From positions 245,346 through 309,345 of the forward strand of contig CAVQSP010000017.1 in the NCBI GenBank assembly GCA_963715985.1: a stretch of DNA of 64,000 nt, in the 5' to 3' direction. A program made the translations under genes and the position numbers. This document shows, piece after piece, positions 1-64,000 of this stretch (position 1 is the stretch's first letter; each line of letters starts with the position of its first letter). The stretch comes from an uncultured Thermoleophilia bacterium. GTDB taxonomy: Bacteria; Actinomycetota; Thermoleophilia; UBA2241. The notes beneath the pieces were generated by a model, which saw only the letters and a list, made by a program, of their open reading frames with translations, did not search any database and had not been told where the DNA came from.

Positions 1-4
1 CGTC

Positions 5-388
5 GTGTACGGGGTCAAGCGGGTGGAGCTCGGCTTCTTCCTGAGCCTGGCGGCCGGCAACGTGTCCGGGCTGCTCGGGGTGGGCGGAGGCGCCTTCAAG
101 GTGCCCGTCATGAACATGCTGATGGGCATCCCCATCAAGGCAACCATCGCCACCAGCAACCTCATGATCGGTGTCACCGCCGCGACCGGAGCGGCCATCT
201 TCTACGGTCGCGGGTACATGGACCCGCACTTCGTGGTGCCGGCGGCGCTCGGCATCCTCGTCGGCGCCCGCTTCGGCCCGGCCCTTGCCGTGCGGCTCTC
301 CGCCCGCGCCTTGGGCGTCATCTTCCAGGTCGTGCTGCTCGTCTTCGCTGCGCTCATGATCCTCCAGGCGGCGGGGGTGACGCTGTGA
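5..388 (+). CDS. Sulfite exporter TauE/SafE family membrane protein (5' truncated by window edge)
   Basis: SGLLGVGGG-x-F-K-V-P and A-I-A-T-S-N motifs typical of the second TauE repeat; hydrophobic; followed by a DUF1634-like gene. Confidence 0.85.
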   Translation: MYGVKRVELGFFLSLAAGNVSGLLGVGGGAFKVPVMNMLMGIPIKATIATSNLMIGVTAATGAAIFYGRGYMDPHFVVPAALGILVGARFGPALAVRLSARALGVIFQVVLLVFAALMILQAAGVTL

Positions 389-813
389 GCGGCGGAGCGC
401 CGGGACGAGGGCCGGACGGGCGCCCGCCGGGTCCGGCCCCGGACGTCTCGGGCGAGGCTTCGCTCCCGGCCGAGCACCACATGGACCCGATCGAGCGGAC
501 GATCCATCGCGTGCTGCAGACGGGCATCGCCGTGAGCGTCGTCCTGCTGGCCATAGGGCTCCTGCTCGACGCGGCGCGCGGTGAGGGCCTCTCGACCAGC
601 GTCGTCCCCGCCGCCGAGCTCCCGGCCGCGCTGGCGAGCCTCGACCCTGCCGCCTTCCTCTCGCTGGGCCTCATCGTTCTGATCGCGACGCCCTTCGTGC
701 GCGTGGGCGGCTCCATCGTGACGTTCGCGCGCCAGCATGACCGGCGTTACGTGGCGATCACGTCGATCGTGCTCGCGGTGATGCTGCTCAGCGTGCTGGT
801 CGGCCGCGCCTGA
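385..813 (+). CDS. DUF1634-like membrane protein (start may be ATG 481)
   Basis: Three hydrophobic segments, LGLIVLIATPFVRV and D-R-R-Y motifs; GTGA overlap with TauE, a common gene pair. Confidence 0.75.
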   Translation: MSGGAPGRGPDGRPPGPAPDVSGEASLPAEHHMDPIERTIHRVLQTGIAVSVVLLAIGLLLDAARGEGLSTSVVPAAELPAALASLDPAAFLSLGLIVLIATPFVRVGGSIVTFARQHDRRYVAITSIVLAVMLLSVLVGRA

Positions 814-849
814 GGGCCGCGGCGGCCCGGTCGCCGGGCGGCGCCGGGC

Positions 850-2109
850 TCAGAGCGCGCAGGAGGGGCCGGCGTCGACGCCCCTCACGGCGGCCGAGGC
901 CCGCCGTCCGGACACCATCGCGCCCTGGATCGACGCCGTGTCCCGGTGGTCGCCGCACACGAAGAGCCCGTCTCGCAGCCTCACGGGCCGCTCCGCGGTG
1001 GGGAAGGCCTCCGGCGTCTGCGCCGGCAGCGCGAACGGGATGCGGTACACGGCGAGCCGGCGCCAGCCCGTTACCTGCGCCCCGAACCAGGCGCGCAGCT
1101 GGCCGCGCACGGCGGCGTCCAGCGCCTCGTCGTCGAGCGCCGGGATGCCGAGGATGCTGGCCGAGACCAGGGCGCCGCCGGGCGGCGCGTAGCTCGGGGC
1201 CACGTCGCTGGGCACGCAGAGCGTGTTGACAGGCCCCGTGGTCTCGCCGTTGAGCACGAGCACCGGCTCGCCCACCGGGGAGCGCTCCGCGGCGTAGTAC
1301 ACACAGGTGGTGGCCCGGGCACCCGGCGCCTCGAGGGCGCCGGTCAGCCGGGCCGCCTCCTGCCCGTCCGTGGCCACGACCACGGCGCCGGCGTCCAGGC
1401 GCTCGCCACCGGCCAGCGTCACGCCGGTGCTCGCGACGGACTCCGCCGTGCACCGCAGGCGCACGGCTGAGTCCGGCAGGCGCTCCGCCAGTTGCCGTGG
1501 GACGGCCTGCATCCCGGCCGCCGGCAGTGCGGCCACGCCCTCCGCGAACATCTTGAAGACGAAGGCGAAGAGGCGGCTCGACGTCTGCAGGGCCGGGTCC
1601 AGGAAGATGCCGCCCAGGTACGGCCTGAAGAACTGCTCGACCATGCCGGCGGAGAAGCCCTCCGTGCGCAGGGCCTCGCGCGTCGACAGCTGCGGTGCGT
1701 CGAGCACTTCGTTGAGCGACAGGCGCAGCAGCCGGCGCCGCAGGCGCGCGACGCGCAGCTTGTCGGCGAGCGTCCCGGGACCCTGTCCCAGCGAGCGCGC
1801 CGCGTCCAGCGGGTGGCGCGTGGGGTCGGCGAAGCGGGTCACGTGGCCCTCGCGCCACACGAGCGCTCCGGCGTAGAACGGCCGCAGCCCCAGGCGTTCG
1901 TAGTCGAGCACGCGCCGCGCCTCCGGGTAGGCTGTCGGGAGCACCTGGAAGCCGCGGTCCAGCTGGAATCCCTCGACGACGTCGGTGCGGATCCTGCCGC
2001 CGGGCGCGTCGGCGCGCTCGAGCACCACCACGTCGGCGCCGTGGCGGTGGAGGTCGGCGGCGCAGCTCAGTCCGGCGACGCCGCCGCCGACGACAACGAC
2101 GTCCGGCAT
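850..2109 (-). CDS. FAD-dependent oxidoreductase (amine oxidase/protoporphyrinogen oxidase-like)
   Basis: N-terminal VVVVGGGVAGL Rossmann motif, GGRIRT, DRGFQV, C-terminal CGD...SIQGAMVSG; true start ATG 2109 within the longer ORF. Confidence 0.85.
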   Translation of the reverse strand: MPDVVVVGGGVAGLSCAADLHRHGADVVVLERADAPGGRIRTDVVEGFQLDRGFQVLPTAYPEARRVLDYERLGLRPFYAGALVWREGHVTRFADPTRHPLDAARSLGQGPGTLADKLRVARLRRRLLRLSLNEVLDAPQLSTREALRTEGFSAGMVEQFFRPYLGGIFLDPALQTSSRLFAFVFKMFAEGVAALPAAGMQAVPRQLAERLPDSAVRLRCTAESVASTGVTLAGGERLDAGAVVVATDGQEAARLTGALEAPGARATTCVYYAAERSPVGEPVLVLNGETTGPVNTLCVPSDVAPSYAPPGGALVSASILGIPALDDEALDAAVRGQLRAWFGAQVTGWRRLAVYRIPFALPAQTPEAFPTAERPVRLRDGLFVCGDHRDTASIQGAMVSGRRASAAVRGVDAGPSCAL

Positions 2110-2110
2110 G

Positions 2111-2605
2111 TCACACCGCGTCCGGGTCGCCGGGCTCAGGCTGCGCGGCGCCCGGCACCACCCGGTCCCAATACTCGGCCAGGCGCGCCAGGTCCGCGTC
2201 GTCGAAGTGGTGCAGGAAGAGGCGGCGCACGCCCGCGAGGTGGGTGGGGCGCGCCTCGCCGAGCTTGTCCCGGCCGGCCGCGGTGAGCACCGCCCAGTAC
2301 CCTCGCCCGTCCTCCGAGCAGCGCTCCCGCCGCACCAGTCCATCACGCTCCATGCGATCGACCAGGCGGCTGACGCCGCTGGCGCTGAGCAGCACGGAGC
2401 GGCAGAGGTCGCTCATACGCAGGCGGTGCCTCCCGGCGTCGCCGAGGTGGAGCAGGACTTCATAGGAGCGCAGCCCGATGCCGTGCGCCGCGGTGAGGTC
2501 GGCGTCCATGGCCCGCAGCAGCGAGGCGTGGACGCGCAGCATGCCTCTCCACGCTGCGAGCTCCCGGGTCGTGAGTGTCGTCGTGCGGTGTGCCGAGTCC
2601 GTCAT
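2111..2605 (-). CDS. MarR family transcriptional regulator
   Basis: YEVLLHL...MSDL...LSASGVSRLVDRMERDGLVRR...DGRG...LT winged-helix signature. Confidence 0.9.
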   Translation of the reverse strand: MTDSAHRTTTLTTRELAAWRGMLRVHASLLRAMDADLTAAHGIGLRSYEVLLHLGDAGRHRLRMSDLCRSVLLSASGVSRLVDRMERDGLVRRERCSEDGRGYWAVLTAAGRDKLGEARPTHLAGVRRLFLHHFDDADLARLAEYWDRVVPGAAQPEPGDPDAV

Positions 2606-2616
2606 GTCCCTCGATT

Positions 2617-2640
2617 CCTTGAACGGTCAAGGGAAGTATA
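2617..2640 (-). promoter_or_regulatory. Candidate MarR operator and -10 box
   Basis: Inverted repeat CCTTGA-ACGG-TCAAGG (2617-2632) just downstream of a minus-strand TATACT (2640-2635). Confidence 0.45.
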
Positions 2641-2815
2641 CCTTGCCCGGCGGGCACCCTCGCGCTTCATGCAACGTCGTGGGTGCGCGGGTAGAGTGCT
2701 CCGCGGCAGAGGCCCGGCCGGCGAGACGGGCTCTCCCGGTCCACCAGGGCCGGCGTGTGTTTGCCCCGGGGAACCTGGTCCATGGACCGCACTCGACGTC
2801 GGACGGAGGTCCGCG

Positions 2816-3178
2816 ATGGCTGACCCGAACTCATCTGCCTGGCACCGGCGTGAACGCAGCCGCGACCTCACGGGCCTGGGCTGGCTGGAGGCGGACGTCC
2901 TCCGTGTGGTCTGGGACCGGGGAGAGGTCACCGTGCGCGACGTCTACGAGGACCTGCGCGAGCAGCGCCGCATCGCGTACACCACGGTGATGAGCGTGCT
3001 CCGCAACCTGGCCGCCAAAGGCCTTCTCGAGCAGGACCGGTCGCAGGCCGCCTACGTCTACCGGCCGCGCGTCACCGACGAAGAGGTCGCGCGGGGCATC
3101 CTCGACGCCCTCGTGGACAAGATCATGGGCGGGCGTCGCCAGCCGCTCATCGACTACCTGCAGCACCCGCCGCAGTGA
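2816..3178 (+). CDS. BlaI/MecI/CopY family repressor
   Basis: LEADVLRVVW...TVRDV...IAYTTVMSVLRNLAAKGLL; GGAGG RBS before ATG 2816. Confidence 0.9.
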   Translation: MADPNSSAWHRRERSRDLTGLGWLEADVLRVVWDRGEVTVRDVYEDLREQRRIAYTTVMSVLRNLAAKGLLEQDRSQAAYVYRPRVTDEEVARGILDALVDKIMGGRRQPLIDYLQHPPQ

Positions 3179-3212
3179 GCGCGGGCGGGCGACCTGGTCG
3201 CCCGCCCGCGCT
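3178..3212. terminator. GC-rich hairpin between convergent genes
   Basis: 17-bp perfect inverted repeat AGCGCGGGCGGGCGACC-T-GGTCGCCCGCCCGCGCT. Confidence 0.6.
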
Positions 3213-3224
3213 GCGTGCCTCGTT

Positions 3225-5048
3225 CTACTCGCTGACCTCGCGCCTGGGTCGCCGCAGCAGCAGCACGACCACCGCGATCACGACGACCGCCGCGATCACG
3301 ATGCCGACGATGAGCGCGGTGTTCGACGAGCCGGTGTCGCTGGTCTCCGTCGTGGCGGTCTTCGGCTGCACCTGCACATAGGTGTCGATGTTGTCGTTCT
3401 GCAGCACGACCAGGCCTTCCTCGCCCGGGTAGGGGACCCAGCCCTCCCACTTGGCGGTGTTGTAAGCGGTCAGGTACTTCGGGTAGTAGAGCACCGCATA
3501 GTGCGCGTTGTCGTAGAACACCTGCTGCATGCGCTGGACCTGCTGTTCGCGCGCCGCCGGGTCCATCTCGGCGTCCTGCTGGTCGTAGAGTCTGTCGTAT
3601 TCCGCGTTGGACCAGCAGGCGTCGTTCCACATCTCGATCTGCGAGGTGATGAAGGACCCGAGCTGGTAGCCCGGATCGGCGGTGCCGCCCCAGCCCCAGA
3701 TGAACATGTCGTAGTTCGGAGCGTAGGTGTCGCCCTTGTAGGTGTAGATGCCGTCGTTGAGCGTGCCGTCGTTCTCGACGCTGAGGATGATCTTCAGGCC
3801 GAGCTCTTCGAACGACCCCGCGATCAGCTTGCCGGCGCGCTGCTGCTCTGGCGACTCACTCCGCGTCCAGAGTCGCAGCTCGATCGGTTTGCCCTGCTTG
3901 TCTTCCCTGATGCCGTCCCCGTCCGAGTCGGTGTAGCCAGCCTCGTCGAGCAGCTGGGCGGCCTTTGCCATGTCGTAGCCGAACGTCTCCTCGGGCGGAG
4001 GCGTCCAGGCGTAGTCGGTGAACGGCCCGATGATCGACTGGCCGACCTCTCCGTAGCCGTTGAGGGCCGTGTCGACGATCTTCTGCTTGTCGACCGCCCA
4101 GCTGATCGCCTGGCGGAACTTGAGGTCGCGCAGTACGGGGTTCGCCTGCGAGTCGTCGCTGTCGTAGACGTTCATGGCCAGCTCGACGAAGTAGCGGAAG
4201 AGGGCGGCTTTCGCCGTGATGCCGGGCTCGCTCTTCAGGGCGTTGAACTGTGCCGCGGGCAGCTGCACCGCGACGTCGAGAGCGCCGCTCTTGAGGTCCA
4301 TCGCCATGGTGTCCTGGTTGGTGTAGATCTGGAGGATCACCTCGTCGACCTTGGGGGCGCCCATCCAGTAGTCCTTGTTGGCGGCGAAGCGGACGTACGA
4401 GCCCTTCTTGACCTCGATCGTCTGGAAGGGGCCGGAGCCGATGACCGGCGGCTTGGAGTTGTAGGTGGCTGCCTTGTCGCCCGGGATCTTGCTCCAGATG
4501 TGCTCCGGGACGATAGGGATCCACAGGCGCAGCATGGTGGCCTTCGGCTTCGTGAGGTGGAACTCGACCGTGGCGTCGTCAATGGCCACGGCCTCCTTGA
4601 TGTTCTGCGTGCTGCTCGTGTAGGCCGAGAGCTCGTTGTCGATGATGTAGTTGTAGGTGAAGGCGACGTCCGCGGCGGTCACGGGCTCGCCGTCCTGCCA
4701 CTTCATGCCGGGATGGATCTTGAACGTCCAGGTCAGACCGTCGGGCGACGTCTCCCAGCTGTCGGCGATCTCCGGCCGCACGCTGCCGTCGGGCGCGTAG
4801 CCGGTCAGCATGTCGTAGTTCAGGTGGAACATCTCGTAGGCCGCGACGGTGACGCCGGCGAACGGGTTGAGGCTGTCGATGTCCTGCAGGGTGCCGACGC
4901 GCAGCACCACCTTCTCCGCTCCGGGCGAAGGCGAGGAGGATGCCGTCGCGGCTGTGGCGATCCCCCATGCCAGTCCGCAGGTCGCCAGGGTCGCCAGCGC
5001 GAACGCCGCGAGCCTGGCCGGAGTGAGACGACGTGAGCGAGTGTGCAT
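3225..5048 (-). CDS. ABC transporter substrate-binding protein, family 5 (peptide/nickel), with C-terminal membrane anchor
   Basis: Signal peptide; DSLNPF, ADSWETSPDGLTWTF, KWQDGEPVTAADVAFT, VIGSGPF motifs; C-terminal TM plus basic tail. Confidence 0.9.
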   Translation of the reverse strand: MHTRSRRLTPARLAAFALATLATCGLAWGIATAATASSSPSPGAEKVVLRVGTLQDIDSLNPFAGVTVAAYEMFHLNYDMLTGYAPDGSVRPEIADSWETSPDGLTWTFKIHPGMKWQDGEPVTAADVAFTYNYIIDNELSAYTSSTQNIKEAVAIDDATVEFHLTKPKATMLRLWIPIVPEHIWSKIPGDKAATYNSKPPVIGSGPFQTIEVKKGSYVRFAANKDYWMGAPKVDEVILQIYTNQDTMAMDLKSGALDVAVQLPAAQFNALKSEPGITAKAALFRYFVELAMNVYDSDDSQANPVLRDLKFRQAISWAVDKQKIVDTALNGYGEVGQSIIGPFTDYAWTPPPEETFGYDMAKAAQLLDEAGYTDSDGDGIREDKQGKPIELRLWTRSESPEQQRAGKLIAGSFEELGLKIILSVENDGTLNDGIYTYKGDTYAPNYDMFIWGWGGTADPGYQLGSFITSQIEMWNDACWSNAEYDRLYDQQDAEMDPAAREQQVQRMQQVFYDNAHYAVLYYPKYLTAYNTAKWEGWVPYPGEEGLVVLQNDNIDTYVQVQPKTATTETSDTGSSNTALIVGIVIAAVVVIAVVVLLLRRPRREVSE

Positions 5049-5273
5049 GTCCGGTACCCCCTGACCGTTGTGCTTGCGGCGAATCCCCCGAGCCACCGCT
5101 GTTCATGCCAAGAATACGCCAATCTCGTGGGTGGATGTGCGGCAGTCGGCTCATCGGCCGGCGTCCGGTGGGCGTTGCGGGGTGCGGAGCCTGCGGATAG
5201 AGTGCGGGGGGCCGCGGCGCCGGAGGCGATCGCGGCCCCCCGCCGTCCGCACGTCGATCCGCCGGAGGTACCC

Positions 5274-7001
5274 GTGAGCGGCCGCCCATCAGCTACGTCG
5301 CCGGGCACTTCCGGTACCGAGCCCGGCGGTCGGCCGCCGGCCCAACGTACTGTGTCCGCGGCGGAGCCGCTCGTCCAGGCGCTTCTGGACGACCTCGTCG
5401 AAGACGACCCGGTGCTGGCCAGCGGCCTCGGCCTGACCGCCGGCGCCGACAGGCTGCCGTCGTGGTCCGCGGACGCGGTGGCCCGGCGGCTGCGCATGGC
5501 AGACGACCACGCGGAGCGCCTGGCGCCGCTCGTGGCCTCGCCGGACCCCGTCACCGCCGTCGACGCCTTCATCGGCCTGCAGATCACACGCCGCCTGCGG
5601 CGCTCCTTCGCGCTGCGCGAGGTGCACCGCACCCAGCCCGGCGCCTATCTCGACGTCCTCTTCGGCGTGTTCCCCCTTCTGCTGCGCGAGCTGGGCACCC
5701 CTCACGAGCGCGTGGACGCGCTCGCGGGCCGGCTGAACGCCGCGCCCCGGCTCCTCGAGGAGGCGCGCGCCAACCTTGGCCACGAATTGCCCGCCGTCGC
5801 GCTGGAGGTGGGCGTGGACCAGGCGGAGGCCCTCCTTGAGCTCGTGGGGACCACCGTGAGGGACTTCGCCCGCGAGGCCGGCCGCGAGGGCGCGCTCGAC
5901 GAGCCCTCGCGTACCGCCGGCGAGGCGGTGGCCGCCTTCCGCGATCATCTCCGCGACGAGTTGCTCCCGCGGGCCACTACGCTGGGCGGCGCCGGCCGCG
6001 ACGTGCTCGAGGACACCCTGCGCTGGGAGCACGTGCTCGACGAGCGCCCCGAGGACCTCGCCGCCTACGGCCGCGAGGTCCTCGCCGAGTCGCAGGCGAG
6101 GATGCGCGACCTGGCGCGGGAGCTGGGCCACGACGACGTGTCGGCCGCCGTCGCCGAGATCTGCTTACGCCACCCGGCCGCGCCGGACATCGTGGCCGCC
6201 TACGGCGACGCTGTGCGCGGCGCCCGGCAGTTCGTGGCGGATCATGGCATCGTGTCGCTGCCCGAGGGAGAGGAGCTCGAGGTCGTCGCCACGCCGCCGT
6301 TCCTCCGCCGCCTTCTGCCGTTCGCCGCCTACGAGCCCCCGGGGCCGTATGACGCGCGGCAGCTCGGCTACTACTACGTCACGCCGCCGCGCGACGGATT
6401 GGCGCCGGCAGAGCTGGAGGAGGCTCTGCGCAACCACCCGTTCGCCTCCATGCCCACAACCGGCGTGCACGAGGCCTACCCCGGACACCACCTGCAGATC
6501 GTCAGCGCCAACCACGCGCCCACGCTGGCGCGCCGCATCGCCTACCTTCCGATGGGCGGCGACATCCTCGTGGAAGGCTGGGCCTTCTACTGCGAGGAGC
6601 TCATGGAGCGCGAAGGGTATCTCGCCGACCCCGCGGTGCGGCTGATGCGCCTCAACGACCAGGCCTGGCGTGCGTGCCGGGTCGTGATCGACGTCGAGTT
6701 CCACCTCGGGGCCATGGATCTCGCCGCGGCCGCGGACCTGCTCGAGGAGGCCGCGCACATGAACCGCTACGAGGCCGAGCTCGAGTGCCGCAGGTATGCG
6801 GTGGAGCCGGGCCAGGCGATGAGCTACCTGCTTGGGCGCCGCGAGGTGCAGCGTCTCGCCGACGCGTATCTCGCCTCCGGCACCGCGTCTCTGAGGGAGT
6901 TCCACGACGCGCTGCTGAGTTGGGGCTCGGTGGCGCCGGCGGTCATCGCCTGGGGTATGGGGCTGGCGCCCGCCCCGCCGGCCGCCGCCGCGCTCAGCTA
7001 G
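5274..7001 (+). CDS. DUF885 family protein (metallopeptidase-like)
   Basis: HEAYPGHHLQ, VEGWAFYCE, WRACRVVID, PGQAMSYLLG motifs; GGAGG before GTG 5274 (start uncertain). Confidence 0.85.
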   Translation: MSGRPSATSPGTSGTEPGGRPPAQRTVSAAEPLVQALLDDLVEDDPVLASGLGLTAGADRLPSWSADAVARRLRMADDHAERLAPLVASPDPVTAVDAFIGLQITRRLRRSFALREVHRTQPGAYLDVLFGVFPLLLRELGTPHERVDALAGRLNAAPRLLEEARANLGHELPAVALEVGVDQAEALLELVGTTVRDFAREAGREGALDEPSRTAGEAVAAFRDHLRDELLPRATTLGGAGRDVLEDTLRWEHVLDERPEDLAAYGREVLAESQARMRDLARELGHDDVSAAVAEICLRHPAAPDIVAAYGDAVRGARQFVADHGIVSLPEGEELEVVATPPFLRRLLPFAAYEPPGPYDARQLGYYYVTPPRDGLAPAELEEALRNHPFASMPTTGVHEAYPGHHLQIVSANHAPTLARRIAYLPMGGDILVEGWAFYCEELMEREGYLADPAVRLMRLNDQAWRACRVVIDVEFHLGAMDLAAAADLLEEAAHMNRYEAELECRRYAVEPGQAMSYLLGRREVQRLADAYLASGTASLREFHDALLSWGSVAPAVIAWGMGLAPAPPAAAALS

Positions 7002-7018
7002 CGGCGCGCGTCCGCCGG

Positions 7019-8434
7019 TCAGTTCCTGACGCGCTCGCGCTTCTCGGCGCCGTGCAGCACCACGCGGTCGCGGCCGGCGGCCTTGGCGCTGTACAGCGCC
7101 TGGTCTGACAGCTCCATGAGGGTGTCCAGGTCGGTGGCGTCACGCGGGCAGGTGGCCACGCCGACGCTGATGGTGATGTTGACGTCGGCGGGCAGACCCA
7201 GCCCGGTGTATCGCGTGCCGCTCAGCGTGCGCCGCACGCGCTCGGCCACGTAGTAGGCGTTCTCGCCGGGCGTGCTGGGCAGGAGCACCGCGAACTCCTC
7301 GCCGCCGTGCCGCGCGCAGATGTCGCTGGTGCGCAGCGCGTCCTGCATGGCCTGCGCCACGGTCTGCAGCACGCGGTCGCCGGTGGCGTGACCGTAGGTG
7401 TCGTTGAAGACCTTGAAGTGGTCGATGTCCACCATCAGGACGCTCAGCGGCGCCTGGTGGCGCAGGCTTCTATCGATCTCCTCCGCCGCGCGGTTCATGA
7501 AGTAGCGCCGGTTGTAGAGCCGCGTCAGGTGGTCGGTGACCACCTGGCGGCGGATGGCGTCGTACTTGTGGGCGTTGGTCAAGGCGCTCTGGATGTGGTT
7601 GCGAAGGGCGTCGAGGATGTCGTCCGAGAGCAGGGAGACGTACTCGCCGCTCGTGGAGGCCGCCAGCATGGCCATGTCGCCGACGTTCTCCACGCGCACC
7701 GGGATCACGACCTGCCCGCGCATGGTGGGCGGGAAGAGCGTGCAGGTGTGCCCGGTGGTGCGCACCAGCTGGCCCCCTGCGATGGCTTGGCGCACCGGGC
7801 AGTCCGGCGTGAAGGCGCAGCACTCCGCCGAGAGGCCGGGGGACAGCACGCCCTGGGCGCCCTCCAGGGAGAAAGCGCGCGCGTCGCCGTCCAGCTGCAG
7901 CAGGGCCGCGAAGTCGGCGTGCAGGAATGCGCGCGAGCGCGAAAGCACGCGCTCCACCGTCTCGCGGTACGGCAGCGCCGCGTTCATCTCCTTGCCCAGC
8001 TCACCGACGTCCATGAGCTGGCGGTTGAGGGCCTGCACGCGTTCGAGATCCGCCTTGAGGCTCTGTGACACCCACTCCTTGTCCTCCGCCGCCGTGAACA
8101 CGGCGATGAGCGTGCCGACCAGGTGCCCCATCTCGCGGATCTCGTCGCGGTAGAAGGGGTCATTGCGCTCGTAGGTGCCGCCGAGACGCGTGCGTGACCG
8201 GTGGATGAGGCTGTTGAGCGGCCGGTACACCCAGATGTCGAACACGAGGACGATGAGGATGAAGACCGCGAGGAGGGCCACCGCAAGCTGCCAGGCGGGG
8301 CCGGCGTGGAACCAGCGCGTGGCCACCACGAAGAACACCCCGAGCGTCACGGCCAGCACCGCGACCGTCTTCAGTTCGAGGCTGACTCCACGGGCGTAGC
8401 CGAGGCCCTCGCCCCGGCGTCGTTCAGGGGTCAT
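7019..8434 (-). CDS. Membrane diguanylate cyclase (2TM, HAMP-like, GAF, GGDEF)
   Basis: TDHLTRLYNRRYF, DIDHFKVFNDTYGH, intact GGEEF and RTSD I-site. Confidence 0.92.
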   Translation of the reverse strand: MTPERRRGEGLGYARGVSLELKTVAVLAVTLGVFFVVATRWFHAGPAWQLAVALLAVFILIVLVFDIWVYRPLNSLIHRSRTRLGGTYERNDPFYRDEIREMGHLVGTLIAVFTAAEDKEWVSQSLKADLERVQALNRQLMDVGELGKEMNAALPYRETVERVLSRSRAFLHADFAALLQLDGDARAFSLEGAQGVLSPGLSAECCAFTPDCPVRQAIAGGQLVRTTGHTCTLFPPTMRGQVVIPVRVENVGDMAMLAASTSGEYVSLLSDDILDALRNHIQSALTNAHKYDAIRRQVVTDHLTRLYNRRYFMNRAAEEIDRSLRHQAPLSVLMVDIDHFKVFNDTYGHATGDRVLQTVAQAMQDALRTSDICARHGGEEFAVLLPSTPGENAYYVAERVRRTLSGTRYTGLGLPADVNITISVGVATCPRDATDLDTLMELSDQALYSAKAAGRDRVVLHGAEKRERVRN

Positions 8435-8476
8435 GTCGGACGTAGCGCGCCTCTCGTGCGATTGCGGTCACTCGGG

Positions 8477-8503
8477 GTATCGGCAGAAGGTCGGCTTCCA
8501 TGA
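8477..8503 (-). promoter_or_regulatory. sigma28 (FliA/WhiG)-like promoter upstream of the diguanylate cyclase
   Basis: TCAT-N15-GCCGATAC on the minus strand; -10 matches GCCGATAA at 7 of 8 positions. Confidence 0.5.
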
Positions 8504-8544
8504 TAGGTGCCGCCCGGGCCGGCGAGGACGGCCCGCCGTTCGTG

Positions 8545-8745
8545 TCAGATCCGGCCGAGGATGCGGCGGTCGTGCGTGGGACGAGGGCACGTCCGCCGTT
8601 CTTCGATGCGACGCTCGCGCACGTAGTAGGCGCACACCGCGCAGTAGGTGCTGCAGGTGAGACGCGTGTCCACCTCGGCGACGCAGATCATCGGCTGGAA
8701 TGTGATGCGCGGGTCCTTCATGGGGCTCCACGACGTGTTCGGCAT
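8545..8745 (-). CDS. Small Cys-rich protein with ERR/DRR tail (start 8745, 8751 or 8766)
   Basis: Co-oriented in the gap between response regulator and DGC; AAGGAAG upstream; C..C-x3-C-x2-C then ERRIEERR...DRR. Confidence 0.55.
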   Translation of the reverse strand: MPNTSWSPMKDPRITFQPMICVAEVDTRLTCSTYCAVCAYYVRERRIEERRTCPRPTHDRRILGRI

Positions 8746-8791
8746 CCGCACGCGTGCTTCCTTCACGCCGGCGCCCCCCGCCGGCCTCTTG

Positions 8792-9160
8792 TCAGCCCTG
8801 GAGATAGCTCGCCACCACCGTGAGCACCTGGGCGATGCGGAACGGCTTCGTGATGTACCCGTCGATGCCCACGTCGGTGGCGCGCTCCATGTCGGTGGCC
8901 ATGGCTTTGGCCGAGAGCCCGACGATGGTGATGTCCTGGGTGGAGGGGTCGGCCTTGAGCTCGGTGACGGCTTCGTAGCCGCTGACCACCGGCATCATCA
9001 TGTCCATCAGCACGAGGTCGGGGTGATGCTCGCGAGAGAGGTCTACCGCCTCTCGCCCGTTGGTGGCCTTGTAGACAGTGTACCCCTGCGTCTCGAGCGA
9101 CATGGAGACGATGCTCAGGATGTCGGGATCGTCGTCTGCGACCAGGATGGCCTTGGCCAC
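8792..9160 (-). CDS. Single-domain response regulator (DivK/CheY-like)
   Basis: ILVADDD, DLVLMDMMMP, YITKPF; GAGGAGG RBS before GTG 9160. Confidence 0.92.
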   Translation of the reverse strand: MAKAILVADDDPDILSIVSMSLETQGYTVYKATNGREAVDLSREHHPDLVLMDMMMPVVSGYEAVTELKADPSTQDITIVGLSAKAMATDMERATDVGIDGYITKPFRIAQVLTVVASYLQG

Positions 9161-9173
9161 GTCGTGTACCTCC

Positions 9174-11012
9174 TCAGCTGATCTTGCCGGCGGCAAGCGG
9201 GTCGGTCGGCTTCGTTGATATCGGCATCGTGAAGATAAAGCTGGAGCCTTTGCCCAGCTTGCTCTGCAGACGGATAGAGCCGCCGTGAAGCTCGACGAGC
9301 TCCCTGACGATGGCCAGGCCGAGGCCGGTGCCGCCCTGCGAGCGGCTCGCCGACGAGTCGATCTGCGTGAACCGCTGGAACACCTTGTCCTGGTCCTCTT
9401 TGGCGATCCCCATGCCGGTGTCGTTGATCCAGATCTCCACCATGCCGTCCACGGTGCGCGCCTCGACGCTCACGCTGCCGTTCTCGTGGGTGTACTTGAT
9501 GCCGTTGGTGAGGAGGTTGAGGAGGATCTGGTTGAACTTGGCCGGGTCGGCGAGGATCAGCGGGAGATCGGTGGGGAGGAAGGTGGAGATGCGGATGTGC
9601 TTGTCCTGGGCGCGCGGCTTGACCACCGGCAGCACGCCGAGCAGGGCCGCGCGCAGGTCCACGGACTCGCGGTTGAGCTCGAGGCGCCCGGACTCGATCT
9701 TGGTCAGATCGAGGATGTCGTTGATGAGCCCCAGCAGCGCTTCGCCGCCCTTGAGGATGCTGTCGACGAAGGCCGACTGCTTCTCGTTGAGCTCGCCGGT
9801 CATGCCGCTGAGCAGCATGTCGCTGTAGCCGATGATGGAGGTGAGTGGGGTGCGCAGCTCGTGGCTCATGGTGGCCATGAAGTCGCTCTTGAGCTCGTCC
9901 AGATGGGTCAGCTCGCGGTTCTTGCGCGCCAGCTCTTCGTTGTACTGGATGTTGCGCACCACCAGCGCCACCTGGTCGCTGAGCGCGCGGAGCGTGGCCA
10001 CCGCGGGCTCACCGACGTCCTCGCCGGCGCGGTACAGCAGGCACATCGTGCCGAGCTGCTCGCTCTTGGCCTCCAGCGGGGCGCTGAGGAAGCCGTGGAA
10101 GCCCTCCTTCTCCAAGGCCTTGAGCAGGCGGCCCATGGTGGCGTCGGTGACGGTCTCGTGCTGGGCGGCACCGGCGCTCGCCACCTCGGCGATGCCGAGC
10201 TCGCGCAGCTTGCGCACGAGGGCCTCGTCCACCGGGCCGTGCACCGCCTTGATGTCGTGCTCTCCGGTGTTGTGATGGAGCACGAGGGCGAACCCCGCGC
10301 TCGTGCCGGTGGCGCCCATCACCTGCCGCAGCGCGTCGGGCATGAGCTCGTCGACCTCCTGGTGACGCAGGAACACGCGGCTGCTCTCGCTCATCACGCG
10401 CAGCTGCTCGTTGGTGGCCCTCATGCGACGCAGTTGGGCGTCCGTGTCGGCCTTGGCGTGGCTCAGCTGGACGGTGCTCTTGACCAGGGCGTTGGCCAGG
10501 CGCCCCGCGAGGAGCGCGACAAGGAGAAAGGCGGCCACATGCAGGCACACCGTCATGAGCATCCAGTTGGGGGGTGTGTCGATCTCGGCCACCATGGCTG
10601 TGGTATGCAAGATGTCGAAGTGCTGCAGCACCCAGATGCCGGCATAGGCGCCGCCGGCGACGACCGCTGCGGCGTACGGCACCCACGCCGGGAGGAACAC
10701 GGTGGCGAGGATGATGGGCCACACGTAGAACACGGCCACTGAGCTGAGCGCCCCTCCGCTGAAGACGATGGCGGCCGAGACGAGGGCCAGGTCGACGACT
10801 ACCATGACCCCGGTGAGCCGCTGCGGCTCGACTCTGTCCACGAGGAGGAAGAACGGGAGGTTGGCCGCGACCACGACCGCGACGGCCACACCGAGCTCGA
10901 CCGCGACCGCGCCGTGATCGTCGATCTGCACCCAGAGGACGCCGAGCAGCAGGGCCAGCGTGAACAGCAGGCGTGCCCAGAGCACCTCGTGTAGTTGCTT
11001 GCGCAGGTCCAT
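9174..11012 (-). CDS. Membrane sensor histidine kinase (multi-TM PilS-like N-terminus, GAF, HisKA, HATPase)
   Basis: MSHELRTPL H-box, NLLTNGIKYT, DTGMGI, GTGLGLAI; about 6 TM segments; start ATG 11012. Confidence 0.92.
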   Translation of the reverse strand: MDLRKQLHEVLWARLLFTLALLLGVLWVQIDDHGAVAVELGVAVAVVVAANLPFFLLVDRVEPQRLTGVMVVVDLALVSAAIVFSGGALSSVAVFYVWPIILATVFLPAWVPYAAAVVAGGAYAGIWVLQHFDILHTTAMVAEIDTPPNWMLMTVCLHVAAFLLVALLAGRLANALVKSTVQLSHAKADTDAQLRRMRATNEQLRVMSESSRVFLRHQEVDELMPDALRQVMGATGTSAGFALVLHHNTGEHDIKAVHGPVDEALVRKLRELGIAEVASAGAAQHETVTDATMGRLLKALEKEGFHGFLSAPLEAKSEQLGTMCLLYRAGEDVGEPAVATLRALSDQVALVVRNIQYNEELARKNRELTHLDELKSDFMATMSHELRTPLTSIIGYSDMLLSGMTGELNEKQSAFVDSILKGGEALLGLINDILDLTKIESGRLELNRESVDLRAALLGVLPVVKPRAQDKHIRISTFLPTDLPLILADPAKFNQILLNLLTNGIKYTHENGSVSVEARTVDGMVEIWINDTGMGIAKEDQDKVFQRFTQIDSSASRSQGGTGLGLAIVRELVELHGGSIRLQSKLGKGSSFIFTMPISTKPTDPLAAGKIS

Positions 11013-11139
11013 GGCCTCGCTCGTCTCCCGGCGCTGAAGGTTCGGCGGGTAAGGTATTCTATCTCGGGACCTGACGTTCGTGTGGTGTGCGCACCGCGTG
11101 CTCCCGGCGAGCGCGGCTTGCCGAAAGGAGGACCCCGTC

Positions 11140-12519
11140 ATGTCGGTGCCCCGGCTCGTGCTCTGCGGGCTCGAGCCCGGTCCGGCCCTCGCCCTGGTCG
11201 CGGGCGCGCTGCTGGCGCGTTGCGAGGGCGAGCGCACAGCCCGGGCCGTGAGCGTGGGTGTCGACCTCCCCCTGTGGCGGCTGCTCAACGCAAGCCCCGG
11301 CAGGGCCCCGCGCGTGCTGGACCCCGCCCTCCACGACGATTCCATGCTGGAGCTCTACGACTCGTGGAGCTCGGGCTGCGACCTCGTGCTCATCGTCAGC
11401 GTCGAGCCCGTGCTGGATCGCTGGCAGGGCGTCAAGGGGTCACGCGCCGTGGACGTGGCCGCCGGCCTCGACGCGCCGCTCGTGCTCGTCCTGGACGCCC
11501 GCGAACGCGGCGCGACCGTGGCGGCGGCGGCCTACGGCGTCCGCGCCATGGCGGGCCGCGTCGAGCTCGCGGGCGTCATCGTCGTGGGCGGCGACGAGCG
11601 CGGCGCGGGAGCCGAGCTCGGGCACCTCCTGCGCACTCAGGTCGGCGTGCCCATCCTCGGCTGGATGCCGCCGCAGCTCAGCGAGCAGTTCGCGCGGCAG
11701 TACAGCTCCGCCGCCGGCGGCGGCGTGCGGCAGATCGGGCCGCGCCCCGTCAAAGGCGGCGAGCAGCGGCTCTGCAAGGAGGCGGCCACGTACCTCGACG
11801 ACGCCGAGCTCATGGGGGCCGCCACGCGCCGCGGCTTCGTGCCGGCGCGGGCACGGCGCCTGCTCACGCCGGCGCCGGCCGCCCACGGCCTCACGCTGGC
11901 CGTGGCGTGGGGGCCGCCGCTCGAACCCTTTGCGCTCGAGAACGTCGATCTCCTTCAGGCTATGGGCGTCACGCTGGCACCGTTCAACGTCTCGCGCGAC
12001 CGCGAGCTGCCGCCGGAGACGAGCGGGCTGCTCATCGCCGGCGTCCTGGACGAGGAGGAGCTGCCGGCCTTCGCCGCCAACACACCCCTCAAGGAGACGC
12101 TGGCGCATGCCATCGCGGACGGCCTGCCCACGCTCGCCATGGGCGGCGGGGCCCTGCTGCTGCTGGGCCGCCTGGCCGACAGCCGCGGGAGGTCGCACGA
12201 GCTCGCCGGAGTGCTGCCCGCCGAGGCTGAACTGCTGGAGTGGTACGAGCGTCCCCGCTACGTGCGTGCGCAGGCCACGCCGCTGAACCCGTTCGACCGT
12301 GGGGACAACGTGCTGTACGAGCTGTTCGATCTCGAGTTCCTCCTGCTCGAGCAGGAGTCGTTCGCCTACCAGGTCGGCGCTCCGGGCGAGGAGGGGCAGG
12401 CCGAGGGGTTCGCCCGCGGGCGCTGCCTCGCCACCACCCTGTACGCCTCGCTGCCCCGTTGTCCCGCGATGGCGGCCTGCCTCCTCGAGGCCATGCGCCT
12501 GGAGGGGCCGCGCCCGTGA
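11140..12519 (+). CDS. CobB/CbiA (cobyrinate a,c-diamide synthase)-like protein with degenerate catalytic motifs
   Basis: Fold markers present (PLVLVLDA...AAAAYG, LAGVI, VPILG, ENVDLL, D-x-ELP, GVLP) but P-loop and amidotransferase Cys absent; AAGGAGG RBS. Confidence 0.7.
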   Translation: MSVPRLVLCGLEPGPALALVAGALLARCEGERTARAVSVGVDLPLWRLLNASPGRAPRVLDPALHDDSMLELYDSWSSGCDLVLIVSVEPVLDRWQGVKGSRAVDVAAGLDAPLVLVLDARERGATVAAAAYGVRAMAGRVELAGVIVVGGDERGAGAELGHLLRTQVGVPILGWMPPQLSEQFARQYSSAAGGGVRQIGPRPVKGGEQRLCKEAATYLDDAELMGAATRRGFVPARARRLLTPAPAAHGLTLAVAWGPPLEPFALENVDLLQAMGVTLAPFNVSRDRELPPETSGLLIAGVLDEEELPAFAANTPLKETLAHAIADGLPTLAMGGGALLLLGRLADSRGRSHELAGVLPAEAELLEWYERPRYVRAQATPLNPFDRGDNVLYELFDLEFLLLEQESFAYQVGAPGEEGQAEGFARGRCLATTLYASLPRCPAMAACLLEAMRLEGPRP

Positions 12520-14234
12520 ACGCGCGCGCCGCCGCCCTGCCCGCGGTCCGCGCCATCCGCTGGCCGGCCCGCGATTCCATCGTGTGGCTCACGCTCGTCC
12601 CCATGGCGGCGCTCGCGCTCGCCAGCCTGGCGATGTACCTGCTGGGCATCTCCGGGGGGGACGACCCGGCTCACCTCTACAAGATCGCCCTGCTCCGCGA
12701 CGGCCAGTCGGTGATCTGGGACAACTACTGGTACGGCGGATCCTACGGCGCCCTCACCTACGGCCTCGTCTACTACTGGCTGGCGCAGTTCGTGCCGGGC
12801 GTGCTCATCACCGTGATCGCCGGCGGGTCGCTGCCCGTGCTGTTCCATCTCTACCTGCGCGACGGCTGGGGCATCGGCTCGCGCGCCCCGGCGTGGACCC
12901 TGGCGGCGGCCATGGTCGTCTACCTCGCCTGGGGCCAGTCGCCCTTCCTGCTCGCCATGAGCCTCACCATGGCCGGGCTCGTGCTCGTCGCTCGGGGGCG
13001 GCCGTACCTCGGCGCCGTGCCCTGTGCCCTCGGCGTGTTCACCAACCCGCTGGCCCTGGTGACGGGCGGGGTCTTCCTGCTCGCGGCCCTGGCCGGCCGG
13101 CCCGAGTCTCGTCGCCAGGTCGTGCGCTTCGTCCTCGCGATGCTGCCTGTGGTGGCGGTCCGCGTGGCGCTTGCCGCCGTGTTCGCGGCTCCGTCCTGGG
13201 AGTTCCACTACGCCGCGGAGCTCGCCGGGCTCGCCGCCGTCGCGCTCATCGGCATCGCCCTGGCGCGCACGTCGCCCGACGCCGACCGCCGCCCTATGCA
13301 GTGGATCTTCGTGGCGCTCCTCGCCATCGTCGTGCCCGCCTACCTGGTGCCGGACTCGCAGATCGGCAGCAACGCGGGCAGGTTCTTCTACGTGTTCGGC
13401 GGTCCGCTGCTGGTCGCCGTGGCCTGGCCGACGAGGATCCACCGCGTGCTGCCGGTGCTGGCCGTGGCGGTGGTGCTGGTCTTCCAGCTCGCCTTCCCGG
13501 TGTGGATGCTGGCGCGCGCACAATCCTTCACGGCCACGCGCGCCGCCTTCTTCGCGCCCGCCCTGGACTACGCCGCGCGCGTCTACGAGCCCGGCTATCG
13601 CTTTCACGTGGTCACGCCGGAGATGCACTGGGAGTCGTACTACTTCCCCGCCGCCGGGTACCCCATCACGCGCGGCTGGTATCGCCAGGCGGACGCGTTG
13701 CACAACGACGAGCTGTACGACAAGAAGCTGGATGCCGCGAGCTATGCCTTGTGGTTGCGGCGCATGGGCGTGGAGTACATCTTCGTGCCCCATGCCCCGC
13801 TGGTCTCCACGTCCCGGCGGGAGGCGGAGATCCTCGCCCGCTCGGGTGAGTTCCGGCTGGTCTACCGCGACGCGGACTGGACCGTCTACCGGCTGCGGGA
13901 CAGCGAACCTCTCGTGGTGCCGCTGGAGCAGGCCGGCGCCCAGGTGTTCGCCGTGGACCACACCAGCATCCGCTTCGGCGTGACACGCCCCGGCCCGTAC
14001 CTGGTCAAGGTCACCTGGTCGCCCTTCTGGCGCGTGGCGCGGCAGCCCGCCAGCCCTGCGCTGCAGGGCCGCTACGGCCGCGCCGGCGCCTGGACGACCG
14101 ACACCCTGCAGCCCGGCAAGCAGCCTCTGGGCAAGGACTCGCACGGGTTCATCGTCTTCGACGCGCCGTCCGCCGGCATCTACGAGCTGCGCTTCGACGT
14201 GGCGGGCACGGCTGAGGCGGAACTCACGCAGTGA
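12516..14234 (+). CDS. Polytopic membrane protein, GT-C glycosyltransferase-like (paralog 1)
   Basis: Acidic GGDDPAH after TM1, WDNYWYGG, more than 10 TMs, RGWYRQAD, soluble C-terminus; GTGA overlap with upstream gene. Confidence 0.7.
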   Translation: MNARAAALPAVRAIRWPARDSIVWLTLVPMAALALASLAMYLLGISGGDDPAHLYKIALLRDGQSVIWDNYWYGGSYGALTYGLVYYWLAQFVPGVLITVIAGGSLPVLFHLYLRDGWGIGSRAPAWTLAAAMVVYLAWGQSPFLLAMSLTMAGLVLVARGRPYLGAVPCALGVFTNPLALVTGGVFLLAALAGRPESRRQVVRFVLAMLPVVAVRVALAAVFAAPSWEFHYAAELAGLAAVALIGIALARTSPDADRRPMQWIFVALLAIVVPAYLVPDSQIGSNAGRFFYVFGGPLLVAVAWPTRIHRVLPVLAVAVVLVFQLAFPVWMLARAQSFTATRAAFFAPALDYAARVYEPGYRFHVVTPEMHWESYYFPAAGYPITRGWYRQADALHNDELYDKKLDAASYALWLRRMGVEYIFVPHAPLVSTSRREAEILARSGEFRLVYRDADWTVYRLRDSEPLVVPLEQAGAQVFAVDHTSIRFGVTRPGPYLVKVTWSPFWRVARQPASPALQGRYGRAGAWTTDTLQPGKQPLGKDSHGFIVFDAPSAGIYELRFDVAGTAEAELTQ

Positions 14235-14247
14235 CGCCACCGCCGGC

Positions 14248-15921
14248 ATGCGGGGCGGAGCACACGCGGTGACGCTGGGGGGCATCGAGGCGCGCCTCAA
14301 GTCGCGGCGCGGCATCCTGGCGCTGTGGCTTGCCGCCACGGCCGGCGCCGCGCTGGTCGCCGTCCTCATGGCGGCCGGCGGGGTGCCCGGCTGGGACGAC
14401 GCGGCGCACGTCTACAAGGTCTTCCTGCTGCGCCACGGGCAGTCGGTGTTCTGGGACGACTTCTGGTACGGCGGCGGGTACGGCGCCATCGACTACGGCT
14501 TCGTCTTCTACTGGCTCGCCCAGTACATCCCGGCCAAGGTCATCGTCGTGATCGCCGCCGGCGCGCTGGCGCCGCTGTACTACATCTACCAGCGCTCCAT
14601 GTGGCGCATCGACGACGTGTGGCCCGCCTGGGCTTTCGCCGGCATCATGAGCGTGTACCTCGCTCACGGGCAGGACCCGTTCGTGTTCGCTCTGGCCCTC
14701 ACGATGGGCGGGCTCGCCGTCCTCGCGCGCGGGCACCCCCTGCTGGCGGCCGTCCCCGCGGCCGTGGCCGTGTTCGCCAACCCCATGGCGTTCGTGGTCT
14801 GTACGCCGCTCATGGTGGCCGACGTGCTGGGCCGTCCGGAGTGCCGCCGCCGGTACCTCTGGTTCTTCGCCGCGCTGGCCCCGTTCGTCCTCGTGCGCCT
14901 GCTCATGGGCTGGGCGTTCAGCGAGCCCGGCGACTACCTCAACGAGACGTCCCAGCTGATGCTGTACCTGGGGTTCGCCCTCGCCGGGCTCGCCCTGGCC
15001 GGCGTGAACGCGGCGCACCCGCGCCGGCCGTTCATCATCCTCTTCCTCACATACTCGGCCATCTGCGTGCTGTCATTTGTCACGCCGGGAAGCCCTCTGG
15101 GCAACAACATCGGGCGCTTCTTCTTCGTGTTCGGCCTGCCGCTGCTGCTTCTGTTGCGGCACACGCGCCTTCAGCGGCCGTTCCCCTACGGCGACCTGGC
15201 CGTCATCCCCATCGTCCTGTTCGCCTTGCTGCAGGTGAGCGCCCCGTACAGCCACTTCACCCGTACCGACGAGTGGCCGCAGACGCGCGCCGGCTTCTTC
15301 GCCCCGGCGCTCACGGCGGCGGCGAAGTACTACGATCCCAACTACCGCCTGCATGTGGTCGCCTTGCGGCGGCACTGGGAGGCGCTGTACTTCCCCGAGG
15401 CCGGCTATCCCATCACCCGGGGGTGGTACCGGCAGGCGGACGCCATCCACAACGGCCTCTTCTACACGCACTACGACGCCGCGGCCTACGAGGCGTGGCT
15501 GCGCCACATGGGGGTGCAGTACATCTTCCTCGCGGACGCGCCGCTGGACGCCTGGAGCCAGCGGGAGGTGCGGATCCTGCAGACGTCGCCGGCGTTCGAG
15601 GTGGTGGAGCACACGGGCGTCTGGACGGTCTATCGCTTCCGCGACGCGGAGCCGCTGCTCGTGGGCCTGGACGGCGGCAGCGGCACGGTGGACCGTGTCG
15701 GTCACCGCTTCGTCGACGTGACGGTGACCGCCGCCGGCGACTACAAGCTGAAGTTCTCCTGGTCCCCGTACTGGGTCCTGGAGGGCGGGGCGGGGACGCT
15801 GTCGCGCTCGCCGGACGGCCTCATCCGGTTGCACACTGATGCCGCCGGGCCCTACACGGTGCGCTTCGACGTCACTCCGGCGCGCGTGCTGGACACGTCG
15901 CTGGGGAGGCTCGGGCTGTAG
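14248..15921 (+). CDS. Polytopic membrane protein, GT-C glycosyltransferase-like (paralog 2)
   Basis: GWDDAAH, WDDFWYGG, YFPEAGYPITRGWYRQAD shared with the upstream paralog. Confidence 0.7.
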   Translation: MRGGAHAVTLGGIEARLKSRRGILALWLAATAGAALVAVLMAAGGVPGWDDAAHVYKVFLLRHGQSVFWDDFWYGGGYGAIDYGFVFYWLAQYIPAKVIVVIAAGALAPLYYIYQRSMWRIDDVWPAWAFAGIMSVYLAHGQDPFVFALALTMGGLAVLARGHPLLAAVPAAVAVFANPMAFVVCTPLMVADVLGRPECRRRYLWFFAALAPFVLVRLLMGWAFSEPGDYLNETSQLMLYLGFALAGLALAGVNAAHPRRPFIILFLTYSAICVLSFVTPGSPLGNNIGRFFFVFGLPLLLLLRHTRLQRPFPYGDLAVIPIVLFALLQVSAPYSHFTRTDEWPQTRAGFFAPALTAAAKYYDPNYRLHVVALRRHWEALYFPEAGYPITRGWYRQADAIHNGLFYTHYDAAAYEAWLRHMGVQYIFLADAPLDAWSQREVRILQTSPAFEVVEHTGVWTVYRFRDAEPLLVGLDGGSGTVDRVGHRFVDVTVTAAGDYKLKFSWSPYWVLEGGAGTLSRSPDGLIRLHTDAAGPYTVRFDVTPARVLDTSLGRLGL

Positions 15922-15962
15922 CGACGGCGGGTGTGCCGAGAGGCCTGGTGTACACTCCGCCC

Positions 15963-17060
15963 ATGCCGCCCGAGCGCCTGCCCGCCGACCTCTTCGACCT
16001 CCCCGTGGACCGCATCCGCGAGGGCTTCTACACCGACGCCTACTTCAACGGCAGCCGCCGCGTGCTCGAGGAGCAGGGCCTGCACCCGAGGGTCACCATG
16101 CAGGTGTTCCAGAAGCAGGAAGGCTCGCTGCTCTGCGGCATCGACGAGGCGCTCGCCGTGCTGCGCCTGTGCGCCGGACGCTTCACCGGGGACGGGGACG
16201 ATCGTCACTGGGAGCCCGGCTGGGATCAGCTCGTGATCCACGCCCTCCACGATGGCGACGAGCTCGAGCCCTGGGAGACGGTGCTCACGATCGAAGGCGA
16301 CTACAGCCTCTTCGCCCACCTCGAGACCGTGTACCTCGGCGTGCTGGCGCGGCGCACGCTGATCGCGAGCAACGTGCGCCGGGTAGTCAAGGCGGCGGCC
16401 GGCAAGTCCGTCCTGTACTTCCCGGCGCGCTTCGACCTGTTCGCCGCCCAGCCCGGCGACGGCTACGCCGCCCGCGTGGGCGGCGCCGGCGGCGTGAGCA
16501 CGGACGCGCAAGGTTCCTGGTGGGGCGGGGAGGGCGTGGGCACCGTGCCGCACGCCCTCATCGCCGCCTGCGGCGGCGACACGGTGGAGGCCGTGCGCCG
16601 CTTCGCCGACGTCTTCTACCCGGCGCACCGCATCACGGCGCTCGTGGACTTCGACAACGACTGCGTCGCCACAAGCCTCGCCTGCGCCCGCGCTCTGGGT
16701 GAGCGGCTGTGGGGCGTGCGCCTGGACACGAGCGAGAGCCTCGTCGACCGCTCGCTCTGGAGCACGATGGGGAGCTTCAGCCCCGTCGGCGTCGCGCCCG
16801 AGCTCGTCCACGCCGTGCGCGGGGCGCTGGACGCCGAGGGCTTCCAGCACGTGCGCATCGTCGTCAGCGGCGGCTTCGACGCCGACCGCATCCACCGCTT
16901 CGAGGCGGCCGGCGTCCCTGTGGACGCCTACGGGGTCGGCAGCAGCCTGTTGCGCGGCTCCACGGACTTCACCGCCGACGTGGTGCAGCTCGAGGGCCGC
17001 CCGTGCGCCAAGGTCGGGCGCGCCCTGCGGCCGAACCCCCGACTGGAGCGCGTGTGCTGA
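15963..17060 (+). CDS. pncB: Nicotinate phosphoribosyltransferase
   Basis: YTDAYF, GTVPHALI, LVDFDND, GVRLDTS, IVVSGGF, YGVGS, DFTADVV; adjacent to nicotinamidase. Confidence 0.85.
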   Translation: MPPERLPADLFDLPVDRIREGFYTDAYFNGSRRVLEEQGLHPRVTMQVFQKQEGSLLCGIDEALAVLRLCAGRFTGDGDDRHWEPGWDQLVIHALHDGDELEPWETVLTIEGDYSLFAHLETVYLGVLARRTLIASNVRRVVKAAAGKSVLYFPARFDLFAAQPGDGYAARVGGAGGVSTDAQGSWWGGEGVGTVPHALIAACGGDTVEAVRRFADVFYPAHRITALVDFDNDCVATSLACARALGERLWGVRLDTSESLVDRSLWSTMGSFSPVGVAPELVHAVRGALDAEGFQHVRIVVSGGFDADRIHRFEAAGVPVDAYGVGSSLLRGSTDFTADVVQLEGRPCAKVGRALRPNPRLERVC

Positions 17061-17086
17061 GCTCCACAGCAGGGAATCCCCGGGGC

Positions 17087-17641
17087 ATGGACGAGCAAGC
17101 GCCCGCGCCGCGCACGGCGGTCATCGTCATCGACATGCTGGTGGGGTTCTGCAAGCACGGCAACCTCTTCAGTCCCCGCTACGCGCCGCTCATCCCCAGG
17201 CTCGAGCGGCACCTCGCCGAGGCCGAGGCCGCCGGCGCTCACGCCGTCTTCCTCGCCGACACGCACGCCGCCGACGATCCGGAGTTCCGCATCTTCCCGC
17301 CCCACTGCGTGGAAGGGTCCGGGGAAGAGGTGGTCGTGCCCGAGCTGGCCGGGTTCGCGGAGCGTGGGACGCTGGTGCGCAAGCACACGTTCTCGGGGTT
17401 CCGGGGCACCGAGCTGGACGAGGTGCTGCGGCGCCTGGCGCCGGCGCGCGTGGAGGTCGCCGGCGTGTGCACCGACATCTGCGTGCTGCACACGGTGTAC
17501 GACCTGCAGGTCCGCGGCTACGAGGTCGTGGTGCGGCGGGACCTCGTGGAGACGTACGACGCCCCGGACCACGACGCGGCCGAGTTCAACCGCTTCGCGC
17601 TGGGGCACATCCGGGACGTGCTGGGGGCCACTGTGGAGTGA
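17087..17641 (+). CDS. pncA: Nicotinamidase/isochorismatase family cysteine hydrolase
   Basis: VIDMLVGF, D-T-H..DD-P-E-F..FPPHC, K-x-T-F-S-G-F, GVCTDICV. Confidence 0.85.
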   Translation: MDEQAPAPRTAVIVIDMLVGFCKHGNLFSPRYAPLIPRLERHLAEAEAAGAHAVFLADTHAADDPEFRIFPPHCVEGSGEEVVVPELAGFAERGTLVRKHTFSGFRGTELDEVLRRLAPARVEVAGVCTDICVLHTVYDLQVRGYEVVVRRDLVETYDAPDHDAAEFNRFALGHIRDVLGATVE

Positions 17642-17647
17642 CGCGCG

Positions 17648-17761
17648 CTGCGGTGGTCACTGAGCGGAGCCCCTGCGGCGCTCCCCTCGTTGACCCGCCT
17701 GCGGTGGTCACTGAGCGGAGCCCCTCCGGCGCTCCCCTCGTTGACCCGCCTGCGGTGGTCA
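17648..17761. repeat. 51-bp tandem repeat, about 2.2 copies, between convergent genes
   Basis: Units start at 17648, 17699 and 17750; one mismatch between full copies; internal GGAGC...GCTCC hairpin. Confidence 0.85.
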
Positions 17762-18391
17762 ATCGGAGCTCGAGGTGTCGCCGGACTGCTCGCCCTCCAG
17801 CAGGTCGACGAAGCTCTGGGACCGGCGCCCGATGAGCGACTTCGGGTCCAGCTTGGCGGCGATGGCCCACTCCTGTCTCGCCTCGTCGGACCGGTCGGTG
17901 GAGAAGTAGATGATGGCCATGGAGTAGTGGGCCTCCTGGTCATCGGGCTGCTTGTCGAGCACCTGCTTGACGGCCTTCTCCGCGCGCGCCGTGTCGCCGT
18001 CCGCGTGCCACACCATGGCCAGGCGCACGGTGGCCGTGGCGTTGCCGGGATCGAGGCGCAGGACCTCCTCGTAGGCGCGCGACGAGCGCTTGTAGCTCTG
18101 TCCGAGATAGTACGCGTCGCCCAACTTGAGCAGCGTGGCGACGTCCGTGGGGTCCTTGGCGCTGGCGCTCTCGAGCTTGGCGATCTTCTTCTGGATGGAC
18201 GCGTCCGCGGTTGGCCCCGGCGTAGGCTCGCCGCCCTTGCCGGCCACCGTGGGGTGCCCCGACGGGAGGCCAGGGTCGGCAGTACTGCCGGCGGCGCCGG
18301 AGGCGCCGCCCGTCCGCAGTCCCACGGCCACGATCACAGCTGCCAGCGCGAGTGCGACGGCCACGCCGGCGAGCAGGTAGTGTCTCCTCAA
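17759..18391 (-). CDS. Membrane-anchored TPR protein (start uncertain, TTG 18391 preferred)
   Basis: N-terminal TM, G/P linker, TPR helices (LGDAYY..YEEVLRLDPGN, AHYSMAIIYF). Confidence 0.8.
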   Translation of the reverse strand: MRRHYLLAGVAVALALAAVIVAVGLRTGGASGAAGSTADPGLPSGHPTVAGKGGEPTPGPTADASIQKKIAKLESASAKDPTDVATLLKLGDAYYLGQSYKRSSRAYEEVLRLDPGNATATVRLAMVWHADGDTARAEKAVKQVLDKQPDDQEAHYSMAIIYFSTDRSDEARQEWAIAAKLDPKSLIGRRSQSFVDLLEGEQSGDTSSSD

Positions 18392-18566
18392 ACGTTTCCT
18401 TCCGCGCCAGGAGGTACCGGAGCGCTGGCAGGATAGCACCGCGTGCAGCCTGTTTCGACCGGCCGCGCCCCGCTTGGAGCGTGAGCGCGAGGAGCCTCTA
18501 ACCAAGCTTAACCGCGCCTTAACACGCGCTCGGCGATGGCCCCTTTCGCGGGCGGCGGCGGCCCTG

Positions 18567-18621
18567 TTGACGCTGCCCGCCGCCGGGGATAGAGTTCAAA
18601 AAGACCGTTTCTGTCCGGTCT
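18567..18621 (+). promoter_or_regulatory. sigma70-type promoter and operator of the Rrf2 gene
   Basis: TTGACG-N17-TAGAGT (about 18567-18595) followed by palindrome AGACCG-N8-CGGTCT (18602-18621). Confidence 0.65.
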
Positions 18622-18647
18622 CGGCCAGAGCCAGAAAGGGAGCGGGA

Positions 18648-19064
18648 ATGGGACTGCAGCTGACGCGCGGCGGCGAGTACGCCATCCGTGCCATGAGTTA
18701 CCTCGCGAGGTTCCCCGACGGCCACGTCGCCTCGCTGCACGACATCGGGCAGGCGCAGGATATCCCCGAGAGCTTCCTCGCCAAGATCCTTCAGAGCCTG
18801 GTGCACGGCGGTCTGGCCGTCTCGCAGCGCGGCGCGCACGGCGGTTTCGCCCTCGCCCGCCCGGCCACCGAGATCACCATGCGGGACGTCATCGAGGCAG
18901 TGGACGGCCCGGTGGCGCTCAACCAGTGCGTGCTGTGGCCTGAGGATTGCGAGCGCAGCGGCGACTGCGAGCTGCACAAGGCCTGGATGCGGGCCCAGGC
19001 CCAGCTCATGGACGTCCTCGGCACGGTGACGCTGCGGTCGCTCTCGCCGGCCGTCGTCGCCTGA
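18648..19064 (+). CDS. Rrf2 family regulator with three Cys (likely Fe-S binding)
   Basis: EYAIRAM, IPESFLAKILQSL, SQRGAHGGF-x-LAR, C-x6-C-x5-C. Confidence 0.92.
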   Translation: MGLQLTRGGEYAIRAMSYLARFPDGHVASLHDIGQAQDIPESFLAKILQSLVHGGLAVSQRGAHGGFALARPATEITMRDVIEAVDGPVALNQCVLWPEDCERSGDCELHKAWMRAQAQLMDVLGTVTLRSLSPAVVA

Positions 19065-19103
19065 GGGACGCTTCCGCCTCCCCGCGCCTTGGGCTCTCCT
19101 CCG

Positions 19104-20107
<1,004 letters not shown>

Positions 20108-20111
<4 letters not shown>

Positions 20112-22470
20112 TTCACGTTGTCGACCCAGATGGTCATCGTGTCGGCGCTCGTGCTCTTGACTCTGATGCGCACGCCCAGGTTCGCCGGCACCTTGACCCC
20201 GCTGTAGGGGGTCTCCGGGGACCAGTACTGCCACGCGTCGTTGAACCACTGGGCTGCGGGCTTGCCGGGGGCGATGCGCTCGCCGACGTCGGTGGCTGGG
20301 TCGGTGGCGTAGTCCCTCAGGTAGATGCTCTGCGTGCGCGTCGGCGTGAGGCTGAAGGCGGCGTCGCGAAGCTGGATGCGGGTCCGCCAGTATGCGGTGG
20401 CGCCGTCGTACTGCACGGCATCCGGGTTCGGGCGGGCATCGACCACGAGCCAGCCGCCCTCGCCGGGGTGCGCGCCGACGTCGTTGTCGGTCCAGAACGT
20501 GTCGCGGTAGATGAGGTGCAGGCCCTGGTTGTACGTGTACCAGTCGACCCAGCCGGGGAGGGCGCGATTGAACTCGTAGCAGTCGGCCAGCGAGGCGTCT
20601 GAGCCGGCGTGTGTGCGGTATTCGGCGATGTAGTAGTTGGCGCTGTACACCGTGCTCGCGCCGTCGACCTGCGTCCAGCCCTCGCTGGTGAAGGCGCTGT
20701 CGGAGACGGCGGTGCCGCCCACCTTGACGTCGGTGATCTCCCAGCCGGCCGGGGCGATGCCCACGTCGGTGAGATAGCGGAACTGCACGAGGACACTCTT
20801 GCCGGCCCACGCGCTGAGGTCGAACGTCATCGTCTCACCCCAGGCCCCGGTGTAGCCGCCCGTGAGGCCCCAGACGCCGGCGTCGACCTCCACGGTGCGC
20901 CCCTGGCTCTGGGCGGTGGACCAGGTGGCGCCACTGTCCTCGGAGATGCGCACGAACCCATAGTCGTAGCCGCTCTCGATGTCGTACCACGTACGCATCG
21001 TGAGGACGGCGCCGTCTCCGCTCGGCACGCTTACGGGCGACTTCGTCGTCAGCCTGTTATCCAGGTCGTTGCCGGCCCCGGAGTACCACTCCAACGCGCC
21101 GTCCTTGCCGCTCAGCGGGACGACGTGCCTGCGTTTGGGCAGCTCGATCATCACCCCGGTGTCTGAGGGCGCGCCGGTGGCCGCCGCCTGGAGCTTCACG
21201 CTCCGCGTCGTGTTGCGCTTGATGACCTTAGGAGTGACGAAGTCCAGGGCCATCTTGTCCCACACGTTGAACGGTCCCGGTTCGCTGCCCAGTCCCCATC
21301 GCCGTCCCAGCCACGCGGCCTCTGCCATCATCGTCCAGAAGCCGCTGCCGTCGCCGGGGGTGCTGGCGTAGTCGTACTCGTCGGGCAGGCCCAGATCGTG
21401 GCCGAACTCGTGGCAGAACACGCCTGGGTCGCCGTCTTCGGGGTTGATGGTGTAGGGGGACACCCAGATGCCGGTCTGCTGGGGGCCCTGGCCCTCGGTG
21501 CCCGGGACCTCGTAGCCGGGGAGGCCGCCGGGGCCGCCGTTAGGGCTCTCGTAGATGCTGGAGGAATGCGCCCAGATGGCGTCGGACTCCTGGGCGCCGC
21601 CGCCGGCAGACTGGTCGCTGCCCGCGTGCACGAGGATCAGATGATCGACGATGCCGTCCGGCCGGTTGAAGGTGTCGCCGGTGATGCCGTAGGGGTTCTC
21701 GACGTCGTAGTCGGCCCAGGGGAAGTCCGGGTTCTGGGCGGCGAACCTGGCGACCGCGTCGCGGGCCACGCGCCATGCGGGCCCGTTGAGGTCGTCGGTG
21801 GACACCCACGGGTCGCTGTCCGCGCCGTACCAGGACTCCGGCATGTCCAGCTTCACCCAGTTCTTGATGTCGCCCGACACGGTGTAGGTGCCGTGAGACT
21901 GCTCCAGGTACCAGTTGCGCATCGTGGAACTGTCGTCGCCGCGCAAGAGACCGGCGGCGTCGTACATGCCCGAAGGAGTTGCCGAAGAGTTCCTGCTGGT
22001 AGTGCGCGGGCGAGGTGTCGCCCGGCCAGAAGGTGCTGTTGTCGCCGGCGGGCGGTGCCGGGATCTGCCCGTGCAGAGGGCCGGGCGTCATCGGGCCCGT
22101 GGGGGCCGGGGAGCCGGCCGGCCAGGCCTCGTCGCCGAACTCGACGAGCAGCACGAGGGTCTTCGTGACGAACGTGGTGGTGGCCCCGGGGTCCGCGGCG
22201 CGGCGTGCCATGAAGCGAGTGAGCTGCGTCTTCTTCCCCTGAAGCGTGCGCTGCACGAGAGGAGACTTGAGCTCGTACCTGGGTGCCCGGATGCCGAGCG
22301 CCTCCACCGTGGCGGCCGCCATCCGTCGCGTTGGCGTAGGGCGGGATGACGCCCAGTCGCTTGAGGTTCTTCGCGATCAGGACCTCGTTCGGCGGCACGG
22401 CGCCCGCCGGCGCGGCCGCCAGGACCACGAGCAGCGCCACCAGCGCCGCACCCACCATGACTCTGCGCAC
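20108..22470 (-). CDS. Secreted immune inhibitor A (M6) metalloprotease, interrupted by two frameshifts (about 22322 and 21967)
   Basis: Signal peptide in frame 1, LVLLVEF in frame 2, HEFGHDLGLPDEYD zinc motif and DAIWAH in frame 3; the three ORFs are collinear. Confidence 0.85.
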
Positions 22471-22617
22471 GATCTCCCCCGATCGGTTCGCCGGCCCCGG
22501 ACGTCAGGCCTGTCCGCCGACGGTCCCTGCCGGCCGAGCCCTGGCCACGGGAGTCTACTGCGCTCCCGGCGCACGTGCGAGGGCGTGACCCTCACGGGCC
22601 CGGCGTGCGGTAACGAA

Positions 22618-22651
22618 GAGAGGCGGGGCGCTCGCGAGCGCCCCGCCTCTC
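22618..22651 (-). terminator. Perfect 34-bp palindrome downstream of the FmdB-like gene
   Basis: GAGAGGCGGGGCGCTCGCGAGCGCCCCGCCTCTC followed by TTCGTT on the minus strand. Confidence 0.7.
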
Positions 22652-22658
22652 GGGGTCT

Positions 22659-22692
22659 TGACTGCGGCGCGACCGCGCCGCCGGGGTCAGCC
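22659..22692 (-). promoter_or_regulatory. Putative bacterial SECIS element
   Basis: 11 nt after the UGA: stem GCGGCGC, loop GGUC, GCGCCGC; lower UGAC/GUCA pairing. Confidence 0.7.
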
Positions 22693-22896
22693 TCAGCCGA
22701 AGCGGGTGCCGGCGGGTGCCGCGCAGCCGCCACCCGAGCTCGAGCCGCCCAGGTTGTTCAGAAAGCTGGAGAACTTCTGCCGCACGTCCTCGGAGCCGCA
22801 CTCGGGGCACACGCGGTCCTCATCCTTGAGAAAGCCCTGGCGGAACACCTCGAAGGCGTGCCCGCACGATTCGCAGACCAGATCGTAGGATGCCAT
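22687..22896 (-). CDS. FmdB-family zinc ribbon protein, probable selenoprotein (C-terminus F-G-U-G)
   Basis: CESC/CPEC zinc ribbon; TGA(22695-22693)-GGC-TGA(22689-22687) with downstream SECIS-like hairpin. Confidence 0.8.
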
Positions 22897-22922
22897 GACC
22901 CTCCACGTCGGTTGGTTGGTTC

Positions 22923-22965
22923 ATACCCTGGGGGGTATTATACCGGGCAGCTTGGGGCGCGTAAA
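22923..22965 (-). promoter_or_regulatory. sigma70 promoter overlapped by CsoR/CstR-type operator
   Basis: Minus-strand TTTACG-N17-TATAAT (22965-22937); ATACCC-TGGG-GGGTAT (22923-22938) inverted repeat with G-tract. Confidence 0.65.
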
Positions 22966-23046
22966 CACCGCGCCGGTAGTACTCTGTGAGTCAGGACACC
23001 GCAGGCGGCGGCCGCTTCCGCCGTCCTGCGGTCCGTCGAAGGGGAG

Positions 23047-23544
23047 ATGATGCGCAGCAACCGGGTCTTCGTCACAGTCATCGTCACGGTCCTCGTCATC
23101 CTCGGCAGCCTCGCCGCACTGGCTCTGGCTGCGTGTGGCGGTTCGGACACCTCGGCGTCGACGGCCGACATCGAGTTCATCTCGCCGGGCGACTTCAAGA
23201 TGGCGGACTATGCCGGCAAGCCCCTCGTCGTCAACTACTTCGGCTCCTGGTGCGGCCCCTGCAACCTCGAGGCCCCCGAGCTCGCCGCCTTCGCGGACAG
23301 TCACCCTGGTCTTGCCTTGGTCGGCGTCGCCGCGGACGACACGCAGGACGACGTGCTGGACTTCATGGGCAAGTACGGGCTCAGCAATCCGGTCGTTCTG
23401 GACGACGGCAGCCTCCAGGCCGACGCAGGTATCACCGGCGTGCCCACCACCATCTTCTACGACGCCAAGGGTAACGAGGTGGACCGCATCGTCGGCGCCG
23501 CCACCGCGGGCCAGTTCGACCTCAGCTACGCCAAGGCGAAGTGA
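23047..23544 (+). CDS. TlpA/ResA-like thioredoxin lipoprotein
   Basis: Lipobox LAAC, GKPLVVNYFGSWCGPC, GVPTT. Confidence 0.9.
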   Translation: MMRSNRVFVTVIVTVLVILGSLAALALAACGGSDTSASTADIEFISPGDFKMADYAGKPLVVNYFGSWCGPCNLEAPELAAFADSHPGLALVGVAADDTQDDVLDFMGKYGLSNPVVLDDGSLQADAGITGVPTTIFYDAKGNEVDRIVGAATAGQFDLSYAKAK

Positions 23545-23610
23545 GCCTCACGCCGACGCTGCGGCAGGGCCGGTCGCGCCGCGGCCTCCGGCCGGCGTGA
23601 CCGCCCTCCC

Positions 23611-24330
23611 GTGATCGCCGCCCAGTTCACCACGCTCACCCTCTCGGCGGCCGGCCTGGCCTTCGTCGCCGGGCTGGTGTCCTTCGTCTCCCCCTGCGTC
23701 CTGCCGCTCTTGCCGGTGTACCTGTCCTTCATCTCCGGCGTCGCCGTGGACCGTCTGTCGAGCGAGCGCGGACGCCTCCTCTGGACTTCTCTGCTGTTCG
23801 TGGCCGGCTTCACGGTGGTCTTCATGGCCATGGGAGCAGGCGCCGGCGGCGTAGGGCGCCTGCTCATCCGCTACCGGCAGGAGCTCACCATCGCCGCCGG
23901 GGCCTTCATCGTGTTCAGCGGGCTGGTGGTGACGGGCCTGATCCCCATGCACCTGCCCGTCATGAAGGTGGTACCCACGCCCCGGGGCGCCGGCGGCGCG
24001 TTTCTCACGGGCGCGGCGCTGGCCGTCGGCTGGACGCCCTGCGTGGGATACGTGCTCGGGGCCATCCTCAGCATGGCGGCGACGAGCCAGAGTGCCGTGT
24101 CCGGCTCGCTGCTGCTCCTGGTGTACTCCGCCGGCCTGGCCGTCCCGTTCCTCCTCGCCGCGCTCGCCTTCCACTGGATGAGCGGGCGCCTCGCCGGAGT
24201 GCGCAAGCACTATCGCCAGATCCAGATCGCCGCCGGCGTGCTGATGATCGCCTTCGGCGTGCTGATGATGTTCGGCGTGCTCGACCAGATGACGCGCTGG
24301 CTCCCGTCCTTCAGCCCGGGCGGTCTCTGA
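23611..24330 (+). CDS. ccdA: Cytochrome c biogenesis / thiol-disulfide transporter CcdA
   Basis: SFVSPCVLPLLP and GWTPCVG motifs, about 6 TMs. Confidence 0.9.
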   Translation: MIAAQFTTLTLSAAGLAFVAGLVSFVSPCVLPLLPVYLSFISGVAVDRLSSERGRLLWTSLLFVAGFTVVFMAMGAGAGGVGRLLIRYRQELTIAAGAFIVFSGLVVTGLIPMHLPVMKVVPTPRGAGGAFLTGAALAVGWTPCVGYVLGAILSMAATSQSAVSGSLLLLVYSAGLAVPFLLAALAFHWMSGRLAGVRKHYRQIQIAAGVLMIAFGVLMMFGVLDQMTRWLPSFSPGGL

Positions 24331-24347
24331 GCGGTATCCTTGGCGCG

Positions 24348-27260
24348 ATGAGCGCCAGGCACCGCATCCCCGAACCCACCCGCGAGGCACGCGCCGCCGC
24401 CGCCGCCCTGCGGCCCCTGGTGGCCGGAGAGGTGTTCGAGTCCCCGCTGCGGCGCTGGCTCTACTCCACGGACGCCTCGAGCTATCGGGTGGTGCCCGAC
24501 GCGGTGCTGGTGGCCGGCGCGGTGGACGACCTGCATGCCGTCATGGAGGTCTGTGCCCGGTACGGCGTGCCCGTGGTCGCCCGCGGGGCTGCGAGCAGCT
24601 GCGCGGGTCAGGCCGTGGGCCCCGGCATCGCGGTGGACTGCTTCAAGCTCGACAGGGTCATCGCGATCGACCCGGAGAAGCGCACCGCGCGCGTGCAGCC
24701 GGGCGTCGTGCAGGCGTCGCTGAACCGCGCCGCCGCAGTACATGGTCTCGAGTTCGGTCCCGACACGTCCACCGTGGACCAGGCCACCCTCGGCGGCATG
24801 GTGGGCAACAACTCGTCCGGTTCCCGGTCGATCGTGTACGGCGAGACCAGGGACAAGGTCGTCACCGTGCGCACGGCCCAGATCGGGGGCACCGGCCTCG
24901 ACTTCGCGCGCTGTGCGAGCGCCGACCTCGCGAGCGGGCTGCGCGGGCCGGGGGCGGCCGGGCCGGCGGCGGCGCTCGCGGAGATCCGCGAGCGGTACCG
25001 CCGGCCCATCGCCACCGGCTACCCGCACACGCGCCGCTGCACGACCGGCTACGACCTGCGCACGCTGCTGGAGCCGCGGCCCAATCTGGCGCGGCTCCTG
25101 GCCGGCTCGGAGGGCACGCTGGGTCTGTTCACGGAGATCGAGGTCGAGCTGGACGTGCGGCCGGCGTTGCGGGTCGGGGCGGCGCTCACGTTCACCGACC
25201 TCCGCGCCGCGCTCACGGCCAACCTGGCCATCCTCGAGACGGGCCCGTCCGCGGTGGAGCTCGTGGACCTCGTGCCTCTGCGCGCCGCCCCCAACCTCGG
25301 CGCCTACCCGCTCATGGCGCCGCTGCTCGAGGGCGCTGAGCGGGCCATGCTCACGGTGGAGTACCAGGGGTCTGACGACGAGGCGCGGGCCGGTGTGAGC
25401 CGTCTGCGGCGCGTCGCCGCAGGGCTGGGCGCCGTGCGCACGCAGTGGCTCGACCAGCCTGCTTCCATGGCTCAGGCCGCGGCCCTGCGCCGGGCCGTGC
25501 TGCCGCTGCTCATGGGCGCCCCGGGCGCGGCCCGCCCGACGGCGTTCGTGGAGGACACCGCCGTCGCGCCGGAGAAGCTGGCCGACTTCCTCACCGCCTT
25601 CGAGGGTCTCGTGGCTGCTGCCGGGGCCCGCGGGTCGTTCACCGGCCACGCCTCCGCGGGCTGCACGCACGTGCGCCCTCTCCTGGACCTCAAGACGGTG
25701 GCGGGTGTGCGCCAGATGGAGGGACTGGCGGTGGCGGTGGCGGGGCTGGTGGCCGAGTACCACGGCGCCATCTCGGGCGAGCACGGCGTCGGCCGCTCCC
25801 GCAGCTGGGCGCTTCCGGGCCTCCTCGGCGACGGCCTGTACGACGCCATGGTCGCCGTCAAGGACGTCTTCGACCCACGGCGACTCCTGGCGCCCGGCAT
25901 CGTGGTGGACGGGCCCGGCGTCTCGGAGAGCCTGCGCTACGGCGCGGACTACCGCGGCGGGGGCGCCTGGAGGCCTCGCCTCTGGTACGCGGCAGAAGGC
26001 GGCTTCGACCTCGCCGTGGAACGCTGCTTCGGCGCGGGCCAGTGCAAGAAGACCACGGGCACCATGTGCCCGCCGGCCGCCGCCACCCGGGACGAGGCGC
26101 GGACCACGCGGGCCCGCGCCAATGCGCTCCAGGGCGTGGTGTGCGGGGCCGTCCCGCTTGCGGCCATCGGCGCCGACGAGTTCCGCGACGTGCTGGGCAC
26201 GTGCGTGGCGTGCAAGGCGTGCAAGTCCGAGTGTCCGGCGGGCGTCGACGTAGCCGCCCTCAAGGTCGAGTGGCTGGCCGAGGTCCGCGCCAGGACCGGC
26301 GTGCCGGTCCTGGCGCGGGGCATCGGCGAGTTTCGCCGCCTGGCGGCTCTGGCCGCGCCGGTGGCGCCGCTCGTCAACGCCGCGGCGCGGTCCCGCCTCA
26401 CCCGGCTCCTCACGGACCGCGCCGGCGTCGCCGCCCGGCGCCCGCTGCCCGCGTTCACCCGCCGGCCGCTGACGCGCCGCCTGTCGCCGGCCCCCCCAGC
26501 GCCTTCGACGACGCCGTCCGGAGGGCAGGCCGGCGGCACACCCCGCCCGGCTGCCACGCTGTTCGTCGACTGCTTCATCCAGTATCAGGAGCCGGAGGTG
26601 GGCGAGGCCCTCGCGGGGCTGCTGCGCGCCGCCGGCGTGCCGCTCGCCCTCGCGGACGCGGGCTGCTGCGGGCGTACTGCGCTCTCCACGGGGCAGATAG
26701 ACAAGGCTCGCGCGGCCGCCGCCAGGGCACTCGCGGCGCTCAGCCCGCGTGTGGCGCAGGGCGCAGAGGTGCTCTTCGTCGAGCCGAGCTGCCTGTCCAT
26801 GGTCTGCGACGACTGGCGCCGCCTGTTGCCGGGTGACGAGCGCGTCGCGCCGGCGGCGGCGGCCGCCCGCCCCGCGCTGGGCCTCGTGGCCGACCTCGCC
26901 GCCGCCGGCCGCCTGCACTTCCGTGCCGGCGGCCGCGCCCTGCTGCACTGCCACTGCCACGAGAAGGCGCTGGGCTTCGCGGCCGACACCGAGCGTGCCC
27001 TGCGTGCCGTGCCCGGCCTCGAACTGGACGTCCTGGATGCCGGCTGCTGCGGCATGTCCGGCATCTTCGGCTACGAGGCCGAACATTACGACCTCAGCGT
27101 GGCGATGGCCGAACGCGTGCTCCTGCCCGCCGTGCGCGCGGCGCCGCCGCACACCGCGGTCCTCGCCACGGGTACGTCGTGCCGCACGCAGATCGGCGAC
27201 CTCACACCGCGGCGGGCCGTCCACCCGCTCGTCTTCCTCGCCGGGCGCCTGGAGGCTTGA
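24348..27260 (+). CDS. FAD-linked oxidase fused to 4Fe-4S and CCG domains (YdiJ/GlcD-GlcF-like 2-hydroxyacid dehydrogenase)
   Basis: YSTDASSY, GSEGTLG, GEHGVG, CVACKACKSECP, two CCG motifs. Confidence 0.9.
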   Translation: MSARHRIPEPTREARAAAAALRPLVAGEVFESPLRRWLYSTDASSYRVVPDAVLVAGAVDDLHAVMEVCARYGVPVVARGAASSCAGQAVGPGIAVDCFKLDRVIAIDPEKRTARVQPGVVQASLNRAAAVHGLEFGPDTSTVDQATLGGMVGNNSSGSRSIVYGETRDKVVTVRTAQIGGTGLDFARCASADLASGLRGPGAAGPAAALAEIRERYRRPIATGYPHTRRCTTGYDLRTLLEPRPNLARLLAGSEGTLGLFTEIEVELDVRPALRVGAALTFTDLRAALTANLAILETGPSAVELVDLVPLRAAPNLGAYPLMAPLLEGAERAMLTVEYQGSDDEARAGVSRLRRVAAGLGAVRTQWLDQPASMAQAAALRRAVLPLLMGAPGAARPTAFVEDTAVAPEKLADFLTAFEGLVAAAGARGSFTGHASAGCTHVRPLLDLKTVAGVRQMEGLAVAVAGLVAEYHGAISGEHGVGRSRSWALPGLLGDGLYDAMVAVKDVFDPRRLLAPGIVVDGPGVSESLRYGADYRGGGAWRPRLWYAAEGGFDLAVERCFGAGQCKKTTGTMCPPAAATRDEARTTRARANALQGVVCGAVPLAAIGADEFRDVLGTCVACKACKSECPAGVDVAALKVEWLAEVRARTGVPVLARGIGEFRRLAALAAPVAPLVNAAARSRLTRLLTDRAGVAARRPLPAFTRRPLTRRLSPAPPAPSTTPSGGQAGGTPRPAATLFVDCFIQYQEPEVGEALAGLLRAAGVPLALADAGCCGRTALSTGQIDKARAAAARALAALSPRVAQGAEVLFVEPSCLSMVCDDWRRLLPGDERVAPAAAAARPALGLVADLAAAGRLHFRAGGRALLHCHCHEKALGFAADTERALRAVPGLELDVLDAGCCGMSGIFGYEAEHYDLSVAMAERVLLPAVRAAPPHTAVLATGTSCRTQIGDLTPRRAVHPLVFLAGRLEA

Positions 27261-27401
27261 CCCGGCCGCGCCGGGACCGCTTCCCTCGCCGGCGGCGTGC
27301 GACGACCCGGCGCGAACGGCGCGCCGAGAGGGCCCGCGTCCCCCTGCGCGGTCGCGCCCGGGGCGCCGCCGCCGCGCCGCCGGCGCGTGTACCATGGGGC
27401 G

Positions 27402-27581
27402 GTGAACGCCGTCATCCTGATCGCCGGCATCGCCGGCCTTGCCGTGGCCGGCTACGGCCTGTTCACGCTCAGCCTGGACGCCTCGCGCCGGCACCAGTAC
27501 GTCGACATCGCCGTCGCGGTGCTGGTCGCCGTGGCCGTGGTGGCCCTGCTGATCCTGTACGGCGACAGGCTGCTGCGCTGA
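27402..27581 (+). CDS. Small two-TM membrane protein (59 aa)
   Basis: Two hydrophobic helices, GC3-biased codons, TACCAT -10 six nt before GTG. Confidence 0.6.
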   Translation: MNAVILIAGIAGLAVAGYGLFTLSLDASRRHQYVDIAVAVLVAVAVVALLILYGDRLLR

Positions 27582-27626
27582 CGCGCGCCGGCGGCAGCGG
27601 GCCCAGGCGCCGAACGCGGCGCAGGC

Positions 27627-27654
27627 TCATGGGAACGGGCGCGTCTGCCGATAC
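27627..27654 (+). promoter_or_regulatory. sigma28-like promoter upstream of the LuxR-type response regulator
   Basis: TCAT-N16-GCCGATAC, near-identical to the element at 8477-8503. Confidence 0.5.
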
Positions 27655-27803
27655 TGGCGTACGGTGCGCAGGGGATACGGACCCGCCGGCGCGAATCTGT
27701 GGGCGGCGGCCTGGCACTGGACAGCGTGCCGCGTCCGCCGGCAAACGCCGGGCTCGAGCCCAGACGGTGCGCCCGGCAAGCGTTTCGGCAAGAGAGTGAG
27801 ACG

Positions 27804-28388
27804 ATGGCCAAACGGATCCTCGTCGTGGATGACGAGCCCGACATTCGCAGGCTCGTGGCTGAAGCCCTCGTGGTGACAGGCTACGACGTGCAGACCGCCG
27901 CCAACGGCGACGAGGCCGTGCGCGTGGCGTCCCTGTACCTGCCCGACCTCGTGCTGCTCGACATCATGATGCCCGACCTGGACGGCTTCGCCGTGTACGA
28001 GAAGCTGCGCACCCGCCCCGTCGACCTCAAGTCACCGATCATCTTCCTCACCGCGCGCCGCGAGATCGACGACAAGCTCCTCGGGTTCGAAAAAGGGGCG
28101 GCGGACTACATCACCAAACCCTTCCACATCAAGGAGCTCCTCGCGCGCGTGAAGGTGCACCTGGGGGAGCTCGGGCCGCCCAAGGGCGACATCCCCAACC
28201 CCCTCACGGACCGCGAGCTCGAGGTCCTTGGGCTGCTGGCGAGCGGCAAGACGTACAAGCAGGTGGCGCGCGCGCTCGATCTCTCGCAGAGCACCGTGCG
28301 CAATCACCTGCACAACGTGTACCACAAGCTCAACGTGGTGGACCGCGCCCAGGCGGTCATCGTCAGCCGCGAGAACGGCTGGATCTGA
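27804..28388 (+). CDS. Orphan response regulator (REC plus LuxR-type HTH)
   Basis: ILVVDDE, LLDIMMP, YITKPF; LTDRELEVL...TVRNHLHNVYHKL. Confidence 0.92.
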   Translation: MAKRILVVDDEPDIRRLVAEALVVTGYDVQTAANGDEAVRVASLYLPDLVLLDIMMPDLDGFAVYEKLRTRPVDLKSPIIFLTARREIDDKLLGFEKGAADYITKPFHIKELLARVKVHLGELGPPKGDIPNPLTDRELEVLGLLASGKTYKQVARALDLSQSTVRNHLHNVYHKLNVVDRAQAVIVSRENGWI

Positions 28389-28484
28389 GCTAGCCCCGGC
28401 TACTGCCCGGTGACGGGCACGTAAGCGACGCGGCGGGGGCCGGCCTCAGGGCCGGCCCCCGCCGCGTCGCGCACCGCATGCCGC

Positions 28485-28742
28485 TCAGGAGGTCGAAAAC
28501 GGCATGTCGGGCAGCGACCAGGCGGCAACCTGGTCGCGGCGGTCGCCGCGGCGCCGTTCGCTGAACGGGCCCGGCCCCGATACCCAGCGGTCGCGCCGGC
28601 GCTCGCCGGTCCTGCGGTCGACGACCACAGTGACGTCCTCGCGCCCGGCGAATCTCTCCGCGAGCTGCTCGTAGAAGTGGCTCTCGAGGGGACGCGGGAT
28701 CACGATGACTCTGGGCCGCTCGATCTGGGTCGTACCGGCCAT
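28485..28742 (-). CDS. Small protein (85 aa) with DRR/ERR repeats
   Basis: AAGGAG RBS; MAGTTQ...VVVDRRTGERRR...SERRRGDRR; the ORF track shows it only as the tail of a longer shadow ORF. Confidence 0.7.
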   Translation of the reverse strand: MAGTTQIERPRVIVIPRPLESHFYEQLAERFAGREDVTVVVDRRTGERRRDRWVSGPGPFSERRRGDRRDQVAAWSLPDMPFSTS

Positions 28743-28864
28743 GCGCCTTCTCCTTCTGCACTCACAACGTACCACTGGATGCAGCAATTCATTCGTCGCG
28801 GGGCGGGCGGTCTCCTTGGCCAGTCTCGCGGCCGGGCCTCCACGCGTAGCCCGGCGCGGCGACG

Positions 28865-30532
28865 TCAGCCTGCCGCGTGCTCCCCGGCGGTCTCGACGAC
28901 GCCGGCCGCCATCCTCGCTGCCGCGGCCTCGGCCGGCCGTGCGCGCAGGGCGAAGGCGCACAGGCCGCCGGCGACGGCGAGGACGACGGCCACGACGAAC
29001 GTGCTCGCCACGGCGTCGGTGAACCAGCTCTGGAACAGCGTCCTCATCATCGCCAGCACGGCGGCCGGCAGGCCCGAATCGCCGCTCGGTATCGACAGCT
29101 GCATGGCGCCGCTGCCGGCTCCGGCGATGATCTTCTGCTTGATGGCGTCGGGGATGCCCTGGATGGCCTGGATGCCGTCGGTGATGTTGGCGGTGACGCG
29201 GTTCTGCAGCACGGCTCCGAGCACGGCGATGCCCATGAGGCTGCCCACCTGGCGCATCGTGGAGAGCACGCCGGAGGCGTTGCCGACGCGCTCCCTGGGC
29301 GCTGTGGCCATCACCGCCGACGTCACCGGCGCGACCGCCAGGCCGATGCCGATCCCGGAGATGAGGAACGGGGCCAGCAGGCTGAGCGGCGTGGTGTCCG
29401 GCGAGATCCTGGCGATGCCGGGCACGAGTCCGGCCATCCAGGCCAGGCCGAGCGCGAGCAGGAACATGCCCGCCGCCACGATCCACCTGCTGCCCAGGCG
29501 GTCGGACAGCATGCCGGCGGCGGGGGCGGCGAAGATGATGATCACCGACATCGGCGCCATCACGAGCCCGGCCTTGATGGCGCTGTACCCGAGCACGGAC
29601 TGCAGGAAGATGGGGATGGTGAAGAAGGCGCCCATCATGGCCGCGCTGAGCAGCAGCCCGGTGGCGTTGCCCGCCGCGAACGTCGGGCTGCGGAACAGCG
29701 AGAAGTCGATGAGCGGCTGGCTCACGCGGTGTTCGCGCCAGTAGAAGAGCCCGAACGCCACGGCGGCCGCGGCGAACAAGCCGAGGATGGTGGCCGACGT
29801 CCACCCGTACTGCTGGCCCTCGACGAGCGCGAACGTGAGGCAGAACAGGGAGGCCGAGATGAGGCCGACGCCCGGAAGGTCGAGCGTCTGGACGGCGGTC
29901 GGGTTCTTGCTCTCCGGCACGATGCGCAGCGTGAGCAGGACGCCCACCACGCCGATGGGGATGTTGACGAGGAAGATCCAGCGCCAGCTGTCGCCGGCGG
30001 CCGGCCAGGAGACGTACTGCACGATGATCCCGCCGAGGGTGGGGCCGATGGCGGTGGCGAGGCCGGACACGCCGCCCCACACGCCCATGGCGGCGCCGCG
30101 CTTACCGGCGGGGAAGACGGCGGCGATGATGCTCAGCGTGGCCGGCATCATCGCCGCCCCGCCGATGCCCTGCAGCACGCGGGCCGCGATCAGCAGGTAG
30201 ATGCTGGGCGCCAGGCCGCAGGCCGCCGAGCCGATCGTGAAGAGCACCATGCCGATCATGAAGAGCTTGCGCCGCCCCCACAGGTCGCCGAAGCGGCCGA
30301 GCGTGACCAGCAGCACGGCGAACGCCAGGATGTAGGCGTTCATGACCCACTCGATGTTGCCGAACGTCGTGTCGAAGTAGTCCTGGATGTGCGGGATGGC
30401 GATGTTCACGATCGTGCCGTCGAGCAGGATCATGAAGAGGCCGAGGCACAGGACGGCGAGCACCGCCCAGGGGCTGCGGACGGGGCCGGAAGACGAGGTC
30501 GCGGCCGCGGTCGCGGGGGAGGGTGAGCTCAT
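28865..30532 (-). CDS. DHA2 (EmrB/QacA) MFS efflux transporter
   Basis: LDGTIVNIAIP, GRFGDLWGRRK, GPTLGG, WRWIFLVNIPIG. Confidence 0.93.
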   Translation of the reverse strand: MSSPSPATAAATSSSGPVRSPWAVLAVLCLGLFMILLDGTIVNIAIPHIQDYFDTTFGNIEWVMNAYILAFAVLLVTLGRFGDLWGRRKLFMIGMVLFTIGSAACGLAPSIYLLIAARVLQGIGGAAMMPATLSIIAAVFPAGKRGAAMGVWGGVSGLATAIGPTLGGIIVQYVSWPAAGDSWRWIFLVNIPIGVVGVLLTLRIVPESKNPTAVQTLDLPGVGLISASLFCLTFALVEGQQYGWTSATILGLFAAAAVAFGLFYWREHRVSQPLIDFSLFRSPTFAAGNATGLLLSAAMMGAFFTIPIFLQSVLGYSAIKAGLVMAPMSVIIIFAAPAAGMLSDRLGSRWIVAAGMFLLALGLAWMAGLVPGIARISPDTTPLSLLAPFLISGIGIGLAVAPVTSAVMATAPRERVGNASGVLSTMRQVGSLMGIAVLGAVLQNRVTANITDGIQAIQGIPDAIKQKIIAGAGSGAMQLSIPSGDSGLPAAVLAMMRTLFQSWFTDAVASTFVVAVVLAVAGGLCAFALRARPAEAAAARMAAGVVETAGEHAAG

Positions 30533-31005
30533 CTGTCGGTCCGTCCTTTCAGTTCGTCGATGAGGGCGCGCAAGAAGGCGACGAGAGTGTGCGGGTCGAG
30601 CTCGGGGAAGCGCGCGAAGACGGCGGCGAGGCGCTGGCTCCACTCGGCCATCACGTCGGTCGCATAGCCCTCTGCGCGGCCCGCAAGACGCACGCGCACG
30701 ATGCGCCTGTCGGACTCGTCGGGGTCGCGGCGGACCACACCCTTCTCCAGGAGGCGCGTGACCAGCTCGCTGGCGGCGGCGCGCGAGATCGCGAGGCCGT
30801 CGGCGAACTCGCCCATCGTCACCGATTCGCGATGGGCGAGGAACACGACGGCCTCCATCTGGCGGCCCGTGAGCGCCTTCGGGATCGGCTCACCCCGGCC
30901 GTGGTGGTGGGGCGCCGAGTCGTACAGCGCGACGCCCAGCTCCGGGAGGAGGCGGGCGAGCTGGGCGCTGACGTCGCCGCTGGTCTGTTCGTCCGGGGAA
31001 ATCAT
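30529..31005 (-). CDS. MarR family regulator, coupled to the MFS gene
   Basis: LTGRQ...ISRAAASELVTRLLEKGVVRR...DRR; ATGA overlap with MFS. Confidence 0.88.
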   Translation of the reverse strand: MISPDEQTSGDVSAQLARLLPELGVALYDSAPHHHGRGEPIPKALTGRQMEAVVFLAHRESVTMGEFADGLAISRAAASELVTRLLEKGVVRRDPDESDRRIVRVRLAGRAEGYATDVMAEWSQRLAAVFARFPELDPHTLVAFLRALIDELKGRTDR

Positions 31006-31033
31006 TCGGTATCCGAAGTATACGGGTGCCGAA
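31005..31033 (-). promoter_or_regulatory. Tandem candidate MarR operators flanking a -10 box
   Basis: TTCGG-TAT-CCGAA (31005-31017) and TACGG-GTG-CCGAA (31021-31033) around minus-strand TATACT. Confidence 0.55.
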
Positions 31034-31144
31034 GCTTCGTGTCCAGTGCCGGCGCCCCGTGTCAGTGCGCCCCGTCCCCTCTCGGGGCGAGCAGCGCAAC
31101 GCCGCGCTTCGGGCGAGAGTGTAAGCTTGCCGCAGGCTCACGCC

Positions 31145-31960
31145 ATGACCTCCGATCACCACATGCACAGCGACTTCTGCCCGCACGCCGAGGGCGCGCC
31201 TCGCGAGTACGTGGAGCGCGCCATCGAGCTCGGCATGTCGGAGATGGGCTTCTCCGAACACCTCCCCTTCCCGCGGGGCTGGCGCCCGCGCCACGACGCG
31301 ACCGACGACTGGGCCATGGCCTGGGACGACGTGGAGGACTACGTGACCGTGGTGCGCGACCTGGCCGCGGAGTACAGCGCCGACGTGCGCATCGTGCTCG
31401 GCATCGAGGCGGACTACCTGGAGGACGCCGTGGATGAGACCGCGGCGGCGCTCGCTGCGTACCCCTTCGACTACGTGATCGGGTCGGTGCACGTGGTCGG
31501 CGACCGCTTCGGCTTCGACCACCCGGAGCTGCGCGACCGGGTGCCCGCCTACGGGCTTGACCGCGTGCACCTGGAGACCCTCGAGCTGGCCGCGCGCGCC
31601 GCCGCCAGCGGTCTCTTCGACGTGATCGGGCACCTCGACCACGCCAAGAAGCTCGGACCGCCTGAGGACGCGGAGGCGGTGAGGGCCGCGGCGAGCCGGG
31701 CCCTGCGGGCCGTCGCCGCGTCCGGCGCCGCCCTCGAGCTCAATACCGCCGGACTGCGCAAGCCGGTCGCCGAGACGTACCCATCGCCGGCCCTGCTGGC
31801 CGAGGCTCACGACCTGGGTATCCCCCTGGTGTTCGCCTCGGACGCGCACCGGCCCGCCGACGTCGGAGCCGGATTCGCGCGCGCGGCCGCGGTGGCGCGC
31901 GCCGCCGGCTACACGGAGACGCTCTCGTTCGCGGGTGCGCCTGCGGAGGCCCTCGGATGA
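31145..31960 (+). CDS. PHP-family histidinol-phosphatase (HisJ/HisK-like)
   Basis: D-H-H-M-H, GFSEH, GIEAD, DYVIGSVH, GHLD, ELNTAG, SDAH. Confidence 0.85.
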   Translation: MTSDHHMHSDFCPHAEGAPREYVERAIELGMSEMGFSEHLPFPRGWRPRHDATDDWAMAWDDVEDYVTVVRDLAAEYSADVRIVLGIEADYLEDAVDETAAALAAYPFDYVIGSVHVVGDRFGFDHPELRDRVPAYGLDRVHLETLELAARAAASGLFDVIGHLDHAKKLGPPEDAEAVRAAASRALRAVAASGAALELNTAGLRKPVAETYPSPALLAEAHDLGIPLVFASDAHRPADVGAGFARAAAVARAAGYTETLSFAGAPAEALG

Positions 31961-32847
31961 GGCCGGTCGGCACGCGCATGATGGCGATCTTCAATCCGCA
32001 CTCCGGGGGCGGCGAGTTCCGCCGCGACCTGCCGCTGATCGTGGATTCGCTCCGCGGCCTCGGCTACGAAGTGGACGAGCGCGAGACGCAGGCCGTGGGC
32101 GACGCCATCCGTCTGGCCCGCCAGGCCGTGGAACTGGGCTACGACGTCGTCTGCGCCATCGGCGGCGACGGCACCGTCAACGAGACGCTGAACGGGCTGG
32201 CGGGCACCGAGGTGCCGCTCGCCATCATCCCCACGGGGACGGTCAACGTCCTCGCCATGGAGCTCGGCATCCCCTTCGAGCCGCCGGACGCGGTGCGTCT
32301 TCTGGAGACGGGCACGGTGTCGTGGATCGACCTCGGTCTCGCCGGCGACCGCCACTTCGGCCTCATGGCCGGTGTAGGCATGGACGCTGCCGTGGTGGCT
32401 TCGCTCAACCCGGCCATGAAGAAGGCGTTCAAGGAGGCGGCTTTCGCCGTGCAGGGGTTCGCCAACTACCTCACGAGGGAGGAGCCCCTCATCAGGGTCA
32501 CCTGCGCCGAGCGCACCGTGGAGGGCTACTTCGCGGTGTTCGGCAACTCCTCCAACTACGGTGGCGGTTTCGGCATCACCCCGCTGGCCGACATGCGCGA
32601 CGGGCTGCTCGACGTGTGCGTGCTCACGGACAAGTCGTTCCTCAGCACCATCTGGTACTGGACCGCCGCGCTCATCAATGCCCACATCAAGCATCCCAAG
32701 GTCGAGTACTTCCGCACGGAGCACGCGGAGATCGTGACGGTGGAGGCGGGCAAGGAAGTGCTGGTGCAGACCGACGGCGAGATGGCCGGGCGCCTGCCGC
32801 TCACGTGCAACGTGGTGCCGCGGGCCCTGCGCGTGATCGTGCCGTAG
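31957..32847 (+). CDS. Diacylglycerol/lipid kinase family (YegS/DgkB-like)
   Basis: NPHSG, GGDGTVNE, PTGTVN, YGGG, DGLLD, DGE motifs. Confidence 0.92.
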   Translation: MRPVGTRMMAIFNPHSGGGEFRRDLPLIVDSLRGLGYEVDERETQAVGDAIRLARQAVELGYDVVCAIGGDGTVNETLNGLAGTEVPLAIIPTGTVNVLAMELGIPFEPPDAVRLLETGTVSWIDLGLAGDRHFGLMAGVGMDAAVVASLNPAMKKAFKEAAFAVQGFANYLTREEPLIRVTCAERTVEGYFAVFGNSSNYGGGFGITPLADMRDGLLDVCVLTDKSFLSTIWYWTAALINAHIKHPKVEYFRTEHAEIVTVEAGKEVLVQTDGEMAGRLPLTCNVVPRALRVIVP

Positions 32848-32987
32848 CACCCGGCGTTCGTCCCGCGGTGCAGCGCACCGTGTCCCCCGGCGGCCGCGAC
32901 GAGGAGAGCCGCGCGGAGGAGGCCGTGGACCGCAGCCTCGCCGAGCTTCAGCCGGCGCCGCCGGCCGCTTCTGTCAGCGGCGGCGCC

Positions 32988-33581
32988 TCACAGCCCCATC
33001 ACCTTGGCGAGCGTGCGCAGCCGCTCCGCATACTCCTTGCGCGCCGCCGCGTCGCGGGCGCGCAGCTCATCCGGAGTGGCCACGGGCACGATCTTGAAGG
33101 CCGGGTTGTCGAACAGGCGCAGCTCGAGCGAGTCGCCCTGCTCGTAGGGCCGGTGCTTGAACATCCTGCCGAGCAGGTAGCGCGCGGTGGCTTCGCCCAC
33201 TGGGAGCACGTAGTGGGGCGTGGTGATCGTGAGCTCGCGTGAGAGGAACGGGTAGCAGTTGTCCTGCTCAGCCGCCTCGGGGAGGCGCATCTCGCAGGCG
33301 GTGCGCGGGACGCACTTGGTGAGCGTGGTGACGTAGACCTTGTCCCGGCTCTCCCGCAGCGCCGGCATGAACTCGGCGAGTCCCTCGAGCGCCGCGGCGC
33401 CGGCGGGGTCCCCGCCCTGCTCGTCGGCCGGGTCGGGATGCAGGGAGACGACCATCACCGCGCAGTGCGGGTGGCCGGCTCCGGGGACGGCGCGGAGGCG
33501 GCAGGCGACGAGCTTCTCGCACTTGGTGCAGTCGCCGACGCTCCGCGCCAGCTGGTCCAGTTGTTCGACCGCGTCTTCCAT
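32988..33581 (-). CDS. Family-4 uracil-DNA glycosylase-like protein with degenerate catalytic motifs
   Basis: CTKC..L...R..AVPG-x-G, VYVT..KC-x-P, C-YPFL retained; GEAPG replaced by SLHPD and HP replaced by TP. Confidence 0.75.
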   Translation of the reverse strand: MEDAVEQLDQLARSVGDCTKCEKLVACRLRAVPGAGHPHCAVMVVSLHPDPADEQGGDPAGAAALEGLAEFMPALRESRDKVYVTTLTKCVPRTACEMRLPEAAEQDNCYPFLSRELTITTPHYVLPVGEATARYLLGRMFKHRPYEQGDSLELRLFDNPAFKIVPVATPDELRARDAAARKEYAERLRTLAKVMGL

Positions 33582-33635
33582 GGTGGGTCTCCTCTCTGGT
33601 GGCCGGCGCCGGTGCCCCGGCGGCGGATGTGGTGC

Positions 33636-33977
33636 TCAGCTCTCGCCGGTGACGAGGCGGTAGTTGCAGATCAGGGCGTCCGGACGGCCGACGAGGGCCA
33701 GCATGAGCTCGTCACCGAACGGGGCGAGGACGATGTTGAGCCCGTCGAACTCGACGGAGATGTAGCGCGCCGCGCTCTGCCCGAGCTCGGCCGCGAGGCG
33801 GATGCCTATGTCGATGACGCCGGCCGCCTGGGCGGCCACGGCTTCGGTCGCGAAGCCGTCGTCGGCGTCGGCCGCCACCACGAAGCCGTCGCCCGAGATG
33901 AGCAGGGCGGCGACGATGCCCGGGTGCGCCCGGTAGGGTGCGAGCCTGGCGGCGAGTACGTCTGCCGGATCGGTCAT
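33636..33977 (-). CDS. Roadblock/LC7 (MglB-like) domain protein
   Basis: GIVAALLISGDGFVVA...EAVAA...ELG...ISVEF pattern. Confidence 0.8.
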   Translation of the reverse strand: MTDPADVLAARLAPYRAHPGIVAALLISGDGFVVAADADDGFATEAVAAQAAGVIDIGIRLAAELGQSAARYISVEFDGLNIVLAPFGDELMLALVGRPDALICNYRLVTGES

Positions 33978-34282
33978 CGTGCCTCCATGGCCTTTTGCAG
34001 GTCCGCCCGTACTGCGGCCGCGAAGCGGTCGGCGGACGCGTCGTCGGCGAACACGCGGGTGTAGCCGCCGGCGAGGCCGGCGAGCTCGCTGAGAAAGATG
34101 GTGCTGCGCGGGATAGGGGAGGAGCCGGCGGCCGCGGGAGCGTCCACGACGCCGTCCAGCGGGAGCTCTACCAGCGTGTCGCCGCTGAGGAAGAGCCGGT
34201 TGGCTTCGCGCCCGGACAGGCGCACCAGCACGCGCACCGCGACCCCGTCCGGGACGAGCTCCTTGGCGATGTCGATCTCCAC
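33974..34282 (-). CDS. Hypothetical protein (102 aa)
   Basis: Globular composition; ATGA overlap with the roadblock gene. Confidence 0.6.
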   Translation of the reverse strand: MEIDIAKELVPDGVAVRVLVRLSGREANRLFLSGDTLVELPLDGVVDAPAAAGSSPIPRSTIFLSELAGLAGGYTRVFADDASADRFAAAVRADLQKAMEAR

Positions 34283-34396
34283 AACCGAAGACTAGCGAGG
34301 CGGCAGAACGGTGGCAAGACGCGCCGGCGAGCGGGTGGTGCGGCGCCGGGCACCACGGGTGGTCCGGCGGCGCGGCGGAGGCCTCTGGCGCAGCGC

Positions 34397-35383
34397 CTAC
34401 TGTGCCGCGGCCAGAGGGACGACGGTGCGCGCCGGCTCGACGACGGGCTGCGGCGCGTAGGCTTCATCGCGCGCCGCAGCGAGCAGGTCCGGGAGCGTGC
34501 GGATGGTCGGGAAGGAGGCGGCGCCGCTGCTGAGCGTCTGGCGCCGCCCGCCGATGAGGCCCGAGCTGATGTCGTGGCCGATCTCGGCCGCCAGGTCGCG
34601 GGCCTCCGTCGAGGTGCGTCCGGGGAGCGCGAGCACGAACGAGTCGGCGCGCACGCGGAACGCCGTGTCGTCGTGGGCGAGGCGCCGCTGGATGCGCCGC
34701 GCCACGCCGCGGACGAGTTCCTCGCTGCGCTCCGGCCCGAGGAAGTCGCGCGTGTCCTGGAAGTGGTCGAGGCGCAGGACGACCACGCTGAGCGGCTCGT
34801 GCTGGTCCAGCGCTGCCGCCGTGGCCGCGGCGAGCACGTCGTCCAGGCGTTCGCTCGTGTAGAGGCCGGTAGTGCTGTCGACGAGGGAGGCGCGCCGTGG
34901 TCGGGCCGGCGTGCGCCGCAGCCGCGTCGCCGCGATCCAGCCGCCGGCGGCGAGCACCAGGACTTTGGCCACACCGCCGACGCGGCTTCCGCCCAGCGAG
35001 GGGTCGGCGATCGCGAGCACGATGAGCAGGAGGAGCGTCGGCGCCAGCAGGTACGGCCACTCCCCGCGAGAGGCGAACGCGAGCTGGCAGAGTGCCAGCA
35101 CCGGGATCGCGCCGAGCAGCCAGCTCTCCGCGCCGCCGGAGAACACGAGGGCGCAGCCGAGCAGGAGCCAGTCCGCTGCCGCGAAGGTGAGGGCGAGGTC
35201 GTTGCCTCGCGCCCGGGCTACCTGGATGGACCAGAGGCCGAGGAGGATGCCGACCGTCGCGGGCACGGCGGCGAAGCCGTGGCCCAGCGCCAGTGCGGCG
35301 ACCGTGAGAACTGCGAAGAAGAGGGTGCGGAAACGGCCTCGCAACAGTGCCGGCTCGCGGCGTTTGCGAGGCGGACGGCTCAC
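34397..35383 (-). CDS. Membrane protein with degenerate GGDEF domain
   Basis: About 5-6 TMs; DSTTGLY, LSVVVLRLDHF, RADSF in place of GG(D/E)EF, SSGAASFP. Confidence 0.8.
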   Translation of the reverse strand: MSRPPRKRREPALLRGRFRTLFFAVLTVAALALGHGFAAVPATVGILLGLWSIQVARARGNDLALTFAAADWLLLGCALVFSGGAESWLLGAIPVLALCQLAFASRGEWPYLLAPTLLLLIVLAIADPSLGGSRVGGVAKVLVLAAGGWIAATRLRRTPARPRRASLVDSTTGLYTSERLDDVLAAATAAALDQHEPLSVVVLRLDHFQDTRDFLGPERSEELVRGVARRIQRRLAHDDTAFRVRADSFVLALPGRTSTEARDLAAEIGHDISSGLIGGRRQTLSSGAASFPTIRTLPDLLAAARDEAYAPQPVVEPARTVVPLAAAQ

Positions 35384-35570
35384 CAGGAAGCCGTCCGGGT
35401 CATGCAGGGCGGTAGGGGACCGTGCAGCATGCCGAGACCATTCTGCATGATTCCTTCAAATCCTTCAAGGTCAAGTTCAGGGTTGAAGTTGCCCGAACGA
35501 AAGGGTGCCGGCGTGCCGTGCAAACGTGCCCCTGCGCGCCTGCCTTCGCCTCGGCTATAATCGATGCCCC

Positions 35571-37358
35571 GTGGAACGAGCCCTCTTCTTCTCAGGTAAC
35601 GAGGCCATCGCCCACGGCGCCGTGCGCGCCGGGGCCGCCTTCGCCTGCGGCTACCCCGGCACCCCCTCCACCGAGATCGTCGAGACCGCGGCCCGGCTCG
35701 AGGGCATCCAGACCGAGTGGTGCATCAACGAGAAGGCCGCTCTCGAGACCGCGGTCGGCGCGTCACTGGCCGGCGTCCGCGCTCTTGTGACGATGAAGCA
35801 CGTCGGGCTCAACGTGGCCGCCGATCCGTTCATGACGCTCTCGCTCACGGGGGTCAATGCCGGGCTCGTCGTGGTGAGTGCAGACGACCCGGGCATGCAT
35901 TCGTCCCAGAACGAGCAGGACAACCGCACGTACGCTCGCTTCGCCAAGATCCCCATGGTCGAACCGTCGGACAGCCAGGAGGCCTACGACTTCGTCGCCG
36001 AGGCCTTCGCCCTGTCGGAGGAGTTCGACACGCCGGTCCTGCTGCGTTCCACGACGCGGCTCTCGCACGGCCGCAGCAAGGTCATACCCAGGGTGGCCGT
36101 GGACGTGGAGGCGCGCGAGTACGTGCGCGACATCAGCAAGTACGTCATGGTCCCCCAGTACGCGCGCGTCAGGAACCGTCTCGTGCTCGAGCGACTGGCG
36201 CGCCTGCGCGCCCGCGCCGAGGAGTCGCCGCTCAACATCCTCGAGGCCGGCACCGCGGACTTCGGCATCATCGCCTCGGGCGTCGCCTACTCGTACGCTC
36301 GCGAGGCGTTCCCCAAGGCCTGGTTCCTCAAGCTGGGCATGTCGAACCCGCTCCCGTACGCCAAGGTGGCGCGCCTGTACCGGCAGGTCTCGCGCGTGCT
36401 GGTGGTGGAGGAGCTCGACCCGTTCATCGAGGAGCAGGTGCGGGCGCTCGGGCTGCCGGTGATCGGCAAGGAGGCCTTGCCGGCCGACGGCGAGTTCGAC
36501 CAGGAGCTCGTGTTCCGCTTGCTGGAGCCGTTCCTCACACGCAAGCCGCCGCGCCGCCGGCGTCCCGTCTTCCCGCCCGAGCTGCGCCCCGCGCAGCAGC
36601 CACGACCGCTCGCCGGCCTGCCGGTCCGCCCGCCCGTCCTCTGCCCGGGCTGCTCGCACCGCGCGGTGTTCACGGCGCTGCGCCGGCACAAGCTGGCGCC
36701 CATGGGCGACATCGGCTGCTACACGCTGGGCGCCCTGCCCCCGTTGCTGGCCATGGACAGCTGCCTCTGCATGGGCGCCGCCATCGGCATGATGGCCGGC
36801 TTCAACAAGGCGCTCGGGAGCAAGGCCGCCGCCGCGGTCATCGGCGACTCCACGTTCTTCCACTCGGGCATCACGCCGCTCATCGACGCGCACTACAACG
36901 AGGCCTCCGGGCTCGTCCTGATCCTGGACAACGGCACCACCGCCATGACCGGCCACCAGGGCCACCCGGGCACCGGGATGCGGCCGGACCGCACCCAGGG
37001 TCCTGCCGTGGACCTGCAGAAGCTCTGCGAGGGCATCGGCGTGCGCTGCGTCACCGTGGACGCCACCGACTTCCCGGCCCTGGACGCGGCCGTCAAGGAA
37101 GAGGTGCATGCACCCGGGCTCGGCGTCATCGTCGCCCTTGCGCCGTGCGTCCTCACGGTGCGGGGAGTGCCGGGGCGCGTCGACGTGGACGACGAGCGCT
37201 GCAACCTCTGCGGCCTGTGTCTGGACATCGGCTGCCCGGCCCTCGCCGTCGGCGACGGCGCCGTCACCATCACCGACAGCTGCAGCGGCTGCGGATTGTG
37301 CGTGGAGGTCTGCCGCCGCGGCGCGCTCACCTGCGCGGAGCCGGGGGACGAGGCGTGA
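35571..37358 (+). CDS. iorA: Indolepyruvate:ferredoxin oxidoreductase alpha subunit
   Basis: GNEAIA, YPGTPSTEI, MKHVGLNVAADP, SSQNEQD, CPGCSH, GDIGCY, GDSTFFHSG, C-terminal ferredoxin; TATAAT at 35556. Confidence 0.95.
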   Translation: MERALFFSGNEAIAHGAVRAGAAFACGYPGTPSTEIVETAARLEGIQTEWCINEKAALETAVGASLAGVRALVTMKHVGLNVAADPFMTLSLTGVNAGLVVVSADDPGMHSSQNEQDNRTYARFAKIPMVEPSDSQEAYDFVAEAFALSEEFDTPVLLRSTTRLSHGRSKVIPRVAVDVEAREYVRDISKYVMVPQYARVRNRLVLERLARLRARAEESPLNILEAGTADFGIIASGVAYSYAREAFPKAWFLKLGMSNPLPYAKVARLYRQVSRVLVVEELDPFIEEQVRALGLPVIGKEALPADGEFDQELVFRLLEPFLTRKPPRRRRPVFPPELRPAQQPRPLAGLPVRPPVLCPGCSHRAVFTALRRHKLAPMGDIGCYTLGALPPLLAMDSCLCMGAAIGMMAGFNKALGSKAAAAVIGDSTFFHSGITPLIDAHYNEASGLVLILDNGTTAMTGHQGHPGTGMRPDRTQGPAVDLQKLCEGIGVRCVTVDATDFPALDAAVKEEVHAPGLGVIVALAPCVLTVRGVPGRVDVDDERCNLCGLCLDIGCPALAVGDGAVTITDSCSGCGLCVEVCRRGALTCAEPGDEA

Positions 37359-37951
37359 ACGGCATCACCACCGTCGCGCTCGCCGGCGTCGGCGGCCAGG
37401 GCATCCTGCTGGCCGCCGCCGTCCTGGCCGAGACCGCCACGGCCGAGGGCCTGGACGTCAAGGCCAGCGAGGTCAAGGGCATGGCGCAGCGCGGCGGAAG
37501 CGTGCTGTCCACGGTGCGTTTCGGTGCGAGGGTCTGGTCGCCGGTCTCGCCGCACGCCGAGGTCGTCATCGCCACCGAGGAGCTCGAGGGCTTCAGGGCG
37601 CTGGAGGTCATCGTGCCGGACGGCACGCTGGTCTGCGCGGCCACCACGCACATCCTGCCGGGCAGCGTGTTGCGCGGGGATGAAGACTACCCGCTCGATC
37701 TGGCCGCCGCCGCGGCGGAGCGCGGCGTGCGCCTGCTCGCCGTGGACGCGGAGGGCATCGCCCGCGAGGCCGGCTCCGCTCGTGCGGTCAACATCGCCTT
37801 GCTGGGCGCGGCCAGCACCGTGCTGCCCTTCTCCGCGGAGTCGTGGCGCCGCGGGCTCGCGGCGGCCGTGCCCGCCAAGATCCTGGAAGTCAACGAGCGT
37901 GCGTTCGCGCTGGGTCGCGACGCCGCCAGCGACGAGGAGGTCGCGTCGTGA
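37355..37951 (+). CDS. iorB: Indolepyruvate:ferredoxin oxidoreductase beta subunit
   Basis: GVGGQG, SEVKGMAQRGGSV, N..AF..G; GTGA overlap. Confidence 0.93.
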   Translation: MNGITTVALAGVGGQGILLAAAVLAETATAEGLDVKASEVKGMAQRGGSVLSTVRFGARVWSPVSPHAEVVIATEELEGFRALEVIVPDGTLVCAATTHILPGSVLRGDEDYPLDLAAAAAERGVRLLAVDAEGIAREAGSARAVNIALLGAASTVLPFSAESWRRGLAAAVPAKILEVNERAFALGRDAASDEEVAS

Positions 37952-38361
37952 AGGTCACGCAGCTCACAGCCTTTCTCGAGAACCGCAGCGGACGGCTCGC
38001 CGAGGTGGCCGATATCCTCGGCGCAGCCGGCATCAACATCCGCGGCTTCTCGACCACGGAGGCCGCCGAGTACGGCATCGTCAGGCTCATCGTCACCGAC
38101 CCGGAGAAGGCCCGGCAGCTGCTGCACGACGCCGGCTTCACCACGCACTTCTCGCAGGTGGTGTGCGTGCGCGTCTCCGACGAGCCCGGCGGGCTGGCCC
38201 GCATCCTGGACGAGCTCGCCGCGGCCGGCGTCTCCATCGACTACCTGTACAGCATCTCCTTCGAATACATCTGCTTCGCCTTGCGCGACGTCGACCGCGC
38301 CGTCCAGCTGCTCGAGGGCAAGGTGGAGATGCTCTCCGACCAGGAGGTGCTGGCGCTGTGA
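37948..38361 (+). CDS. Tandem ACT domain protein
   Basis: Q..FLENRSGRL, GINIR, DEPGGL...IDYLY. Confidence 0.88.
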   Translation: MKVTQLTAFLENRSGRLAEVADILGAAGINIRGFSTTEAAEYGIVRLIVTDPEKARQLLHDAGFTTHFSQVVCVRVSDEPGGLARILDELAAAGVSIDYLYSISFEYICFALRDVDRAVQLLEGKVEMLSDQEVLAL

Positions 38362-39707
38362 GCGCCACGGACGTCACCCACCTCCTGCCCGACGAGGCCG
38401 GCGGGTTGTGCTGGGAGCCGGCCGCCGAGACCATGCCCAGAGCGGACCTCGAGGCGCTGCAGCTGGAGCGCCTGCGCGCCACCCTGCAGAACGCCTCGGA
38501 CAACGTCCCGTTCTACCGCAAGAAGCTCGCGGCGGCCGGCATCTCGCCGGACGGGGTCGGCAGCCTCGGCGACGTCTCGAGCCTGCCGTTCACGACCAAG
38601 GTCGATCTGCGCGACCACTATCCCTTCGGCATGTTCGCGCGGCCGCGGGACCAGATCGTGCGCGTGCACGCCAGCTCCGGTACGACCGGCAACCCGACCA
38701 CGGTGGGCTACACGCGTGCCGACATCGCCACGTGGGGTCACCTCATCGCACGCACGCTGGCCGCCGGCGGCGTCGAACCCGGCGACCTGCTGCAGAACGC
38801 CTTCGGCTACGGGCTCTTCACCGGCGGCCTGGGCCTGCACTTCGGCGCCGAGCTCCTCGGTTGCACGGTGGTGCCGATCTCCGGCGGCAATACCGAGCGC
38901 CAGCTCAAGATCATGCGCGACTTCGGCGCCACCGCCCTCAGCTGCACGCCGTCCTACGCGATGTACCTCGCCGACGCGGCCCGCGACCGCGGCCTGCGCC
39001 CCGAGGACCTGCCCATCCGCGTGGCCTTCCTCGGGGCTGAGCCCTGGACCAACGAGCTGCGTCTGCAGATCGAGGCCGGCCTCGGCATCGACGCCCTGGA
39101 CATCTACGGGCTCTCCGAGATGGGCGGCCCCGGCGTCGCCTACGAGTGCCTCTGCAAGGCCGGCATGCACATCAACGAGGACCACTACCTGGCGGAGATC
39201 GTCGACCCCGACACGCTGCGCCCGCTGCCCGAGGGCGAGGTGGGCGAGCTCGTGTTCACCACGCTCACGCGCGAGGCCCAGCCGCTGATCCGCTACCGTA
39301 CCCGCGACCTCTGCACCCTGACCTCGGAGCCGTGCGCCTGCGGGCGCACGTCCGCGCGCATGGCCAAGCCCATCGGGCGCAGCGACGACATGCTCATCAT
39401 CCGCGGCGTCAACGTGTTCCCCAGCCAGATCGAAGAGGTGCTGATGGGGATCCCCGAGATCGAGCCGCACTACCAGATCGTCGTGGACCGCAAGGGGTAC
39501 CTGGACGTCATCGAAGTGTGGGTAGAGGTGGGCGAGGACATCTTCGCCGAGACCATGGGTGACCTCGAGCGCTTCCAGCGCAGCGTGCAGGCCAAGATCT
39601 ACAACGTGCTCAACATCCAGGTGGCCGTCAAGCTCAAGGAGCCGCGGGCGATCCAGCGCTCCGAGGGCAAGGCCGTCCGCGTCGTGGACCGGCGCGCGGC
39701 GCTGTAG
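38358..39707 (+). CDS. paaK: Phenylacetate-CoA ligase
   Basis: HASSGTTGNPT, YGLFTGGLG, DIYGLSE, IRYRTRD, GRSDDMLIIRGVNVFPSQIE. Confidence 0.93.
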   Translation: MSATDVTHLLPDEAGGLCWEPAAETMPRADLEALQLERLRATLQNASDNVPFYRKKLAAAGISPDGVGSLGDVSSLPFTTKVDLRDHYPFGMFARPRDQIVRVHASSGTTGNPTTVGYTRADIATWGHLIARTLAAGGVEPGDLLQNAFGYGLFTGGLGLHFGAELLGCTVVPISGGNTERQLKIMRDFGATALSCTPSYAMYLADAARDRGLRPEDLPIRVAFLGAEPWTNELRLQIEAGLGIDALDIYGLSEMGGPGVAYECLCKAGMHINEDHYLAEIVDPDTLRPLPEGEVGELVFTTLTREAQPLIRYRTRDLCTLTSEPCACGRTSARMAKPIGRSDDMLIIRGVNVFPSQIEEVLMGIPEIEPHYQIVVDRKGYLDVIEVWVEVGEDIFAETMGDLERFQRSVQAKIYNVLNIQVAVKLKEPRAIQRSEGKAVRVVDRRAAL

Positions 39708-39723
39708 CGCCCCTCCGGGTCGA

Positions 39724-39759
39724 GGGGCGGCGGTCCTGTGCGCCGGGGACCGCCGCCCC
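39724..39759 (+). terminator. Hairpin after paaK
   Basis: GGGGCGGCGGTCC-N10-GGACCGCCGCCCC followed by a pyrimidine tract. Confidence 0.6.
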
Positions 39760-39771
39760 GCCTCTCTTCTC

Positions 39772-40824
39772 ATGCCCCTGCCGCTCTGTACCGCCAGGCT
39801 CACCATCCGGCCGCTCGCGGCGGAGGACGCGAGCGACGTCTTCTCCGTCTACGGCGATCCGCTGGTCCTGCGGTTCTGGAACAGCGACCCGCTGGAGGAC
39901 GCCGCCGCGGCGGCCGCATGGGCGGCCGCGCAGGGCGCCTCGCACCAGAGCCGCGGCTTCGCCCAATGGCACGTGAGCGAGACGCCGGGCGGGCGGTTCA
40001 TCGGGTGCCTCGGACTGCAGCCGCTCGAAGCTGAGGTGGAGATCCTGTACGCGCTGGTGACCGGCGCCTGGGGTTGCGGCTACGCCACCGAGGCCGGGCT
40101 GGCCGCGCTCGAGTACGGCCTCGCCGAGGCGGGCCTCGAGCGCGTCGTCGGCATCGCCCGCGAGGCCAACGAGGCGTCCGTGCGCGTGCTGCGAAAGCTC
40201 GGCATGCGCTCGCTCGGCCGCGCCGAGTACTGGGGCGGCGAGTGGGCCAAGTACGAGCTGACGGCCGAGGCGTGGCGCGCGGAGCGGGAGGCCGCCACCC
40301 CGCCGCTGCACTGTGGCCGGCTCGATCTGAGGCGCCTCTCCGGCGCCGATCACGAGGCGCTGGCCGGCGTCTTCGGCGACCCCGAGGTCATGCGCTTCGT
40401 CGGCGTCGGGCGGCGACCGCTGGACGACGCCGCGGTCGCTGCCGCTCTGGTCCGTGCGGAAGAGCACTGGGACGAGCGCGGGTTCGGCCCGCTGGCTGTG
40501 GTCGAGCGCGAGTCTGGGAGTCTGGTCGGCGAGGCGGGTCTGCAGCTGCTCGAGGGCGGGCCGGACGTGGAGCTCACCTTCACGTTCGCGCGCGCCGCCT
40601 GGGGTCGCGGGTACGCGACTGAGGCGGCGCGCGCCGTCCTGCTGTGGGGGTTCGCGGGGCTGCACCTGCCGCGCATCGTCGCCGTCGCGCATCCCTCGCA
40701 TGCGGCCTCGCTGCGCGTCATGCACAAGCTTGGGATGACGCCTCAGGGCGGCCGCGAGTGCTACGGGGCCCGGCTCGACGAGTGCGCGCTGACCCTGGGC
40801 GAGTGGCGCGCCGCGACGGCGTGA
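39772..40824 (+). CDS. Tandem-domain GNAT acetyltransferase (RimJ/RimL-like)
   Basis: Two repeats each with WG-x-GYATEA and AS-x-RV-x-x-KLGM. Confidence 0.88.
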   Translation: MPLPLCTARLTIRPLAAEDASDVFSVYGDPLVLRFWNSDPLEDAAAAAAWAAAQGASHQSRGFAQWHVSETPGGRFIGCLGLQPLEAEVEILYALVTGAWGCGYATEAGLAALEYGLAEAGLERVVGIAREANEASVRVLRKLGMRSLGRAEYWGGEWAKYELTAEAWRAEREAATPPLHCGRLDLRRLSGADHEALAGVFGDPEVMRFVGVGRRPLDDAAVAAALVRAEEHWDERGFGPLAVVERESGSLVGEAGLQLLEGGPDVELTFTFARAAWGRGYATEAARAVLLWGFAGLHLPRIVAVAHPSHAASLRVMHKLGMTPQGGRECYGARLDECALTLGEWRAATA

Positions 40825-41031
40825 CTGTCGGGCGCCGCCGAGGAGCTGCCCGCGGTAGCGGCGCGGCACTTCTTCGGCGGCCGCGGACCGGCGCGCGCCT
40901 CGCCCCTCGTAAGGGGTCGTTCTCTGCGGCTGGTATGATTGTGCGCGGCGCCTCGCTCGAGGCGCAGCGGATAGACACGTCGAACGTCGTCGCGGGTGAT
41001 TCCAGCGGCGGCATCCAGGAGGTCACACGCC

Positions 41032-41871
41032 ATGTCTTGGGGACTTGAGAACCGGCTCGCGCGCATCATCCGTCCTGAGACCGGCCGCACCGTGATGCTG
41101 GCCATCGACCACGGCTACTTCCTCGGCCCCACCAAGGGTCTCGAGTGCCCCTCTACCATGTGCACGCCTCTCGTGCCCGGCGCCGACACGCTCATGCTCA
41201 CGCGCGGCGTGCTGCGCAACTGCATCCCATCGAGCACCGGCACGCCCATCGTGCTGCGCGTCTCCGGCGGCACGAGCGTGCTGCAGGAGGACCTCTCCGA
41301 CGAGACCATCATCACCTCCGTGGAGGAGTGCATCCGGCTCAACGCCGTGGGCATGGCGCTCTCGGTCTTCGTCGGAGCGCCGCATCAGCACCAGAGCATC
41401 GCCAATCTCGCCAGACTCGTCGACGAGGGCGAGCGCTACGGCATCCCGGTGGTGGCCGTGACGGCGGTGGGCAAGGACATGGGCCGGGACGCCCGCTACC
41501 TCTCCCTCGCCAGCCGCATCTGCGCGGAGATGGGGGCTCACATCGTGAAGACCTACTACTGTGAGGACTTCGAGAAGGTCAGCTCCACGTGCCCGGTCCC
41601 CGTCGTCGTGGCGGGCGGCAAGAAGCTCCCCGAGCTCGAGGCCCTGCAGCTCACGGCCAACGCGATCGCCGGCGGCGCCGTCGGCGTCGACATGGGGCGC
41701 AACATCTTCCAGGCCACCTCGCCCGTCGCCATGATCCAGGCCGTCCGCGCCGTGGTGCACCACGGCGCCACTGCGCAAGAGGCCTACGACATCTACAGCG
41801 AGCAGATGGAGGTCCAGGGCGCGGCCGTCGTCATGGCGGGCGCGGCGCTGGACGACGAGCGCAAGATCTAG
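41032..41871 (+). CDS. lsrF: LsrF-like class I aldolase/thiolase
   Basis: MSWGLENRL, MLAIDHGYFLGPT, VKTYY, AGGKK, GVDMGRNIFQ; AGGAGG RBS. Confidence 0.8.
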   Translation: MSWGLENRLARIIRPETGRTVMLAIDHGYFLGPTKGLECPSTMCTPLVPGADTLMLTRGVLRNCIPSSTGTPIVLRVSGGTSVLQEDLSDETIITSVEECIRLNAVGMALSVFVGAPHQHQSIANLARLVDEGERYGIPVVAVTAVGKDMGRDARYLSLASRICAEMGAHIVKTYYCEDFEKVSSTCPVPVVVAGGKKLPELEALQLTANAIAGGAVGVDMGRNIFQATSPVAMIQAVRAVVHHGATAQEAYDIYSEQMEVQGAAVVMAGAALDDERKI

Positions 41872-41884
41872 GTCGGGCTCAGCG

Positions 41885-42910
41885 GTGCGCGTCGCGGTCT
41901 ACCACAGCAACTCGGACATCCGCCTCGAAGAGAGGCCGGTCCCCGCCATCGGCCCGGCCGAGATCCTCGTGCGCATCAGGGCATCGGGCATCTGCGGCTC
42001 GGACGTCATGGAGTGGTACCGCATGCCCAAGGCGCCGCTCGTGCTGGGCCACGAGGTGGCCGGCGAGATCGCGCAGGTCGGAGAGGACGTCGCTCACCTC
42101 TCCGTCGGCCAGCGCGTCGTGGTCTCCCACCACGTGCCGTGCAACACGTGCGCGCTCTGTCTCGACGGCGCGCACACCGCCTGCCACACCCTGCACACCA
42201 CCAACTTCGACCCCGGCGGATTCTCCGAGTACGTCAGGGTGCCCGCCCTGCAGACGGATCGCGGTGTGCTGGTGCTGCCGGACGGGGTGAGCTTCGAGGA
42301 GGGTACGTTCGTGGAGCCGCTGGGCTGCGTGGTGCGCGCCCAGGAGCGCGCCGGCATACGACCCGGCTCCACGGTGCTCGTCGTCGGCAGCGGCATCTCG
42401 GGTCTGTTGCAGGTCAGGCTGGCGTTCGCGCTGGGCGCCGGGCGGGTGGTGGCCACGGACGTGAGCGACTACCGGCTGGGGTTCGCCCGTCGCTCGGGCG
42501 CCATCACCTTCGACGCCGTGGGGGCGGGGGATGGACTGCCCGACATGGTGCGGGGCGTCAACGACGGCCGCCTGGCCGACATGGTCATCCTCTGCACCAG
42601 CGCCCTGCCGGCCATCGCGCAGGGGCTGGCCTGCCTGGAGTCCGGGGCCACGTTCATCTTCTTCGCGCCGCCCCCGCCCGGCGAGCCGCTGGCGCTACCG
42701 ATGACGGAGCTGTGGCGGCGCGAGGTCACCGTGCGCACGTCGTACGGGGCGGCGCCCGCCAACCTCGCGACCGCGCTGCGTCTCATCGCCAGCCGCAGGG
42801 TCGCCGTCGCCGATCTGGTCACTCATCGCCTCCCGCTGGACGACGTCGAGCGCGGGTTCGCGCTCGTGGCCGGCGCGGATGAGTCGGTCAAGGTCGTGAT
42901 CGAGCCGTAG
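41885..42910 (+). CDS. Zinc-dependent dehydrogenase (MDR, polyol/threonine DH-like)
   Basis: GICGSD, LGHE, CNTCALC..C, EPLGC, GSGISG. Confidence 0.9.
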   Translation: MRVAVYHSNSDIRLEERPVPAIGPAEILVRIRASGICGSDVMEWYRMPKAPLVLGHEVAGEIAQVGEDVAHLSVGQRVVVSHHVPCNTCALCLDGAHTACHTLHTTNFDPGGFSEYVRVPALQTDRGVLVLPDGVSFEEGTFVEPLGCVVRAQERAGIRPGSTVLVVGSGISGLLQVRLAFALGAGRVVATDVSDYRLGFARRSGAITFDAVGAGDGLPDMVRGVNDGRLADMVILCTSALPAIAQGLACLESGATFIFFAPPPPGEPLALPMTELWRREVTVRTSYGAAPANLATALRLIASRRVAVADLVTHRLPLDDVERGFALVAGADESVKVVIEP

Positions 42911-43058
42911 CGTCCCGTTTGGCCGCGCCCGGCTCGCTGCGGGCAGGACGGCGCGCGCTGCAGGACGACGATCGCTCGTGAGCGGTGTGCCTGGTCTGCG
43001 ACATCCGAGCCGGTTCCCCAGCTCGTTGGCGCCCCGCTCGCTGTGGTGCCTGCGGCCG

Positions 43059-45314
43059 CTAGCGGCCGGCGAGGCCGGCGAGCCAGGAGACCGCCACGCC
43101 GGCCAGTCCCGTGGAGCCGTCCCCGGTGCCGCGCCCGACGTCCGCTCCGGCCGCGGGCCTCGTCTTGGGAGGAGCCGACGCCGGCGTGGCCGTCGGCGTG
43201 GGCTGCGGCGTGGTGGGTTGAGGCGCCGGCGTGGTGGGCGTGGGCTTGGGCGTGGTGGGCTTGGGCGTGGGCTGCACCGTCGGCGCGATCGTCTGTGTCG
43301 GTCCGGGCGACGGTGTGCCGCTGGTGCTCGCCGAGGGCGAGGCCGACGGCGACATGGCCTGCATCGTGCCGTGCCAGGCGCTGAACGTCCACGGCACGAC
43401 GACGAAGGCCGGGTGCTTCTGGTCCTTCAGGGCGGCGGCGTAGAACTTGGCCCACATGGGGGCGCAGTACGTACCGCCGTAGGCGCCGTTCATGGGCGAG
43501 TTCTTCTCCGCGTCGCCCATCCACACGGCGGCCGCCAGATTGGGCGTGTAGCCGACGTACCAGACGTCCCAGCCGTTCTCCGTGGTGCCCGTCTTGCCGG
43601 CGCGGGGGTACGGGAAGTACGACCCGGTCGCCGATCCGGTACCGCCGGAGGCCACGCGCTCCAGGCACTGCGTGACCACGCTGGCCACGCCGGCAGGGAT
43701 GGCGCGACGCCCCTTGGTCTTGGGCTTCCAGTCGACGCGGCCGTTGGGCAGGACGACCTTGACGATGGCCTGCGGCCTGTGGTGGATGCCCCCGGCCGCG
43801 AGCGTGGCGTACGCGTCGGCCATCTCCAGGGGCGTGACGCCCGAGGTGCCGAGCGTGATGGACGGTACCGCCTGGAGCGGGCTGGTGATGCCCATCTTGT
43901 GGGCCGTGACGACGGTGTTCTCGGGGTCGACGTCCACGCTGAGCTGGGCGAAGACGACGTTGTCCGAGATCGTGGTGGCGGCCGACACACTCTCGGGGCC
44001 GCCCGGCCCGTCGCCGTTGACGACCCAGGGCTCGGCGTAGGCGCCCATCGGGATGATGATGGGGCTGGCGGACGAGTAATACGTGGTGTCGGGGTTCATG
44101 CCCTGGAGCACGCCGGTGGTGAGCACGAACGGCTTCATCGACGACCCCGGCTGGCGGCGTGCCTGCCAGGCCAGGTTGAACTTCTGCGTCTTGTAGTCGA
44201 GGCCGCCGACCATGGTGCGGATGTAGCCGTTCCTGGGGTCGATGGCCACGAGGGCGGCGGAGGGCTTGAAGCCGAAGTCCAGCGGCCCGGTGGTGCTCTT
44301 GATGATGTCGGTGGCCTGGCGCTGCCACTCCATGTCGATGCTCGTGTAGACCTTGAGGCCGCCCTCGAACACCTGCCGCGAGCCGTACCGCTTGGTGAGC
44401 ACGCGCGTGACGTAGTCGGTGAAGTAGTCGGCGAGACTGTTGTTGGGGTTCATGGGGTGCTTGTACACGCCGATCGCCTTCTTGCTCACGGTGGCGGCGC
44501 GCTCCTGGGTGATGTAGCCCTGGTCCGCCATCACCTGCAACACGAGGTTGCGCCGCTCCTTGGCCAGCTTGGGATCGGTGGTGGGTGCGTACTCGGTGGG
44601 GAACTTGGGCAGCGCCGCAAGCAGGGCGGAGTCCTGCAGATTGAGGTCCTTGGCGTGCTTGTGGAAGTAGGTGAGCGCTGCCGCCTCCACCCCGTAGGCT
44701 CCGGCCCCGTAGTACACGGTGTTGAGATACTCGGTGAGGATCTTGTCCTTGGACCAGTGGTCCTCGAGCTCCCAGGCGAGCACCGCCTCGCGGATCTTGC
44801 GCGTGTACGTGCGCTCGTTGCCGACGTAGGCGTTCTTGACGTACTGCTCGGTGATGGTGGAGCCGCCCTGCACCACCGTGCCGGCGCGGAGGTTCAAGAG
44901 CATGGCGCGCGCAACGCCCTGGAAGTCGACGCCGTGGTGCTCGTAGAAGCGCTCGTCCTCCACGGCGACCGTGGCCTGCTTCATGACCGCGGGGATGTCG
45001 GCGCTGGAAACGAGCACGCGGTTCTCCGCGCCGTGCAGCTCGGCGATGAGGACGCCGTGCCGGTCGTAGATGGTGGTGTTGATCGCGTTGGGCCGTCTCT
45101 GCAGCTCGGCCAGCGTGGGCAGGTTGCGGGAGAGGGCGAAGATGGCGCCTGCCGCCACGCCGAACCCGGCGATCATGAGCAGCAGGACGACGACCGCCGT
45201 GATCTTCAGCCAGAGGTACTTGCGCTTCTTGCGGGAGGCGGTCTTCTGGCGTCGTTGACGGCTGCGGCGGGGGACGTCCTCGGGCGCGGTGCGGTAGCGG
45301 GTGTAGTCAGCCAT
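43059..45314 (-). CDS. Class A penicillin-binding protein (PBP1A family)
   Basis: EDERFYEHHGVD, QGGSTITEQ, RKIRE, SSMK, SDN, KTGT; P/T-rich tail. Confidence 0.95.
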   Translation of the reverse strand: MADYTRYRTAPEDVPRRSRQRRQKTASRKKRKYLWLKITAVVVLLLMIAGFGVAAGAIFALSRNLPTLAELQRRPNAINTTIYDRHGVLIAELHGAENRVLVSSADIPAVMKQATVAVEDERFYEHHGVDFQGVARAMLLNLRAGTVVQGGSTITEQYVKNAYVGNERTYTRKIREAVLAWELEDHWSKDKILTEYLNTVYYGAGAYGVEAAALTYFHKHAKDLNLQDSALLAALPKFPTEYAPTTDPKLAKERRNLVLQVMADQGYITQERAATVSKKAIGVYKHPMNPNNSLADYFTDYVTRVLTKRYGSRQVFEGGLKVYTSIDMEWQRQATDIIKSTTGPLDFGFKPSAALVAIDPRNGYIRTMVGGLDYKTQKFNLAWQARRQPGSSMKPFVLTTGVLQGMNPDTTYYSSASPIIIPMGAYAEPWVVNGDGPGGPESVSAATTISDNVVFAQLSVDVDPENTVVTAHKMGITSPLQAVPSITLGTSGVTPLEMADAYATLAAGGIHHRPQAIVKVVLPNGRVDWKPKTKGRRAIPAGVASVVTQCLERVASGGTGSATGSYFPYPRAGKTGTTENGWDVWYVGYTPNLAAAVWMGDAEKNSPMNGAYGGTYCAPMWAKFYAAALKDQKHPAFVVVPWTFSAWHGTMQAMSPSASPSASTSGTPSPGPTQTIAPTVQPTPKPTTPKPTPTTPAPQPTTPQPTPTATPASAPPKTRPAAGADVGRGTGDGSTGLAGVAVSWLAGLAGR

Positions 45315-45361
45315 GGCTCTTCATTCTACTCGACGAGGGACGCGCGGGACGCGCGGCCGGT

Positions 45362-46159
45362 TCAGGCGGGCGCGCGGCTGAGGTCGTCGTCGCCTGCATC
45401 TTCGCCGCGCGGACGCGATTCCTTCTTGGGCTGGACCATGCGGGCCAGCGGGATGGAGATCTCGTACAGCACGACGAGCGGGATGAACATGGCGAGCATG
45501 GAGAAGGCGTCCTGGCTGGGCGTGATGACGGCTGCCACGATGGCGCAGATGATGATGGCCCAGCGGCGGTTCTTCTTGAGGAACTTGTCGTCGATCACGC
45601 CCACCTTGGCGAGGAGCACGAGGATGACGGGCATCTCGAACACCGCCCCGAACGCGAGGATGAACAGGGCGACGAACGTGAAGTAGTCGCTGGCCCGGTT
45701 CTGGATGTTGAAGCTGCCGGCGTTGAACCCCAGCAGGAACTGGAGGCCCTTGGGCAGCACGATCAGGTAGCCGAAGGCCACGCCGCCGAGGAAGAGCGCG
45801 GTGGTGGAGATGACGATGGGGTAGAAGTACTTCTTCTCGGTGGACGTGAAGGCCGGTCCCACGTAGGCCCACAACTGCCAGATGAGGAACGGCGAGGCCA
45901 TGAGGATGCCGGCCACCACCCACACCTTGAGGCTGATCATGAAGGGCTCGGTGGGGCTGAACGTGGTGATCTTGTAGGCGGCCGGATCGAGGTTGGGCAC
46001 CTGCTGCAGGGGATACAGCAGCAGGTCGAAGAGGCGGCTGCTGAAGATGGCCGCGATGAGCACCCCGATGGCGAGCGCGATGACCGACCACATGATGCGC
46101 CCGCGCAGCTCGTCGAGGTGCTCGTAGAGGCTGAGGCGCTCCTCGGGTGAGACGGGCAT
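45362..46159 (-). CDS. tatC: Twin-arginine translocase TatC
   Basis: HLDELRGR, P-x-[19 protein letters not shown]. Confidence 0.95.
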
Positions 46160-46162
46160 GGG

Positions 46163-46720
46163 CTACGCGTCCAGGCCGGCAGCCGGTGCGGCCGCGCCGG
46201 CGGGCTCGGCGCCCGCGGTCACGGCGCCGTCCGGCGTCTCGTCGCCATCGGCGGCGGCCGCGGCGCTGGTGGACGGCGCCGTCGGGGCGGCCACGCCCTG
46301 CGGCCAGCCGTCGTCCTCATCCGCCGCGGGCGCCACCTGGACGGGCTTGTCGACGGCTGCGGCGGCGCCGGAGGCGGCCGCGCCGCCGATGACGGTCTTC
46401 GCCATCGACAGGGGGTTCTTGAGGTCGATGGCCATGCCCGTCTTGATGGCGCTCATCGCCTGCGTGGCGCCGGTGCCCTTGAGCTCGTCGCTGACGCCGT
46501 CCTTGACGCTGTTGAAGTCGCCGGCGATGGAGTCCTTGACGCCCTTGAACTCGTCGATGACCTCGTCGAGGCCGAGCTCGGACCGGGCCGAGTCGGTGGC
46601 GCGCCTGAACTCGCGCACGGCGCGCCCCAGGTTGCGGCCGGCCTGCGGCAGCCGGTTGGGCCCGAACACCAGCAGGGCGATGACGAGCACGAGCACGATC
46701 TCCAGGGGGCCGACGCTCAC
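46163..46720 (-). CDS. TatA/TatB family subunit with long acidic tail
   Basis: [22 protein letters not shown]...GRAVREFRR; directly upstream of tatC (TatB-like). Confidence 0.88.
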
Positions 46721-46857
46721 GGGAGGGGTACCTCGAGTCGAGGGGTATAGAGCCTCTTCAATCTTAGGGGGGCCGGGGACTACGGTCAACGCGGCCCCTC
46801 GCGCGCGTGGGGAAGCCTACGGCAGCGGGCGGCAGCGGTCCCGGGACGAGCGAGGAA

Positions 46858-46940
46858 ATCCCTGCAAACCACGTATGAGGCAGGGATACCCCCGGCGGTT
46901 CCTGCGGCAGTTGCGTGGCGCGTTTGCGGTTTGGTATAGT
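46858..46940 (+). promoter_or_regulatory. nuo operon promoter region
   Basis: TTGCGT-N18-TATAGT with TGn extension (46911-46940); upstream inverted repeat ATCCCTGC-N14-GCAGGGAT. Confidence 0.5.
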
Positions 46941-46992
46941 GCGCCCCGACGCCGAGCCCGGACCGACCGGAGCCCAGGCGTCTCACTCTCAC

Positions 46993-47361
46993 ATGATCGC
47001 TGCATACATCACGGACTGGGTCTACGTGTGGCTCTTCATCGTCGCCGGCGGTGCGCTGGTGTGCGTCATCCTGCTGTTCTCCAAGCTCATCAACCCCAGT
47101 CATCCGACGGCCGAGAAGCTCGCCACGTACGAGTGCGGCATCCCCCCGGTGGGCAATCCGTGGGCGCCGTTCGCCGTGCGCTACTACGTGTTCGGGCTCC
47201 TGTTCCTGGTCTTCGACGTGGAGGCCGTGTTCCTGTTCCCGTGGGCGCTGGTGTTCCGCTCGCTGGGCACCTCGGGGTTCATCGAGATGCTGCTGTTCAT
47301 CGCGGTGCTGGGCGTCGGCCTGCTGTACGCCTGGCGCAAGGGGGCTCTCGAGTGGGCGTGA
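46993..47361 (+). CDS. nuoA: Complex I subunit A
   Basis: [25 protein letters not shown]. Confidence 0.95.
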
Positions 47362-47921
47362 ACGACGGCGAACAGAGCCGCATCAAGGCCATGCGGTACC
47401 CCAAGCTCGAGCACTTCAACAAGCCCAACGTCATCACCACCACCGCCGACTTCATCTTCAGCTGGGCGCGCTCGCATTCGGTGTTCCCGTTCACGTACGG
47501 TCTCGCCTGCTGCGCCATCGAGATGCTCAGCTCGGGCTTCGCGCGCTACGACGTGGCCCGGTACGGCATGGAGGTGTTCCGGCCCACGCCTCGCCAGTGC
47601 GACCTCATGATCGTCGCCGGCACCTGCAACGAGAAGATGGCGCCGGTGCTCAAGCGCCTGTACGACCAGATGTCGGAGCCCAAGTGGGTCATCAGCATGG
47701 GCGCCTGCGCCACCAGCGGCGGTCCGTTCTACGACAGCTACAACGTGGTCAACGGCGTGGACAAGATCGTGCCCGTGGACGTCTACATCCCGGGCTGTCC
47801 GCCCCGCCCCGAGGCGCTCTTCCAGGGCCTGCTCGAGCTGCAGGGCAAGATCCAGCGGTTCAAGTTCGTGCCCGAGGCGCCGGAGCTCGAGGCTGAGGCT
47901 CCGGCGGGGAAGAAGGACTGA
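47358..47921 (+). CDS. nuoB: Complex I subunit B
   Basis: [24 protein letters not shown]. Confidence 0.95.
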
Positions 47922-47923
47922 CC

Positions 47924-48418
47924 GTGCCCCTCGAGGTCGGCACCAACCCCATGAGCATGGACGCCATCGCCGCGCGGCTCGTCGCCGACTTCGCCGGCGA
48001 GCTGCAGGACGTGCGGGTGCAGGAGCCGGACACCGTCGTGGCGCGTTGTCCGCGCGCGTCGCTCAAGGCCGTGGCGCGGCGCCTCAAGGAGCACGCTGAG
48101 ATCGGCTATCAGACGCTCAACTTCGTCGCCGGCGTGGACCGGGTCACTCACCTGGAGAGCGTGTACCACGTGTATTCCTGGAAGACCAACACGTGGCTGC
48201 AGTTGTCTGTCGAGGTCCCGCTGGACCCCGCCGAGGTCGACACCGTGACCGACGTCTGGCCGGCCGCCGACTGGCACGAGCGCGAGTCGTGGGACATGGT
48301 CGGCATCGTGTACGTGGGGCATCCCGACCTGCGTCGCATCCTTCTCAAGGACGACTTCATCGGTCACCCGTTGCGCAAGGACTACGTCGACTCGGTGGAG
48401 AACCACCCGCATGTTTGA
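47924..48418 (+). CDS. nuoC: Complex I subunit C
   Basis: [12 protein letters not shown]...GHPDLRRIL...GHPLRKD. Confidence 0.93.
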
Positions 48419-49625
48419 CCAGTTCGCCACCGCCGAGCCGGACGAGGCCGTGAAGCTCGCCCTTCGGCGCATCGAAGAGTCCAACGCGCGCGGCGAGGGC
48501 TCGAACGTCGAGGGCCTCGCCTTCAACGAGGTCGTCGTCAACATGGGCCCGCAGCACCCCTCCACGCACGGCGTGCTGCGCCTCGTGGTCACACTCGACG
48601 GCGAGCTCATCAAGGACGTCATCCCGGTGATCGGCTACCTGCACCGCTCCAAGGAGAAGCTCGCCGAGAAGCGCACCTACTTCCAGTACATCCCCATCAT
48701 CGACCGCACGGAGTACCTCGCCAGCATCAACTGCGAGTGGGGCTACGTCCTCGCCGTCGAGAAGCTCATGGGCATCCGGCCCACGCGGCGGGCGGAGTTC
48801 ATCCGCGTCATCAGCGGCGAGCTCATGCGCATCGCCAGCCACCTGGTCGCCGTCGGCACCTTCACCGCCGACCTCGCACCGCTGGGCACGGCCATGGTCT
48901 TCTACATGTTCCGCGACCGCGAGAAGATCCTCGACCTGCTCGAGTCGCTCAGCGGCGGGCGCATGATGTTCAACTACTTCCGCTTCGGCGGCGTGCGCTA
49001 CGACCTGCCCGACGGCTGGGTCGAGCAGTGCCGCGACGTCATGAAGAAGATGCCCAAGCTCATCGACGAGTACGAGTCGCTGGTCGACACCAACGCGATC
49101 TTCATGCAGCGCTGCATGGGCAAGGGCGTCATCACCCAGCAGGACGTCATGGACTACGGCATCACCGGGCCCAACGCGCGCGCCTCCGGCGTCGCCCTGG
49201 ACCTGCGGCGCACGCGCCCGTACTCCGTGTATCCGGAGCTCGACTTCGAGGTCTGCACCTTGCCGCACGGCGACGTCTTCGACCGCTACAAGGTGCGCAT
49301 GAACGAGATGCGCGAGTCGGTGAAGATCGTGGAGCAGTGCCTGGACATGCTGCCGCGCGGCCCGGTGCAGCTGGGCTCGCTGCGCGCGCCCTACGTCATC
49401 ACGCCGCCGCCGGGCGCCGTGTACGTGGGCCAGGAGAACCCGCGCGGCGAGTACGGCACCTACATCGAGAGCGACGGGTCGCGGTACCCGTACCGGCTCA
49501 AGTTCCGCGACCCCTGCTTCTGCAACCTGCAGCTCTTCCCCAAGATCCTCACCGGCATCAAGATCGCCGACGCCATCGCCGTGTCCGGCAGCATCGACCT
49601 CGTGCTGGGAGGGATCGACCGCTAG
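48411..49625 (+). CDS. nuoD: Complex I subunit D (quinone-site type, no NiFe CxxC motifs)
   Basis: [32 protein letters not shown]-terminal GGIDR. Confidence 0.95.
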
Positions 49626-50745
49626 ATGGACATCGTCGTCGCCATCCTCCGCGCCGTCCTCTTCGTCGTCATCGCCTACTCGGTGCTGATGGTCGCGGCG
49701 CTCGTGAACATCCTCTTCGAGCGCCGCGCCCTGGCCTTCATGCAGGACCGCCTCGGGCCCAACCGCACCGGGCCCCAGGGGCTGCTGCAGAGCGTGGCCG
49801 ACGCCTTCAAGATGATGGGCAAGGAGGACTTCCGTCCGGCTGCGGCCGACCCGGTGCTGTTCACCCTCGGGCCCATCATCGTGATGATCGGCGCCGTGGG
49901 CGTGCAGCTGGTGACTGCCGTACACCAACGGCCTCACCGGCGCCGACCTGAACATCGGCATCATCTTCATCGTCGCCATCACCGGCTTCACGACGCTGGC
50001 CATCCTGCTGGGCGGCTGGTCGTCCCGCAACAAGTACTCGCTGGTCGGGGCCCTGCGCTCCGCCGCCCAGATGATCTCCTACGAGATCCCCATGATCCTC
50101 GGCCTGCTCGTGGTCGCGATGGTGGTGGGCTCTCTGAGCCTCAACGACGTGGTCGAGGCCCAGTCGGGCTATCAGTGGATCGCCTTCTACGCGCCGTTCA
50201 CCTTCCTCATCTTCTACATCGCCTCCATCGCCGAGCTGAACCGCGGCCCGTTCGACCTGCCGGAGTCGGAGTCGGAGCTCGTCGCCGGCTACGTCACGGA
50301 GTACTCGGGCATGCGCTTCGGCATGTTCTACCTCAACGAGTACGGCGGCCTCACGATCATGTCCATGGTCGCCGTCACCCTCTTCTTCGGCGGCTGGCAG
50401 GGGCCGTTCTCCGACGCGCTGGTGTTCTGGGGCGTGTCGTGGATCGGCATCGTCTGGTTCCTGATCAAGTCGTACATCCTGGTGTTCGCGCTCATCTGGA
50501 TCCGCCTCTCGTTCCCGCGTCTGCAGGTCGACCAGCTCATGGCGTTCGCCTGGAAGGTCCTCATCCCGCTGGGCCTGGTCAACATCCTCTGCACGGCCGC
50601 GGTGATGCTGTGGGTCCCGCAGTGGAAGCTCGGCATGGCCGTGTTCAGCTGGGTCTCCCTGATCGCCTTCGTGGGCCTCTTCGACCCGATCCTCAAGCGC
50701 CGCCTGCGCAAGCAGCGTGAGCGCCAGCCGGTGGTGAACGTCTGA
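49626..50745 (+). CDS. nuoH: Complex I subunit H, one frameshift near 49918
   Basis: ERR...QDRLGPNR..GLLQSVADAFK in first frame; NKYSL.GALR..AQMISYE, RGPFDLPESESELVAG in second frame. Confidence 0.92.
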
Positions 50746-51506
50746 TGCTCGGCATGCTCAAGGCCATGCGCACCACGATCAGCCATCTTCCCAAGCGCAA
50801 GATCACGGTGCAGTACCCGGAGCAGCGCGAACGGCTGCCCGAACGCAGCCGCGGCCTCTTCCGTGTGGTCATCGACCCGGCCAGCGGCGAGCCGCGCTGC
50901 CGCTCCTGCACGCTCTGCGAGAGCAACTGCCCGGTGCAGGTCATCCGCGTGAACCACACGAGCAAGTACGAGCTGCCGGTGCCCAACGCGGCGCGCATCA
51001 TGGATGCGCGCCTCGCCGTGCAGGCCGACGCCGACATCAAGGCCCTGCAGCCGGTGCTGGACGACTACTACGAGCACGGCACCGGCCTCATCGCCATGCT
51101 GCAGAACGCGCAGGCGGTGTACGGCTATCTGCCGCGCGTGGCCATCCAGGAGATCGGCCTGCAGACGGGCATCTCGCTGAGTCAGCTCTACGGCGTCGCG
51201 AGCTTCTACAACCAGTTCCGCCTCTCGCCCGTGGGCGAGTACATCATCGACGTGTGTCACGGCACGGCCTGCCACGTGGCGGGGGCCGTGCAGATCACCG
51301 AGGCTCTGGAGGAGGAGCTCGGCATCCCCGACGGCAAGACCACCAAGGACATGAAGTTCACGCTGTCCTCGGTGGCCTGCATGGGGGCGTGCTCGCAGGC
51401 TCCGGTGATGCGCATCGGCGAGAAGACCTACGGCGGCCTCACCCCTGACAAGACGCGCACCATCATCCGCGACTTCATGACCGAGATCGGCGCGGAGAAA
51501 GGGTGA
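50745..51506 (+). CDS. Fusion: N-terminal half of NuoI plus NuoE/HydC-like [2Fe-2S] subunit
   Basis: ITVQYPEQR..LPERSRG...CRSCTLCESNCP (NuoI N-half, single motif), then LQ.AQ..YGYLP, SFYNQF, CHGTAC, CMGAC. Confidence 0.9.
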   Translation: MLGMLKAMRTTISHLPKRKITVQYPEQRERLPERSRGLFRVVIDPASGEPRCRSCTLCESNCPVQVIRVNHTSKYELPVPNAARIMDARLAVQADADIKALQPVLDDYYEHGTGLIAMLQNAQAVYGYLPRVAIQEIGLQTGISLSQLYGVASFYNQFRLSPVGEYIIDVCHGTACHVAGAVQITEALEEELGIPDGKTTKDMKFTLSSVACMGACSQAPVMRIGEKTYGGLTPDKTRTIIRDFMTEIGAEKG

Positions 51507-51517
51507 GCTGAGCACTC

Positions 51518-53470
51518 ATGGCTGACGAGATCATCAACGAGATCGACGAGACCGCTGCGGCCGAGGCGCCGGCGGCCGAGGCCGTCGCCGAGGCGACCCC
51601 GGTCCCCGAGGCCGAGGCGCGCAACGTGCGCGTCGCGGCGACGCCGGGCGGCGGCTACAAGGTCACCGTGTGCGCCGGCACCGCCTGCGTGTTCGCCGGC
51701 TCGATGGCCGTGTACGACGCGTTCGTGCAGGAGGTGCAGACGGCCGGCCTCGGCGACCGCATCGAGGTCTCCGTCATCGGCTGCCACGGGCTCTGCTCCA
51801 TGAGCCCGGTCGTCGTGCTCAGCGACGACACCCTCTACGGGCACCTGCGCCCGCAGGACGTGGGCAAGGTCGTGGAGGAGCACCTCAAGGGCGGCACGCC
51901 GATCGAGAAGTTCCTCTACAAGGACGCGCACACGGGCGAGCGCATCCGCGACTGGCACGACATCGACTTCTACGCGCAGCAGACGCGCATCGCGCTGCGC
52001 GACGTGGGCGTCATCGACCCCGAGAGCCTGGACGAGTACGTGGCGCGCGGCGGCTACGAGGCCGCGCGCATGGCGCTCGGCGAGAAGACGCCCGAGTGGA
52101 TCATCGAGCACGTCACCGACTCGGGCATCCGCGGGCGCGGCGGCGCCGGCTTCCCCACGGGCGTCAAGTGGAAGTTCGCCAACCAGTCGCAGAGCGACGA
52201 GAAGTACCTCATCTGCAACGCCGACGAGGGCGACCCCGGCGCGTTCATGGACTGCTCGATCCTCGAGGGCGACCCGCACGCCGTGGTCGAGGGCATGATC
52301 ATCGGCAGCTACGCCATCGGCGCGCACGAGGGCTACGTGTACGTGCGCGCCGAGTACCCCCTCGCCGTCAAGCGCCTCACCAAGGCGGTCGCCGACGCGG
52401 AGGCGCGTGGCTATCTCGGCAAGGACGTCTTCGGCACCGGCTGGGAGTTCAACCTGCACCTCAAGCTCGGCGCCGGCGCCTTCGTGTGCGGCGAGGAGAC
52501 GGCCCTCATCGCCAGCATCGAGGGCAGGCGCGGCATGCCGCGCACGCGCCCGCCGTTCCCGGCCGTCTCCGGCCTGTGGGGCAAGCCGACCAACATCAAC
52601 AACGTCGAGACCTTCGCCAACATCCCCTGGATCATCATGCACGGCGCCGACGCCTACGCCGCCCTGGGCGTCGAGGGCTGCCGCGGCACCAAGGCCTTCA
52701 GCCTCGCCGGCAAGGTCGTCAACGGCGGCCTCGTCGAGGTGCCCATGGGCTCCACGCTGCGGCACCTCATCTTCGACGTGGGCGGCGGCGTCAAGGACGG
52801 CCGCCAGTTCAAGGCCGTGCAGCTCGGCGGCCCGTCGGGCGGCTGCATCCCGGCCGGCCTCCTCGACACGCCGGTCGACTACGAGAGCCTGGCCGCGACC
52901 GGCGCCATCGTCGGCTCCGGCGGCATGGTGGTGGTGGACGACGAGACCTGCATGGTGGACCTGGCGCGCTTCTTCCTGGACTTCACGCAGAAGGAGTCGT
53001 GCGGCAAGTGCATACCCTGCCGCCTCGGCACCAAGCGCATGCTGGAGACGCTCGACCGCATCATCGCCGGCGACGGCCAGGACGGCGACATCGAGCTGCT
53101 CGAGGAGCTCAGCCACTACATCATGGACGGGTCGCTGTGTGCCCTGGGCGGCACCGCCCCCAACCCCGTGCTCACCACCATCAAGTACTTCCGCGACGAG
53201 TACGAGGCGCACGTGTACGAGAAGCGCTGCCCCGCCGGCAAGTGCAAAGACCTGATCACCTACTACATCGACGCCGACGCCTGCACGGGCTGCATCCTGT
53301 GCGCCAAGAAGTGCCCCACCTCGTGCATCACGGGCGAGAAGAAGCAGCCGCACGTCATCGACGTGAGCAACTGCATCAAGTGCGACACCTGCCGCCAGGT
53401 CTGCAAGTTCGACGCCGTCAAGGTGCGCTCGGGCATCGCCCAGGCTGCGGCCGCCGGACAGGGAGCCTGA
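51518..53470 (+). CDS. nuoF: HydB/StnB-type NuoF (N-terminal [2Fe-2S], FMN/NAD(H) site, C-terminal 2x[4Fe-4S])
   Basis: CAGTAC...CHGLC, GRGGAGFPTG, ADEGDPGAFMD, GGPSGG, ESCGKCIPCR, two C-terminal ferredoxin motifs. Confidence 0.92.
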   Translation: MADEIINEIDETAAAEAPAAEAVAEATPVPEAEARNVRVAATPGGGYKVTVCAGTACVFAGSMAVYDAFVQEVQTAGLGDRIEVSVIGCHGLCSMSPVVVLSDDTLYGHLRPQDVGKVVEEHLKGGTPIEKFLYKDAHTGERIRDWHDIDFYAQQTRIALRDVGVIDPESLDEYVARGGYEAARMALGEKTPEWIIEHVTDSGIRGRGGAGFPTGVKWKFANQSQSDEKYLICNADEGDPGAFMDCSILEGDPHAVVEGMIIGSYAIGAHEGYVYVRAEYPLAVKRLTKAVADAEARGYLGKDVFGTGWEFNLHLKLGAGAFVCGEETALIASIEGRRGMPRTRPPFPAVSGLWGKPTNINNVETFANIPWIIMHGADAYAALGVEGCRGTKAFSLAGKVVNGGLVEVPMGSTLRHLIFDVGGGVKDGRQFKAVQLGGPSGGCIPAGLLDTPVDYESLAATGAIVGSGGMVVVDDETCMVDLARFFLDFTQKESCGKCIPCRLGTKRMLETLDRIIAGDGQDGDIELLEELSHYIMDGSLCALGGTAPNPVLTTIKYFRDEYEAHVYEKRCPAGKCKDLITYYIDADACTGCILCAKKCPTSCITGEKKQPHVIDVSNCIKCDTCRQVCKFDAVKVRSGIAQAAAAGQGA

Positions 53471-53477
53471 GAGGACG

Positions 53478-55955
53478 ATGGCCACCACCGTCGACGACAT
53501 CGCCCGCACGCAGGCCCGCCCCGACCAGGTGCTGGTCAGCATCGACGGCCAGGAGGTCGCCTGCGATCGCGGCGACACCATCCTGGAGGCGGCGCGGCGC
53601 CTCGGCATCCACATCCCCACGCTGTGCTACGAGCCGCGGCTGCCCGCCACGGCCGCCTGCCGCATGTGCATCGTGGAGATCGAGGGCGCGCGCAAGATGG
53701 TGCCGAGCTGCTCCGCGGCCGTCGCCGACGGCATGGTGGTGCGCACCAACACGGACAAGGTGCGCGCCATGCGGCACCTGTACCTCGAGCTGCTGCTGAG
53801 CGACCACAACTCGTTCTGCACGCCGCCCTGCCGCGACGCCTGCCCCACGCACATCAAGATCCCGCAGTTCCTCGAGTACATCGCGCACAAGGACTACAAG
53901 AACGGCGTGCGCAAGCTGCGCGAGGACCTGCCCTTCCCTGCCGTGCTCGGGCGCGTGTGCCCGCGGCCCTGCGAGGGCCCGTGCCGCCGGCAGCTCGTGG
54001 AGCAGCCCATCACCATCTGCCAGCTGCATCGCTTCATGGCCGACCAGACCATCGACGAGGAGCAGGAGGGCGAGCTGCTGCTGCCGGTCGAGCCCAAGGC
54101 CGACACCGGCAAGCGCATCGCCGTGGTCGGCGGCGGCCCGGCGGGCCTGGCCGCCGCCTTCTACGCCCGTCTCGAGGGCCACTCCGTCAAGATCTTCGAG
54201 GCGCTGCCCAAGGTGGGCGGCATGCTGCGCTACGGCATCCCCAGCTACCGCCTGCCCCGCGACGTGGTCGAGAAGGAGACCAACGTCCTGTGGCGCATGG
54301 GCGTCGAGCTGCAGGTCAACAGCCGCCTGGGCGTGGACTACCAGATCGAGGACCTCTTCGACGAGGGCTTCGACACCGTCTTCCTGGCGCTCGGCGCCTT
54401 CAACTCCAACGACATGGGCTGCCCCGGCGAGGACGCCGACGGCGTGGTCACTGCAGTCGACTTCCTCGGCGAGCTCGAGCTCACCGGCGAGGTGCACGTG
54501 GGCCAGAAGGTCACCGTGATCGGCGGCGGCTTCACCGCCATGGACGCCTGCCGCACCTCGATCCGCAAGGGCGCCGCCGAGGTCACCTGTCTGTACCGGC
54601 GCTCGCGCAAGGAGATGCCGGCCCACCACACCGAGGTCGACGAGGCCGAGGAGGAGGGCGTCAAGCTCGAGCTGCTGTGCGCGCCCGTCAAGGTCCTCAC
54701 CGACGCGGCCAACAAGGTGACGGGCATCGAGATGCTGCGCATGGAGCTCGGCGAGCCCGACGCCTCCGGCCGCCGCCGCCCGGTGCCCATCGAGGGCAGC
54801 GAGTTCGTCGTGGAGTGCGACCAGGTCATCACCGCCATCGGCCAGTTCCCCAAGCTGGACGGCACCAGTGAGGAGCAGGGCGTCAAGCGCACCAAGTGGC
54901 GCACCATCGAGGTCGACGACTGGACCTTCCAGACGGACGACCCGCGCGTGTTCGCCGGCGGCGACGTCGTGCTCGGCGCGCAGACCGTGATCCAGGCCGT
55001 CGCCCAGGGCAAGAAGGCGGCCTGGAGCATGGACGCCTACCTGCGCGGCGCCGACATGAAGGAGATCTCGCAGTCGCTGGCCGAGCTCAAGGCCACGCCG
55101 TTCTTCAGCGCGCTCTCGGCCAAGGCCGATCTGGATCCGACCGTGGCGCGCATGGCCGAGATCCCGCCGGTGTTCATCGACATGACCACGGACGTCACGC
55201 ACCCGAGCCCGCCGGCCGACATGCCCAAGCTGTCTCCGGAGGAGCGCCGCACCAACTTCAAGCAGATCGAGCTCGGCTTCCCCGAAGAGGAGGCCGTGCG
55301 CGGCGCCGACCTGTGCCTGGACTGCTACTGCCCGGCCAGCGGCACGTGCGACCTGCAGCGGTACAGCATCGACTACGAGGTCTTCAAGAACCGCTTCCAC
55401 GGCGGCGAGGCGCACGACTACCCGGCCGACTTCCGCCACGACTTCATCATGCGCGAGCCCAACCGCTGCATCAACTGCGGCCGCTGCGTGCGCGTGTGCC
55501 GCATGGAGGTCGGGTCGAGCTGCTACGACAACATGGGCCGCGGCTACGACTCCATCGTCTCCACCGCCGACAACCTGCCGCTGCAGCTCGTGGGCTGCAT
55601 CAGCTGCGGCAAGTGCTCCGAGACGTGCCCGACCGGCTCCATCGAGACCAACCCGCGGCGCCTGGAGAGCTACGACCTCGACGAGAGCCGCTGCATCTTC
55701 TGCGGCGAGTGCGTGGAGGTCTGCCCCTACGACGCCCTCGAGCAGACCGACTTCTTCGAGCTCGCCGGCTACAGCCGCAGCGCGCTCGCCGGCGAGTCGC
55801 TGTTCGTGCGCGAGGCGCGCCCGGCCGACCCGCTGCGCGAGAACGTCAAGGACCTCGTGCCGCACGTGCTCGACGCCGAGCGCGGCAACGGCTGGACGTG
55901 GGAGCCCATCAAGGACGACCCCATCGTGCTGGACGAACCGGGAGGCGGCAGCTGA
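53478..55955 (+). CDS. Fusion: NuoG-like Fe-S N-terminus, inserted GltD/NfnB-like FAD/NADPH domain, 2x[4Fe-4S], C-terminal half of NuoI
   Basis: IPTLC..CRMC, HNSFCTPPC..ACP, GRVCP..CE, GGGPAG, YGIP, YRRS, CINCGRC, CISCGKC, then YDLDESRCIFCGECVEVCP..FELA.YSR. Confidence 0.9.
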   Translation: MATTVDDIARTQARPDQVLVSIDGQEVACDRGDTILEAARRLGIHIPTLCYEPRLPATAACRMCIVEIEGARKMVPSCSAAVADGMVVRTNTDKVRAMRHLYLELLLSDHNSFCTPPCRDACPTHIKIPQFLEYIAHKDYKNGVRKLREDLPFPAVLGRVCPRPCEGPCRRQLVEQPITICQLHRFMADQTIDEEQEGELLLPVEPKADTGKRIAVVGGGPAGLAAAFYARLEGHSVKIFEALPKVGGMLRYGIPSYRLPRDVVEKETNVLWRMGVELQVNSRLGVDYQIEDLFDEGFDTVFLALGAFNSNDMGCPGEDADGVVTAVDFLGELELTGEVHVGQKVTVIGGGFTAMDACRTSIRKGAAEVTCLYRRSRKEMPAHHTEVDEAEEEGVKLELLCAPVKVLTDAANKVTGIEMLRMELGEPDASGRRRPVPIEGSEFVVECDQVITAIGQFPKLDGTSEEQGVKRTKWRTIEVDDWTFQTDDPRVFAGGDVVLGAQTVIQAVAQGKKAAWSMDAYLRGADMKEISQSLAELKATPFFSALSAKADLDPTVARMAEIPPVFIDMTTDVTHPSPPADMPKLSPEERRTNFKQIELGFPEEEAVRGADLCLDCYCPASGTCDLQRYSIDYEVFKNRFHGGEAHDYPADFRHDFIMREPNRCINCGRCVRVCRMEVGSSCYDNMGRGYDSIVSTADNLPLQLVGCISCGKCSETCPTGSIETNPRRLESYDLDESRCIFCGECVEVCPYDALEQTDFFELAGYSRSALAGESLFVREARPADPLRENVKDLVPHVLDAERGNGWTWEPIKDDPIVLDEPGGGS

Positions 55956-56467
55956 TGCCGGGTGGCGACTTCCATCCCTGGCTGTTCTTCATCCTCGCCG
56001 CGTGGATCCTCATCTGCGCCCTCGGCGTCGTGGCCTTCAAGAAGATCATGTACTCGGCCGTGTCCATGGTCGCCTGCTTCCTGGGCGTGGCCTTCGCCTA
56101 CGCCCTCCTGGCGGCGCCGCTGGTGGCCATCGTCCAGCTGCTCGTGTACGTGGGCGCGATCTCCATCGTCATCATCTTCGCCATCATGCTCACCGAGGTG
56201 CAGCACGGCGGCTACGACCTGTTCTTCAACAAGCAGACCGCCTTCGCGGCGCCGCTCGCCGTGGCCGCCGCCGCCGTGGTCATCGCCGTCCTGGCCATGT
56301 CGGACATCGGCGCCGTCGGCACCAAGGCGCTCAACCCCGGCCTGCAGGAGCTCTCGCAGCTGCTGTTCGCCGGCTACGTGTTCCCCTTCGAGCTGGTGTC
56401 GCTCGTGCTGGTCGCGGCGATGATCGGCGCCATCGTGCTGGCGCGCCGCGAGGAGGAGAAGTCGTGA
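55955..56467 (+). CDS. nuoJ: Complex I subunit J
   Basis: QLLVYVGAI..FAIML, YVFPFEL.S..L..AMIGAI. Confidence 0.93.
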   Translation: MPGGDFHPWLFFILAAWILICALGVVAFKKIMYSAVSMVACFLGVAFAYALLAAPLVAIVQLLVYVGAISIVIIFAIMLTEVQHGGYDLFFNKQTAFAAPLAVAAAAVVIAVLAMSDIGAVGTKALNPGLQELSQLLFAGYVFPFELVSLVLVAAMIGAIVLARREEEKS

Positions 56468-56772
56468 GCGCCCTCTACTGGTGGCTCACGCTCGCCGTGC
56501 TGCTCTTCTGCATCGGCGCCTTCGGGGTGCTGGCGCGCCGCAACGTGATCGTCGTCGTCATGTGCCTCGAGCTCATGCTCAACGCCGTCAACATCGCCCT
56601 CGTGGCCGTCTCCAACTTCCGCGGCGGCGCCGAGGGCGCCGGCGAGCTCTTCTCGCTCTTCATCATCGTGCTGGCGGCGTCCGAGGTCACGGTGGGCCTC
56701 GCCATCATCATCGCCAACTACCGCAACCGCCGCACCGTGCAGACCGACCAGTTCGACGAGCTCAAGGGCTGA
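56464..56772 (+). CDS. nuoK: Complex I subunit K
   Basis: RRN...ELMLNAVN, AASE..VGLA, C-terminal LKG. Confidence 0.93.
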   Translation: MSALYWWLTLAVLLFCIGAFGVLARRNVIVVVMCLELMLNAVNIALVAVSNFRGGAEGAGELFSLFIIVLAASEVTVGLAIIIANYRNRRTVQTDQFDELKG

Positions 56773-56784
56773 GCGGGAGCATTC

Positions 56785-58719
56785 GTGGAGGGAGCTCAGC
56801 ACATCATCACCGAGGCGACACAGACGATGAAGATCGCCGTGGCGCTCATCCCGCTGCTGCCGCTGCTCGGCTTCATCCTCACGCTGGTGCTCGGCAAGCG
56901 CTGGGGCACCAAGGCGCACATCCTGCCGGTGGCCCTGGTCACGGGCTCCGCGGCGCTGTGCATCTACGGCTTCATCTGGATCTTCAGCCACCAGCAGGAG
57001 ACGTTCGTCTGGAACGCCTTCACGTGGGTGGCGGCCGGCCGCTTCGAGGTGTCGTGGGGCTTCCAGGTGGACGGCCTCACCGGCGTCATGCTGCTCGTGG
57101 TGGGCGTCATCGGCATGCTCGTGCACTACTACTCCATCGGCTACATGCACGGCGACGAGGGCTACTACCGCTTCTTCGCCTACCTCAACCTGTTCATGTT
57201 CGCGATGTTCGTGCTCATCCTCGCGGACAACTACCTGCTGCTCTTCCTCGGCTGGGAGGGCGTGGGGCTGTGCTCCTACCTGCTGATCTCGTTCTGGTTC
57301 GGCAAGAAGAGCGCCAGCCAGGCCGGCAAGAAGGCGTTCCTGGTCAACCGCGTGGGCGACTTCGGCTTCACGCTGGGCATGTTCCTCATCTTCATGGTCA
57401 CGGGCACGCTGCAGTTCACCGGCGTCTTCGAGAAGGCCGACTCCATCGCCTCGGGCACGCTGCTGTGGATCTGCCTGCTGCTGTTCACCGGCGCCGTGGG
57501 CAAGAGCGCCCAGTTCCCGCTGCACGTGTGGCTGCCGGACGCCATGGAGGGCCCCACCCCGGTCAGCGCCCTGATCCACGCCGCCACCATGGTCAACGCC
57601 GGCGTGTACATGGTGGCGCGCTCCTACCCGCTGTTCCTGCAGTCGCACACGGCGATGCTGGTGGTGATGGGCATCGGCGCCTTCACGGCCATCTACGCGG
57701 CGTACATCGCGATCACCCAGAACGACATCAAGAAGGTGATCGCGTACTCCACCGTCTCGTCGCTGGGCTTCATGTTCCTCGCCCTCGGCGCCGGCGCCTG
57801 GGTGGCCGGCATCTTCTACCTGTTCGCGCACGGCTTCTTCAAGGGCCTCATGTTCCTCTGCTCCGGCTCGGTGATCCACGCCATGGGCGGCGAGCAGGAC
57901 ATGCGCAAGATGGGCGGCCTGCGCAAGAAGATCCCCATCACCTTCTGGACGATGCTCGTCGGCGCCCTCGCCATGGTCGGCATCATCCCGTTCGCCGGCT
58001 TCTGGGCGAAGGACGAGATCATCGGCGCCGCCTTCGTGCGCGGCTACTACGTGGTGTGGGCGGTGGCCATGGTCACCGTGCTGCTCACCGGCATCTACGT
58101 GTTCCGCCTCATCTTCATGACCTTCTGGGGCAAGAGCCGCGCCGACGAAGAGGTGCAGCACCACATCCACGAGTCGCCGCCGATCATGACCGTCCCGCTC
58201 ATCCTCCTCGCCATCCCCGCGGCCGGGCTCGGCCTGCTCGTCGGTCTCCCGCCCGAGGGCGGCTGGCTCAGCCGGTTCCTCGAGCCCGTGTTCTTCGAGT
58301 CGGAGCACGAGGTCTTCACCTGGATCGGCGAGGGCGGTGCCCTCATGGGCCTCTCCCTGATCACCGCCGTCATCGGCATCTTCGTCGCCTACCGCCTGTA
58401 CGTGCGCTCGGTCGACACGCCCGGCCGCATGGCCCATCGCGTGCCGGTGCTGTACAAGGCCAGCTTCAACAAGATGTACATGGACGAGCTCTACAACGTG
58501 GTGGCCATCCGCAGCACCATCGCCTTCGCCGGCTGGCTGTGGACGTTCTTCGACGTGAAGATCATCGACGGCGCCGTGAACGGCGTCGCGCGCCTCTGGG
58601 AGATCTTCGGCGAGCGCCTGCGGCCGCTGCAGACCGGGCGCGTGCAGAACTACGCCCTCGGCATCTTCGCCGGCATGCTCGTGCTGGTCGTCGTGCTCGC
58701 CTGGGTCTGGGGGGCGTGA
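56785..58719 (+). CDS. nuoL: Complex I antiporter subunit L
   Basis: WEGVGLCSYLLI, NRVGD, KSAQFPLHVWLPDAMEGPTPVSALIHAATMV, QTGRVQNY. Confidence 0.95.
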   Translation: MEGAQHIITEATQTMKIAVALIPLLPLLGFILTLVLGKRWGTKAHILPVALVTGSAALCIYGFIWIFSHQQETFVWNAFTWVAAGRFEVSWGFQVDGLTGVMLLVVGVIGMLVHYYSIGYMHGDEGYYRFFAYLNLFMFAMFVLILADNYLLLFLGWEGVGLCSYLLISFWFGKKSASQAGKKAFLVNRVGDFGFTLGMFLIFMVTGTLQFTGVFEKADSIASGTLLWICLLLFTGAVGKSAQFPLHVWLPDAMEGPTPVSALIHAATMVNAGVYMVARSYPLFLQSHTAMLVVMGIGAFTAIYAAYIAITQNDIKKVIAYSTVSSLGFMFLALGAGAWVAGIFYLFAHGFFKGLMFLCSGSVIHAMGGEQDMRKMGGLRKKIPITFWTMLVGALAMVGIIPFAGFWAKDEIIGAAFVRGYYVVWAVAMVTVLLTGIYVFRLIFMTFWGKSRADEEVQHHIHESPPIMTVPLILLAIPAAGLGLLVGLPPEGGWLSRFLEPVFFESEHEVFTWIGEGGALMGLSLITAVIGIFVAYRLYVRSVDTPGRMAHRVPVLYKASFNKMYMDELYNVVAIRSTIAFAGWLWTFFDVKIIDGAVNGVARLWEIFGERLRPLQTGRVQNYALGIFAGMLVLVVVLAWVWGA

Positions 58720-58720
58720 C

Positions 58721-60309
58721 GTGACCTGGAGCGACCAGATCGGCCTCCCCATCCTCAGCCTCATCACCTTCCTGCCGCTCGCCGGCGTCGTGCTCATGCT
58801 GCTCTTCGGCCGCGGGCGCCCGCAGGTCTACAAGGTGATCGCCCTCGTCTCCACGCTGGCCGCGTTCGCGCTCAGCATCTGGATGATGGTCGCCTTCGAC
58901 ACCAAGGCCAAGGGCATGCAGTTCGTCGAGGACGTGATGTGGATCAAGCAGTTCAACATCCACTACAGCTTCGGCGTGGACGGCATCGCCGCCCTGCTGC
59001 TGTTCCTCACCACGTTCCTCGGCGTCATCGTGATCATCGGCAGCTGGAACTACGTGAAGGACAGGGAGCGGGGCTTCTTCGCCTCCCTGCTGCTGCTGCA
59101 GGTCGGCATGGCCGGCGTGTTCTGCGCCACCGACCTCTTCCTCTTCTACGTGTTCTGGGAGGTCATGCTGGTGCCGATGTACTTCATCATCGGTATCTGG
59201 GGCGGGCCGCGGCGCATCTACGCGGCCATCAAGTTCTTCCTCTTCACGCTCGTCGGCAGCCTGCTCATGCTGATCGCCATCATCGTGGTGGTGTACGCGG
59301 CCAAGAGCGGCCTGGGCCACATCACCTTCGACATCCAGGAGCTCGGGCGGCAGGTGTACACGTACCACATCCAGTTCTGGGCCTTCCTCGCCTTCTTCGT
59401 GGCCTTCGCCATCAAGGTGCCGATGTTCCCGGTGCACACCTGGCTCCCGGACGCCCACGTCGAGGCGCCCACGGCGGGCTCGGTGATCCTGGCCGGCGTG
59501 CTGCTGAAGATGGGTGGATACGGCATCCTGCGCTTCTGCCTGCCGTTCTTCCCGGACGCCGCCGTCACGTTCATCCCCTACATCGTGGCGCTCTCGGTGA
59601 TCGCCATCGTGTACGGGGCCCTGGTGTCGATGGTGCAGAAGGACCTCAAGAAGCTGGTCGCCTACTCGAGCGTGAGCCACATGGGCTTCGTGACGGCCGG
59701 CATCTTCGCCGCCATCGCCGTGGTGGGCAACGCCGGCGGGCATGGAGGGCGCCATCCTGGTGATGTTCAGCCACGGCCTGCTCACGGGCGCCCTCTTCCT
59801 CATGGTCGGCTACATGTACGAGCGCACGCACACGCGGCAGATCGCCGACCTGGGGCAGCTGGCCAAGCCGCTGCCCATCATGGCCGGCTTCTTCCTCTTC
59901 TTCGTGTTCGGCTCGCTGGGGCTGCCCGGGCTCAGCGGGTTCGTGGGCGAGTTCCTGAGCCTGCTCGGGCTGTTCGCCTACTCGCACTGGCTGGCGGCGG
60001 TGGCGGCGCTCGGCGTGATCCTCGCCGCCGCCTACCTGCTCTGGATGTTCCAGCGCACCATGTTCAACGACCGCGGCGACGCCGAGGTCAAGCCCGCGGG
60101 TCCGCTCCACGACCTCGACCCTGCGTGAGATCGTCACGCTGGTGCCGCTCGTCGCCCTGGTCATCTGGGTCGGCGTCTATCCGGTCACGTGGCTCAACTA
60201 CCTGCACGTGCCCGTCAACGAGATCCTGGACCGCGTCACGCCGGCGCTGAGCAGCGCCCATACGCACGCCCTGGCCCAGCTCGTCGACGCCGCCAAGGGG
60301 CTGTTCTAG
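58721..60309 (+). CDS. nuoM: Complex I antiporter subunit M, two frameshifts (about 59740 and 60120)
   Basis: FYVFWE, KVPMFPVHTWLPDAHVEAPT, AYSSVSHMG; then SHGL, GLPGLSGFVGE; then REI..L.PL....W.GVYP ending TAG 60309. Confidence 0.92.
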
Positions 60310-61845
60310 ATGGGCGCCAACAACGCCATCGTCGTCATCCTGCCGGGCGTGGTGATCGCCGCGGCCGCGGCCCTGGTCTTCATCGTCGACCTCTTCACCT
60401 CGCGCAAGGGCGTGCTCGCCTGGCTCGCGGCCGCCGGGCTCGTCGCCGGCGCGGCCGTGGCCGTCGGCCAGTGGATCACGTACTCAGGCGGCCTGGCCTT
60501 CAACGCGCGCAAGCCCGAGAGCGGCTTCGCCGGCATGGTGTCCCTCGACAAGTACGCCGTGTTCTGCGTGGTGCTGTTCGCGGCCATCGGCGTGGCCACG
60601 GTGATGCTGTCGGACTCGTACCTCGCCCGCCGTCACGCCGCCCGCGGCGAGTTCTACGGGCTCCTGCTGCTCATCGTCAGCGGCATGATCGGCCTCGCCA
60701 TCAGCACCGACGTCATCGCCTTCTTCGTCTCGTTCGAGCTCATGTCGCTGCCCACGTACATCCTCGCCGGCTACCTGTGGCGCGACGAGCGCTCGGGCGA
60801 GGCGTCGATCAAGTACTTCGTCACCGGCGCCTTCTCCTCGGCCATCCTGGCCTTCGGCCTGGCGCTGCTGTACGGCGCCACCGGCCAGACCACCTATGCA
60901 GGTATCGCCAAGGGCCTGAGCACGCTCACCGCCCCGGACGCGCGCGGCTTCCTCGTGCTCGCCTTCGTGCTCGTGGTCACGGGCTTCGGCTTCAAGATCT
61001 CGGCGGTGCCGTTCCACAGCTGGGCGCCGGACGTGTACGAGGGCGCGCCCACGCCGGTCACCGCCTTCATGTCCACGGGCATCAAGGCCGCCGCCTTCGC
61101 CGGCTTCGCCAAGCTCTTCGTGGTCGCCGCAAGCATCCAGTGGCAGCTGTGGGTGCACACCATGACGATCCTCGCCGTCATCACCATGATCGTCGGGAAC
61201 GTGCTGGCGCTGCCGCAGCGCAACCTCAAGCGCATGCTGGCGTACTCCAGCATCGCCCACGCCGGCTACCTCACGCTGGGCCTCATCGCGGCGGGCACGT
61301 CCGGCGACAGCCTCGGCGTCTCGGCGATCCTCTTCTACCTCGTCACCTACGCGCTCATGAACCTCGGCGCCTTCGGCACGCTCATCTGGATCCGCAACCG
61401 CCGTGCCTTCCGGTACACGCTGGACGAGATGGCCGGGCTCGGCAGGTCCATGCCCTGGCCCGGCATGCTGATGGCCGTGTTCATGGTGTCGCTGGTCGGC
61501 ATCCCGCCGACGGCCGGCTTCTGGGGCAAGTTCTACCTGTTCACGGCCGTCATCCAGGCCGACCTCACGTGGCTCGCCATCGTGGCCGTGATCATGAGCG
61601 CCGTGTCCGCGTACTACTACCTGCGCGTGGTCTGGTACATGTACTTCCGCGAGGCGGAGGCCGGCGAGGCCGCCGCCGCGGGCGCCGCCGCGACCGAGCT
61701 CGTGCCCGCCAATCCTGGGACGTCCCAGGCCGGCGTGGCCGCCGCGGTCGTCATCTGCGCCATCGGCGTCATCGCCGTCGGTCTGTTCCCCGGCCCGCTG
61801 CTGCACGCCGCGCAGGGCGCCGTGCGCGTCGTCCTCGGCGGGTGA
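60310..61845 (+). CDS. nuoN: Complex I antiporter subunit N
   Basis: EASIKYF, FKISAVPFHSWAPDVYEGAPTP, KRMLAYSSIAHAGY, GIPPTAGF.GK. Confidence 0.95.
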   Translation: MGANNAIVVILPGVVIAAAAALVFIVDLFTSRKGVLAWLAAAGLVAGAAVAVGQWITYSGGLAFNARKPESGFAGMVSLDKYAVFCVVLFAAIGVATVMLSDSYLARRHAARGEFYGLLLLIVSGMIGLAISTDVIAFFVSFELMSLPTYILAGYLWRDERSGEASIKYFVTGAFSSAILAFGLALLYGATGQTTYAGIAKGLSTLTAPDARGFLVLAFVLVVTGFGFKISAVPFHSWAPDVYEGAPTPVTAFMSTGIKAAAFAGFAKLFVVAASIQWQLWVHTMTILAVITMIVGNVLALPQRNLKRMLAYSSIAHAGYLTLGLIAAGTSGDSLGVSAILFYLVTYALMNLGAFGTLIWIRNRRAFRYTLDEMAGLGRSMPWPGMLMAVFMVSLVGIPPTAGFWGKFYLFTAVIQADLTWLAIVAVIMSAVSAYYYLRVVWYMYFREAEAGEAAAAGAAATELVPANPGTSQAGVAAAVVICAIGVIAVGLFPGPLLHAAQGAVRVVLGG

Positions 61846-61904
61846 CCGGCCGCCGCGTCCGGCGGCCGGTCCGGGCGAGCGGTCCGGCCCCCTCTCGCGT
61901 CGTC

Positions 61905-62125
61905 TCAGCCTGAGCTGCCGTGAGGGTGCTCGCAGGGCAGCGAGCAGGCCGAGCAGAGGCTGTCGACGTCGCCAGGCTCGTCCCCGAGCTCCACGGCTAT
62001 GCCGTGGAACGGATGCCGGCAGTACCACGTCACGGTGATGCCATCGGCGCCTCTTCTCTGACGATCAGGCTTTGCCGGATGGCCGTCTTCTCGCAGACGA
62101 GGTATGGGCAGGCTGAGCCGGTCAT
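61905..62125 (-). CDS. Small Cys/His-rich protein hidden by a probable 1-nt deletion near 62050
   Basis: MTGSACPYLVCEK...REE/(G)ADGITVTWYCRHPFHG...LCSACSLPCEHPHGSSG*; span is 221 nt, one short of 74 codons. Confidence 0.45.
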
Positions 62126-62256
62126 GTCACGGGAGATTATCTCTCAACGGCCGCGGCTTGGCGCGTATCCGTGCCTCGCGACATCCCGCTATACTCATTG
62201 ACCCGGGCGAGCGGCCCGGCGCATGGGTTCAGCAACGATCAGACAGGGCGGTGCGC

Positions 62257-63033
62257 GTGAACATCCTCTTCGTCGGCGACGTCTTCGGGCAGCCCGGCCG
62301 CGACGCCCTGCTGCGCTGGCTGCCCGGCTACCGCGCGGAGCACGCCGTCGACTTCGTCATCGCCAACGGCGAGAACGTGGCCAACGGCGCCGGCATCACC
62401 AGCAAGCTCGCGCTCAAGCTGCTCGGCGGCGGCGTCGACGTGCTCACCACCGGCAACCACGTCTGGCGCCAGCGCGAGGTGTATTCATTCCTGGCAACGG
62501 ACGAGCGCATCGTCAGGCCGGCCAACTACCCCGCCGGCGCCCCCGGGCGCGGGCTCACCGTGCGGCCCGCCGCCGACGGCAGCGAGGTCGCGGTCATCAA
62601 CCTCGCCGGCGAGCTCTTCATGGGCACCGGCATGTCGCCGTTCCGCATCGTCGACCGCCTCGTCGAGGAGGCGCAGACGCTGGCCGAGGTGATCGTCGTC
62701 GACCTGCACGCCGAGGCGACCAGCGAGAAGGTCGCCATGGGCCACTACCTGGACGGGCGCGTGACCGCCGTTCTGGGCACGCACACGCACGTGCAGACCT
62801 CCGACGCGCGCGTGCTCCCCGGCGGCACCGCCTACATGACCGACGTCGGCATGACCGGCCCGCTGGAGTCGGTGATCGGGGTGCGCACCGAGATCATCGT
62901 GCGCCGCTTCCTCACCGAGCTGCCGGCGATGTTCGAGGTCGCGGACGGGCCCGTGCGCCTGGACGCCGCCCTCATCTCCGTGGAGGGCGGCCGCGCCGCG
63001 GCGATCGAGGCGTTCGAGGTCATCCTCGGCTAG
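62257..63033 (+). CDS. ymdB: YmdB/TIGR00282 metallophosphoesterase
   Basis: LFVGDV.G, NGEN, TGNH, RPANYP, DLHAEATSEK, GTHTHVQT, TDVGMTGP. Confidence 0.9.
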   Translation: MNILFVGDVFGQPGRDALLRWLPGYRAEHAVDFVIANGENVANGAGITSKLALKLLGGGVDVLTTGNHVWRQREVYSFLATDERIVRPANYPAGAPGRGLTVRPAADGSEVAVINLAGELFMGTGMSPFRIVDRLVEEAQTLAEVIVVDLHAEATSEKVAMGHYLDGRVTAVLGTHTHVQTSDARVLPGGTAYMTDVGMTGPLESVIGVRTEIIVRRFLTELPAMFEVADGPVRLDAALISVEGGRAAAIEAFEVILG

Positions 63034-63077
63034 CTGCGACGCCTCGCCGCCTGGCTGCAGGCCGACTCCGCTCCGCC

Positions 63078-64000
63078 TCAACCGTTCTGACGCCGGCCCG
63101 AGCCGTAGGAGTGGGAGTAGTGCGCCGAGTCGCGGCGCTCGCCGACGATCACGACCCCGAGCTTGCGACAGGGCAGGGCGTCGAGCGCCTCGCGCCCCTC
63201 CGCGAGGGTCGCTCGCGAGTCTTGTCGAGGTTGGCCACGAAGAGCAGACCGTCGACGACGGGGGCAGCGCCCCCGCGTCGCCGACGCCGATCAGCGGCGG
63301 CGCGTTGACGAGGACGTAGTCGGCCCCGGAGTTGGCCAGGCGCTTCAGCGTCGTCGCCAGCCTCCGCGAGGCGATGACCTCTCCGGGGTTCGGTGGCAGC
63401 GGCCCCGAGGTGAGGACCTTGAGGGCGCCGCTCTCGAAGGCCGGCGGTGCCAGGCGGGCAGCGGGCGCCGTGAGGAAGCCGGAGCCGTTGGCCCGCCCAC
63501 GTCGAACGTGCGCAGCGCCGTGGCCAGCGGGAGGGTCCCCTGGATGACCGTCGTCAGGCCCGTCTCGTTGGGCAGCGAGAAGGCCTTGTGCACCTGCGGG
63601 TCGCGCAGGTCGGCGTCGACGACGACGACCTTCTTGCCGGCCAGCGCCAGCGTGACCGCGAGGTTGCAGAGGGTCAGCGTCTTGCCCTCCCCTCTGAGGC
63701 TGCTCGTGACCAGCAGGGACTTCCAGCCGTCATCGATGCTCTTCCACTCGAGGTCGCTGCGCAGGACCGCACCGCCTCGGCCACGCTGCCCCCGGCTCGG
63801 TCAGGGTGACGAGGCTCTCCTCGCGCAGCAGGCGGCGCCCCAGGCGCGGCACGCGCCGAGCACGGAGAGGCCGATGATCTTTGCCGGCCTCCGTGTGCGT
63901 CACGCGCGTGTCGAACTGGCCGACGACGAAGGCCAGGGCGATGCCGGCGATGAGGCCGACGCCGAAGCCGATCGTTGCGGAGCGGAGGGGCTTCGGCGAG
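63078..64000 (-). CDS. Polysaccharide co-polymerase / CpsD-CapB-like tyrosine kinase (partial, multiple frameshifts)
   Basis: LLVTSS..GEGKT, NLAVTLA, VVVDADLRDP, LTSGP.PPNP fragments in shifting frames; TM segment at window edge. Confidence 0.75.

Follow-up and report, generated by a model that had tools for sequence, protein, structure and literature searches.

A Thermoleophilia complex I operon in which NuoI is encoded as two halves flanking a Bfu-type flavin/FeS module

In the complex I operon of an uncultured Thermoleophilia bacterium, the gene for the NuoI subunit is divided, with one part on either side of a three-gene flavin/FeS module. Judging from gene content and conservation, the operon probably encodes a working Thermoleophilia respiratory complex I whose NuoI is split around a module of the Bfu (NfnABC/StnABC) kind. 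A complex I with a Bfu module is already known as a prediction; what the literature searched does not describe is a NuoI cut in two and joined, half by half, to the two ends of the inserted NAD(P)H-handling flavoprotein module.

The window, i.e. the whole stretch of 64,000 nucleotides that was analysed, carries the genes in the order nuoA-B-C-D-H-[I(N)::E]-F-[G/GltD::I(C)]-J-K-L-M-N. Profile matches bore out this order, which an initial annotation had proposed from the letters alone, and the two fusion ORFs that it had named, at 50745-51506 and 53478-55955, are open on the plus strand. With NCBIfam models, every gene flanking the three-gene module matched a Nuo family, and the complex I core A, B, C, D, H, I, J, K, L, M, and N is present in this one operon, with I as two halves. 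The features are:

46993..47361, plus strand: nuoA (NF005839 NuoA, 7.9e-35; match begins at residue 27 of ORF 46915-47361)
47358..47921, start approximate, plus strand: nuoB (TIGR01957, 232 bits, above cut-off)
47924..48418, plus strand: nuoC (TIGR01961, 7.7e-35)
48411..49625, plus strand: nuoD (NF004739, 445 bits, above cut-off)
49626..50745, plus strand: nuoH (NuoH families on both pieces; two frames in the window, one surplus base at 49914)
50745..51506, plus strand: I(N)::E fusion, 253 aa (start overlaps nuoH stop, TGATG)
50766..50966, plus strand: N-terminal NuoI half (TIGR01971 positions 2-66; first CxxCxxCxxxCP = C52, C55, C58, C62)
51054..51476, plus strand: NuoE/BfuC-like thioredoxin-like [2Fe-2S] domain (PF01257, residues 104-243, 1.1e-46)
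51518..53470, plus strand: NuoF/BfuB-like subunit, 650 aa (PF01512, PF10589, PF01257, and Fer4 families; TIGR01959, 500.7 bits)
53478..55955, plus strand: G/GltD::I(C) fusion, 825 aa (stop overlaps nuoJ start, TGATG)
55644..55790, plus strand: C-terminal NuoI half (TIGR01971 positions 67-115; second CxxCxxCxxxCP = C739, C742, C745, C749)
55955..56467, plus strand: nuoJ (NF005168, 2.1e-32)
56464..56772, start approximate, plus strand: nuoK (NF004320, 111 bits, above cut-off)
56785..58719, plus strand: nuoL (NF005141, 740 bits)
58721..60128, plus strand: nuoM (tblastn to the C13 nuoM; two frames in the window, surplus base near 59733-59738)
60310..61845, plus strand: nuoN (TIGR01770, 407 bits)

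The NuoB translation contains a CC...GAC...GCPP pattern, the cysteines of which we take to be those expected for cluster N2, and NuoD scores above the NuoD cut-off.

The first fusion had been read as the start of NuoI with its first ferredoxin motif, followed by NuoE, and the missing half of NuoI had been placed at the end of the second; both readings held when the halves were searched against the NuoI family. For TIGR01971 (121 positions), residues 8-74 of the 253-aa ORF matched positions 2-66 with 50.3 bits, ahead of the PF01257 match, and residues 723-771 of the 825-aa ORF matched positions 67-115 with 61.8 bits for the whole protein, giving complementary coverage. Each half lies below the family cut-off of 113.05 bits, and no single polypeptide in this operon reaches the NuoI family score. 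On Nqo9 of T. thermophilus (2fug_9), the halves aligned to residues 7-73 and 77-130, respectively. The N-terminal half comprises the NuoI-specific N-terminus and the first Cys motif and the C-terminal half the second Cys motif; a comparison by eye with the intact NuoI of this genome puts the split point in the hairpin that separates the motifs. Between them, the halves have the N-terminal segment, the two Cys motifs, and the C-terminal FE..Y region of canonical NuoI/Nqo9/NDUFS8 (TYKY) in unchanged order, but the canonical subunit is a single chain of about 150-230 aa, whereas here there are two chains, their coding sequences lying about 4.7 kb from each other.

The same fusions occur well beyond this genome. 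All 120 among the matches listed (of 1756) contain the 253-aa I(N)::E at full length with 64-99% identity, and 54 of the 80 genome loci are of the nuo type. In every one of the 38 nuo-type loci with a sufficiently long contig, I(C) forms the end of G/GltD and nuoJ comes next; the contigs of the remaining 16 of the 54 stop within 3.5 kb. The split is shared by two families of the class. Cluster cysteines are invariant in I(N) (21/21 orthologues) and in I(C) (19/19), the halves rank among the most strongly conserved segments, at mean column identities of 0.84 for I(N) and 0.88 for I(C) as against 0.63-0.76 for the linkers, and pairwise pN was below pS in 16/16 comparisons. The only distant full-length I(N)::E in 1.84 billion representatives was P0124 (41% identity), which has one relative, P0284; a metagenome scan with P0124 as query found no relative. 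Four further candidates with one Cys motif before NuoE (P0139, P0162, P0225, and P0251) were set aside, as they look like HdrA-type ends and not NuoI.

An intact nuoI does exist in this genome, in a canonical 14-gene nuo operon on another contig (C13), and in a sample of the class, intact NuoI was found in 9/25 genomes of family f1 and 7/24 of family f6. These copies would fit a reading in which the halves are vestigial, the NuoI position is taken by an intact copy encoded elsewhere, and E-F-G/GltD is a soluble Nfn/Stn-like transhydrogenase that merely sits inside the operon. We regard this as very unlikely given that the halves are better conserved than the linkers, that all eight cysteines are invariant, and that the start and stop codons of the fusions overlap nuoH and nuoJ. 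Furthermore, no NuoI above cut-off was found in any of five same-genus genomes (93-100% complete, one being a single contig), each of which has both halves, separated by about 4.8 kb; in these genomes it must therefore be the split NuoI that works, and an intact nuoI cannot be what generally serves this complex. In the class sample, only sub-threshold NuoI matches were found in 16/25 f1 and 16/24 f6 genomes.

Assembly errors are present in the window, and the nuoH and nuoM frameshifts, together with further frameshifts elsewhere in the assembly, are what might favour reading the fusions as assembly or frameshift artefacts, or the operon as a decaying pseudogene cluster. The two frameshifts are assembly indels: contigs of DNA runs X1 and X14 are without one base at 49914 in nuoH, a base at 59733-59738 in nuoM is missing in runs X1, X14, and X20, and each gene reads in a single frame in relatives. 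With both frameshifts absent from independent DNA-run contigs and from relatives, and with the same fusions recurring at 54 loci in many MAGs deposited separately, we consider an artefactual or decaying operon extremely improbable. Misassembly at the junctions had been a specific concern, and no indel inside either fusion junction was reported among the independent DNA-run contigs.

Both the nuoH/nuoM frameshifts and the intact nuoI elsewhere had escaped the initial annotation. Contigs from RNA libraries (X20 and X23) that fall on the module were rejected as a sign of transcription, being short and only 90-95% alike.

Structure prediction weakly supports pairing of the two halves. Folded together, I(N) and I(C) gave an ipSAE of 0.51 (runs 0.53, 0.46, and 0.51) compared with 0.00 for the best control, with a partner pLDDT of at least 54 and contact agreement of at least 72%. 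In calibration, the mark was reached by 58/80 solved complexes and 2/110 mismatches; scores that reached it at 0.60 or lower came from 7 of the 80 solved complexes and from both mismatches. The pass may also be owed to resemblance of the halves to solved NuoI structures.

The initial annotation had described a three-gene electron-input module inserted in nuoI; the insertion stands, and matches to 9BOV and 8OH5 now correct the module to the Bfu/Nfn/Stn type. Its nearest solved structures are NfnABC (9BOV; 9e-189 and 6e-46) and StnABC (8OH5; 7e-164 and 2e-42). The 650-aa F subunit is BfuB-like, with an N-terminal 2Fe-2S domain, an FMN/NADH core, an N3-type cluster, and a C-terminal 2x[4Fe-4S] region (Pfam domains at residues 18-121, 199-370, 481-565, and 582-635). 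The E part is a NuoE-like [2Fe-2S] subunit as expected of BfuC, with NfnC (9n5u_C and 9bov_C) as best PDB matches. The large subunit, an Nfn-type BfuA with HydA/NuoG-like FeS domains and an inserted GltD domain (NF009454, 628 bits), consists of a 2Fe-2S domain (17-92), GltD (114-524), a NuoG/HoxU-type FeS region (about 611-722), I(C), and a tail; the GltD domain has two Rossmann motifs, and both GxGxxG motifs are invariant in orthologues. Its match to 9bov_A (9e-189) covers residues 18-745. No FdhF-like C-terminal domain was found: the alignment to 9bov_A/8oh5_C gives out near residues 745-749, and I(C) makes up what follows, in the place that an FdhF-like domain usually has at the end of the large subunit. 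According to the relevant part of PMC10482914, the clusters of that domain in StnC are a side branch off the main path.

NfnABC (C. saccharolyticus, 9BOV/9BP5) and StnABC (Sporomusa ovata, 8OH5) likewise consist of three subunits, which match those of the module in family and domain order; over residues 17-749 the large subunit here aligns to theirs, with both flavin sites present. Those enzymes, as treated in the same part of PMC10482914, are soluble bifurcating transhydrogenases whose large subunit ends in the FdhF-like domain, whereas here one NuoI half stands in place of that domain, the small subunit carries the other, and the module is encoded inside a nuo operon.

The nearest described complex I is Nuo-Bfu, which Schut et al. 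2022 (PMC9304861) predicted as a complex I carrying a Bfu module and which, on the relevant passages, is of the same kind as NUO-2 of Nitrospina and Kuenenia (PMC3578206). According to the main text of PMC9304861, Nuo-Bfu comprises 14-gene operons of Deferribacteres, Proteobacteria, Planctomycetes, and Nitrospirae in which the module replaces NuoEFG. It shares with our operon the Bfu-type NADH module, an F subunit with extra FeS clusters, module genes in mid-operon, and menaquinone as proposed third substrate. Nuo-Bfu was predicted with an intact NuoI and without GltD in that text, whereas here the module lies inside nuoI, both of its ends are fused to the halves, and the large subunit has GltD; the gene order is thus not that of a 14-subunit operon with BfuABC for NuoEFG and a separate intact NuoI. 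The words 'split', 'fused', 'GltD', and 'Actinobacteria' have no occurrence in the main text on Nuo-Bfu (PMC9304861), and no description of a split NuoI was found in the literature searched, in which that paper was covered by its main text. The earlier remark that no complex of this architecture is known to have been described holds, within these sources, for the split NuoI, but not for complex I with a Bfu module, which had already been predicted (PMC9304861).

[quoted passage not shown] The electron source of these enzymes is called a long-standing open question in the part of PMC11238625 that deals with it, their donor not being encoded in the operon, whereas here the donor module is covalently joined to NuoI. 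A donor module fused to NuoI itself would offer one answer to that question together with a docking point.

We propose that I(N) and I(C) pair to restore the 2x[4Fe-4S] fold, both chains contributing cysteines to each cluster, and that the paired halves would dock the module onto NuoB/C/D/H. Electrons could enter from NADH via FMN in F, from NADPH via the FAD of GltD, and perhaps also from reduced ferredoxin via the C-terminal 2x[4Fe-4S] of F, and would then travel through the FeS chain of the G part to N6a/N6b, N2, and menaquinone, coupled to proton pumping. The same path could run in reverse. An enzyme of this architecture that works mainly in that direction, with menaquinol and proton-motive force used to supply anabolism or CO2 fixation with NAD(P)H and/or reduced ferredoxin, along the lines proposed for Nitrospina NUO-2, seems to us unlikely, if less so than vestigial halves. 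The Wood-Ljungdahl methyl-branch genes fhs and folD adjoin a paralogous E-F pair in the genome, many Bfu-like modules occur there, F has ferredoxin-type C-terminal clusters, and ferredoxin-directed reverse flow has been proposed for Bfu-like complex I in the part of PMC3578206 concerned. However, nothing in the sequence sets the direction, and for the sole complex I of several genomes, ordinary forward respiration fits at least as well. As a split-NuoI complex I that probably works in respiration, the architecture gives a defined target for the coupling of Bfu-type bifurcation to quinone reduction and proton pumping, which in the main text of PMC9304861 is so far prediction only.

Bifurcation is not a constant of this architecture, since family f6, with the same NuoI split around a reduced module, and locus L056 are without Bfu-specific clusters or the FMN motif. 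The tree of the F subunit was mosaic, so that function may vary among lineages; this was a quick tree that left out rows with HSPs of fewer than 330 residues or with stops.

A paralogous cassette, on another contig of the genome (C11) and at 13 loci, lies in a pyruvate-oxidoreductase operon and joins PorD/PorA/PorB with E, F, and G. In this it resembles Por-Bfu, also predicted by Schut et al. 2022 (PMC9304861), but the Thermoleophilia form differs from Por-Bfu as described in that main text by NuoI-like half-ferredoxins at both cassette ends and a GltD::half-ferredoxin::PorB fusion. We offer, tentatively, the broader idea that the NuoI-derived split ferredoxin is a portable connector by which [half-ferredoxin::E]-F-[G/GltD::half-ferredoxin] may be wired covalently to the complex I Q-module or to PorB, with inner genes swapped between paralogous cassettes; the complex I form might then be a proton-pumping link of NADH, NADPH, ferredoxin, and menaquinone via a bifurcating core, and the connector a natural heterodimeric 2x[4Fe-4S] ferredoxin. 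A ferredoxin of this sort has been assumed as the ancestor of the fold, and a ferredoxin fold from two different chains would bear on ideas of its origin by duplication.

As the sole complex I in several wetland and soil Thermoleophilia, the split form bears on how these bacteria respire. The runs that matched Thermoleophilia with this operon came from wetland and soil metagenomes.

The operon occupies positions 46993-61845 on the plus strand and consists of nuoA, B, C, D and H, three unusual open reading frames, and nuoJ, K, L, M and N, with each ordinary gene matching its own Nuo family in NCBIfam. The initial annotation had read the three central frames as an electron-input module inserted into nuoI, with the N- and C-terminal halves of NuoI, I(N) and I(C), left on separate fusion proteins, and profile searches bore out this division:

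50745-51506, plus strand: I(N)::E fusion, 253 aa; residues 8-74 correspond to TIGR01971 (NuoI) positions 2-66 and residues 104-243 to NuoE (PF01257)
51518-53470, plus strand: NuoF-like subunit, 650 aa; N-terminal thioredoxin-like 2Fe-2S domain, NuoF core and C-terminal 2x[4Fe-4S] domain
53478-55955, plus strand: G/GltD::I(C) fusion (a NuoG-like large subunit), 825 aa; 2Fe-2S domain, GltD flavoprotein domain, NuoG/HoxU-type FeS motifs, then I(C)

As I(C) (residues 723-771 of the third frame) covers TIGR01971 positions 67-115, the two pieces are complementary and meet exactly at positions 66/67. They were also complementary on solved chains, spanning residues 7-73 and 77-130 of Thermus thermophilus Nqo9 and residues 30-95 and 103-142 of bovine NDUFS8, and, judged by eye against this genome's intact NuoI, the break falls in the hairpin that separates the two cysteine motifs. 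TGATG overlaps join the nuoH stop to the start of I(N)::E and the stop of G/GltD::I(C) to the start of nuoJ. Outside the operon, the minus strand at 43059-46789 upstream carries apparent class A penicillin-binding-protein-like, tatC-like and tatA/B-like genes, and 62104-63033 downstream looks, from its translation, like a metallophosphoesterase gene.

Contigs from independent DNA runs had no reported indels at either fusion junction, which speaks against misassembly there. In the window, nuoH and nuoM are each spread over two frames, and both are single frames in relatives; the extra base at 49914 in nuoH was absent from the contigs of two independent runs and that at 59733-59738 in nuoM from the contigs of three. 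These breaks are therefore assembly indel errors, and nuoH and nuoM are not pseudogenes. Frame changes were also seen by tblastn in nuoD on contig C13 and in genes on contig C20 of this genome.

The survey for the same split in other genomes, proposed with the initial annotation, found it conserved. I(N)::E gave 1756 matches at E <= 1e-10, and among the 120 matches listed all spanned 96-100% of the fusion at 64-99% identity. Scanning one genome per species yielded 80 loci in three groups: 54 of nuo type, nearly all titled as Thermoleophilia or Actinomycetota MAGs, 13 belonging to a por-operon paralogue, and 13 to a soluble E-F paralogue lacking the N half. Other phylum labels occurred on three short contigs, L013 and L062 (nuo type, 69-87% identical to the remaining loci) and L085 (por group). 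Directly upstream of the fusion lay nuoH in 50 of the 54 nuo-type loci, the other four beginning at or inside the fusion gene, and G/GltD ended with I(C) followed by nuoJ in all 38 with enough downstream sequence (in the remaining 16 the contig ends within 3.5 kb). The eight cluster cysteines were invariant across 21 sequences (A3) and 19 sequences (A2), I(N) and I(C) were more conserved than the linkers, and pN was lower than pS in every one of 16 pairs. The split NuoI is real, conserved and under selection.

An intact nuoI does exist elsewhere in the genome, within a canonical 14-gene nuo operon on contig C13 (159.7 bits). In a sample of 151 genomes of the class, over-threshold NuoI was present in 115; the 36 without it were 16 of the 25 from the window's family, 16 of the 24 from a second family (f6), and four odd genomes, two with zero matches, one with a truncated match and one with a match at a contig end. 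Five genomes of the same genus, between 93 and 100% complete and one of them consisting of a single 1.66-Mb contig, had no NuoI over the cut-off at E <= 1e-6, and all five had the halves, at profile positions 2-66 and 68/71-115/117, about 4.8 kb apart, so that the split NuoI is the sole NuoI of those organisms. In a 401-genome sample of the phylum, the N half was confined to the two families, apart from a weak match in a single frame about as long as an ordinary NuoI.

Two variants differ in the module and keep the split:

L090 (f6), 6890-11291, minus strand: A-B-C-D-H-[I(N)::E-remnant::F]-[G/GltD::I(C)]-J..N
L056, 10001-14273: NuoI split kept; F with a degenerate FMN-binding motif

The f6 fusions measure 608 aa (I(N)::E-remnant::F) and 843 aa (G/GltD::I(C)), and F there has neither the N-terminal 2Fe-2S nor the C-terminal 2x[4Fe-4S] domain, that is, the clusters specific to the electron-bifurcating Bfu family are absent. 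In L056 the GltD domain contains the 2x[4Fe-4S] domain that F usually has at its end. What stays constant is thus the split, around a variable module. A second lineage with the split may be represented by P0124, a lysine-rich I(N)::E fusion (41% identical), and its one relative, P0284.

The reading of the three genes as an electron-input module was supported, and the nearest solved structures identify its type:

C. saccharolyticus NfnABC (9BOV, the code given in PMC11829005): large subunit 9e-189, small subunit 6e-46
Sporomusa ovata StnABC (8OH5): large subunit 7e-164, small subunit 2e-42
archaeal NfnABC (9n5u): large subunit 3.3e-157, small subunit 5.9e-47

In these soluble Bfu-family enzymes the GltD FAD oxidises NADPH, and FeS clusters carry the electrons to a bifurcating core centred on FMN, where NAD and ferredoxin are reduced; the clusters in the FdhF-like C-terminal domain of StnC lie on a branch away from the main path, which electron transfer does not require (PMC10482914). 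Alignment of StnC/NfnA with the window's large subunit stops near residues 745-749, and I(C) takes the place of their FdhF-like domain. A dead-end branch of the StnC type would thereby have been turned into an exit, leading through N6a/N6b and N2 to menaquinone. Of the two NuoI clusters, the one nearer NuoG is held by the first three cysteines of motif two and the one nearer N2 by those of motif one. This pattern would fit an I(C) attached to the G part, with the NuoH-contacting N-terminus supplied by I(N). That the two halves pair is inferred, as are the substrates and the direction of electron flow.

Pairing was modelled with segments holding the halves, residues 640-825 of the G/GltD::I(C) frame and 1-100 of I(N)::E, using custom alignments and two 4Fe-4S clusters. 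The ipSAE was 0.51 (runs 0.53, 0.46, 0.51) against 0.00 for the best control, with partner pLDDT of at least 54 and contact agreement of at least 72%; of 80 solved complexes 58 passed the mark applied, as did 2 of 110 mismatches, and those passing at <= 0.60 comprised only 7 solved complexes and both mismatches. The model lends weak support to pairing, and its pass may stem from likeness to NuoI structures because intact NuoI is already solved.

As a general idea, a complex I fed by a Bfu module has already been predicted in print. Enzymes of the Nuo-Bfu, Por-Bfu and Mbh-Bfu kinds were predicted by Schut et al. 2022 (PMC9304861), where Nuo-Bfu is a 14-subunit operon from other phyla, and the words 'split', 'fused', 'GltD' and 'Actinobacteria' are absent from the main text. 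A related NUO-2 with reverse flow to ferredoxin was proposed by Lücker et al. 2013 (PMC3578206). We found no published description of a split NuoI; supplementary material might still mention one. New here are the splitting of NuoI, its fusion on both sides of the module, the GltD domain in that module, and the finding that some genomes have this as their sole complex I.

The genome also contains a paralogous cassette:

contig C11:250386-257909 (L092, 2386-9909): porG-porD-porA-[half-ferredoxin::E]-F-[G/GltD::half-ferredoxin::PorB]

Besides NuoE, its N-terminal piece matches only NuoI models (NF004536, 6e-8, extending upstream of the cysteine motif), and its third protein ends in PorB (357 bits). 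The order was common to all 13 por-type loci (L064, L069-L072, L074, L075, L078, L079, L084-L087), with G/GltD, half-ferredoxin and PorB in one frame in 11 and the other two cut by contig ends. In a quick tree built from F cores, whose long branches make deep placements unsure, the nuo-type F genes did not stay together; starred branches force at least four changes, which suggests that F genes may have been exchanged between nuo and por cassettes. The nuo-type F of L051/L091 was sister to the por-type F of L078, apparently from the same assembly (97 SH-aLRT), which hints at possible gene conversion between the cassettes there. The closest paralogues of the module in this genome are soluble (C13:521218-527319 and C10:180027-184493); they include an E-F pair directly after fhs and folD, of the Wood-Ljungdahl methyl branch, and a separate GltD::formate-dehydrogenase-like protein that is frameshifted in the assembly.

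Follow-up and report, generated by a model that had tools for sequence, protein, structure and literature searches.

What would a flavoprotein module akin to the soluble transhydrogenases do in the middle of a respiratory complex I operon? The question is raised by a 64-kb stretch of DNA (hereafter the window) from an uncultured wetland actinobacterium, in which a module of three proteins (window positions 50745-55955) lies within a nuoABCDH-[module]-JKLMN operon (Table 1). Stop and start codons overlap at both module edges (nuoH/module and module/nuoJ), no further nuoI is present between nuoH and nuoJ, and the layout is kept in all 22 relatives' loci examined, 16 from the window's own family (f1) and six from a sister family sharing the spliced layout (f6). 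The coordinates given in the first-pass annotation omit the first module gene (50745-51506).

Table 1. Features of the complex I operon and its inserted module, in window coordinates.
Feature	Position	Strand	Evidence and remarks
nuoA	46993..47361	+	PF00507, E 1.7e-38; start set at ATG
nuoB	47391..47921	+	PF01058, E 5e-30; alternative upstream GTG starts 47352 or 47358 possible
nuoC	47924..48418	+	PF00329, E 1.5e-38
nuoD with quinone-site His and Tyr motifs	48411..49625	+	PF00346, E 5e-92
nuoH, frame interrupted in the assembly by an extra base at 49914	49626..50745	+	PF00146
NuoI front half (residues 1-72 of a 253-aa protein), fused to the NuoE-like protein	50745..50960	+	phmmer, hhalign
NuoE/BfuC/StnA-like domain with C1 [2Fe-2S] ligands	51030..51506	+	PF01257, E 1e-46
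BfuB/StnB/HydB-type NuoF	51518..53470	+	Pfam; PDB matches
BfuA/StnC/NfnA-like part (residues 1 to ~726)	53478..55655	+	PDB matches; Pfam
NuoI back half (residues ~727-825) of the StnC-like protein	55656..55955	+	phmmer, hhalign
nuoJ, start overlapping the preceding stop codon	55955..56467	+	PF00499, E 8e-28
nuoK	56464..56772	+	PF00420, E 9e-29
nuoL	56785..58719	+	PF00361, E 5e-85; PF00662
nuoM, frame interrupted in the assembly by extra bases (59735, 60123)	58721..60309	+	PF00361
nuoN	60310..61845	+	PF00361, E 1.4e-71

The first-pass annotation had likened the module to a Stn-type enzyme, and this homology is borne out beyond chance: the nearest solved relatives of the three proteins are StnABC/NfnABC chains (E 1e-42 to 1e-243). 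PDB 8oh5/8oh9 are taken here as StnABC, the StnC length of 1172 aa agreeing with the description in PMC10482914; the residue numbering of 9bov/9bp5 agrees with that of the Caldicellulosiruptor NfnA in PMC11829005, and 9n5u/9n5v are named NfnABC. The NuoE-like protein matches 9n5u_C, 9bov_C and 8oh5_A (E 6e-47 to 2e-42), has an AF2 pLDDT of 85-95 across approximately residues 100-250, and carries C1 [2Fe-2S] ligands (C171, C176, C212 and C216) that are kept in 16/16 f1 but 0/6 f6 loci. The NuoF-like protein (650 aa) matches 7t2r_B, 8oh5_B, 9bov_B and 9n5u_B (E 6e-243 to 8e-237) and consists of an N-terminal thioredoxin-like [2Fe-2S] (B5) domain (residues 18-121; PF01257, E 5e-11), an FMN domain (199-370; PF01512, E 2e-48), an NADH_4Fe-4S domain (481-565; E 2e-33) and a C-terminal 2x[4Fe-4S] domain (582-635; Pfam), so that both terminal extensions ascribed to it are present. 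Its translation contains GDPGAFMD, FKAVQLGGPSGGC and the set C443, H565, C571 and C576, in keeping with the GAFMD, FKAVQ-type and C..H..C..C features first read from it; the resulting sites are the B5 domain, FMN/NADH, the B1 cluster, Cys3His (B2/Zn) and the C-terminal B3/B4 clusters, with the cluster ligands kept in 15-16 of 16 f1 orthologues.

The third, StnC-like protein (825 aa, 53478-55955) matches 9bov_A (E 9e-189), 8oh5_C (E 7e-164) and 9n5u_A (E 3e-157), all spanning residues 16-749. It begins with a [2Fe-2S] domain (Fer2_4, residues 17-92) and a His-ligated cluster motif, H110-x3-C114, into which is set a two-cluster GltD-type FAD/NADPH domain (Fer4_20, 114-194; Pyr_redox_2, 213-511, with Y373-R-R-S376 inside), precisely the insertion that had been claimed for this subunit. 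C613, C616, C618 and C624 follow, and then a ferredoxin-like two-cluster domain (Fer4_Nqo3, 656-721). Every Cys/His ligand of this part is kept (15/15 f1, 6/6 f6). Pfam matches at E<=0.001 comprise 23 families, none of them a molybdopterin or hydrogenase H-cluster family, as the annotation had also stated. At the first cluster after the FAD, the Lys ligand of solved NfnA is Lys in 45/45 database representatives and His in 24/24 members of the window's clade, a substitution that, judged from sequence, may have altered the properties of the NADPH branch.

The link to complex I lies in NuoI, a split on which the first-pass annotation is silent: the front half is carried by the NuoE-like protein and the back half forms the C-terminus of the StnC-like protein, where it occupies the position of the StnC formate-dehydrogenase-like domain. 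The front half matches the N-terminal halves of NDUFS8/TYKY/Nqo9 by phmmer (E 3.5e-10 to 1e-6) and the canonical NuoI profile by hhalign (probability 98.8%, E 5e-17), and its Cys 52, 55, 58 and 62 are kept in 16/16 f1 and 6/6 f6 loci. The back half matches the second halves of NuoI/TYKY/Nqo9 (E 2e-11 to 2e-6) and the NuoI profile (probability 99.05%, E 2e-18), and has a NuoI-type tail together with Cys 739, 742, 745 and 749, kept in 15/15 f1 and 6/6 f6 loci. The two are complementary, covering approximately Nqo9 residues 7-73 and 88-130, and all eight split-domain Cys, like all other cluster ligands, are kept in 15-16 of 16 f1 orthologues. The fusion junction is in a single reading frame in 69 of 80 f1 genomes, and near-identical metagenome contigs (records 19, 20 and 30) span the junctions without gaps. 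That the two halves pair up we infer from their homology and from a count of motifs, four CxxCxxCxxxC motifs being available for two two-cluster domains; the hhalign NuoI match on the StnC-like protein also takes in the preceding motif (residues 705-772), and an alternative motif pairing is therefore possible. Modelled alone, the front half has low confidence (pLDDT 30-42 across residues 1-80). By these sequence comparisons, the three module genes are placed inside the former nuoI of an 11-gene-type operon (nuoABCDH-I-JKLMN), and the earlier proposal of a module wired to a proton pump is upheld at the level of sequence.

The quinone module appears normal from its motifs and the accompanying genes. 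NuoB has the N2-type Cys pattern CC...C...CP in its translation, and the NuoD motifs GPQHPSTHG and GYLHR are kept in every orthologue whose alignment covers them (21 of 22 loci, the alignment of the remaining one, L026, reaching the C-terminal part only). The quinone-site His and Tyr of the first-pass reading thus stand, and its statement that NiFe ligands are lacking is nearly right: NuoD has no counterpart of the Cys pair that NiFe hydrogenases carry N-terminally, and one vestigial Cys (DPC motif) is retained in the window's family. Futalosine-pathway menaquinone genes, a check suggested at the outset, are present. In four of five near-complete genomes of the same genus the sole NuoD-family gene is the operon's own, which is therefore their only complex I; the window's genome carries, in addition, a canonical nuo operon (contig C13) beside a haem-copper oxidase gene.

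We propose, as the probable reading, a working complex I variant in which NuoEFG would be replaced by a module derived from the soluble Stn/NfnABC type (Nfn-Bfu), with a split-NuoI tether and dual NADH/NADPH input to menaquinone. NADH would give up its electrons at the FMN carried by the NuoF-like subunit, and NADPH at the FAD within the GltD-type insert; the two streams would converge on the NuoG-type cluster domain and exit via the NuoI halves, united as one two-cluster (N6a/N6b-type) ferredoxin domain. This domain would both tether the module to NuoB/C/D/H and pass electrons on to N2 and menaquinone, and the electron flow would drive proton pumping. The proton pump would thus probably be fed by NADPH besides NADH. 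Soluble Stn owes its tetrameric state to the very domain that the StnC-like protein lacks (PMC10482914), and in soluble NfnA this domain ends in a cluster branch described as a dead end (PMC11829005, section 11); by analogy, re-use of this branch as an exit to NuoI would fit. Family f6 has lost C1, the ferredoxin-side B3/B4 and the B5 clusters and retains the GltD (NADPH) domain, the FMN site, the B1 cluster, the split NuoI and the spliced layout; the design can therefore do without bifurcation, and dual NAD(P)H:menaquinone input is the safest functional reading, f6 suggesting that electron entry from NAD(P)H is what has been conserved at the core. Were the complex no more than an NAD(P)H dehydrogenase, the clear purifying selection on the ligands of the ferredoxin side and of the bifurcation site in f1 would go unexplained. 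Reduced ferredoxin is a possible rather than probable third donor, or acceptor in reverse, because the ferredoxin-facing clusters are intact in f1. The two pyridine-nucleotide sites first predicted (FMN/NADH and GltD-type FAD/NADPH) and the ligands for the predicted ferredoxin site can all be recognized in the sequence.

A bolder form, that of the first-pass annotation in full, which we hold only tentatively and consider rather unlikely, is a four-substrate energy-converting machine in which [B1-FMN-C1] would con- or bifurcate NADH and ferredoxin, with NADPH and menaquinone as mid- and high-potential partners and ion translocation coupled. The C1, B1, Cys3His, B3/B4 and B5 ligands, kept in 15-16 of 16 f1 orthologues from at least nine genera, are those that define bifurcating BfuB/BfuC (PMC9304861, PMC11829005), and a confurcating 'Nuo-Bfu' with menaquinone has been proposed for Geobacter-type operons (PMC9304861). 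The window's genome has eight NuoF-type loci and pyruvate:ferredoxin oxidoreductase genes, and therefore a ferredoxin-rich metabolism that would suit such a machine. Against it, f6 has the spliced design without C1, B3/B4 and B5, a direct menaquinone path would short-circuit bifurcation unless gated, and the Lys-to-His change hits the residue whose mutation lowered Stn bifurcating activity, as cited in section 11 of PMC11829005.

Complex I is reversible, and the main direction could be the opposite one, proton motive force driving electrons from menaquinol to NADP+ (and NAD+ or ferredoxin) in a membrane-bound maker of biosynthetic NADPH. The canonical complex I by the haem-copper oxidase gene could then take over forward NADH oxidation, and soluble Stn/Nfn enzymes serve to make NADPH (PMC10482914, PMC11829005). 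Such a role is nevertheless improbable: forward NADH oxidation is required in the four relatives with this complex I only, and no donor over-reducing the menaquinone pool was identified.

Three single extra bases, none within a long homopolymer, disrupt nuoH and nuoM, a feature absent from the first-pass annotation, and rpoB and rpoC each have one frame, as would suit a decaying pseudogene cluster. In nuoH, PF00146 is matched at profile positions 5-88 in the first frame and 87-298 in the second; in nuoM, PF00361 is matched at 1-192 only, compared with 1-285 in relative L021. However, the extra 'a' at 49914 is missing from 5/5 relatives and the extra nuoM bases (59735, 60123) from 4/4. Contigs near-identical to the window from four wetland metagenome runs are without exactly these bases, leaving out base 49914 (X1, X2, X4), base 59738 (X1, X3, X4) and base 60117 (X2). 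In comparison with the relative G002, frame changes occur at eight places spread across the window, and also in other loci of the genome, and all three module genes are intact. The frameshifts are assembly errors, and decay of the operon is very unlikely. Still less credible is an ordinary soluble transhydrogenase merely encoded within the nuo operon, close as all three proteins are to soluble enzymes, against which stand the NuoI halves carried in frame by the first and the last protein of the module in 22/22 loci, the absence of an intact nuoI from the operon and the loss of the tetramerising StnC domain.

The proposed complex shares with StnABC/NfnABC the three subunit types, domain order, cluster ligands, the place of the GltD-type insertion in the NuoG-type domain and the additional BfuB elements (a thioredoxin-like domain, a Cys3His site and two C-terminal clusters). 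Unlike them, its genes are embedded in a nuo operon, the C-terminal formate-dehydrogenase-like domain (~450 residues, inactive in soluble StnC and its tetramer interface) is replaced by the NuoI back half, the NuoE-like subunit gains the front half, His replaces the Lys ligand, and the enzyme probably sits at the membrane and has quinone as an additional partner. With canonical 14-subunit complex I (NuoA-N/Thermus Nqo1-15) it has in common NuoA, B, C, D, H, J, K, L, M and N, as well as the quinone-site residues of NuoD and the N2 motif of NuoB, and a chain from FMN through B1(N3), [2Fe-2S], NuoG-type and NuoI clusters to N2 is plausible; it differs in having NuoI divided between two other proteins, no NuoG C-terminal domain, an added NADPH-type flavoprotein domain and the order ABCDH-[module]-JKLMN instead of ABCDEFGHIJKLMN. 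In the Mbx-like operons of Thermotoga and proteobacteria, a gltD-related NAD(P)-binding flavoprotein likewise occupies the NuoI position in a complex-I-like operon, but as described in PMC4758237 it substitutes NuoI, which is not split, there is no NuoE/NuoF-type module, and the complexes are Mrp-linked, hydrogenase-like, proposed NAD(P)+ reducers, whereas the window's NuoD has quinone-site residues.

The closest precedent is 'Nuo-Bfu', a complex I with a BfuABC module predicted in 2022 for Deferribacteres, Proteobacteria (Geobacter), Planctomycetes and Nitrospirae (PMC9304861), which also combines a complex I gene cluster with a bifurcating-type BfuB/BfuC input and menaquinone as proposed acceptor. 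There, BfuABC simply substitutes NuoEFG; the main text of that paper contains no occurrence of 'GltD', 'NuoI' or 'Actinobacteria' and, by its description, names no GltD/NADPH domain, split NuoI or actinobacterial example. We found no published description of an Nfn-type, split-NuoI complex I. A bifurcating-type module on complex I has thus been proposed before, in PMC9304861, and the form described here would be a new variant of it, in which an NADPH/NADH/ferredoxin-type flavoprotein module, kin to soluble transhydrogenases, is spliced into the middle of the NuoI of a respiratory complex I.

The window has a G+C content of about 70%, and the nuo operon is tightly packed on its plus strand (see the table below) in the 11-gene order ABCDHIJKLMN, with three module genes placed inside nuoI; the edges between nuoH and the module and between the module and nuoJ consist of overlapping stop and start codons. 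All ten of NuoA, B, C, D, H, J, K, L, M and N are matched by Pfam, and the N2 motif of NuoB is present. NuoD retains the quinone-site His and Tyr motifs, in agreement with the first-pass annotation, but the accompanying statement that it lacks NiFe ligands needs a small correction: one vestigial hydrogenase-type Cys of a DPC motif (residues 366-374) is kept in 16/16 orthologues of f1, the window's family. This Cys is not conserved in the sister family f6, nor in the canonical NuoD of the same genome. The range 51518..55955 given earlier for the module covers its second and third genes and leaves out the first (50745-51506). Upstream of the operon, on the minus strand (43059-46789), translations indicate genes for TatC, a TatA-like protein and a class A penicillin-binding protein whose C-terminal tail is long and rich in Pro and Thr.

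Genes of the nuo operon (nucleotide positions in the window) and features of the module proteins (residues)
Feature	Position	Strand	Basis
nuoA	46993-47361	+	Pfam
nuoB	about 47391-47921	+	Pfam
nuoC	47924-48418	+	Pfam
nuoD	48411-49625	+	Pfam
nuoH	49626-50745	+	Pfam
module gene 1, 253 aa	50745-51506	+	Pfam
module gene 2, 650 aa	51518-53470	+	Pfam
module gene 3, 825 aa	53478-55955	+	Pfam
nuoJ	55955-56467	+	Pfam
nuoK	56464-56772	+	Pfam
nuoL	56785-58719	+	Pfam
nuoM	58721-60309	+	Pfam
nuoN	60310-61845	+	Pfam
650-aa protein, thioredoxin-like [2Fe-2S] domain	residues 18-121		Pfam
650-aa protein, FMN domain	residues 199-370		Pfam
650-aa protein, NADH_4Fe-4S domain	residues 481-565		Pfam
650-aa protein, C-terminal two-cluster ferredoxin domain	residues 582-635		Pfam
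825-aa protein, [2Fe-2S] domain	residues 17-92		
825-aa protein, H110-x3-C114			
825-aa protein, GltD-type cluster and FAD/NAD(P) domain	residues 114-511		PF14691, PF07992
825-aa protein, YRRS in GltD-type domain	residues 373-376		
825-aa protein, C613/C616/C618/C624			
825-aa protein, NuoG-type ferredoxin-like domain	residues 656-721		

There is no further nuoI between nuoH and nuoJ; its two CxxCxxCxxxCP motifs are carried by two different polypeptides, motif 1 by the 253-aa protein and motif 2 by the 825-aa protein, a split that is missing from the first-pass annotation. Residues 4-70 of the 253-aa protein resemble the N-terminal halves of NDUFS8/TYKY/Nqo9 (e.g. Nqo9 7-73; E 3.5e-10 to 1e-6), and residues about 727-770 of the 825-aa protein, which ends with a NuoI-type tail of 76 residues past Cys749, resemble the second halves (e.g. 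Nqo9 88-130; E 2e-11 to 2e-6). When aligned by hhalign to a canonical NuoI profile built from the genome's own second NuoI (a single 219-aa frame on contig C13) and seven proteobacterial NuoI, the 253-aa protein matches over residues 3-72 (probability 98.8%, E 5e-17) and the 825-aa protein over residues 705-772 (probability 99.05%, E 2e-18). Because the latter match extends over the Cys motif in front as well, the pairing of the motifs cannot be read from sequence alone. However, in solved StnC/NfnA the two upstream motifs form one domain; homology to these proteins thus favours pairing of the NuoI halves with each other, which we infer here. An AlphaFold2 monomer model of the 253-aa protein is confident in the NuoE-like part and has pLDDT of 30-42 in residues 1-80; as the alignment held only 17 sequences, this low value for the NuoI front half decides nothing.

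The remainder of the module consists of Bfu-type parts. The 253-aa protein matches PF01257 (E 1e-46) and has the C1 cluster ligands C171, C176, C212 and C216; its residues 95-245 match the solved chains 9n5u_C 'NfnC', 9bov_C and 8oh5_A (E 6e-47 to 2e-42). The 650-aa protein matches 7t2r_B, 8oh5_B, 9bov_B and 9n5u_B 'NfnB' (E 6e-243 to 8e-237), i.e. E about 1e-240 to StnB, NfnB and HydB chains, and its translation contains GDPGAFMD and FKAVQLGGPSGGC as well as C443, H565, C571 and C576. In the 825-aa protein, PF14691 and PF07992 are inserted between H110-x3-C114 and C613-C624, and no molybdopterin or H-cluster family is matched by Pfam; residues 16-749 match 9bov_A (E 9e-189, aligned over residues 18-745), 8oh5_C (E 7e-164) and 9n5u_A 'NfnA' (E 3e-157). 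The reported length of Sporomusa StnC, 1172 residues, is that of 8oh5_C (PMC10482914), and the reported Caldicellulosiruptor NfnA ligands Cys108/147/151 and Lys170 fit the numbering of 9bov_A (PMC11829005). Given these matches to solved chains, the module is, by sequence, a homologue of StnABC/NfnABC ('Nfn-Bfu'), the enzyme type proposed in the first-pass annotation. Its description of the NuoF-like subunit (extra N- and C-terminal clusters, GAFMD, a Cys/His set) is borne out in full by Pfam and the translation, as is that of a third subunit having a GltD-like FAD domain with YRRS inside the H-x3-C...C motif and no molybdopterin or H-cluster domain.

One ligand position sets the clade apart. 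Lys170 of Caldicellulosiruptor NfnA, a ligand of the first [4Fe-4S] cluster after FAD, is reported to be conserved, and its mutation in Stn to lower activity (PMC11829005). The equivalent residue 184 of the 825-aa protein is His, as in 24/24 members of the Thermoleophilia clade (16 f1, 6 f6 and two paralogues of the window's genome), and is Lys in 45/45 database representatives.

The arrangement is conserved among relatives. The order nuoD, nuoH, [NuoI-front::NuoE-like], NuoF-like, [StnC-like::NuoI-back], nuoK, nuoL occurs in all 22 relatives' loci fetched, 16 from f1 (at least 9 genera) and 6 from f6, with some partial matches in two of them (L038 and L046). In an even class sample of 401 genomes, of which the window's own is one, residues 1-130, spanning the fusion junction, lie in one frame in 69/80 f1 genomes, and the NuoI front half opens a frame of about 600 aa in 23/24 f6 genomes; the remaining families have canonical NuoI-sized frames only. 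Across a phylum sample of 401 genomes from 248 genera, again including the window's own, matches at E<=1e-16 occur in f1 and f6 genomes only. In public records, organism names, where given, are 'Thermoleophilia bacterium', 'Gaiellales bacterium' or 'Actinobacteria bacterium' MAGs, and one search gave 53 clusters whose names, where any, are only Thermoleophilia or Gaiellales. A search of genome contigs with the f6 fused protein, using two NuoI-type patterns, gave four Thermoleophilia/Actinomycetes MAG loci; the other 76 were in other genomes, mostly proteobacterial, that matched partially, in the NuoI-type N-terminus or the NuoF-type part. A third lineage is present in metagenomes (P0357-P0359, 858-869 aa), with P0357 being 46% identical to the 825-aa protein over residues 17-767, the NuoI back half included. 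The organisms, though uncultured, recur in wetland metagenomes.

Conservation of the cluster sites separates the two families. In f1, the four Cys of each NuoI half, C1, B1, the Cys3His site (B2), B3/B4 and B5 are conserved in 15-16 of 16 orthologues; in the StnC-like protein every cluster ligand is kept in 15/15. In f6 (loci L027, L028, L032 and L047-L049), a single fused protein of about 600 aa takes the place of the first two module proteins; it comprises the NuoI front half, a NuoE remnant and a short NuoF. This fused protein retains the FMN motifs and B1, and lacks the C1 ligands (0/6), B3/B4, B5 and C443; conservation is complete (6/6) in both NuoI halves and in the StnC-like protein, GltD insert included. 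Set beside f1, the stripped-down f6 module offers a built-in comparison of one design in two states, either having or lacking the ferredoxin and bifurcation clusters.

The reading frames of nuoH and nuoM are interrupted in the assembly by extra bases, one in nuoH (49914) and two in nuoM (59735 and 60123), none of which occurs in 4-5 relatives of the same genus. Four wetland metagenome runs (X1-X4) have contigs nearly identical to the window that lack a base at 49914 (X1, X2, X4), 59738 (X1, X3, X4) and 60117 (X2), and such contigs span the fusion junctions without gaps. Frame changes also occur at other loci of this MAG, and a comparison of the window with the syntenic region of a relative's genome (G002) has 8 frame-change places. 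Together these observations lead us to read the nuoH and nuoM frameshifts as assembly errors; the bases at 49914, 59735 and 60123 most likely stem from errors in the consensus of the MAG, the error rate of which is not extreme, since rpoB and rpoC are intact. Five of the 8 places are at about 8781, 21969, 22331, 35496 and 53403, the carrier being either the window or G002. In six RNA runs, only 6-7% of the sampled words were present.

In 4/5 near-complete genomes (97-100% complete) of the same genus, the sole NuoD-family gene is that of this operon, so that the variant is their only complex I. The window's own genome has, on C13 (L131, 192000-208500), a second, canonical complex I cluster with nuoC-nuoN order and a short NuoF. 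About 7 kb from this cluster is a gene for haem-copper oxidase subunit I; at least two genes of the cluster (nuoD, nuoN) have frame changes in tblastn. The genome also has a cytochrome bd gene. Menaquinone genes, a check of which the first-pass annotation had proposed, are present as those of the futalosine pathway, which explains why MenA (TIGR00751) has no match in the genome (88.8% complete) and MenB only one below its cut-off.

For the origin of the module, a quick IQ-TREE phylogeny of StnC-like proteins (LG+G4, 69 rows, proteins cut to the first 800 residues) places the nuo-embedded forms from both families, f1 and f6, in a single clade (SH-aLRT 98) that excludes 44/45 representatives and includes two soluble-type paralogues of the window's genome. 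The closest, on C10 (L029, about 6025-10410, minus strand), is 65% identical and keeps the molybdopterin domains; it has no adjoining BfuB or BfuC genes and is split over two frames in the assembly. On C11 (L030, 246000-265900; about 3400-11913), genes for pyruvate:ferredoxin oxidoreductase gamma, delta and alpha are followed by three genes encoding a NuoE-like protein with an N-terminal half-ferredoxin, a BfuB-type NuoF (58% identical) and a StnC-like protein, the last with the GltD insert, a third ferredoxin motif matching the half-ferredoxin and then a fused PorB. The PorB-fused form (1030-1060 aa) is represented by at least 40 clusters. The split 'plug' of the window's module recurs on C11, in an enzyme linked to Por. 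The closest paralogues of the other module genes are on C13 (L130, 519000-534000; NuoE-like 54%, NuoF-like 71% identical), directly downstream of formate-tetrahydrofolate ligase and FolD, which suggests a Bfu enzyme linked to C1 metabolism.

How electrons may flow in the complex can be proposed from the soluble enzymes. In the account of NfnA, the path runs from FAD through A7, A6, A3, A2 and A1, then through B1-FMN-C1 to B3/B4, and a side branch A2-A4-A5, termed a dead end, enters an inactive formate-dehydrogenase-like domain (PMC11829005); in StnC this domain builds the tetramer (PMC10482914). In the 825-aa protein it is gone, and no more than about 20 residues separate the NuoG-type cluster domain from the NuoI back half behind it. 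With the NuoI back half in its place, the cluster network would gain an exit via N6a/N6b-type clusters to N2 and menaquinone, and NADH (at FMN) and NADPH (at FAD) would both feed the pump. A conserved core of NADH and NADPH feed is supported by the f6 form, which keeps exactly those parts, and the ferredoxin-side clusters of f1 are, as their conservation indicates, also under selection. Ferredoxin coupling in f1, whether by con- or bifurcation, is put forward in the first-pass annotation and in the 'Nuo-Bfu' proposal; it is possible but rather unlikely. The observation made in the first-pass annotation is confirmed and its interpretation partly supported: module type, quinone-type NuoD/NuoB and the split NuoI speak for it, but f6 keeps the design without C1, B3/B4 and B5.

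The most far-reaching proposal, which we regard as unlikely, is a membrane-bound, proton-motive-force-coupled redox hub, in which a soluble transhydrogenase spliced into a split NuoI would place the bifurcating B1-FMN-C1 site, the NADPH site and the quinone site on one cluster network, the half-ferredoxin 'plug' serving a second time as the link between the module and pyruvate:ferredoxin oxidoreductase (C11). If true, the cell could use one enzyme to poise its pools of NADH, NADPH and ferredoxin relative to menaquinone and the membrane potential, and in several species this enzyme is the only complex I.

If the enzyme oxidises NADPH, the anabolic nucleotide pool would be tied directly to respiration and proton pumping. 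In the usual picture, complex I has a single input module, either NuoEFG or an adaptor for ferredoxin or F420, docked onto an intact NuoI. Here this core iron-sulfur subunit exists as two halves, each joined to part of a flavoprotein module borrowed from elsewhere. The design lends itself to testing how complex I acquired its N-modules and whether Bfu-type bifurcation can couple to a quinone site, and is as such of real interest to researchers on complex I and flavin-based bifurcation.

In the literature searched, which lay outside subscription journals, a split NuoI with an Nfn-type module was not found described, and the terms 'GltD', 'NuoI' and 'Actinobacteria' are absent from the main text of PMC9304861. 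Among known systems, respiratory complex I shares the membrane-arm and quinone-module subunits and motifs, but has both NuoI motifs on a single polypeptide, whereas they are on two proteins here. In Mbx-like operons, a gltD-related flavoprotein is described as replacing NuoI (PMC4758237). With Nfn-Bfu/StnABC, the 825-aa protein shares the GltD-type FAD/NADPH domain and two clusters in a NuoG-type BfuA; it differs in having His184 instead of Lys as fourth ligand of the first cluster after FAD and in lacking the C-terminal formate-dehydrogenase-like domain. From the Bfu family as described (PMC9304861, PMC11829005), the f1 module has BfuC with the C1 cluster, lost in f6, and the BfuB extras B2, B3/B4 and B5 that non-bifurcating NuoF lacks. 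For the 'Nuo-Bfu' class, a prediction made for other phyla, BfuABC genes are described as standing in place of NuoEFG within a 14-gene nuo cluster (PMC9304861). The window does have a Bfu-type module inside a nuo cluster, but module position (inside nuoI), BfuA type (Nfn-type) and taxon all depart from that description.
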